Source: an uncultured Faecalibacterium sp.
Lineage (GTDB): Bacteria; Bacillota; Clostridia; Oscillospirales; Ruminococcaceae
Length of the DNA stretch: 24,964 nt
Reading direction: 5' to 3'
NCBI GenBank assembly: GCA_964370715.1
Contig: CAYJKJ010000027.1
Location: 1 to 24,964 of the forward strand
Part shown: piece after piece, positions 1-24,964 of the stretch
How the letters are laid out: each line of letters begins with the position of its first letter
Position numbering within the stretch: position 1 is the stretch's first letter
Position numbers and translations under genes: made by a program
Notes under the pieces: model-generated
What the model was told of the DNA's origin: nothing
Database searches by the model: none
The model's input: only the letters and a program-made list of their open reading frames with translations

Positions 1-166
1 TACGCCCAACCACACTAACTTGTGTTTCCGAAACAGCAGGTTGTTCTGTAATGCCGGAGGCTTGCTCCTTTTCATCTTCGCCGATTTGGGAAGTTTCAGA
101 AAAACACCCAACCAAAAGCGAGAGGGTTAAAACTAAAACCACTAGAAATAAACTGCGTTTTTTCAT
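1..166 (-). CDS. Lipoprotein, N-terminal fragment (gene continues past the window start)
   Basis: Minus-strand ATG at 164-166 with a GGAGGA RBS at 171-178 (minus sense). Translation MKKRSLFLVVLVLTLSLLVGCFSETSQIGEDEKEQASGITEQPAVSETQVSVVG: signal peptide plus an LVGC lipobox. Frame stays open to position 1. Confidence 0.5.
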   Translation of the reverse strand, partial: MKKRSLFLVVLVLTLSLLVGCFSETSQIGEDEKEQASGITEQPAVSETQVSVVGR

Positions 167-206
167 TTTGCTGTCCTCCGTATTTTGTTTTTATTTTAAA
201 ATACTG

Positions 207-392
207 CTATATCAAATCCTCTATTAACCTGTAGTTTGGTATGCTGTTGTAATAGTCATCTTTGTCGATTAAAGCATAGGTTGGTCTATTATAGTGTATT
301 TGTATAAAAACTTTCGTTTGCCTCAAGCTTATATATTTCTTTTCGATTAGAAGCGTCCATATCCATTTTGTATATTCGACCCAACTCTTCAT
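207..392 (-). CDS. Small hypothetical protein (61 aa)
   Basis: ORF preceded by an in-frame TAA. GAGGT motif about 8 nt upstream of the ATG. No recognisable domain. It lies 40 nt upstream of the lipoprotein gene on the same strand. Confidence 0.3.
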   Translation of the reverse strand: MKSWVEYTKWIWTLLIEKKYISLRQTKVFIQIHYNRPTYALIDKDDYYNSIPNYRLIEDLI

Positions 393-1009
393 CGCTTTTT
401 ACCTCGTCAGCGTAAAAACCAAGCTCAACAACAAACAACGATGTTTCGTTTGAATTGGTAAATAGGTTTAACCCTGTTGGATATCTTAAATAACTTGTAC
501 ACCTTTCATAGTTTCAATATATTTGTAATAGTTGCACCTTTTTTTGTTTCAAGCAGACGTTTTAAAAAATCATGATAAATTGCAACCAATTTTGTTTGCA
601 ATCCGAAACCATGCAATCTGTCCTTCTTATATTTTAATTTATTTTGTTCCATTGTGCGAGCTTTGGGCGCAAACGATTGTATCATTGGCGTAAGCGATTA
701 AAGTTTCATTTATTTACTAAACATTAAGCCTTTATTGTTTATAAAAAAGATAAAACTAAAATTTATAAAATTATTTATTTTATTGAACAATTCTTCATCT
801 ATAAAACGATAAATCGAGTTTTCAAATTAATTAAAATTCTACAAAATCAACAATACAGCAAGTTCGATTATATTATTGCTATTATAGCAGTTAAATAAAA
901 TATTGCAACATATTATATGTAAATTCGTAAAACATCTATTTGCTGTTAAATGTACACCATTGTTTTTTATAAAATTATGAATAAAATTTAAACAATCGCC
1001 AAAACCCTA

Positions 1010-1038
1010 TTGACAATCACACGACCATGTAATACAAT
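1010..1038 (+). promoter_or_regulatory. Sigma-A type promoter for the DUF1836-nfeD-floT operon
   Basis: TTGACA at 1010-1015, 17-nt spacer, TACAAT at 1033-1038. AAAGGTGGTG RBS at 1049-1058, ATG at 1063. Confidence 0.55.
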
Positions 1039-1062
1039 CATATTATCAAAGGTGGTGACTGA

Positions 1063-1608
1063 ATGAAAAAACTACCGGGAACTATTATCGAATGTGGAAA
1101 CGGGGATCATAGAAAAATCTTAAACTCGATCTTCGCAACCGGAGGAATAACCCTTTCGCAGGTTTGCATTTTGTGTGAACTTGAACCACATACAGTTCAA
1201 AACTGGATTAAACGCAGATATGTTCCCTCTTCTGTCAATAAAAAATATAATATCGACAGCTTGTGTCGTATCGTTATGATAAACCTTTTAAAGGATGTTT
1301 TGCCAATTGATTGTGTTTGTCGAATAATCGACCACGCAAACAAACCGTTAAACAAAGACACCGATGAGTTTTTATCCGAAAGCGAATTGTATTTCTTTTT
1401 TGTGGAAACTCTAGAGCTAAATGCTAGCGGTAGCAGTGAAAACAATGATTTAACAAAAAACATCAAAAGCGTATTAAGAAATTATGTTGAGCCAATCAGC
1501 GGAACTAAAAAAAATATTTGTACTTCCCTTGAAATTATGGTAGCATCATATCTGTCGTTTGAATATAAAAGACAAGCTTTGATTTTATTTAAGTCGAATG
1601 AATTATAA
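1063..1608 (+). CDS. DUF1836 domain protein
   Basis: 181 aa. The segment ITLSQVCILCELEPHTVQNWIKRRYVPSSVNKKYNIDSLCRIVMINLLKDVL matches the DUF1836 signature from memory (TSSMINNYVK...KKY...L..L..I..LK). Good RBS. Confidence 0.65.
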   Translation: MKKLPGTIIECGNGDHRKILNSIFATGGITLSQVCILCELEPHTVQNWIKRRYVPSSVNKKYNIDSLCRIVMINLLKDVLPIDCVCRIIDHANKPLNKDTDEFLSESELYFFFVETLELNASGSSENNDLTKNIKSVLRNYVEPISGTKKNICTSLEIMVASYLSFEYKRQALILFKSNEL

Positions 1609-1613
1609 AAAAT

Positions 1614-1632
1614 CTCCGCCCGTTGGGCGGAG
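1614..1632 (+). other. GC-rich hairpin between the DUF1836 and nfeD genes; not a canonical terminator
   Basis: CTCCGCCC-GTT-GGGCGGAG, an 8-bp perfect stem. It is followed by CTATTGGAAAGGAAACG (the next RBS), not a U-tract. Confidence 0.4.
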
Positions 1633-1657
1633 CTATTGGAAAGGAAACGTTTAAATT

Positions 1658-2248
1658 ATGATGGATTGGTGGAATTCTCTAGGAGGTCTAGGGCAACTTC
1701 TCGCTTGTATTTCTATCCCCTCGACCATTGTTTTGATTGTTCAAACGGTTTTTGTTTTGTTAACCGGATTTGATGGCGACGGCGATATCGATGTTGTTTC
1801 CGGCGAAGATATCGATGACATAGCCGGATTCGAAGAATCGGGGCTACAGATATTTTCGATAAGAGGTTTTTTAACGTTTTTTGCGATATTCGGATGGTCC
1901 GGCATATGGCTTATCTCTATCGATTTAAACGTTGCATTGTCGTTGACAATTGCGTTTGTGTTGGGTAGCGCCGCAATGATTGGAACGGCTTATGCCATTA
2001 AATTTTTGCTTAAACTTCAAGCTGTTGGAAATCAGAACATTAAAGATGCCCTGGGCGTTAGCGGAACGGTTTATATAACTATACCTCCGGCAAGAAAGGG
2101 CAATGGAAAAGTTTCCGCTGTCGTTTCGGGAAGGCTTTCCGAGTTCGATGCTGTAACAGATGATTTATCTGAGATACCAACCGGAACCGCTGTAACGGTT
2201 GTTTCGGTAACAGATCCCAACATATTAGTTGTAACTAAAAAAGGGTAG
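1658..2248 (+). CDS. NfeD-like membrane protein (YuaF/YqiJ type), flotillin partner
   Basis: 196 aa. N-terminal TM helices, an acidic DGDGDIDVVSGEDIDD linker, and a C-terminal OB-fold-like beta domain (GTVYITIPPARKGNGKVSAVVSGRLSEFDAVTDD...VTVVSVTDPNILVV). It sits immediately upstream of a flotillin gene, as yuaF does before floT in B. subtilis. Confidence 0.8.
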   Translation: MMDWWNSLGGLGQLLACISIPSTIVLIVQTVFVLLTGFDGDGDIDVVSGEDIDDIAGFEESGLQIFSIRGFLTFFAIFGWSGIWLISIDLNVALSLTIAFVLGSAAMIGTAYAIKFLLKLQAVGNQNIKDALGVSGTVYITIPPARKGNGKVSAVVSGRLSEFDAVTDDLSEIPTGTAVTVVSVTDPNILVVTKKG

Positions 2249-2294
2249 ATTTTTAGTTTAAAGACAAAAAATTAAATATATATAAAAGGAGTAA

Positions 2295-3761
2295 ATGGTT
2301 ATGCAAAATGTCGAATTTCTTATTTTAGTCACATTGGTTGTATTCTTGTTGTTCTCGCTTGTAGTTGTTTTTCTAACAAGATACAAAAAATGCCCCTCCG
2401 ACAAAATTTTAGTTATCTATGGTAAGGTTGGGCAAAACAAAGACGGAACAGCAAGGAGCGCAAAATGTGTCCATGGTGGCGCTTCCTTTATCGTCCCCGT
2501 TGTTCAATCCTATGCATATCTCGACCTAACCCCGCTTTCAATTCAAGTTGATTTAACAAACGCTCTTTCAAGGCAAAACATCAGAATAGACGTTCCCTCA
2601 AGGTTCACGGTTGGTATTTCGACCGAAAACGGAATTATGCAAAACGCAGCGGAACGCCTTCTAGGTCTTAGATTAAACGAAATCCAAGAACTTGCAAAAG
2701 ACATAATCTTCGGACAACTAAGGCTTATTATCGCTACGATGGATATCGAAGAGATAAACACAGACAGAGACAAGTTTTTGGCCGCCGTTTCAAACAACGT
2801 TGAAACGGAACTAAAAAAGATCGGTCTTCGCCTTATCAACGTTAACGTTACCGATATAACGGATGAATCGGGATATATTTTGGCTCTTGGTAAAGAAGCC
2901 GCCGCAAAAGCTATAAACGATGCGAAAAAATCCGTTGCTGAAAAAGAACGTGACGGTGCAATCGGTCAGGCTCTCGCTGAAAAGGATCAACGTATTCAAG
3001 TTTCAGATGCAGAATCTCTTGCAATCAAGGGCGAAAACGATGCACAGGTTATTATTTCTTTAAGCCATGCGCAACGTCGAGAAAAAGAAGCGGAAGCTTT
3101 AAGAATCGCTACATCCGCCGAAAAAATCCAAGCTGCTAAAGCTTTGGAAGATGCATATTCCGCCGAAAAAGAAGCCGAGCTTGCTCGTTTCGCAAGAGAA
3201 AAAGCCACGCTTGAAGCCGACGTTATCGTTAAAGCCGAGATTGAAAAACGCAAACTTGAGCTTGATGCAGAAGCCGTTGCGGAACAAACTCGCCGACAAG
3301 CAAAAGGGGACGCCGACGCTATATTCCTAAAGATGGAAGCGGAAGCTCGAGGAATTGAAGAAATCTTGACAAAACAAGCTGCCGGTCTCACCGAGATCGT
3401 TAACGCAGCCGGCGGAGATGCAAACGATGCGTTGAAACTAATGTTGACCGACAAGATGGAAAATCTTCTTCGCATACAAGTTGATAGCATCAAAAACATC
3501 AAATTTGATAAAGTTACCGTTTGGGATGGCGGTTCTAGCCCCGATGGCAAATCTTCAACCGCAAACTTTTTGTCGGGTCTTATGAAGAGCATACCCCCAA
3601 TGAACGATATGTTCGATATGGCGGGGATGAAGTTGCCGGAATATCTTGGAGAATCAAACAAGATCCAACAACCCTCTTCAAAACCACAGCAACTAAAACC
3701 GGCAAAACCTATTAAACCAACTACCGAAAAAACCGAAGCACTAGAACCCGGAGTTAAATAA
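2295..3761 (+). CDS. floT: Flotillin (SPFH/band-7 family), FloT/YuaG-like
   Basis: 488 aa. N-terminal TM/hairpin, an SPFH domain, then a long Ala/Glu-rich coiled-coil (EA repeats) and a Pro/Lys-rich tail. Size and architecture match FloT. Confidence 0.85.
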   Translation: MVMQNVEFLILVTLVVFLLFSLVVVFLTRYKKCPSDKILVIYGKVGQNKDGTARSAKCVHGGASFIVPVVQSYAYLDLTPLSIQVDLTNALSRQNIRIDVPSRFTVGISTENGIMQNAAERLLGLRLNEIQELAKDIIFGQLRLIIATMDIEEINTDRDKFLAAVSNNVETELKKIGLRLINVNVTDITDESGYILALGKEAAAKAINDAKKSVAEKERDGAIGQALAEKDQRIQVSDAESLAIKGENDAQVIISLSHAQRREKEAEALRIATSAEKIQAAKALEDAYSAEKEAELARFAREKATLEADVIVKAEIEKRKLELDAEAVAEQTRRQAKGDADAIFLKMEAEARGIEEILTKQAAGLTEIVNAAGGDANDALKLMLTDKMENLLRIQVDSIKNIKFDKVTVWDGGSSPDGKSSTANFLSGLMKSIPPMNDMFDMAGMKLPEYLGESNKIQQPSSKPQQLKPAKPIKPTTEKTEALEPGVK

Positions 3762-3764
3762 ACC

Positions 3765-3808
3765 AAAGGCTATGGCGAAAAGTAAAAAATTCGCCATAGC
3801 CTTTTTAG
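3765..3808. terminator. Bidirectional rho-independent terminator between convergent floT and cobC-like genes
   Basis: 15-bp perfect stem AAAGGCTATGGCGAA / TTCGCCATAGCCTTT with loop AAGTAAAAAA. TTTTTAG follows on the plus strand and TTTGGTTT on the minus strand. Confidence 0.7.
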
Positions 3809-3855
3809 TTGTTAGCGTTATTTGCTTGAAAACACTTCAAAGAGTTCTGTTTAAT

Positions 3856-4416
3856 CTAGATCTCTTCAAACTCCATCTTTTCAAGATCGACAGAATATCC
3901 TCTGCCGTTGTTTGGAATAAGTTGTTCAAACGTTTTGCCGATATCTTCAAAAAGATACATCATCGTCATGGCTATAACCGCCCCATGTGTAACCAACACC
4001 ACTGAATCATCCTGCATTGCTCTTATCTTTTCAACCCCAGTTTTAATGCGCTCTAACACCTGTTTTCCGCTCTCACCGCCGGGGCATTGTTGATTAAACG
4101 TGTCTTTCGACCAATCGACAAACAGCGAATTTGTAGCAAGGCTTTTAAAAGTTTGGTTTTCAAAATCCCCAAAATTCATCTCTTTGAAGTCTTCGATAGC
4201 CTCATGTTGTTCAACTTGATACAACGTTTCAAGAGTTTGTTTTGTCCTTGTCATACCGCTCGTGAAATATCGGTCGGCTTTTGGATAGCTGATGGTTTTT
4301 TTAAGCTCTTCAAGCTCGGTAAATCCAACGTCACACACCACAGCATCGGTTGAACCACAAAACATCTCATCGATATTTTGTTTTGTTTTTCCATGTCTTA
4401 TTAAGTATAATTTCAT
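3856..4416 (-). CDS. cobC: Histidine phosphatase family protein (phosphoglycerate-mutase-like), probably alpha-ribazole phosphatase
   Basis: 186 aa. N-terminal LIRHGKT catalytic RHG motif; THGAVI histidine near the C-terminus. It is adjacent to cobO. Confidence 0.65.
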   Translation of the reverse strand: MKLYLIRHGKTKQNIDEMFCGSTDAVVCDVGFTELEELKKTISYPKADRYFTSGMTRTKQTLETLYQVEQHEAIEDFKEMNFGDFENQTFKSLATNSLFVDWSKDTFNQQCPGGESGKQVLERIKTGVEKIRAMQDDSVVLVTHGAVIAMTMMYLFEDIGKTFEQLIPNNGRGYSVDLEKMEFEEI

Positions 4417-4517
4417 TTTTTTAAAAATTGTTCCTTTCTCTCACAAACAGATATAAAACCAATCTAATCTTTATCTTACATAATTTTGTTTGTGGATTGC
4501 TTTTGTATTTCTAGCGT

Positions 4518-5033
4518 TTAAAATTCAATACCCTCTCTTGAATCAACACCGTCATTGTAGTAATGCTTAACCTCTTTTATCTCGCTTACAAGGTCGGCCA
4601 GTTTAATCGTTTGCTCTGTCGCTCCCCTACCGGTCAAAACAAGCTCGGTTTTCTCGTTTTTTTGTTCGATAAGCTGTTGTATCTGGCTTTGATCAACAAG
4701 CCCCAAACAAAGAGCAACGTTTATTTCATCCAAAACAACAACATCATATTCCCCGCCCTTTACCGCTAACAAAGCTTTGTTAAAGCCTTGTTGCGCTTCG
4801 GCTCTGTTGAGTTCAGTATTTGTTGAAAAAAGTTCAAAACTTTTTGAATAAAGTTCAACCGTTATATTATCAAATTTTTTCAAGGCTTTGTGTTCGCTTG
4901 TATCCTCTTGTTTTAAAAATTGGGCGAAATAAACCGCAAGCCCTGCACCCGCCGCTCTAACCGAAAGCCCGATAGCCGCCGTAGTCTTGCCTTTACCGTC
5001 GCCGGTGTAGACCTGTGTGAAGCCTTGTTTCAT
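4518..5033 (-). CDS. cobO: Cob(I)yrinic acid a,c-diamide / cob(I)alamin adenosyltransferase (CobA/CobO/BtuR type)
   Basis: VYTGDGKGKTTAAIGLSVRAAGAGL P-loop signature of the CobA family. I prefer the ATG at 5031-5033 (MKQGFTQVYTG...) because an AGAGGAG RBS sits 5 nt upstream. The ORF track's longer start at 5075 adds 14 aa with no RBS. Confidence 0.8.
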   Translation of the reverse strand: MKQGFTQVYTGDGKGKTTAAIGLSVRAAGAGLAVYFAQFLKQEDTSEHKALKKFDNITVELYSKSFELFSTNTELNRAEAQQGFNKALLAVKGGEYDVVVLDEINVALCLGLVDQSQIQQLIEQKNEKTELVLTGRGATEQTIKLADLVSEIKEVKHYYNDGVDSREGIEF

Positions 5034-5099
5034 CTCATCTCCTCTATTATCATCAAAATCCAAAATCATCTGCACCGTCTATGTATTTATCCATCATCA

Positions 5100-6161
5100 T
5101 TATTCAAAAATACTGTCATAATCATAGTTTAGATAAAAATCATAAACTTCGTCGAAATGTTCGACATAATTTTGTTTTGTTATCAAATGCTGTTCATTTT
5201 TCATGTATTCGAGAATATCATCATTTATTTCAGCAGAATAATGAGTTTTATCTTTATATAAATCTAAATTTGTTACAACATCATAAAGATCCATCATAGA
5301 AAAAAGCTTGATATTTTCTTGTTCAACTATAATGCTCGCTGCATATTCAATTGCTTCAAGTTGATATTCCAGTGTATTATTTTGGTTTAAGTTATCATAA
5401 TAAACCATACTGTATGGTGGTAAAAAATAATAAAATGTAATATTAGGGTTTTCATCAGCTAGTTGAACTATATTTTGTTGTATATTTTCATATATACGAG
5501 TTTTATCTTGTTCTAATATTTGCTTTATCTCAGAATTGGATTTTTCACTTCTGCTGTAACCAGACAATACCACTTCTTTAGAAAATGTATATTTTTCTTG
5601 CCATCGTCTGTAATCATCAAAATTGGTTATCGAAGCGCCTATTAGTGTATTTAAAATCGTTCTTCCCGACCCGTTTGCTAGGGTGTGTTTATTTAAAAGA
5701 TAGTTAATATCGTTAAGGTGATTTTCATCATATAAATAATCCGGATAGGTACTGTATCGCAAAGAATCTTTTTCAGCATTTATAGCTGATATATCTAATG
5801 AACGTACAATCATTGAAATGTCAGAATTGTAAAAAATCGCCCTACTTAAATGACTGTTTATCTCTTTATAACTCCCCCCAGCAAAACATGTCTTGATGCT
5901 TTTTACATCAAACAAATCATCCAACTGGCTCGCTTTAAAATTCTGGGCCATTGATGTGCCTGTTATTATTGCATCATATTCAAAATATCTTGCTATTCCA
6001 TTGTTTTGATACCGTTCCATATGCAACAAATACCCCAATTGATCAATTGGTGATCTATATAAAAAATATGGATCTATAATAAAATTTACCGTTATTATAA
6101 AAACCATTGCCAAATAAAACAGCAACACCACTAACACTACAAATTTTTTGCTAGTTACCAT
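5100..6161 (-). CDS. DltD-like / SGNH-like extracytoplasmic partner of the MBOAT acyltransferase
   Basis: Start MVTSKKFVVLVVLL (ATG 6159-6161) with a GAGAAAGG RBS. One N-terminal TM, then a ~320-aa extracytoplasmic domain with an AIITGTSMAQNF motif. It lies 17 nt downstream of the MBOAT stop, as dltB-dltD and algI-algJ pairs do. The ORF track's longer start at 6251 overlaps the MBOAT gene. Confidence 0.55.
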   Translation of the reverse strand: MVTSKKFVVLVVLLFYLAMVFIITVNFIIDPYFLYRSPIDQLGYLLHMERYQNNGIARYFEYDAIITGTSMAQNFKASQLDDLFDVKSIKTCFAGGSYKEINSHLSRAIFYNSDISMIVRSLDISAINAEKDSLRYSTYPDYLYDENHLNDINYLLNKHTLANGSGRTILNTLIGASITNFDDYRRWQEKYTFSKEVVLSGYSRSEKSNSEIKQILEQDKTRIYENIQQNIVQLADENPNITFYYFLPPYSMVYYDNLNQNNTLEYQLEAIEYAASIIVEQENIKLFSMMDLYDVVTNLDLYKDKTHYSAEINDDILEYMKNEQHLITKQNYVEHFDEVYDFYLNYDYDSIFE

Positions 6162-6178
6162 ATTAAAACCTTTCTCAA

Positions 6179-7684
6179 CTAAAAATTGAAATATATAAAT
6201 GTCGAAACCCCTGCAAAAGAAGATACCACCCAAGTTAAAATAAAAATACATTTAATAGCCTCAATATAAGTTGGCTTAAAATCTTGCAACTTTTCATTTG
6301 TATTTTTCATAGCTACTGTGCATAAAAGAGTTACAATAAATAATGTTATAAACAAAATCAATCCTGTAATAGGTATAGCTGTAACGTTTAAAATGGCATA
6401 TTCTGTAACACTTTCCGGTGCATTAATTAAGTCTTTATTTATCGACTCAAAGTTAAAAGAAAATATCTTTCTCAAAAACTCCCCTGCTGAAGTTAGCGAC
6501 TCAGCTCTAAACAACACCCACGTTAAGTTGACAAATAAAAATGTAATAACCCAATTTATAGCTTTCGGTATTTTGTTAACAACAGGGGATAATGTTCTTG
6601 TTAAAATGCTAAACAAACCATGTAAAATGCCCCATAAAATAAACGTCCAGTTTGCTCCATGCCAAATTCCGCTAACTAAAAATACTATAAAAATGTTTCG
6701 ATAAAGTTTAGCTTTCCCTACCCTATTTCCACCTAATGGTATGTAAATATATTTAGTAAAAAACCTTGTTAATGTTATATGCCATCTTTCCCAAAACTCT
6801 ATTATCGTAGTAGCTTTGTATGGTGAATTAAAATTCATCGGTAGTTTTATGTTAAACATATAACCTACACCGGTAGCTATATCACAATATCCGCTAAAAT
6901 CAAAGTATATTTGAATCGTATAAGCTAACATTACAAATATCGCATCGGTGCTACTCATTGCACTTATGTTGTCATGACCCCAGTTTGCAAACAAAGCAAA
7001 TGTATCGGCTATCAAAACTTTTTTTGCAAGACCTAAAGAAAACGCATATAATCCTTTGGAAAAATTTCCGTAATCAAACTGCTTTTTTTTGGTATCTGCA
7101 AATTGGGGAACAACTTCGCTATGTAAAACTATAGGTCCCGCTACTAATTGCGGAAAAAAAGTTACAAACAATGAATAATCAAGAAATTTGTATTTCGGAA
7201 CTGCTTTTTTATAACAGTCTATGACATATGACAGCTGCTGAAACGTAAAGAAACTGATACCTAGCGGCAACAATATTTTTTCCAAAAATATATCTGTTCC
7301 AAAAACCATGTTAATGTTATCAATGAAAAAGCTGAAATATTTAAAATAAAATAATAGCCCAATATTAAATAATAGCCCTAAACTTAAAAAAACTTTAGAA
7401 TAGTTTTTATTATCAGATTTCAGCATACTATTTCCCAAACAGTAGTTTACTAATATACTTGCCAGCATTAAAAAGATGTATGTAAAATTAAAATAGCCAT
7501 AAAACCAAAATGACATCGCAACTAAAAAGCTTTTAGACAGCTCATATTTTTTAAAATGGTTTAAAAGATAATATCCTGTCAATGTAGCGGGCAAAAATAA
7601 CAATACAAAAATATACGAATTAAATAACACTTTTCCACCACCTATAAAATCAAAAATGCCGTTCTCTATTATTATGTGTTTCAA
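6179..7684 (-). CDS. MBOAT family membrane-bound O-acyltransferase (AlgI/DltB-like)
   Basis: 501 aa, polytopic. Conserved FFPQLVAGPIV, WHITLTRFF...YIPLGGNR and SGIWHGANWTFILWG motifs, including the catalytic His region. The track's first codon is TTG (7682-7684) and no in-frame ATG lies upstream. Confidence 0.85.
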   Translation of the reverse strand: MKHIIIENGIFDFIGGGKVLFNSYIFVLLFLPATLTGYYLLNHFKKYELSKSFLVAMSFWFYGYFNFTYIFLMLASILVNYCLGNSMLKSDNKNYSKVFLSLGLLFNIGLLFYFKYFSFFIDNINMVFGTDIFLEKILLPLGISFFTFQQLSYVIDCYKKAVPKYKFLDYSLFVTFFPQLVAGPIVLHSEVVPQFADTKKKQFDYGNFSKGLYAFSLGLAKKVLIADTFALFANWGHDNISAMSSTDAIFVMLAYTIQIYFDFSGYCDIATGVGYMFNIKLPMNFNSPYKATTIIEFWERWHITLTRFFTKYIYIPLGGNRVGKAKLYRNIFIVFLVSGIWHGANWTFILWGILHGLFSILTRTLSPVVNKIPKAINWVITFLFVNLTWVLFRAESLTSAGEFLRKIFSFNFESINKDLINAPESVTEYAILNVTAIPITGLILFITLFIVTLLCTVAMKNTNEKLQDFKPTYIEAIKCIFILTWVVSSFAGVSTFIYFNF

Positions 7685-7705
7685 CCATTCTAAATCTCAG
7701 TTCAT

Positions 7706-7734
7706 AGTATACAGTTTTTAATGCTATCGGTCAA
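7706..7734 (-). promoter_or_regulatory. Putative promoter of the MBOAT operon
   Basis: Minus sense: TTGACC (plus 7729-7734), 17-nt spacer, TATACT (plus 7706-7711). Confidence 0.35.
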
Positions 7735-7752
7735 TACTACGAAACCTAAAAT

Positions 7753-7800
7753 AATAGTTCTTTCTTTAATCGAAAAATATCAGTTAAAGAAAGAACTATT
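7753..7800 (-). terminator. Rho-independent terminator of the lipoprotein gene
   Basis: 17-bp perfect inverted repeat AATAGTTCTTTCTTTAA (7753-7769) / TTAAAGAAAGAACTATT (7784-7800) with a 14-nt loop. ATTATTTTAGGTTT follows on the minus strand. Confidence 0.6.
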
Positions 7801-7843
7801 GCTAATCGCATAACAATCATTTTTTATTTTCTACGATATTAAC

Positions 7844-9061
7844 CTACTCCTCATAATACCTATTAAACTTCTCTCCCGTCGCTTCGGGGTATAAACTGCT
7901 GTTCCACACGTGATCAGTTAAACCCATATATTCATCCGTCACGTTGAAAAAGTTGTGGAAAACAGCTGTATCACCTGCAGCGTAAGGGTCGTTCCACGTT
8001 AGGTCTACGTTATACCATTCATCTTCAAGTTTAACCTTGTTCCAAGCGTGTGGTTCGCCGCCTTCAACCGCAACCGTTCCATCCACCGACACGCAGTCTA
8101 TCCCCAAAAGATCCATAAACAGTTGGAACGTCGAGGTATAGCCATAACATATCGCTACTTCATTATACAAAAGCCCATAAGGGTTTTCGTTGTCGGGGTC
8201 GGGGGTTGCGTTGGGGGATTGGCTGTTTGCTTGTTCATCGTATGAAGCGTTCATGATAATATAGTCATGTACCGCACGTTCCTTTTGATAATCGCTCATA
8301 TCGGGGGTTGTTATCTCTTGGATAATCGTTAAACACCGTTCAAGAATAAGATAGTTTTTTTGCGTGAGGTTGCTCATGTTCCCTGTTTCAAAAGCCATAA
8401 TAATCGAATCGCTATCATAAATGTCATCTTCGCTTACCGGTTGGGTCTCATCAAACAACGGTGCATCCTGTTTCGGCGTTTGTAGTATATCGCTCGACAG
8501 TCTCAAAGATCTTTCTTCTTGCTTCGGAATAGGGGGTGGATTGTTTGAAAAACTATCGGCAAACGCTTTGTTCATAGCATCGTTATCGCTCGATATCATC
8601 AACGCAACATAGCTTTTGTTTCTCGCTATAATCCCTTGTTCAGCTAGAAATGCTTGTTCCGGAATATATCCTATAAAGCTATTTGTTCTGCGTTCTATAT
8701 AGCTTTCGAGTTGCTGTTCTGCAAACTCTGCTTTTTGTTCATCTTCAAACAAAAGCACCGTCACTTCGTTTGCTAGCGCTCCGTTTGGATAGCAGATTAT
8801 CCCGTCGATTAGCCCCTCTGTCGTCATCTGATAGTATCGGTCGAAATACTGTTCAAAGTTTTCGTCGTTTGGCGTTAGCGGAAACATCTCCGGCATATCG
8901 CTTTGAGTTGCTAGCATTACCTCCGCTAGTTCGGTTGGGGTGTATAAAGTTTCGGTTGTCTGTTCCGTCGTGCTACATCCGGTTAAAAAACCTAAAAATA
9001 TTACTAAACCTAGTATTAAGCATTTGCAATTTGTATTCAATCCTATTTTTATTAACCTCAT
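7844..9061 (-). CDS. Lipoprotein with an N-terminal DUF4358-like domain and a C-terminal transglutaminase-like cysteine-protease domain
   Basis: Signal peptide MRLIKIGLNTNCKCLILGLVIFLGFLTGC with an LTGC lipobox; the track's extra MTKGINTKL start extends to 9088. C-terminal core CYGYTSTFQLFMDLLGIDCVSVDG...HAWNKV...WYNVDLTWND matches the Cys-His-Asp transglutaminase-like fold. Confidence 0.7.
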   Translation of the reverse strand: MRLIKIGLNTNCKCLILGLVIFLGFLTGCSTTEQTTETLYTPTELAEVMLATQSDMPEMFPLTPNDENFEQYFDRYYQMTTEGLIDGIICYPNGALANEVTVLLFEDEQKAEFAEQQLESYIERRTNSFIGYIPEQAFLAEQGIIARNKSYVALMISSDNDAMNKAFADSFSNNPPPIPKQEERSLRLSSDILQTPKQDAPLFDETQPVSEDDIYDSDSIIMAFETGNMSNLTQKNYLILERCLTIIQEITTPDMSDYQKERAVHDYIIMNASYDEQANSQSPNATPDPDNENPYGLLYNEVAICYGYTSTFQLFMDLLGIDCVSVDGTVAVEGGEPHAWNKVKLEDEWYNVDLTWNDPYAAGDTAVFHNFFNVTDEYMGLTDHVWNSSLYPEATGEKFNRYYEE

Positions 9062-9236
9062 CAATTTTGTATTTATTCCTTTCGTCAAATGTTTTTTTAA
9101 CTAAAAACAGCATTTACTAATACGCAAAAAGTTGAAACAATCTATTTTCAGTCATAACTAACTTTATTAAACAAATATATTGTATAATAACACAAACTAT
9201 ACTTTTTTTCTACAAAAAAATTTTAACAAATTTTAG

Positions 9237-9265
9237 TTGAAACAATCTTGATTTTCTTGTAAAAT
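9237..9265 (+). promoter_or_regulatory. Putative alaA promoter
   Basis: TTGAAA 9237-9242, 17-nt spacer, TAAAAT 9260-9265. Confidence 0.45.
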
Positions 9266-9350
9266 GTAGTATAAGTTAAAATCAATTATTTGCGGTAGTC
9301 GAAAAGTTTGAAAGTTGAAATTTCAAGCTTAAGGAAGGAATGGTTAAATA

Positions 9351-10565
9351 ATGAAGGAATTTAAAAAATCAACACGACTTAAAAATGTGCTATATGACAT
9401 AAGAGGTCCCGTTCTCGACGAAGCTATGAGGATGGAAAAAAACGGCGAGAAAATAATCAAACTCAACATCGGAAACCCGGCGCCGTTTGGGCTTAAGGCG
9501 AAGGATGCGTTGAACCAAGAAATGATAGCAAAGCTTTCGTTATCGGAGGGCTATTCCGAATCAAGGGGAATACTTCCTGCAAGAAACGCTATATGCGACT
9601 ACTACAAAAAAATCGGCATCTCAAACGCTTCTCCCGATTACATCTACACAGGAAATGGCGTGAGCGAGCTTATCCAGCTTTCTATGCAAGCTTTGTTAAA
9701 CCAAGGGGACGAAATCCTTGTTCCCTCCCCAAACTACCCTCTTTGGACTGCTTCGGTCTCGCTAACGGGAGCCACAGCGGTTCACTATATCTGCGACGAA
9801 CAAAGCGACTGGTTGCCCGACATCAACGACATCAAGAGCAAGATAACCGACAACACAAAGGGAATAGTTTTAATCAACCCCAACAACCCAACAGGGGCGG
9901 TCTATCCGAAACAACTGCTTTTGGATATCGCAAAACTTGCCAAAGAAAAAGAGATTATTGTTTTTTCTGATGAAATCTATGACCGCCTTTTGTTCGACGA
10001 TAATGTCCACTATCCCATTGCCGCCCTTGACCCGGAACTTCTTTGCGTAACATTTGGCGGTCTTTCAAAGTCCCACAACATAGCCGGATATCGACTAGGT
10101 TGGATGATGCTTTCGGGTCCTTTACAACAGATGTCGGGGTATATTGAGGGCATTAATATGCTGTCGTCTATGCGCCTTTGTAGCAACGTTCCGGCTCAAC
10201 AGCTCGCCGAATTTGCTTTAAGCGAATATGGCAAACCAAACCCGCTTATGCTTCCCGGCGGTAGGATTTATGAGCAACGAAATCTTATCTACAAAGCGAT
10301 GAACGATATCCCGGGAGTTTCTGCCGTTAAACCAAAAGGAGCGTTTTATATATTCCCAAAACTCGATATAAAACGGTTTAACATAACGAGCGACGAAAAA
10401 TTTGTGTTCGATTTCCTTAAAGAAAAAAAGATACTATTAGTTCATGGCGGAGGATTCCACCACAGCGAACCAGACCATTTCAGAATCGTGTTTTTGCCTG
10501 AAGTTGAGATGCTTGAAAAAGCTTCAAGCGCTCTTGATGACTTTTTGGCAACATACAAACAGTAG
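9351..10565 (+). CDS. alaA: Class I/II aminotransferase, alanine transaminase AlaA/YfbQ type
   Basis: 404 aa. N-terminus KSTRLKNVLYDIRGPVLDEAMRMEKNGEKIIKLNIGNPAPFGL is diagnostic for the AlaA family. The fold-type I region SKSHNIAGYRLGW carries the PLP lysine. Confidence 0.85.
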   Translation: MKEFKKSTRLKNVLYDIRGPVLDEAMRMEKNGEKIIKLNIGNPAPFGLKAKDALNQEMIAKLSLSEGYSESRGILPARNAICDYYKKIGISNASPDYIYTGNGVSELIQLSMQALLNQGDEILVPSPNYPLWTASVSLTGATAVHYICDEQSDWLPDINDIKSKITDNTKGIVLINPNNPTGAVYPKQLLLDIAKLAKEKEIIVFSDEIYDRLLFDDNVHYPIAALDPELLCVTFGGLSKSHNIAGYRLGWMMLSGPLQQMSGYIEGINMLSSMRLCSNVPAQQLAEFALSEYGKPNPLMLPGGRIYEQRNLIYKAMNDIPGVSAVKPKGAFYIFPKLDIKRFNITSDEKFVFDFLKEKKILLVHGGGFHHSEPDHFRIVFLPEVEMLEKASSALDDFLATYKQ

Positions 10566-10586
10566 ACCAAACAAGCTAACGCTAAA

Positions 10587-10632
10587 AACAGGTTGCGACA
10601 AAATTGATTTGTCACAACCTGTTTGTTTTTTT
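10587..10632. terminator. Bidirectional rho-independent terminator between convergent alaA and the CNNM gene
   Basis: AACAGGTTGCGACAAA-TTGA-TTTGTCACAACCTGTT, a 16-bp stem with one mismatch. TGTTTTTTT on the plus strand and a T-run on the minus strand. Confidence 0.7.
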
Positions 10633-10642
10633 GCAAAATATA

Positions 10643-11986
10643 TTATTCTTCCGATTTTTTCTCGGATTTTCCGTTGTCGGATTTTTTTGCAAGCACCTTC
10701 GAAATTCTATGGTCGTCAACCTCCAGAACGGTGAAAGTATATCCCGATTCTTCGATAGACGGCCGTTCCCCTTCTTCCGGTATACGGCGCAAACGATCGG
10801 TCAAAAGCCCCGCTATCGTTTCATAATCTCCAACATTCGAGAACACAATCTCAAGATCGTCTTCAACCTCTTCAAGGTCTGCTGTTCCGGCGATGATATA
10901 TTTATCTTCGGCAACTTTTTGGATCTCTTCCGGCTCGTCGTCGAATTCATCTTGGATGTTTCCAACGATGCTTTCGATTAGGTCTTCAACCGTTACAATT
11001 CCTGCCGTTCCGCCATATTCATCAACAACGACGGCTATCTGGCTACGTTTAACCCTCAGCTGCTCAAAAACCTCGTTACAAGGCGCAGTTTCCGGAACAA
11101 AGATTACATCTCTTATGCAATCATCAATTTTAAACTCACGTTTACTTTTAAAGATATATTTCAAAAGGTCTTTAGCAACAACTATACCTTTTATCTCGTC
11201 TATTCCGTCCTCGCCACAAACGGGAATTCTTGAATGTCCCGTCTCGTTTGTTAAGTTGACTATCTCTTCTAGCGATGTGTCGATGCTGATCCATTCAACT
11301 TCGGTTCTATGCGTCATAACATCGTTGACCGAAAGGTTGTTAAATTCAAAGATATTGTGGATCATCTCTTGCTCTGCCGGAGCTATCGTTCCATCCTGTT
11401 CGCCCTCGTCGATCATAAGGCGAATTTCCTCTTCGGTGACCTCTCGGTCTTTGTCGTTAGGGTCGATTCCTATGAGGCGCAAAACACCATTTGTCGAATG
11501 AGTTAAAAGCCAAATAAAAGGAGTTGAAACGATCGAGATATATTTTAGCGGCTGTGCTGCCATCTTTGAAATCGCTTCGGGATTTTTCATAGCAAGACGT
11601 TTTGGAACAAGTTCTCCGAAAACCAGCGTTGCATATGAAAGAAGCAACGTTATAACCACCAGCGAAACCGCTCTCACGGTGTCGGCCGGTATGCTCGTGT
11701 CTTTAAACCAATAAACGAAATATTCCGAAAAACTATCCGCCGCAAATGCGGAAGAGAGAAACCCCGAAAGGGTGACCCCCACTTGAATAGTTGCCAAAAA
11801 CTTTCCCGGTTCTTCGATAAGTCTAAACAAAATTTTTGAAGTTTTGTTTCCGCTTAGAGCATCTTTTTTAAGTTTTGCATCGTTTAAAGTTATAACTGCA
11901 ATTTCGCTCATTGAAAAAAAGCCGTTTATCAAAATGAGGACTAATAATAGAATAATACTACCTAATATAGTTTCGCCGTCAGGCAT
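10643..11986 (-). CDS. CNNM/CorC/TlyC-family transporter (DUF21 TM domain + CBS pair + CorC_HlyC domain)
   Basis: 447 aa from MPDGETILG (ATG 11984-11986, GGAG RBS). Four N-terminal TM helices, a tandem CBS region and a C-terminal transporter-associated domain. The track's 12007 start includes the RBS. Confidence 0.85.
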   Translation of the reverse strand: MPDGETILGSIILLLVLILINGFFSMSEIAVITLNDAKLKKDALSGNKTSKILFRLIEEPGKFLATIQVGVTLSGFLSSAFAADSFSEYFVYWFKDTSIPADTVRAVSLVVITLLLSYATLVFGELVPKRLAMKNPEAISKMAAQPLKYISIVSTPFIWLLTHSTNGVLRLIGIDPNDKDREVTEEEIRLMIDEGEQDGTIAPAEQEMIHNIFEFNNLSVNDVMTHRTEVEWISIDTSLEEIVNLTNETGHSRIPVCGEDGIDEIKGIVVAKDLLKYIFKSKREFKIDDCIRDVIFVPETAPCNEVFEQLRVKRSQIAVVVDEYGGTAGIVTVEDLIESIVGNIQDEFDDEPEEIQKVAEDKYIIAGTADLEEVEDDLEIVFSNVGDYETIAGLLTDRLRRIPEEGERPSIEESGYTFTVLEVDDHRISKVLAKKSDNGKSEKKSEE

Positions 11987-12022
11987 CTTTTTCTCCTTTT
12001 CAAACACATATGTATTTTTTTA

Positions 12023-12688
12023 TTAATAATCAAGTGCATTGCTGCCTTTGAGTATTTCAATTGCACTGCTCGTTCCGAGCCTGTCGCATCCTAGCTCAAC
12101 AAAAGCATTTATATCATCAATGTTTTTCATGCCGCCTGCCGCTTTAACTTTAACGTTTTCTCCGATATGTTGTTTAAACAGTTTAACATCTTCGACAGTA
12201 GCTCCCGCCGTTCCAAAACCGGTTGACGTCTTGATAAAATCAGCGCCGGCTTTTGTCACTATCTCGCAAAGTTTAATCTTCTCTGTTTCGGAAAGATAAC
12301 ACGTTTCGATTATAACCTTTAATATATTATCTCCGCAAGCTTTTTTTATCGCTTCTATCTCCAAAAGAACTTTATCAAACTCTTCATTTTTAACGTCGCC
12401 GATGTTGATAACCATATCAATCTCATCAGCTCCGTTTGAAATAGCGTCTTTTGTTTCAAAAACTTTCGTTTCGGTTGTCGAATATCCTAACGGAAAACCA
12501 ATAACTGTGCAGATAGTTAGTTTGTCGCCAAAGTTTTCTTTAACCCGTTTAACATAGGAAGCCGGTATACAAACCGACGCCGTGTTATATTTAATCGCTT
12601 GTTCGCAAAGTTGTTTAATTGAATCAAAATCTGCAAAGGCTTTGAGCTGTGTATGGTCAACTCTTTTGAGTATGTTGCTGTTTTCCAT
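12023..12688 (-). CDS. deoC: Deoxyribose-phosphate aldolase
   Basis: VDHTQLK, VIGFPLG and the FIKTSTGF Schiff-base lysine motif. ATG at 12686-12688 with an AAGGAG RBS 7 nt upstream. Confidence 0.9.
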   Translation of the reverse strand: MENSNILKRVDHTQLKAFADFDSIKQLCEQAIKYNTASVCIPASYVKRVKENFGDKLTICTVIGFPLGYSTTETKVFETKDAISNGADEIDMVINIGDVKNEEFDKVLLEIEAIKKACGDNILKVIIETCYLSETEKIKLCEIVTKAGADFIKTSTGFGTAGATVEDVKLFKQHIGENVKVKAAGGMKNIDDINAFVELGCDRLGTSSAIEILKGSNALDY

Positions 12689-12744
12689 CAAAAGCGCTCC
12701 TTAATATTTTTATAAACTTACTCGCATATTTAAAATCATTTTAA

Positions 12745-14325
12745 TTATGCGGCATCTTGGGTTTCGGGGGTCGTTGTCGCCTCGGGAGAAACTGTTGCTC
12801 CCGAAACTTTGGTGAATCTCATATCATAATACGAAGTCTGTGTGCTGTCGTAGTATTCCCTTAATACCATCTCGGTGTCGTTTCTTGTGACAAAAATTCT
12901 GTCGTAGTAGTAGTTGTTTTCGCCCTCTGTATAGTGTAGCACCAATCGTTTGTTTTCAACGTCGACGCTAACTGTTCCGCTTATCGTCGATTCGGTCTGC
13001 CAACTTCCGGTTTCATATCCTTTTGGATCGCTGTCGTTTGGAACAAGATATTTAAGGGTGAACGTTCCATCTTCGCCAAATGTTAGGTATTCAACCATAT
13101 TTTGTCCGCTGTTTTCGGTATAGGTGAATTCATCCGACAACCAAGAACCGATAATATATTCCGAATACGGATTATCTTGATCCTCTGTCGAACCGCCCAA
13201 AAGCGGAGACACAACGAAAATAGCCGCAAGAACACCAAGAACCGCTACTCCAACAAATATAAGCACCGTTATTATGATAGATTTAACACTCTTTGGTTTA
13301 TCATCATCGCTATCGTCGTGGCCTCCTTGTTGAGGCATTCCGGCAGTAGGTGTTTCTTGTTCTCCCTTTCCAAAAAGTTTCTTTTTGGTTTTTTTGGTCT
13401 TTTCCTCTGCTTCAAGCTCCAAAATCCCTGTCATTCCCATATCTGCCCTCATGTTTGGTATAGTTTGGGTTTGGGAATTTCTGTTTTGATTACGGTCTTG
13501 AATAGGTTTGAGAGGTGTCGGTTTTAATGGGCGCATATCCCCTCTGTTTTGCCCTTGCATATTATACCCCGGTTGTTGTTGCTGTTGTGGGTGGGGCTGT
13601 TGGGGATGGCCTTGGAACTGCTGAAGCTGTTGATAGCCCTCCGGTCTGCCATGTTGTTGCATCTGCCCACCCGGCATCTGTTGCGGCCTTTGAGCCGGTT
13701 GCCCTTGCATCTGCTGGGGTCTTTCGTATTGAGGTGTGTTTGGAATCTGTTGTCCATTAGGCATCTTGGATTGAGCCGGTGGTCGTTGCTGTTGAACATT
13801 GCCCATCTGTTGCCCTGAAGGTTGTCCTTGATGCGGTATATGTTGTGTTGGTTGTATAGCGCTTTGTTGTGGGTTTTGGGGTTGTCCTTGCTGTTGCATC
13901 GGTTGTCTTTGAGGTTGAACCTGTTGAACAGGTTGTTGCACCGATTGCTGTTGCTGAATTGGTTGCTGTGGTTGTTGTGGCTGAGCCGGTTGTTGCTGAA
14001 CAGGTTGAGCCGCCTGAGGCGGTTGCTGAGCCTGTATAGGTTGCCCTTGTGGTGGCATCTGTTGGTAGCTATAGTTTTGTTGCGGCGCCATATTGTTTGG
14101 GTTTTGGGGTTGTCCGTATGCCCCCATATTTATGTTTTGTTTTGAACCAAATTCTCTTGTCGTTTGAACTTCGTTTTGATTAAACTGGTTTTGAACAGCA
14201 TCATTTTGCGCTGAAACGTCGTTCGCCTGATGATTTTGGCCGCCACTCTTGATGTGACCGCATATCGGGCAAACAACCTCATTTTCCGCCATTGGGCATC
14301 CGCATTTTTCACATTCGTAATTCAT
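12745..14325 (-). CDS. Zinc-ribbon membrane protein with a ~260-aa Gln/Pro-rich disordered linker, one TM helix and a C-terminal GxW-motif beta-rich ectodomain (lipocalin-like)
   Basis: N-terminal YECEKCGCPM...CPICGH (CxxC...CxxC). Extreme Q/P low complexity, then a Lys-rich stretch and TM SIIITVLIFVGVAVLGVLAAIFVV. Ectodomain has GSW...GSW motifs. The start is translationally coupled: its RBS overlaps the stop of the upstream DUF2752 gene. Confidence 0.75.
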   Translation of the reverse strand: MNYECEKCGCPMAENEVVCPICGHIKSGGQNHQANDVSAQNDAVQNQFNQNEVQTTREFGSKQNINMGAYGQPQNPNNMAPQQNYSYQQMPPQGQPIQAQQPPQAAQPVQQQPAQPQQPQQPIQQQQSVQQPVQQVQPQRQPMQQQGQPQNPQQSAIQPTQHIPHQGQPSGQQMGNVQQQRPPAQSKMPNGQQIPNTPQYERPQQMQGQPAQRPQQMPGGQMQQHGRPEGYQQLQQFQGHPQQPHPQQQQQPGYNMQGQNRGDMRPLKPTPLKPIQDRNQNRNSQTQTIPNMRADMGMTGILELEAEEKTKKTKKKLFGKGEQETPTAGMPQQGGHDDSDDDKPKSVKSIIITVLIFVGVAVLGVLAAIFVVSPLLGGSTEDQDNPYSEYIIGSWLSDEFTYTENSGQNMVEYLTFGEDGTFTLKYLVPNDSDPKGYETGSWQTESTISGTVSVDVENKRLVLHYTEGENNYYYDRIFVTRNDTEMVLREYYDSTQTSYYDMRFTKVSGATVSPEATTTPETQDAA

Positions 14326-14337
14326 ATTAATACAACC

Positions 14338-14712
14338 TCACATTAATATATTCAAAATATTTTTTATAAGTAAAGACGTTACCAAACAAACACACATAAT
14401 CCCTGCCGGTATTAAAAAATTCAACGACCTATCGATCTTTTTTATGAAACAATAGGTATTAAACACAACCAAAACAACAAGCCAAACCGCTGTTAAAAGT
14501 GGCAACGGATTTTGAAGAAACGATTCAACAAACCTAAAATCGAACAGCAGACCTACCGCAGTTGTTATCCCACAAGTTGGGCAAAAAATACCCAAAGCAG
14601 ATCTTATCACACATGGAAAAGAAAAGTTTCCAACCTTTACATAAAGACCGCAAACAACAAATGACCCCAAAAGAACCAACGAAATTATAAGACGTTTTTT
14701 TGTTTGTATCAT
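14338..14712 (-). CDS. DUF2752 family membrane protein
   Basis: 124 aa, 4 TM. Conserved CPxCGxT motif (FCPTCGITTA) typical of DUF2752. Confidence 0.6.
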   Translation of the reverse strand: MIQTKKRLIISLVLLGSFVVCGLYVKVGNFSFPCVIRSALGIFCPTCGITTAVGLLFDFRFVESFLQNPLPLLTAVWLVVLVVFNTYCFIKKIDRSLNFLIPAGIMCVCLVTSLLIKNILNILM

Positions 14713-14731
14713 TTTTTAAACTGCAATATAA

Positions 14732-15235
14732 TTATGACCTAAACATTGTCGCAAAATTGTCGAAATAAAATGAATCAAATCCGCCAAACGAATCATATAA
14801 AAACGGATCAACTGCAAACGAAACCATCGTTTCAAACGCTGCATAGGTTAGCGAGAAAACGATAGCTACAAAAACACCAAACAAAATTCCGATGATCCCC
14901 AAAATTAAACCGATAATCGCAAAATCGCTTTTTTGGCTTTTTCGCCCTAGAATACCAAAGACAACTGCCGGAATACCAAACAAAAATCCAGTCACAGCGG
15001 TAAAGCAAGATACTATCGAAAGCCCCCCTAAAACGAGCGAAACTATGCCCATCCAGTTTCTTTTGCTGTCTCTTATGTCAACCGGTTGAAACGGAGTTTC
15101 TGTCGCACTGCTTTGAGTTTGGCTTTGCGTGTCGTTTTGCATCATTGGTTCAGCTTGAACTTCAAGTTGCTTTGCGCAGTATGGGCAAACATTAAAATCA
15201 GATTGAACTTCCCTGAAACAGCCGTTGCATTTCAT
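14732..15235 (-). CDS. Zinc-ribbon + DUF4190 membrane protein
   Basis: MKCNGCFREV...CPYCAK zinc ribbon, a Q/T/S-rich linker, then a two-TM DUF4190-type hairpin (GIPAVVFGILG...IIGLILGIIGILFG). GGGAGAAG RBS. Confidence 0.7.
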   Translation of the reverse strand: MKCNGCFREVQSDFNVCPYCAKQLEVQAEPMMQNDTQSQTQSSATETPFQPVDIRDSKRNWMGIVSLVLGGLSIVSCFTAVTGFLFGIPAVVFGILGRKSQKSDFAIIGLILGIIGILFGVFVAIVFSLTYAAFETMVSFAVDPFLYDSFGGFDSFYFDNFATMFRS

Positions 15236-15295
15236 AATAGTATCTTCTCCCTATATTAAATAAATATCAAATTTAAGTTCTTATATACTATATTA

Positions 15296-15324
15296 TTTTA
15301 TTATATTAACAATATAATGTCAAA
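15296..15324 (-). promoter_or_regulatory. Putative promoter of the Zn-ribbon/DUF2752 operon
   Basis: Minus sense: TTGACA (plus 15319-15324), 17-nt spacer, TAAAAT. A 244-nt AT-rich intergenic lies upstream of the 15235 start. Confidence 0.4.
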
Positions 15325-15479
15325 TAAATTAAATAAAAATCTTTAAAACACCGATAGCTCAAATATGCCTTGCGAAATTTTGCATAATAATCTATGAACA
15401 AACCACATCATAGTTTATCAATTAAAGCTTTTAAAACATAAAATATATCTACCTTGAAAATCTTGATTTTTTAACAATC

Positions 15480-16253
15480 TTAATTGTTTATTGTTCCTTT
15501 AAAAACAATGTTAGGTTTTCCCGAAAGAAACGCCGTTTTTTGTCGGTCAAACGTTATCGAAAGCGTTCCCCCTTGCATCTCAATAGGGATAATCTGTTTT
15601 TGCACAACATTGTTAATCACCGCGCTGTATGCAGTCGCAACCGCTCCCGTTCCGCATGACAACGTTTTGTTGCTCCCTTTTTCAAAAACCAGCGCTAAAA
15701 CATGGCCGTTTCTCACAGTGGCTATCTCTATATTAACGTTGTTTGCAAGCTGTTTATGTTTTTTTGTTTTTTGATATAGGCTATAAAGAAGTTGTTCCGA
15801 TATCTTATCGCAAAAAAACACAAGATGTTTGTTCCCAACATCGATAAGATCCGCCTTAAACCCACCAACGTTAAATTCATCAATTTTTTTTGGCATCCCC
15901 ATCTCGATACTAAACAAAAAGCTTTTATCTTTCAACGAAGCAACTTTAGCTAGCTTTAATCCGGCATTTGTTTCGAGGCTATAATAGCTACCATTGGTTT
16001 GGTGGTGAAGAAGTTTTGCAACCGACAATGCACCGTTCCCACACATAGCCCCTATCGTTCCGTCGCTGTTAAACATCTGCATTCTAGCATCCGCAACATC
16101 GCTTTTAGAAACTTTAATAAATCCATCTGAACCTATTCCAAAGTTTCTTTCACAAAGAGCTTTTACCCTGTCGGGCGAAACCTCAACATCTTTATTCTTG
16201 CAATCAACAACAATATAATCATTTCCAAACGATTCGATTTTTATAAAATCCAT
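15480..16253 (-). CDS. dapF: Diaminopimelate epimerase
   Basis: Active-site cysteines in MCGNG and SCGTG; N-terminal FIKIESFGNDYIVVD. ATG MDFIKIE preferred because of a GAGGTGGGGG RBS. The track start at 16265 is GTG, inside that RBS. Confidence 0.85.
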   Translation of the reverse strand: MDFIKIESFGNDYIVVDCKNKDVEVSPDRVKALCERNFGIGSDGFIKVSKSDVADARMQMFNSDGTIGAMCGNGALSVAKLLHHQTNGSYYSLETNAGLKLAKVASLKDKSFLFSIEMGMPKKIDEFNVGGFKADLIDVGNKHLVFFCDKISEQLLYSLYQKTKKHKQLANNVNIEIATVRNGHVLALVFEKGSNKTLSCGTGAVATAYSAVINNVVQKQIIPIEMQGGTLSITFDRQKTAFLSGKPNIVFKGTINN

Positions 16254-16362
16254 CTTATCCCCCACCTCACATTTTGTTTACCCATACTATGCAGTTTTTG
16301 TTTTTGTGGTTAATGTGTTATAATAAAAAAATCGAAAGTATTTTTTTATTCGAGGAAAATTA

Positions 16363-17592
16363 ATGGAACAACAAACAACACAAAAAGCCGTTGTCCTAGC
16401 TTGCGACAACGAACAATATGATATCGAAAGTTCTCTTAGCGAACTTAGCGCACTTTGCGAGACGGCGGGCGCTGAAGTTATCGCCGAAGTGGTTCAAAAA
16501 AGACAGGCGAAAGACCCTAAAACATATCTTGGAAAAGGGAAGATCGACGAAGCTAGGATTATCTGCCTTGGAGAAGGGGCGGATCTTGTTATCGTAGACG
16601 ACGAGATTTCCGCATCTCAAAAACGATCGATCGAAGAGATAGTCGACGTTCCTGTCATCGACAGAACAACGCTAATCCTAGATATATTCGCTCGCCACGC
16701 CACGACGGCGGAGGGCAATCTTCAAGTTGAACTTGCTCAACAACGCTATCGTCTTGTACATCTAGCCGGCCAAGGATTGATGCTTTCTCGCCTAGGTGGA
16801 GGAATTGGAACAAGAGGACCCGGCGAAACCAAGCTCGAAACCGATAAGCGCCACATTCGCCGACGCATTAACACCCTCGAAAAACGCTTGGAGGAACTTG
16901 AAAAGCGCCGAGACCTCACGAGAAAGCGCCGAAAAAAAGAGAACGTCCCGATAGTCTCGCTTGTTGGCTACACAAACGTTGGGAAATCAAGCCTTTTAAA
17001 CACGCTAACCGGAGCGGAGGTTTTAGCGCAAGACAAACTTTTCGCAACGCTTGACACCACGACACGAAAACTTTCGGTTGGCGACCTTCAACAGATAGTG
17101 TTGGTAGATACCGTTGGCTTTGTTAGCCGTCTACCCCATGAACTTGTCGAAGCTTTTAAATCAACCCTTGAAGAGGTTGCCCAAAGCGATTTAATATTGC
17201 TGGTTGCAGACGGCTCTTCAAGAGATTTTTCGTTGCAACTTGAGGTTGCTAAAAAAACAATTGAGCAGCTGGATTGCGGACAGATACCGACAATAACCGT
17301 ATTTAATAAATGCGACCTGCTCGACACCCATTCTGCCCTGCCGGGTATCGCCGTTTCCGCTAAAACAGGTTTTGGCATACAAACGCTTATACAAGAGATA
17401 TCAAAAAATCTTGCAGAAAGGGTTGTTCGAATAACGGCGCTTATTCCGTTTGACAAACTTTCTCTAATGCCCATAATCCGAGAACATGGCAATGTTTTAG
17501 AGGAGGAATATCGAGAGGACGGGGTGTTCATAAGAGCAACTATCGACCGCTCGGTTTATAACAGAATTCAAGATTATGTAACCGGGGTTTAA
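16363..17592 (+). CDS. hflX: GTPase HflX
   Basis: 409 aa. HflX N-domain and a G domain (GYTNVGKSSLLN, DTVGF, NKCD). GAGGAAAA RBS. Confidence 0.9.
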   Translation: MEQQTTQKAVVLACDNEQYDIESSLSELSALCETAGAEVIAEVVQKRQAKDPKTYLGKGKIDEARIICLGEGADLVIVDDEISASQKRSIEEIVDVPVIDRTTLILDIFARHATTAEGNLQVELAQQRYRLVHLAGQGLMLSRLGGGIGTRGPGETKLETDKRHIRRRINTLEKRLEELEKRRDLTRKRRKKENVPIVSLVGYTNVGKSSLLNTLTGAEVLAQDKLFATLDTTTRKLSVGDLQQIVLVDTVGFVSRLPHELVEAFKSTLEEVAQSDLILLVADGSSRDFSLQLEVAKKTIEQLDCGQIPTITVFNKCDLLDTHSALPGIAVSAKTGFGIQTLIQEISKNLAERVVRITALIPFDKLSLMPIIREHGNVLEEEYREDGVFIRATIDRSVYNRIQDYVTGV

Positions 17593-17729
17593 TTTTTAAA
17601 GTTTTAGCATAAATTTCAAAAAACAATGTTGCAGATTTCAATATATTATGTTACTATTTTTGTATTAGAGTATACCTATGCTAAAATCTTTATACAAACA
17701 AAAAAGAAAAAGAAAGAGGGTAAAAAATC

Positions 17730-18155
17730 ATGAAATTTTGTACAAGCTGCGGAAGCCAAATGGAAGACAATGCAAATTTCTGCCCCGATTGTGGCGCAAA
17801 AGAAGAGCAAGCAACCGTCAATCAACCCGAAAGCAATCCACAACCCAGATATAACCAACAGCCAGGTTATAGCAAACAACCAACCTACAACCAGCAATCA
17901 ACCTATAACCAGCAACCAACCTATAATCAACAGTTGTCCGAGAATTTTGAAAAAAAACTGGGCGGTGTTTTGGCTCTTAGTATCGTTGCTATTCTTTTCA
18001 GCTTTTTGTTTGGTATAATTTCATTAGTTTTCTACTTCCAAGCAAAAAAAGCCGTCAACGAACAAGAGTATGCTAAAGCCGTTAAAATTTCAAGAATCAC
18101 AGGAATCATTGGTATTGTTATCGGAACATTGGTATTTATAATCAATATAGTGTAG
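17730..18155 (+). CDS. Zinc-ribbon protein with a Q/N/Y/P oligopeptide-repeat linker and a DUF4190-like two-TM C-terminus
   Basis: CTSCGSQM...CPDCGAK zinc ribbon. PRYNQQPGYSKQPTYNQQSTYNQQPTYNQQ repeats. TM hairpin LALSIVAILFSFLFGIISLVFYF...ITGIIGIVIGTLVFIINIV. AGAGGG RBS. Confidence 0.7.
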   Translation: MKFCTSCGSQMEDNANFCPDCGAKEEQATVNQPESNPQPRYNQQPGYSKQPTYNQQSTYNQQPTYNQQLSENFEKKLGGVLALSIVAILFSFLFGIISLVFYFQAKKAVNEQEYAKAVKISRITGIIGIVIGTLVFIINIV

Positions 18156-18301
18156 TTTTAATTAGCCAAAAACATCTTTATTTTGTTAATAGTGATGAGT
18201 TTAAAAGAAAATTAAATTATTAAAGAAAAAACTCTTGCTTTTGTAACACAAATCTGTTATTATATAAGTCGTGACTTAAAAAGCATAAGGAGGTGCAGAA
18301 A

Positions 18302-18490
18302 ATGGCTAAATGCGATATCTGCGGAAAAGGCGTAGTGTTCGGGATTAAGGTTTCCCATTCACACAGACGTTCAAACAGAACTTTTAAACCTAATGTTAAA
18401 CGTGTAAAAGCAGTTGTAGACGGATCACCTAAGCATATCAAAGCCTGCACCCGTTGCCTACGCTCGGGCAAGGTTACTCGCTCGGCATAA
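18302..18490 (+). CDS. rpmB: 50S ribosomal protein L28 (zinc-binding C+ form)
   Basis: MAKCDICGKGVVFGIKVSHSHRRSNRTFKPNVKRV...CTRCLRSGKV. AAGGAGGTG RBS 7 nt upstream. The track start at 18293 is a GTG within that RBS. Confidence 0.9.
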   Translation: MAKCDICGKGVVFGIKVSHSHRRSNRTFKPNVKRVKAVVDGSPKHIKACTRCLRSGKVTRSA

Positions 18491-18510
18491 TAACGTTTAA
18501 AGTTTTAAAA

Positions 18511-18540
18511 GCCTAAACTCGAAAGAGTTGGGCTTTTTTT
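18511..18540 (+). terminator. Weak first hairpin plus T-run after rpmB
   Basis: GCCTAAACTC-GAAA-GAGTTGGGC, an imperfect stem, followed by TTTTTTT. Confidence 0.35.
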
Positions 18541-18561
18541 CTTTGTTTCGACTAGACCAAA

Positions 18562-18607
18562 CACCCCATAACTGTGATTGCGTTATCACAGTTATGGGGT
18601 GTTTTTT
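18562..18607 (+). terminator. Strong rho-independent terminator (second of a tandem pair) after rpmB
   Basis: 17-bp perfect stem CACCCCATAACTGTGAT / ATCACAGTTATGGGGTG with loop TGCGTT, then TTTTTT. Confidence 0.75.
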
Positions 18608-18623
18608 ACTAAAAAATTTTTGT

Positions 18624-19034
18624 TTAAACCGTTTGGTTATCGGCGTTTCTTATCTGTTCAACTGCTTTAATAGCATTTTTAACAACGCTGTCGCATTCTA
18701 TGCTTTTTTGTTCGTTAACCTTCAAAATTTCGCTACAAACAGTTGCGCCCGACAGTTGTTCAAAAGCATCCATAAGTTCTCTTGTTTTTTTGTATGTTTC
18801 ATGTTTTGAACTAGTGCCCAAACCTTCGCTTGAAAAATAGCCCAAAGCTATGATAGCCCCAACGAGCGCTCCGCAGATGTTTCGAGTTCCGGCTATTCCT
18901 CCGCCAAAGCTTTCCGCCAAACGATACGCCGTGTCTTCCGATATCCCTATCTCTTTTGCATAGATGCAAAGTACAGTTTGGGAACAGTTGCACCCTCCGA
19001 AATATTGGTCGACCAATTTTAGTTTTTGTTCCAT
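18624..19034 (-). CDS. C_GCAxxG_C_C family protein (putative redox-active protein)
   Basis: N-terminal YFGGCNCSQTVLCIYA matches the family motif. ATG at 19032-19034 with a GAAAGGCGG RBS. The track's first codon at 19043 is TTG. Confidence 0.65.
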   Translation of the reverse strand: MEQKLKLVDQYFGGCNCSQTVLCIYAKEIGISEDTAYRLAESFGGGIAGTRNICGALVGAIIALGYFSSEGLGTSSKHETYKKTRELMDAFEQLSGATVCSEILKVNEQKSIECDSVVKNAIKAVEQIRNADNQTV

Positions 19035-19057
19035 CAGCTTCAACCGCCTTTCTTGAA

Positions 19058-20386
19058 CTATTTCGTGTTGTTGCCTCGTTCTCGAACAACTATCCTAACC
19101 GGAGTTCCCTCAAGCCCAAATGTATCACGAATTTGGTTTTCGATATATCTTTGATATGAAAAATGGAAAAGATCCGCATTGTTAACAAACATAACAAAGG
19201 TGGGCGGGCGTGTTGAAGGCTGGGTGATATAGTATATCTTGAGCCTTTTGCCTTTGTCGGATGGCGGTTGAACCCTCGCCGTTGCCCTCGCTAGAACCTC
19301 GTTTAGCATACCTGTCGTTATTCTCATTGCGTTTTGTTCATCAACAAATTTTATAAGTTCAAACAACCTATCTATTCTTATATTCTCTTTGCCCGAAATA
19401 AATATAATCGGCGCATACGACATAAACGAAAAATCATTCATATATTTTTTGCGCAGTTTATCCATCGTCTTGCCGTCTTTTTCAACAAGATCCCATTTGT
19501 TAACCGCAATTATGCAACCTTTACCCTGTTCATGCGCATAGCCTGCAACCTTGCTGTCTTGCTCTGTGAAGCCCTCTGTTGCGTCGATGAGAATAACGCA
19601 GACATCAGCTTTTTCCGCCGCAGAAAGCGCCCTCATGACGCTGTAGCGCTCGATGCTTTGCTCCACCCTAGCCTTTTTCCTCATGCCGGCTGTGTCGATA
19701 AGCAAAAACTTGCCCGCCTTGTTTTCAACCTTCGCATCAACGGCATCCCTTGTCGTTCCGGCTATCGGCGAAACGATCATTCGTTCTTCTTTCAACGCCG
19801 TGTTAAAAAGGGTGGACTTTCCGCTGTTTGGCTTTCCTATTATAGCGACCTTTATTCTGTCGTCTTCGTCTTCCTCTTCCTCGATTTCGGGAAGGTGGGA
19901 ACAAACTACATCGAGCAGATCCCCCGTTCCATGCCCATGAACCGACGACACCGCAATTGGATCGCCAAGACCTAAAGAATAGAATTCATAGAATTCCGGC
20001 GGTGGGTTGCCTACGCTGTCGCATTTGTTAACCGCCATAACAACGGGTTTTCCGCTGCGTTGAAGAATGTTTGCAACCTCATAGTCGTCCGCCGTTACCC
20101 CTGCTCTTATGTCTGCAACAAAGATTATAACATCAGCGGTATCGACCGCTATGTCTACTTGTTCTCTTATATGCACCTTTATCTCATCGTCGTTGTTTGG
20201 TTCGACTCCGCCCGTGTCAATTAGGTTAAATTTATGTATAAGCCAACTCGACTCGCCAAAAATTCTATCCCTTGTAACCCCCGGTGTGTCGTCTACAATA
20301 GCTTTTCTTTCGCCTATTAGTTTATTAAAAAGCGTTGATTTCCCAACGTTTGGTCGTCCGACAATAGCAATAGTTCCACTCGCCAT
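19058..20386 (-). CDS. der: Ribosome-associated GTPase Der/EngA
   Basis: Two tandem G domains (GRPNVGKST and GKPNSGKST P-loops) plus a C-terminal KH-like domain. 442 aa. AAGGAGAAAAA RBS. Confidence 0.9.
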   Translation of the reverse strand: MASGTIAIVGRPNVGKSTLFNKLIGERKAIVDDTPGVTRDRIFGESSWLIHKFNLIDTGGVEPNNDDEIKVHIREQVDIAVDTADVIIFVADIRAGVTADDYEVANILQRSGKPVVMAVNKCDSVGNPPPEFYEFYSLGLGDPIAVSSVHGHGTGDLLDVVCSHLPEIEEEEDEDDRIKVAIIGKPNSGKSTLFNTALKEERMIVSPIAGTTRDAVDAKVENKAGKFLLIDTAGMRKKARVEQSIERYSVMRALSAAEKADVCVILIDATEGFTEQDSKVAGYAHEQGKGCIIAVNKWDLVEKDGKTMDKLRKKYMNDFSFMSYAPIIFISGKENIRIDRLFELIKFVDEQNAMRITTGMLNEVLARATARVQPPSDKGKRLKIYYITQPSTRPPTFVMFVNNADLFHFSYQRYIENQIRDTFGLEGTPVRIVVRERGNNTK

Positions 20387-20417
20387 TAATTTTTCTCCTT
20401 ATATTTAAAACTGTTGT

Positions 20418-21752
20418 TCAGTTAGTTTTCCCAATTACAGCATCCAAAAGTTGTTCTCCCGATTCGATGAATACAATCGGTTTTCCAAAATGCTCCTCTA
20501 GTTGCTCCGGCGTCATATCATCTAGCAAAAGATCCATCTCGCTCCTTAAGATATTTTTTGGAAGCAAAATAACATCTCCGATTATATCTTGTTTGCCTAA
20601 GCTTTCAACTATATCTTTACCGGTCAAAAGCCCCGATACCGAAACGTTTCCGCCAAAAAATTTGTTTTTAACTTTATGCACTCTAACAGATAGTTCTGAA
20701 AAATGTTCCTTCGCCTTATCTACTAGCATTTTAATAAAATCTGCCGAGGCTTCCCCCGTTATTATATCAACGGTTGATTGTTTTTCCAAGCAAAATTCCT
20801 CTTCGAGTTTATCTTCAAGCGAAAACAAAAACTCTTCTCTTAACGTCGACAACATACCAACGCCGTTTTCAATCTGTGAAAAATCATCATAAAACGCCGT
20901 TTCGGGTATCTCTTTTTCGCTTAGCAAAAACCATTCGTCCGCCGGATAAACGATAGAAGTTCCATATTTTTTATAATTATCTTTCGCATATCTCTCGATA
21001 GTTTCAAGCAACGATATAGCATCGCTCTTGTTAAAGCATTCAAGCTTATGCAGTCCGCTTCGATGATCCGTTAACCCCGACGGCACAACCGCAATGCTTT
21101 CGACCGATGGATAAAGATTAATCAGATCCTCAACAGTTTTTTCAAGATGTTGTTTGTCGTTTATGCCTTTACACAAAACTATCTGACAGTTTATCCGAAT
21201 TCCGCCGTCTGCTAGTTTTTTGATATATCTTAGCTTTTCACCGGCAAACCTATTGCCCATAACAAAGTTTCTAAGCTCGCTATCGGTTGTATGAACCGAG
21301 ATGTTAATCGGGGTTATCTTCATCTCGATTATTCTGTCGATATCTTTATCTTCAATATTTGTCAGTGTTATATAGTTTCCGAAAAGATATGAAAGCCTCT
21401 CGTCGTCATCCTTGAAATAAAGCGGTTCTCTCATCCCTTTTGGAAGTTGGTCTATAAAACAAAACAGACATTTGTTTCTACAGGAATGTTGTTTATCCAT
21501 CAAAAATGTTTCAAACAAAAACCCAACATCTTCAAATTCTTTTTTTGAAACGTTAAACTCTTCAACGTTTCCGTTTGGGCGTTCGATCTCAAGCAAAAGT
21601 TTCTTTTCTGTCGAATAAAATCCATAATCCAAAATATCATTTATAGGCTTTTTGTTAATCGAAATAAGCTTTGAATGTTTTTCTATATTAAGTTTTTCCG
21701 CAACAGAACCGATGTTAGCGCCAATTATTTCAACCGACATACTTTCGACCAT
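20418..21752 (-). CDS. DUF512 / radical-SAM-like protein with an N-terminal PDZ-like region
   Basis: CRNKCLFCFIDQ Cx3Cx2C cluster motif and a DUF512-type C-terminal half. Gene lies directly upstream of der, an arrangement I recall from other Clostridia. The track's first codon is TTG. An in-frame ATG lies at 21752 and another at 21740. Confidence 0.65.
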   Translation of the reverse strand: MVESMSVEIIGANIGSVAEKLNIEKHSKLISINKKPINDILDYGFYSTEKKLLLEIERPNGNVEEFNVSKKEFEDVGFLFETFLMDKQHSCRNKCLFCFIDQLPKGMREPLYFKDDDERLSYLFGNYITLTNIEDKDIDRIIEMKITPINISVHTTDSELRNFVMGNRFAGEKLRYIKKLADGGIRINCQIVLCKGINDKQHLEKTVEDLINLYPSVESIAVVPSGLTDHRSGLHKLECFNKSDAISLLETIERYAKDNYKKYGTSIVYPADEWFLLSEKEIPETAFYDDFSQIENGVGMLSTLREEFLFSLEDKLEEEFCLEKQSTVDIITGEASADFIKMLVDKAKEHFSELSVRVHKVKNKFFGGNVSVSGLLTGKDIVESLGKQDIIGDVILLPKNILRSEMDLLLDDMTPEQLEEHFGKPIVFIESGEQLLDAVIGKTN

Positions 21753-21771
21753 GCCTTTCAAAAATAAAGAT

Positions 21772-21811
21772 TAAAAAACAAAAGAGAGGGTTTTTTTACA
21801 AAACCCCCTCC
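21772..21811 (-). terminator. Rho-independent terminator/attenuator between rpmF and the DUF512-der genes
   Basis: Minus sense: GGAGGGGGTTTT-GTA-AAAAAACCCTCTC followed by TTTTGTTTTTT. It begins 8 nt after the rpmF stop and ends about 10-20 nt before the DUF512 start. Confidence 0.5.
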
Positions 21812-21818
21812 GTACGCA

Positions 21819-22007
21819 CTAAACGTCAAGATCTTTTTTGATAACTTCCCTGCCTTTATAGAAACCGCAGTTTCCACAAGCTCTGTGAGGCATCGCAAGC
21901 TCTCCGCAATGTGAGCACTTTGTGAAGTTAGGCATTTCAAGTTTCCACACCGAGGAGCGCCGTTTATCACGTCGAGCCTTGGAAACCCTTCTTTTTGGTA
22001 CAGCCAT
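21819..22007 (-). CDS. rpmF: 50S ribosomal protein L32 (zinc-binding C+ form)
   Basis: MAVPKRRVSKARRDKRRS...CSHCGE...CGNCG. GGGAGGTG RBS. The overlapping 95-aa track ORF in another frame is spurious. Confidence 0.9.
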   Translation of the reverse strand: MAVPKRRVSKARRDKRRSSVWKLEMPNFTKCSHCGELAMPHRACGNCGFYKGREVIKKDLDV

Positions 22008-22061
22008 TCTTTAGCACCTCCCACGATGATTTTTTTAGCATGCATTCATAACACGCCTAAT

Positions 22062-22090
22062 TATTATACCATAAACAAATTATATGTCAA
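22062..22090 (-). promoter_or_regulatory. Strong promoter of rpmF
   Basis: Minus sense: TTGACA (plus 22085-22090), 17-nt spacer, TATAAT (plus 22062-22067) with an extended -10 TG. Confidence 0.5.
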
Positions 22091-22097
22091 TATATAT

Positions 22098-22499
22098 TTA
22101 GATATATTTTTTAATTTCTTCGGGTGCATTTTTCTCGTCGGTAGAAACTGTTATAACAACCTTTATGTTGTTTTCGGTTATTGCGTTAATCTTCTCAAGA
22201 AGGTCCGCAAGCCCTTCGATTCCGCCACCGATTTTCAAAATACCATCGATGTAAACTTCGCTTATATCATAGTTCCCTGCCAAAATGCCCGAAAAGAAGC
22301 CATAGAAATGGTCATAACCTCTAATCATATAATCGTCTACATCGATGAGGCGAACCGAATGATCGATGTTGAATGTAAGTTTCATTGATTTTTCGATACA
22401 AACAATGCTTCCCTCGTTGCTCTTAGCCGATTCGTTGATCATTTCGATCATTGTTTTGGTTTTTCCCGATCCTTTATCCCCAAAAATTAATTGAATCAT
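22098..22499 (-). CDS. Small stand-alone P-loop NTPase (minimal RecA/KaiC-like fold), uncharacterised
   Basis: 133 aa. Walker A GDKGSGKT at residues 8-15, an IVCIEKS strand, and Walker-B-like VRLIDVDD. AAGGAG RBS. Starts 29 nt after the pgi stop, so probably co-transcribed with pgi. Confidence 0.5.
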   Translation of the reverse strand: MIQLIFGDKGSGKTKTMIEMINESAKSNEGSIVCIEKSMKLTFNIDHSVRLIDVDDYMIRGYDHFYGFFSGILAGNYDISEVYIDGILKIGGGIEGLADLLEKINAITENNIKVVITVSTDEKNAPEEIKKYI

Positions 22500-22528
22500 A
22501 GCGTTTTTCTCCTTATATTTGTATTTTT

Positions 22529-23860
22529 TTAGTTGCCGAGTTTTTTCAAAAGTTGTTCTCTTTGTTGTTCAAAACCTTTTTTTCCGAGCAAAGCGAACAT
22601 ATTCTTTTTATATGCTTCAACCCCCGGTTGATCAAACGGATTAACCCCCAAGACATATCCCGAAACGCCACAAGCTTTTTCATAGAAATAGATAAGCTCG
22701 CCGACATTAAGTTCGTCTATATCGTCTACTTCGATTATGATGTTTGGAACTCCGCCCTCTGTGTGTGCCAAAAGAGTTCCTTCGAAAGCTTTTTCGTTAA
22801 CAAACGAAAGCTTTTGTCCTGCAAGATAATTAAGCCCGTCAAAGTCTTCATTTTCTTGCTTAATCGAAATTTCGTTTTGTGTGTTTTTAAATTTAACAAC
22901 CGTTTCAAATAAATCTCTTCTGCCGTCTTGAACATATTGTCCCATCGAATGAAGATCGGTTGAAAAGATAACGGAAGCCGGGAAAATTCCTTTTTGGTCT
23001 TTGCCCTCGCTCTCGCCGTAGAGCTGTTTGTACCATTCGTTCATCATGGTGTATGCCGGCTCATAGCAAGCCATAAGTTCGATTGTTTTTCCTTTGTTAT
23101 AAAGGATGTTTCTTGCCGCAACATATTTCAAAACTTCGTTTTGTTCAAGTTGCTCGCTGTTGAATCTATTGTATCCGTTTAGCGCACCTTGCATTAATTT
23201 GTCGATATCAAAACCTGCTGCCGCTATCGGAAGAAGCCCAACCGCAGTTAAAACCGAAAATCTTCCGCCAACATCGTCGGGGATAACGAACGTTTGATAT
23301 TGGTTTTTATCGGCAAGAGTTTTAAGCGTTCCTCTTGCTTTATCGGTTGTTGCATAAATTCTTTCGTTTGCTTTGTCGCCATATTGTTTTTCGAGGAGTT
23401 CTTTGAACACACGAAACGCAATAGCAGGTTCGGTTGTCGTTCCCGATTTTGAAACAACGTTGACCGACACACGTTTACCTTCGCAAATTTTCAAAAGATT
23501 TGCGAGATAATCCGAGCTTATGTTGTTGCCGGCAAAATATACTTTAAGTGGATTTAATTCATTGTAGAATTGAGTTCCCAAGAGTTCGATAACCGCTCTT
23601 GCGCCGAGATAGCTTCCGCCAATTCCTATTACAATTAGAATGTCGCTGTCTTCGCGAATTTTTTTTGCGGCTTTTTTTATCGCCTCAAACTCTTGTTTGT
23701 CATAATCTTTCGGAAGCGATACCCAACCGACAAAATCATTTCCTTGACCCTGTTTGTTCTCAAGCAACGAATTCGCAAGCCCTACTTGTTTCGCAATGCC
23801 TTCGAATTCATTTTGTCCGACAAACCCATCGAGATACTTTGTTACTACTTTTACTGCCAT
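22529..23860 (-). CDS. pgi: Glucose-6-phosphate isomerase (Firmicutes ~450-aa type)
   Basis: 443 aa. SIS-domain motifs [12 protein letters not shown] and [11 protein letters not shown], and C-terminal [11 protein letters not shown]. Confidence 0.9.
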
Positions 23861-23910
23861 AATTTAAAGGTCTCCAAACCATGTATTAATAAAATAAATT
23901 ATTAACTACT

Positions 23911-23940
23911 ATAATAAGAAAAAAAACACAAAATGTCAAT
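23911..23940 (-). promoter_or_regulatory. Putative pgi promoter
   Basis: Minus sense: TTGACA (plus 23935-23940), 18-nt spacer, TATTAT (plus 23911-23916). Confidence 0.4.
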
Positions 23941-24035
23941 GGATTATTTTAAGTATTCCCTTCCATTGTTGTTATATATTTGTTTTTTCTAATACTAATA
24001 TTAAAAACACACTTTAATTTATTCAAAAAATTTTA

Positions 24036-24964
24036 TCATTCGCTTTGTTGTTCGCCGTCTAGCATCGTTTTATAAAGCCTTGAATAATATCCGCCCTTTG
24101 CGAGAAGCTCGCCGTGTGTGCCTTGTTCTTTAATAAACCCATCTCGAACAACCAAAATTATATCCGCCAAACGAATTGTCGACAATCGGTGCGCAATAAC
24201 AAAGCTTGTTCGTTCCTCCAAAACTTCGTCGATAGCTTTTTGGATAAGCTTTTCGGTTTCGGTGTCGATAGTCGCCGTCGCTTCGTCCAACACAAATATC
24301 GGAGGATCGGCGATAACCGCCCTTGCAAACGAAATCAGCTGTCTTTCACCTGCCGAAAGAAAACCGCCCGCTTCCCCAACCTCCGTTTCAAGACCATCCG
24401 CCGCTTTTTCCAAAACCTTGTTTGCCGACACCAGATTAATCGCTCTTTCCAGTTGCTTATCGGTGGCGTTTAAATTTCCGTAGAGGATATTTTGTTTGAT
24501 GGTTCCCGAAAAAAGATGGGGGTTTTGAAGAACATAACCTATATTTGAATGCAGCCAGTTTAAGCTCCTTTCCCTATAATCAACCCCGTCGATTAATATT
24601 CGCCCTTTTGTCGGTTCGAAAAATCTGCAAAGAAGATTAACAAGGGTGCTTTTTCCCGCTCCCGTCTCTCCAACAATCGCAACGGTCGAACCCTTTTTAA
24701 CGGTAAGGTTAAAGTTTTCAAGAACATTTTCTGTTCCATCGGGATAGATAAACGACACGTTTTCAAACACGATATCTCCGCTAAGTTTTTCCCAATTTTC
24801 CGGTTTTGGCTCGAAACAGGTTCCATATTTTTGTTCAACCTGTTCGCTATCTTTAACATCGATAGTTTCATCCAAAAGGCCCATAACACGCTCTATATTA
24901 ACCTGTGCGGCAAGGATAACCGTTATGTCGTGTGCTATGTGTTGAATAGGCTCTATAACCGCAA
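24036..24964 (-). CDS. ABC exporter, fused permease/ATPase (MsbA-like). C-terminal NBD and end of the TMD are present; the gene continues beyond the window end
   Basis: Walker A GETGAGKST, Q-loop, signature LSAGERQL, Walker B FVLDEATATID and H-loop AHRL. The frame is open from 24885 to the window edge (…AVIEPIQHIAHDITVILAAQVNIERV…). Confidence 0.85.
   Translation of the reverse strand, partial: AVIEPIQHIAHDITVILAAQVNIERVMGLLDETIDVKDSEQVEQKYGTCFEPKPENWEKLSGDIVFENVSFIYPDGTENVLENFNLTVKKGSTVAIVGETGAGKSTLVNLLCRFFEPTKGRILIDGVDYRERSLNWLHSNIGYVLQNPHLFSGTIKQNILYGNLNATDKQLERAINLVSANKVLEKAADGLETEVGEAGGFLSAGERQLISFARAVIADPPIFVLDEATATIDTETEKLIQKAIDEVLEERTSFVIAHRLSTIRLADIILVVRDGFIKEQGTHGELLAKGGYYSRLYKTMLDGEQQSE

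Follow-up and report, generated by a model that had tools for sequence, protein, structure and literature searches.

DUF2752, DUF4190, DUF4234, DUF975 and the bacterial CD225 proteins are common families of membrane proteins to which, to our knowledge, no function has been assigned. The antiviral IFITM proteins of vertebrates are thought to be derived from the bacterial CD225 group. The TcaA proteins of Firmicutes carry an N-terminal cytoplasmic C4 zinc ribbon, a single transmembrane helix and an extracellular domain, and ZAS-type anti-sigma factors are characterized by an HxxxCxxC motif at the N-terminus and by an ECF sigma gene next to their own. In IFITM3, S-palmitoylated cysteines matter (PMC4488726). 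ToxS and VtrC are membrane-anchored, lipocalin-like bile-salt sensors of co-component systems, in which an adjacent, often overlapping gene encodes a membrane-bound wHTH transcription factor (PMC9214523). Our literature search found no paper mentioning DUF2752, a single one mentioning DUF4190 in passing, and nothing on the gene neighbourhoods of bacterial CD225 proteins.

We analyzed a stretch of 24,964 nucleotides from an uncultured Faecalibacterium sp. (the window), which contains three closely spaced genes, designated A, B and C:

15295 to 15323, minus strand: promoter-like site TTGACA-17-TAAAAT (consensus scan), some 60 nt ahead of gene A
14732 to 15235, minus strand: gene A, ORF of 167 aa
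14338 to 14712, minus strand: gene B, ORF of 124 aa
12745 to 14325, minus strand: gene C, whole ORF of 526 aa
12023 to 12691, minus strand: deoC, deoxyribose-phosphate aldolase (Pfam DeoC), 53 nt downstream of gene C

The ORF list and the sequence confirmed the three minus-strand genes of the initial annotation, including the gaps of 19 nt between A and B (14713-14731) and 12 nt between B and C (14326-14337). The ribosome-binding site of C, GAGG, overlaps the TGA stop codon of B (atgTGAGGttgtattaatATG), as had also been proposed. Gene A is preceded by GGAG, and no recognisable Shine-Dalgarno sequence was found upstream of B (gcagtttaaaaaATG). The promoter-like site matches the consensus at 11 of 12 positions and is the top site of its kind between positions 10400 and 16500. 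On the minus strand, the scan returned no terminator-like site anywhere between A and C, from the C stop codon to deoC, or ahead of the CNNM gene; the two that it did find both lie within the CNNM ORF (11736-11773). These simple scans are consistent with the earlier proposal that the genes have their own promoter and no terminator before deoC and the CNNM gene, and a single promoter probably drives A, B and C and reads on into both. Since no RNA family of Rfam matched anywhere in the window, the 244-nt region upstream of A holds no known riboswitch or leader.

Apart from the window, the triad occurs in just one genome, a related Oscillospiraceae MAG (L006), where the gene order is hflX-dapF-A-B-C-deoC-CNNM. 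Because the three genes are intact there and keep both their order and their close spacing, A, B and C are real genes and not chance ORFs. Their orthologues in L006 are 43% (A), 46% (B) and 52% (C) identical, and in this comparison all three diverge much faster than the flanking genes.

The product of gene A consists of a predicted cytoplasmic zinc ribbon (aa 3-20, 15176-15229; C3-x2-C6...C17-x2-C20), a polar linker, a DUF4190-like transmembrane hairpin together with a third transmembrane segment (aa 62-137), and an aromatic/acidic C-terminal tail. The turn of the hairpin carries a single Cys. Its assignment to DUF4190 stood in part: PF13828 is the top Pfam match (E 2.3e-5, 24.5 bits, profile positions 1-60 of 62) and is precomputed on nine of ten database homologues of A (P0002-P0010), but A itself falls below the gathering score of 35 bits. 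The L006 orthologue matches DUF4190 with E 1.1e-5. Matches of A to DZR and zinc-ribbon Pfam models are sub-threshold, and exact-sequence look-ups of A and B returned no record.

For gene B, the proposed DUF2752 identity was recovered above the Pfam gathering score (PF10825, 42.3 bits against 27, E 7.7e-11, profile positions 1-48 of 49), with the CPxCG motif present. Hydropathy and the K+R profile delimit three hydrophobic segments, and the motif C34-x9-C44-P-T-C47-G (14569-14613) follows the first hydrophobic helix. In an alignment of 40 DUF2752 sequences including B, residues C34, C44, P45, C47 and G48 are invariant; the family usually has T-R after CG-x, whereas B has T-T. As the confidence of the single-sequence AF2 model of B was low (pLDDT 55), the model was used for helix positions only and the topology was read from hydropathy and the positive-inside rule, which would probably place the cysteine knuckle C-x9-CPxCG of DUF2752 on the outer face. 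No relatives were found by a word-indexed homology search with B or by a PDB profile search with the B alignment.

An alignment scan of GTDB species genomes yielded 80 DUF2752 loci forming one set of 80 species; these were chosen with a pattern derived from three sequences and, being dominated by Lachnospiraceae, are not phylogenetically independent. About 58 to 67 of the 80 genes adjoin a gene for a small membrane hairpin protein (DUF4190, DUF4234, CD225 or DUF975); no recognisable partner is found near the other 13 to 22. The partner 'supercluster' was assembled from hydrophobic proteins by single-linkage BLAST, and counting by Pfam family gave similar totals. At Pfam E<=1e-3, the upstream neighbours comprise DUF4234 (19), DUF975 (9), DUF4190 (8), DUF6693 (7), CD225 (5) and zinc ribbons (8), and the downstream ones CD225 (6), DUF4190 (5) and zinc ribbons (8). 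The partner often bears a zinc ribbon at its N-terminus or a Q/N/P-rich tail. In 34 of the 80 loci a DUF4190-like ORF is found at 300 nt or less, compared with two matches in 508 kb of sequence more than 2 kb away, and the proportion of genes resembling the partner set drops with gene rank from 43.5% to 10%, 5% and, from rank 4 on, about 1%.

Partner genes lie upstream on the same strand in 31 cases, convergent in 16, downstream on the same strand in eight and divergent in three. Genes A and B, a DUF4190-type gene immediately adjacent to a DUF2752 gene, show the commonest of these arrangements (31/58). Loci reached through homologues of A also place DUF2752 beside DUF4190, in divergent orientation in L001 and convergent in L004. 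The scan covered taxa including Lachnospiraceae, Paenibacillus, Muribaculaceae, Thermoguttaceae, Lentisphaeria, Verrucomicrobiales and Hydrogenedentota, and partner-type neighbours were seen in all of these named groups but Verrucomicrobiales. The statement in the initial annotation that DUF4190 and DUF2752 genes are neighbours in other phyla was therefore borne out, and the association is broader than claimed, extending to other hairpin families and to four orientations. Compared with the usual pair, B lies above the PF10825 cut-off with its C-x9-CPxCG motif and A is a neighbour of the usual kind, but A stays below the PF13828 cut-off and a third gene follows 12 nt on, an arrangement seen in one other genome only.

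The confinement of the triad to two related genomes and the lack of a Shine-Dalgarno sequence in front of B would also be expected if unrelated small membrane genes merely shared a transcript by chance. We regard such a coincidence as very unlikely: the adjacency of DUF2752 and its partners, seen in 58 to 67 of the 80 species, in all four orientations and with a steep decay by rank, is far above background and speaks against it for A and B. We consider A and B as one case of a widespread two-gene module made up of DUF2752 and a small hairpin protein from any of these families (DUF4190, DUF4234, CD225/IFITM-like, DUF975). The pairing persists across orientations and in several phyla. Most likely, DUF2752 and its hairpin partner would assemble into one hetero-oligomeric membrane complex.

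One further gene of this kind is present in the window, outside the triad:

17730 to 18155, plus strand: gene D, paralogue-like, 141 aa, with a zinc ribbon, QQPTYNQQ repeats and a CD225-like hairpin

Gene D exceeds the gathering score of Pfam Zn_Ribbon_1 (32.4 bits against 25) and falls short of that of CD225 (25.1 against 27.1 bits); it also weakly matches a DUF4190-like HMM built in this analysis. Elsewhere, proteins of its class pair with DUF2752.

Partner proteins contain a CC dipeptide in 31 of 67 cases, compared with 46 of 490 other short ORFs. At least one Cys is present in 85% of partner hairpins and in 65% of other membrane segments; since this enrichment is modest, we rely on the CC-dipeptide contrast and treat the idea of cysteine chemistry as speculative. 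The CD225/IFITM proteins ('dispanins') are likewise small, with two hydrophobic segments and membrane-proximal Cys or CC motifs, although A matches DUF4190 and not CD225, and has one Cys at its hairpin turn. Conceivably, the DUF2752 cysteine knuckle takes part, within such a complex, in metal, thiol or acyl chemistry shared with the Cys-rich hairpin of the partner. These bacteria are not known to carry out S-acylation. On a bolder and rather unlikely view, DUF2752 would be a dedicated cysteine-dependent partner of dispanin-like hairpins (DUF4190, CD225/IFITM-like, DUF4234, DUF975) in several phyla, as an assembly factor, a subunit of a shared metal site, or a thiol- or acyl-modifying enzyme. 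In each case its outer-face C-x9-CPxCG would act on the Cys-rich turn of the partner hairpin, and in this Oscillospiraceae lineage the pair would also be wired to C as a lipocalin-like ligand receptor at the surface.

The occurrence of CD225/IFITM-type proteins among the DUF2752 partners also brings to mind a membrane-acting immunity function, in which the hairpin protein and DUF2752 would act as a module against phage or in abortive infection by altering membrane properties. Viral fusion is blocked by the IFITMs of vertebrates, and their mycobacterial homologues show partial activity in human cells (PMC4488726). Moreover, A, B and C evolve much faster than the genes on either side. However, the locus is syntenic amid housekeeping genes and not part of a defence island, the surrounding genes do not encode a nuclease, an NTPase or another effector, and PADLOC matched none of A, B and C to an HMM of known anti-phage defence systems at E<=0.1. 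We regard an immunity role as very unlikely.

The third gene, C, encodes a protein composed of four parts:

14260 to 14313, minus strand: N-terminal zinc ribbon, aa 5-22 (CEKCGCPMAENEVVCPIC), seen in the sequence; Zn_Ribbon_1 E 0.048, sub-threshold
13291 to 14238, minus strand: predicted disordered cytoplasmic linker, aa ~30-345, composition 29% Q and 14% P
13201 to 13278, minus strand: predicted transmembrane helix, aa ~350-375 (helix of the AF2 model)
12802 to 13188, minus strand: predicted extracytoplasmic lipocalin-like beta-barrel, aa ~380-508, with the conserved motifs GxWxS, VE.L, DG.W and LREYY...YYD

The ribbon has the form C5-x2-C8...C19-x2-C22, confirming that two of the three proteins, A and C, start with CxxC...CxxC. 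The linker ends in a juxtamembrane GILELE motif and then a basic patch, whose position upstream of the transmembrane helix fits an N-in orientation; in the model, this helix comprises residues 2-24 of the 175-aa query (C residues 353-375). A confident model of the C-terminal domain shows an eight-stranded antiparallel meander barrel with a lipocalin-like (calycin) fold, and the structures nearest to the model are Bacteroides lipocalin-like proteins, ToxS and VtrC. The annotated lipocalin-like ectodomain is thus supported by the modelled fold but not by sequence, as no Pfam lipocalin model matched C at E<=1 and the sole related match was NlpE_N (E 0.08). A PDB profile search with the C alignment gave nothing relevant, and a word-indexed homology search with the ectodomain found no relatives. 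As a whole, C would be a single-pass protein in which a cytoplasmic ribbon is connected through the long linker and the juxtamembrane motif to an extracellular lipocalin-like barrel.

Among 1.84 billion cluster representatives, an exhaustive HMMER (phmmer) search recovered 63 that make up the C family; 51 relatives scored E<1e-10, and the domain is C-terminal in all of them. Residues W44, S46, E61, W91, G99, R138, E139 and D150 are invariant. Of 58 full-length members, 50 start with CxxC...CxxC and 21 have a G-h-h-E-x-x-h motif at most 60 aa before the transmembrane helix; the linkers of most relatives are acidic and not Q/P-rich. Gene C shares the N-terminal CxxC...CxxC, the transmembrane helix and the C-terminal domain of ~130 aa with its motifs. 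The C family is a small, clade-restricted and previously unnamed family of surface proteins of gut and rumen Clostridia.

The 'lipocalin-like' domains of Bacteroides (2mhd, 3hty, 4qrl) and the N-terminal domain of NlpE are 13-18% identical to C and are structural-genomics or other domains of lipoproteins or secreted proteins to which either no function or a different one is assigned, whereas the ribbon-linker-transmembrane architecture is specific to the C family. By analogy with ToxS and VtrC, which bind bile salts, the barrel of C would most likely serve at the cell surface to bind a small hydrophobic ligand. We also considered C as a sensor controlling transcription, either of the anti-sigma kind or as a co-component of the ToxS/VtrC kind. 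However, C lacks an adjacent ToxR/VtrA-type wHTH regulator, ToxS and VtrC lack the ~350-aa cytoplasmic part of C (zinc ribbon and disordered linker), no sequence similarity to them was detected, and the host of C belongs to a Gram-positive-type Clostridia lineage. Among the ~25 ORFs scanned in the 25-kb window, no DNA-binding regulator, sigma factor or kinase was matched. Membership of C in a co-component system was rejected on the absence of a DNA-binding regulator from these ORFs, and membership in the ZAS-type anti-sigma factors because A and C carry C4 ribbons and the window encodes no sigma factor. We consider a transcription-controlling role of C most improbable.

As a set of three, the genes do not form a conserved unit. 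Of the 80 DUF2752 loci, 79 lack the C family and, seen from the side of C, DUF2752 was absent from all the other C-family loci examined (L086, L088, L089, L093, L095), three of which also lack A (L086, L093, L095). In L088, A and C occur without B, and L089 reads A-RidA-C-deoC. These contexts come from individual locus look-ups, several of them on contigs too short to inform; a metagenome scan with the C-family alignment returned a single locus. The gene found most constantly beside C-family members is deoC. Elsewhere than in the triad it accompanies C in five loci, sometimes together with an A-like gene and never with DUF2752, and it lies directly downstream of C in L006, L086/L087, L089 and L095. 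Linkage of C to A is limited to a sub-clade and that of C to B to the closest relative; the synteny of C with deoC or A may reflect inherited gene order in a narrow clade.

These contexts bear on the proposal that A, B and C form an obligate three-subunit signalling complex, in which the barrel of C would sense a ligand and transmit to the zinc ribbons of C and A. The tight spacing, the ribosome-binding site of C over the stop codon of B, the same order and spacing in L006 despite 43-52% identity, the A-like genes adjacent to C in L088 and close by in L089, and the conservation of the juxtamembrane motif and zinc ribbon in the C family all point in this direction. Nevertheless, with C missing from nearly all DUF2752 loci, with DUF2752, and in part A, missing from the C-family loci above, and with no output module encoded by the window ORFs scanned, we consider such a complex unlikely.

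A role in the cell envelope was also considered, with the three proteins as accessory factors of peptidoglycan or surface-polymer homeostasis built on a TcaA-like architecture. Neighbouring genes include dapF (window and L006), a Mur ligase (L086) and ddl with murI (L093), the zinc ribbon of A gives a faint NCBIfam TcaA match (E 0.028), and A, B and C diverge quickly, as surface-exposed proteins often do. Yet the contexts are mixed housekeeping genes (hflX, deoC, SIR2, tRNA synthetases). TcaA shares the overall layout, but no homology of the ectodomains was seen, and membership in TcaA (NCBIfam NF053815) was rejected, as A scores 13.2 bits against a cut-off of 550 over the zinc ribbon only. 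An envelope role thus appears decidedly unlikely.

Taken together, we favour with about even confidence a composite operon, in which a widespread A-B pair has been joined by the clade-restricted C, over a conserved three-part machine. The value of this finding lies in a clear, testable pairing and not in a demonstrated mechanism, and current understanding is so far unchanged. The C family adds a predicted barrel tethered to a cytoplasmic zinc ribbon, which could bind bile acids or other lipids. As DUF2752 and a hairpin protein adjoin each other in most sampled genomes and in any orientation, the two proteins can be tested as a unit, for instance in culturable Paenibacillus, from which the scan recovered genomes of named strains, and the conserved cysteines offer an entry point. 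If DUF2752 is a cysteine-dependent partner of dispanin-like hairpins, this would provide the first functional handle on IFITM-type proteins in bacteria.

The ORF list and the sequence agree on the three closely spaced minus-strand genes that the initial annotation had described, with intergenic gaps of 19 nt (A/B) and 12 nt (B/C). These genes and the best promoter-like site are as follows:

14732-15235, minus strand: gene A, DUF4190-like membrane protein, 167 aa
14338-14712, minus strand: gene B, DUF2752 membrane protein, 124 aa
12745-14325, minus strand: gene C, zinc-ribbon and lipocalin-like membrane protein, 526 aa
15323-15295, minus strand: sigma-70-like site TTGACA-17-TAAAAT, the best found by consensus scan in 10400-16500

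As had been proposed, the ribosome-binding site of C (GAGG) overlaps the TGA stop codon of B. Gene A is preceded by GGAG. Unlike A and C, B has no recognisable Shine-Dalgarno sequence at 14713-14731 (gcagtttaaaaaATG), and its translation may be coupled to that of A or may simply be low. A simple scan found no minus-strand terminator-like site from A to C or from C to deoC, while two were located within the CNNM ORF; together with the sigma-70-like site, this agrees with the earlier proposal of an own promoter without a visible terminator before deoC. One promoter would probably transcribe A, B and C and continue into deoC and the CNNM gene. The window spans an entire NCBI contig of 24,964 bp, and no Rfam family matched anywhere in it. 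The segment 13001-14000 has a GC content of 0.46, the remaining 1-kb windows ranging from 0.30 to 0.45, and its AT skew is -0.33. This anomaly is probably explained by the Gln/Pro-rich linker of C, encoded here on the minus strand. The long plus-strand ORFs overlapping this segment are spurious.

The assignment of B to DUF2752 was recovered above the Pfam gathering score (42.3 bits vs 27). For A, the proposed DUF4190 family was indeed the top Pfam match (E 2.3e-5) and PF13828 is carried by 9 of 10 database relatives, but A itself scored only 24.5 bits, below the 35-bit cut-off. Both proteins belong to named, uncharacterised Pfam families, the membership of A being sub-threshold. A starts with a C4 zinc ribbon, C3xxC6...C17xxC20.

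The proposed neighbourhood of DUF4190 and DUF2752 genes in other phyla was examined by analyzing their arrangement across genomes. On two of three long contigs carrying homologues of A, the DUF2752 gene adjoins a DUF4190 gene; the two genes diverge in L001, and in L004 they converge and their 3' ends overlap. One genome per GTDB species was then scanned with a three-sequence DUF2752 alignment, and 80 loci were kept, mostly from Lachnospiraceae but also from Paenibacillus, Oscillospiraceae, Muribaculaceae, Thermoguttaceae, Lentisphaeria, Verrucomicrobiales and Hydrogenedentota. In 34 of these loci, an HMM of A and its homologues had a match no more than 300 nt from the DUF2752 ORF; beyond 2 kb it matched only twice, in 508 kb of flanking sequence. 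An unbiased Pfam scan of the flanking genes returned DUF4234 (19), DUF975 (9), DUF4190 (8), DUF6693 (7), CD225 (5) and zinc ribbons (8) upstream, and CD225 (6), DUF4190 (5) and zinc ribbons (8) downstream. Clustering of the neighbours assigned a partner class, i.e. a small hairpin membrane protein, to 58 of the 80 loci; besides these, five loci had a match within 300 nt that was missed by the crude gene caller, and four had one within 2 kb. The share of partner-like genes decayed steeply with rank from DUF2752: 43.5% of the genes at rank 1 were partner-like, then 10% and 5% of those at ranks 2 and 3, and about 1% (0-2%) of those at rank 4 and beyond. The proposed neighbourhood is borne out.

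The partner lies upstream on the same strand, as in the window, in 31 cases, convergently in 16, downstream on the same strand in 8 and divergently in 3. Since the adjacency persists despite these changes in orientation, a functional link is favoured over operon hitch-hiking. Co-transcription is impossible where DUF2752 and its partner converge, and the adjacency is nonetheless kept. In many Lachnospiraceae the convergent 3' ends overlap or nearly touch (at about 6000-7300 in these loci); L011, L012, L015, L016, L019, L025 and L045 are of this kind, often with two tandem DUF4190-like copies. In one group of Lachnospiraceae (L020, L024, L033 and L040, at about 3400-4200 and 6400-7700), the DUF4190-like gene does not adjoin DUF2752 but is found some 1.7-2 kb upstream, and DUF2752 is followed by a gene for cofactor-independent phosphoglycerate mutase. 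Our literature search found no paper naming DUF2752 and nothing on the gene neighbourhoods of bacterial CD225 proteins.

The proposed conservation of all three genes did not hold. Among all DUF2752 loci, an HMM of the C ectodomain matched only in the window and in L006, a related uncultured Oscillospiraceae MAG with the same gene order (hflX, dapF, A, B, C, deoC, CNNM). Given this shared order, the window is probably of that lineage too. A, B and C are kept in both genomes (window 12745-15235, L006 3012-5574) and diverge much faster than their flanks: identities are 84% for HflX and DeoC, 83% for CNNM and 69% for DapF, compared to 52% for C, 46% for B and 43% for A. DUF2752 is absent from the other C-family loci, which are arranged as follows:

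L086/L087: MBL hydrolase, C, deoC (C-deoC at 5563-7559 in L086)
L089: hflX, MBL, A-like, RidA, C, deoC (C-deoC at 5001-6973)
L088: MBL, A-like, C
L095: acyl-CoA-synthetase-like, C, deoC (C-deoC at 181-1120)
L093 and L092: C, then SIR2; ddl and murI upstream of C in L093

Including L006 (3904-6304) and the window (12023-14325), deoC immediately follows the C-family gene in five loci, 2-64 nt away, which makes it the steadiest neighbour of C. In the more divergent loci L092 and L093, C precedes a SIR2 deacetylase gene. Within a sub-clade, C is joined by an A-like gene, and B occurs with C only in the window and L006. At DeoC and HflX identities near 60%, the C neighbourhoods may reflect inherited synteny rather than functional coupling. 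A true three-subunit sensor of A, B and C, a less likely reading, would fit the shared retention of the genes in the window and L006, and has against it the C loci that lack DUF2752; the opposite and unlikely reading, no functional link at all among the three, would fit the confinement of the triad to two related genomes and has against it the orientation-independent adjacency of A and B types. Overall, the observation stands and its interpretation holds in part. What is conserved is the pairing of A and B, or more generally of DUF2752 and a hairpin protein, and not the triad.

C matched no Pfam or NCBIfam family, giving only sub-threshold zinc-ribbon matches and NlpE_N (E 0.08). It starts with a C4 zinc ribbon (C5xxC8...C19xxC22), followed by a linker in which Gln makes up 29% and Pro 14%. 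When residues 345-526 were searched exhaustively with HMMER against 1.84 billion cluster representatives, no more than 63 relatives came up, 51 with E<1e-10. In every relative the matched domain forms the extreme C-terminus, and the region preceding it is about 20-570 residues long. Of 58 full-length members, 50 have the N-terminal CxxC...CxxC ribbon. The linker is compositionally biased and acidic in most cases; of the members examined, C of the window and its L006 orthologue are the only ones with a Q/P-rich linker. A juxtamembrane G-h-h-E-x-x-h motif (GILELE in the window) occurs in 21 of the 58 by a strict pattern. One TM helix leads into a domain some 130 residues long, in which W44, S46, E61, W91, G99, R138, E139 and D150 do not vary (positions as in alignment A4). 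The AlphaFold2 model made with this alignment is confident (pLDDT 87.9, pTM 0.73) and predicts eight long beta strands after the TM helix.

Fold matches of the C model (structure, score)
Bacteroides lipocalin-like 2mhd, 9.1
ToxS periplasmic domain 8u2f_B, 9.0
Bacteroides lipocalin-like 3hty, 8.9
Bacteroides lipocalin-like 4qrl, 8.8
VtrC 5kev_B, 8.1
NlpE, 7.1

Classical lipocalins match the model as well. The lipocalin-like ectodomain is therefore supported at the fold level, but a PDB profile search did not recover it by sequence.

In its model C resembles ToxS and VtrC, which are of the membrane-anchored lipocalin type. Co-component systems are defined by an adjacent wHTH membrane regulator (PMC9214523), and a scan of the window ORFs found none, so that C was rejected as such a system. 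It was likewise rejected as a ZAS anti-sigma factor, having the wrong motif and no sigma gene present, and as TcaA by NCBIfam search. A transcriptional sensor is an unlikely alternative for C. We favour C as a clade-specific, membrane-anchored lipocalin-like protein that would bind a ligand, its putatively cytoplasmic zinc ribbon and juxtamembrane motif suggesting an intracellular partner.

In 40 aligned DUF2752 sequences, C34, C44, P45, C47 and G48 are invariant, and T40, G41, Y43, G46, L56 and N118 nearly so. CPxCG is the classic rubredoxin/zinc-ribbon knuckle. The family-averaged hydropathy has three peaks (aa 9-23, 69-83 and 101-115), Lys/Arg cluster N-terminally (3.3 in 12.6 residues) and in the helix 2-3 loop (2 in 7), and the Cys region (aa 27-68) is not rich in Lys/Arg and too little hydrophobic for a TM helix. 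Applied to this profile, the positive-inside rule would put the N-terminus inside and the Cys knuckle at the outer face. A model of B from its sequence alone (pLDDT 55) was too poor to test this, and a PDB profile search found no solved relative.

Partners are rich in membrane cysteines: 31 of 67 have a CC dipeptide, in many cases as CCC or CCCC at the hairpin turn, vs 46 of 490 other ORFs of up to 300 aa in the same loci (L006-L085), and the DUF4234 motif TCG[IL][YF] is found in 20 of 67. When any Cys is counted, partners exceed other membrane segments only modestly. In a sample far too small to interpret, the A-like proteins of L088 and L089, without a DUF2752 neighbour, have no hairpin Cys and those of the window and L006 do. 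We read A and B as one instance of a two-protein membrane unit that is widespread and probably forms a complex; the most obvious feature in common is cysteine chemistry, whether at a metal site, through a disulfide or by acylation. The analysis establishes gene structures, assignments of domains and folds, and neighbourhood statistics; the interaction, the topology, the ligand and the transcript are inferred from them.

Further genes of the window are:

17730-18155, plus strand: zinc-ribbon membrane protein, 141 aa, just downstream of hflX
6179-7684, minus strand: MBOAT-family O-acyltransferase (Pfam scan)
5100-6251, minus strand: 383-aa ORF overlapping the MBOAT gene, no Pfam match
7844-9088: transglutaminase-like/DUF4358 gene near the MBOAT gene

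The MBOAT gene and the 383-aa ORF may form a surface-polymer acylation pair. An envelope function is a further, unlikely alternative for A, B and C. The 17730-18155 protein combines Zn_Ribbon_1 (above cut-off) and QQPTYNQQ-type repeats with a CD225-like (IFITM-type) hairpin (25.1 bits vs a 27.1-bit cut-off); CD225 is among the families adjoining DUF2752 elsewhere. Membrane-acting immunity, to which such partners would lend themselves, is an unlikely reading and has against it that PADLOC returned no match for A, B or C.

The locus is a variant arrangement of known, unstudied families together with a small unnamed lipocalin-like family. It overturns no expectations; its significance lies in a clean, testable pairing of DUF2752 with its partner proteins and in a possible link to IFITM-type proteins.

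Follow-up and report, generated by a model that had tools for sequence, protein, structure and literature searches.

The window, that is, the whole 24,964-nucleotide stretch of DNA analysed here, carries on its reverse strand a complete coding sequence (12745..14325) for a 526-aa bitopic membrane protein. This assignment is based on the list of open reading frames, on homologues, on a GAGG about 10 nt 5' of the ATG that overlaps the stop codon of the gene before it, and on synteny: the same gene lies upstream of deoC in L001, L002, L006, L007 and L009. The preceding gene, separated by a gap of 12 nt, belongs to the same apparent operon and encodes a 124-aa, Cys-containing DUF2752 membrane protein (14338..14712, reverse strand; Pfam E 7.7e-11). 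The apparent first gene of the operon encodes a 167-aa protein that combines a CX2CX10CX2C zinc ribbon with a Q/T/S-rich linker and a DUF4190-type two-TM region (14732..15235, reverse strand; assigned from the ORF and Pfam), and a promoter-like site that matches at 11 of 12 positions is found ahead of the operon (15323-15295, reverse strand). Gene order is identical in L006, a close relative located through the adjacent deoC (84% identical), where the orthologue of the 167-aa gene is at 3012-3503. Scanning about ten neighbouring ORFs against Pfam identified no sigma factor. We considered an anti-sigma factor (ZAS) reading of the 526-aa protein and rejected it, since the motif is CX2CX10CX2C rather than HX3CX2C, and zf-HC2 gave no match. 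The opposite strand contains an ORF of 107 aa with 40% Leu (13822..14145, forward strand), wholly within the conserved sense CDS. The first-pass annotation had called this ORF spurious, and it was right to do so: its Leu-rich product is the expected mirror image of CAA and CAG codons.

From its N-terminus, the 526-aa protein consists of a zinc ribbon, a disordered linker of 326 aa, a GILELE motif, one TM helix and a lipocalin-like domain. AlphaFold2 modelled the ribbon, the TM helix and the C-terminal domain with confidence, and gave residues 29-339 pLDDT values below 50 with almost no secondary structure (a single 4-residue helix, H41-44); the alignment used was nine sequences deep, and disorder of the linker is a prediction. 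The ribbon (residues 1-28; 14242..14325, reverse strand) has a CX2CX10CX2C motif formed by C5, C8, C19 and C22, and is modelled as short strands with pLDDT 83-86. These cysteines are invariant in alignment A2, and the motif is present in 49 of the 50 full-length family representatives described below. Two conserved CxxC knuckles about 10 residues apart and a ribbon-like predicted fold suggest that this is a C4 zinc ribbon; the Pfam Zn_Ribbon_1 model (PF13240) scored below its gathering score (E 0.048, 13.9 bits against a cut-off of 25). On the other side of the linker, a linear motif, G-I-L-E-L-E-A-E-E (residues 300-308; 13402..13428, reverse strand), is positioned about 45 aa ahead of the TM helix. 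It recurs in the family: most members have a G-[LIMAV]-[LI]-E-[RKQ]-[EQ]-[LI]-like motif 15-45 aa upstream of the helix, and the text TGILELE.EEKT is common to the window and L006. The TM helix (residues 349-376; 13198..13281, reverse strand; residues 347-376 in the model) has a mean Kyte-Doolittle hydropathy of 3.16. Its N-terminal flank, KPKSVK, has three K/R and its C-terminal flank has none (net charge -4), and K/R are more common on the N-terminal side in 36 of the 50 representatives, so that the flanking charges predict an N-in/C-out orientation. The C-terminal domain (approximately residues 385-509; 12799..13173, reverse strand), which would be extracytoplasmic, is predicted to be an 8-stranded antiparallel beta-barrel that can be superimposed on lipocalin-like structures. 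It matched no named lipocalin/NlpE family (NlpE, E 0.082, misses its cut-off) and no NCBIfam model, and PDB sequence searches with a profile and with the full single protein gave no matches.

Most of the linker is a Gln/Pro-rich low-complexity tract (residues 35-290; 13456..14223, reverse strand), delimited by its composition, pLDDT and FoldIndex and by comparison with L006. The first-pass annotation had put this tract at 13458-14223, with a zinc ribbon on one side and a TM helix on the other, and both the tract and its placement are borne out, with exact codon limits of 13456-14223. Of its 256 residues, 86 are Q (33.6%) and 40 are P (15.6%), followed by 20 N, 18 G, 11 M and 11 A. By comparison, Q and P account for only 3.1% and 3.2% of residues in the ten neighbouring genes (binomial tails of 4e-63 and 2e-16, respectively). 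Between approximately residues 80 and 250, Q and P together make up 47-77% of each 30-residue window. The fraction of charged residues is very low (FCR 0.04-0.09, and 0.04 in the core at residues 70-255; 13561-14118, reverse strand), and the FoldIndex is -0.31. A conserved island, TREFG (residues 56-60; 14146..14160, reverse strand), lies within the tract and is kept between the window and L006, whereas its surroundings are not.

At the DNA level, the tract had been described as degenerate CAG/CAA/CCN repeats. This overstated the repetitiveness: no codon occurs more than 3 times in a row, perfect tandem repeats reach 13 nt at most, and exact repeats of any kind reach 18 nt. TRF found only weak two-copy arrays in the window, with scores of at most 52, and the window CDS has no long, near-perfect tandem array of short units of the type expected at a contingency locus. 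The ratio of CAA to CAG is the same in the tract (62:24) as in other genes (92:30), and we therefore regard the tract as ordinary coding DNA. In the core, neither dipeptide order (|z| <= 1.7) nor tripeptide order differs from that of shuffled sequence, and we therefore no longer considered a hidden periodic repeat in the window.

Searches for relatives identified 63 homologues, which define an unnamed Clostridia/Oscillospiraceae family of about 60 cluster representatives. A long, hypervariable linker occupies the same position in all full-length members, and measures 77-546 aa (median 184) in 50 full-length representatives. The linker described here is the only Q-rich one among them: its Q content is 28%, as compared to a family median of 3% and a next-highest value of 9%. 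Conversely, D and E account for 6% of this linker and for 24% at the family median; linkers are usually polyacidic, with NCPR below -0.05 in 43 of 50 representatives. The protein itself is a singleton at 90% identity among 15 billion sequences, and the window is its sole contig; looking up the exact protein in the contig index gave no entry. We detected no matches in a word-index search with the TM helix and C-terminal domain as a single sequence, no relative in genome contigs searched with the single protein, and no relatives in metagenome contigs searched with the single protein and with the alignment of the window and L006. Alignment A1, with 42 sequences, proved too diverse to serve in a pattern scan, and a 6-sequence subset gave two loci.

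L006 allowed us to compare the tract between close relatives. The L006 linker is likewise rich in Q and P, with a length of 349 aa rather than 326 aa. Comparing the two proteins, we counted 41 columns of insertion and 13 of deletion within the tract (about 54), and none in the zinc ribbon, the TM helix or the C-terminal domain; identity is 89% in the TM helix and 75% in the C-terminal domain. The two tracts have the same composition and can be aligned only at anchor motifs. In L006, the tract contains in-frame tandem arrays of 24 nt (8.3 copies, 87% matches) and 45 nt (4.5 copies, 92% matches), corresponding to 8 near-identical copies of QQPAQQPM and 4.5 copies of QRQQGQGQPPQGQPM. The best matches to these units in the window tract were 19/24 and 29/45, which is no better than for codon-shuffled controls; therefore, we abandoned the idea that the window retains the arrays of L006. 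Since length, indels and fresh in-frame arrays all distinguish L006, we conclude that the tract evolves by gain and loss of repeats. Thus, the expectation from the first-pass annotation that tract length varies holds among relatives, but its proposed source, slipped-strand mispairing at the repeats of the window, is not supported: no repeat there is long or perfect enough for frequent slippage. The L006 orthologue is an intact ORF of 556 codons in an independent assembly. Gene calling in that assembly wrongly split it in two, with one part read in the wrong frame, and hence it is invisible to protein-database searches.

Taken together, these data suggest that the tract is quite probably the main body of a disordered cytoplasmic tether that runs from the C4 zinc ribbon to the membrane anchor. 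The host is most likely an uncharacterised sensor-like protein of gut-type Clostridia, and the tract is most likely a bacterial linker that looks unusual yet is in essence of an ordinary kind, rather than a prion. It shares the properties of ZipA-type tethers, being P/Q-rich and of low complexity, predicted to be disordered and located between an anchor and a globular domain, on what the topology suggests is the cytoplasmic side; moreover, linker length and sequence vary while the flanking domains stay conserved. As a type-II (N-in/C-out) protein, the host would present a putative ligand-binding lipocalin-like barrel outside the cytoplasm, and the whole protein may couple an outside ligand to an interaction of the zinc ribbon in the cytoplasm, across a tether that could reach tens of nm if extended. 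Selection would keep a long, non-folding and non-aggregating spacer with the short motifs TREFG and GILELE, but not the sequence of the spacer itself. The spacer, polyacidic in most members, would have become an almost uncharged Gln/Pro/Gly polymer in the small clade of the window and L006, with regularly spaced prolines holding it extended and soluble. Its length would change as units of 8 and 15 residues are duplicated in tandem and in frame, or are lost, and point mutation would later scramble these units; the window may represent the scrambled state and L006 the state with fresh arrays. However, two species keep the same odd composition (Q ~30%, P ~15%, G ~10%) despite this indel turnover, which suggests that composition itself is under selection, something a pure spacer would not require. 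A switch from a polyanionic to a neutral linker must also alter how the linker behaves near the membrane and the nucleoid, and so a description as just a tether may be incomplete.

We considered whether the tract is instead a prion-like or phase-separating domain, the self-association of which would give rise to membrane-attached condensates or amyloid and to a switch-like or heritable state. The resemblance to prion-like domains noted in the first-pass annotation is real with respect to Q/N richness: there are up to 42 Q/N per 80 residues (residues 75-154), which exceeds the Michelitsch-Weissman threshold of at least 30, and every 80-residue window starting at residues 21-212 contains at least 30. 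Also consistent with such a domain are the very low charge of the core (FCR 0.04), the 7-9 aromatic "sticker" residues, the maintenance of composition in two species despite sequence turnover, and the bacterial precedents of the prion-like domain of Clostridium botulinum Rho (PMC4703818) and Bacteroides thetaiotaomicron Rho condensates (PMC13269538). The resemblance fails for proline spacing and for the PAPA-like score. Proline makes up 16-18% of residues and is evenly spread, with 35 prolines in residues 70-255 that are never more than 13 residues apart; stretches lacking P, G and charged residues reach at most 9 aa, and Q runs at most 5. The PAPA-like score, an approximate value from our own re-implementation with the propensities of the published script, ranged from -0.26 to -0.025 in the tract (mean -0.14) and was below the threshold of 0.05 throughout. 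The dense spacing of prolines and the negative score make an amyloid prion unlikely. Furthermore, the usually polyacidic linkers of other family members could not act in this way, and the pattern fits the "sporadic" Q/N richness reported for bacteria (PMC6400439). We therefore consider a prion-like role unlikely overall, although weak liquid-like self-association of the tract may occur. A more specific version, in which the neutral Q/P linker drives reversible self-association and ligand binding by the barrel is read out as clustering of zinc ribbons, seems to us highly unlikely; if true, it would be a case of a bacterial single-pass receptor signalling through a low-complexity domain.

The fresh arrays of L006 bear on two further explanations. 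The near-identical copies of QQPAQQPM and QRQQGQGQPPQGQPM, the composition shared with the window, and the short conserved motifs within the linker could mark a multivalent docking platform, with PPII-prone QQPxQ units that bind one particular protein in the cytoplasm, for example an SH3-like protein or one involved in cell-envelope synthesis. We judge this improbable, given that the window has no recognisable copy of either unit, that local order in its tract does not differ from that of shuffled sequence, and that other family members have no such units. The same arrays, 87-92% identical and in frame, together with the difference in tract length, would also be expected if the tract were a contingency locus at which slipped-strand mispairing alters length at high frequency within populations. 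The short perfect tandem repeats, short codon runs and low TRF scores of the window argue against this, as do the imperfect matches and long units of the L006 arrays, which imply that slippage is rare; since the units are multiples of 3 nt, there would be no on/off switching. We give this explanation very little weight. Lastly, low-complexity DNA in a MAG contig, and a relative whose gene was mis-called, raise the question of whether the tract arose as an artefact of assembly or annotation, or is non-coding. This is refuted in practice by the frame of 526 codons, which runs without interruption and has conserved domains to either side of the tract, by codon usage like that of the genome, and by the intact L006 orthologue in a separate assembly; moreover, no repeat in the tract exceeds 18 nt, so there is nothing to mislead an assembler. 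There is virtually no chance that the tract is such an artefact.

Our analysis flags a structurally coherent Clostridia/Oscillospiraceae family for which there is no Pfam or NCBIfam model, built from a CX2CX10CX2C ribbon, a hypervariable linker, a G-hydrophobic-hydrophobic-E-x-x-L motif, a TM helix and a lipocalin-like barrel. Within this family, the two orthologous linkers that have switched from polyanionic to neutral Q/P composition, with in-frame repeat turnover, provide a natural experiment on what a tether must conserve. The split L006 orthologue illustrates that such tracts break gene callers.

FtsK also has a Pro/Gln-rich linker. Among the closest known parallels to the tether we propose is Escherichia coli ZipA, whose P/Q domain is described, in the part of PMC6904479 that cites Ohashi et al. 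2002, as an unstructured, P/Q-rich membrane tether. In both proteins, a Pro/Gln-rich region that is predicted or shown to be unstructured, cytoplasmic in ZipA and probably so here, connects a single TM anchor with the small globular domain that it tethers. The ZipA tract is shorter, at about 100 aa as opposed to about 260-330 aa. The order is also reversed: the ZipA TM helix is N-terminal and its tract leads to a C-terminal FtsZ-binding domain, whereas the module tethered here is a C4 zinc ribbon. The two proteins have no sequence relationship, and the likeness implies no role in cell division.

With respect to the zinc ribbon, the protein resembles Lactococcus lactis Llmg_0524 and Llmg_0526 and TcaA-type proteins of Staphylococcus aureus, which are membrane proteins with an N-terminal CX2CX10CX2C motif. 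In the L. lactis proteins this motif binds zinc, and the topology of the N-terminus was addressed with predictions and PhoA fusions (PMC4628341). The L. lactis operon has genes for a zinc protein with two TM segments, for a small hydrophobic protein and for another zinc protein that has one TM segment and a long chain on the outside (PMC4628341); in layout, these correspond to 14732-15235, 14338-14712 and 12745-14325. The middle genes differ, since llmg_0525 encodes a Cys-free protein of 64 aa and its counterpart here is a DUF2752 protein of 124 aa that contains Cys; moreover, no Q/P linker is described for the L. lactis proteins (PMC4628341). Here, the outside domain is predicted to be lipocalin-like, and Pfam gave no match to a TcaA domain; we therefore rejected membership of the TcaA family and regard that resemblance as architectural only. 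The barrel resembles the periplasmic bile-salt sensor domains of ToxS and VtrC at the level of fold only (9-13% identity); those proteobacterial proteins have neither a zinc ribbon nor a long cytoplasmic linker, and work with a ToxR or VtrA partner.

For the tract itself, a bacterial proteome contains about 4.3 N/Q-rich disordered regions, of which 60% are Q-rich (PMC6400439). The description of the tract as unusual for bacteria is thus true in relative terms only, since such regions occur in bacteria and P/Q-rich membrane tethers such as that of ZipA are known (PMC6904479). Like the N-terminal region of C. botulinum Rho, it is a sporadic Q/N-rich disordered insert in an otherwise conserved disordered region (PMC6400439, PMC4703818). 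It differs from that type, which is N/Q-rich and has an amyloid core, in being rich in Q and P, in its negative, albeit approximate, PAPA-like score, and in being membrane-tethered. We conclude that the tract is a further example of a known element, a P/Q-rich disordered membrane tether or sporadic Q-rich region.

The 526-aa protein encoded at 12745-14325 on the reverse strand (the target) carries a Gln/Pro-rich tract at residues 35-290 (exact codon limits 13456-14223, reverse strand). The tract comprises 86 Gln (33.6%), 40 Pro (15.6%), 20 Asn, 18 Gly, 11 Met and 11 Ala residues, in agreement with the first-pass annotation. Gln and Pro make up 3.1% and 3.2% of the products of ten neighbouring genes in the window, giving binomial tails of 4e-63 and 2e-16; hence, the bias is not due to chance. 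Across approximately residues 80-250, Q+P accounts for 47-77% of 30-residue windows, and the richest such window holds 18 Gln, versus 9 in the best of all other ORFs in the window. Gln codons are used in the same ratio in the tract (CAA:CAG of 62:24) as in other genes (92:30). Single-codon runs do not exceed three, no exact repeat is longer than 18 nt, and dipeptide and tripeptide counts in the core (residues 70-255) did not differ from those of shuffled sequences (|z| <= 1.7). Since long runs and repeats are absent and residue order is shuffle-like, we conclude that the tract is a biased composition and not a repeat, with nothing there to mislead an assembler. The Leu-rich antisense ORF at 13822-14145 on the forward strand (107 aa, 40% Leu) is, as first suspected, spurious: a mere complement of CAA/CAG codons within a conserved sense gene.

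The tract lies, as described initially, between a C4 zinc ribbon (residues 1-28) and a single TM helix (residues 347-376 in the model). The ribbon has a CX2CX10CX2C motif whose cysteines (C5, C8, C19 and C22) are invariant among homologues; its Pfam match is sub-threshold (E 0.048), and it is modelled with pLDDT 83-86. We found no sequence-level match to the target in Pfam, NCBIfam or PDB. Linker residues 29-339 have pLDDT <50, with one 4-residue helix (41-44) as the only modelled secondary structure, a FoldIndex of -0.31 and a fraction of charged residues of 0.04-0.09. The TM helix is flanked by KPKSVK on its N side and by acidic residues on its C side, and 36 of 50 family members have more K/R on the N side. 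Together with the four N-terminal putative zinc-binding cysteines, the flank charges suggest an N-in/C-out topology for the target, which would make the tract cytoplasmic.

Exhaustive HMMER searching with the TM helix plus C-terminal domain as query yielded 63 cluster representatives, of which 51 had E <= 1e-10. The few named members are each a 'hypothetical protein' from Oscillospiraceae MAGs, and two GTDB loci come from one Clostridia MAG and one Oscillospiraceae MAG. Among 50 full-length representatives, 49 have the CX2CX10CX2C motif and all have one TM helix followed by a ~155-aa domain. Linkers are 77-546 aa long (median 184) and almost universally polyacidic, with a median D+E of 24% and a median NCPR of -0.16 (below -0.05 in 43/50). 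The target linker has 6% D+E and an NCPR of +0.02, and is the only Q-rich one among the 50: Gln makes up 28% of the whole linker, versus a family median of 3% and a next highest value of 9%. Because a linker is present family-wide with differing composition, we conclude that the family conserves long disorder but not linker chemistry. The target belongs to an unnamed yet coherent family of Clostridia membrane proteins.

Most of the 50 representatives also have a short motif, G-[LIMAV]-[LI]-E-[RKQ]-[EQ]-[LI], 15-45 residues before the TM helix. The target copy (G300-ILELEAEE, residues 300-308; 13402-13428, reverse strand) stands amid hypervariable linker and is left unfolded by AlphaFold2; the motif could serve for docking or form an amphipathic helix. 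In one subgroup it is replaced by KRKNALE[DS]S.

At 90% identity, the target clusters with no other protein among 15 billion sequences and has the window as its sole contig, and direct searches of genome and metagenome contigs found no close relative. Since the family gene directly precedes deoC both in the window and in two relatives' loci (L001 and L002), we used DeoC as an anchor to reach orthologues. The closest relative's contig (L006; GCA_964368445.1) encodes a DeoC 84% identical to that of the window and shares the gene order L28, HflX, DapF, zinc-ribbon/DUF4190, DUF2752, target, DeoC, CorC. Its orthologue is one intact 556-codon ORF (L006:3904-5574). The genes called in this contig (CAYJAY010000035.1) cut the orthologue into two, a 248-aa N/R/S/L-rich product in which the Q/P tract is read out of frame (L006:4073-4819) and a 239-aa C-terminal fragment (L006:4855-5574); it is because of this mis-call that protein-database searches returned no close relative.

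Between the window and L006, the zinc ribbon (71% identity), TM helix (89%) and C-terminal domain (75%) align without indel columns, versus 41 inserted and 13 deleted columns in the tract, where the nominal 49% identity is composition-driven. A comparison of tract length with a relative had been proposed initially; the L006 linker is 349 aa, versus 326 aa in the window. Its composition is close to that of the target (Q 32%, P 16%, G 11%, net charge +4), and it includes two fresh in-frame tandem arrays, of 24 nt x8.3 (87% matches; QQPAQQPM) and 45 nt x4.5 (92% matches; QRQQGQGQPPQGQPM). Neither unit is recognisable in the window, where the best matches, 19/24 and 29/45, are within codon-shuffle expectation. 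The linkers of L009 (DeoC 74% identical; A/S/P/K/D-rich) and L007 (72%; acidic, D/A/P-rich) are not Q-rich; hence, judging from these sequences, the Q/P chemistry is restricted to a small clade of the window and L006, in which it is kept while the sequence changes as in-frame units duplicate, vanish and decay.

The target gene is the last in an apparent operon of three, all on the reverse strand, with gaps of 12-20 nt, a promoter-like site upstream and an order shared with L006; it follows genes for a CX2CX10CX2C/DUF4190 2-TM protein (14732-15235) and a DUF2752 protein (14338-14712). Directly downstream is deoC (deoxyribose-phosphate aldolase; 12023-12691, reverse strand), an adjacency found in six independent contigs (window, L001, L002, L006, L007 and L009). 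Near more distant members (L001, L002 and L003), adenosine deaminase, a DAGK/YegS-like kinase and a PrsA-like rotamase recur. The deoC context is conserved on the chromosome, with nothing obvious to connect the genes in function. A third zinc-ribbon membrane protein in the window (17730-18155, forward strand; 141 aa; Pfam Zn_Ribbon_1, E 7e-8; weak CLC_0170-family match) has a QPxYNQQ-repeat linker (TRF 18 nt x2.8, 17877-17926) followed by two TM helices. Q-enriched linkers occur in all three zinc-ribbon membrane proteins of the window and in no other window ORF. Elsewhere, a 383-aa ORF (5100-6251, reverse strand) that matches nothing in Pfam or NCBIfam overlaps the start of the listed MBOAT ORF (6179-7684) by ~70 nt, and its product could be an uncharacterised protein that partners the O-acyltransferase.

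The first-pass annotation likened the tract to prion-like domains. With 42 Q/N in 80 residues, the tract falls within the Michelitsch-Weissman definition, and it is almost without charge. However, Pro spacing never exceeds 13 residues, stretches free of P, G and charge are <=9 aa, Gln runs reach 5 at most, and an approximate PAPA-like score is below zero throughout. Prion-likeness was therefore overstated: an amyloid prion is unlikely, but weak self-association, as in a condensate-forming domain, is conceivable. Sporadic Q-richness on a conserved disordered region, as in the target, is the pattern that Harrison reported for bacterial N/Q-rich regions, which number ~4.3 per proteome (0.15% of proteins), 60% being Q-rich (PMC6400439).

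Slippage-prone DNA was likewise too strong a description of the window, where no perfect tandem repeat is longer than 13 nt and TRF detects only two-copy arrays with scores <=52. L006 supports length change over evolutionary time, but the window tract has no long perfect arrays, and a contingency locus is not supported there. An assembly artefact, also considered initially, is ruled out: the frame is unbroken, codon usage is normal, the flanks are conserved and L006 carries an independent orthologue. The original observation is confirmed and its interpretation partly supported, being right on composition, context, antisense ORF and variation in length among relatives.

The best-supported reading makes the tract a flexible tether or spacer in the cytoplasm: it is predicted to be disordered, it separates a small globular head from the membrane anchor, and it varies freely in both length and sequence from one homologue to another, with conserved motifs at its flanks. 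The P/Q-rich FtsK linker is another example of such a tether. The tract is probably a P/Q-rich disordered membrane tether, of a kind already known. The whole protein might, tentatively, be a single-pass sensor or scaffold, in which the modelled barrel on the outside could conceivably have a small hydrophobic ligand and the zinc ribbon, on its long leash, could perhaps contact a cytoplasmic partner. This barrel shows only a fold-level likeness to the bile-sensing domains of ToxS and VtrC. At the zinc-ribbon end, an experimental analogue is Llmg_0524/0526 of L. lactis, which share the CX2CX10CX2C motif; there the motif binds zinc, and N-terminal topology was addressed by prediction and PhoA fusions (PMC4628341). 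The llmg_0524-0525-0526 operon has a similar layout of 2-TM zinc protein, small hydrophobic protein and 1-TM zinc protein (PMC4628341), an order matched by the window genes at 14732-15235, 14338-14712 and 12745-14325.
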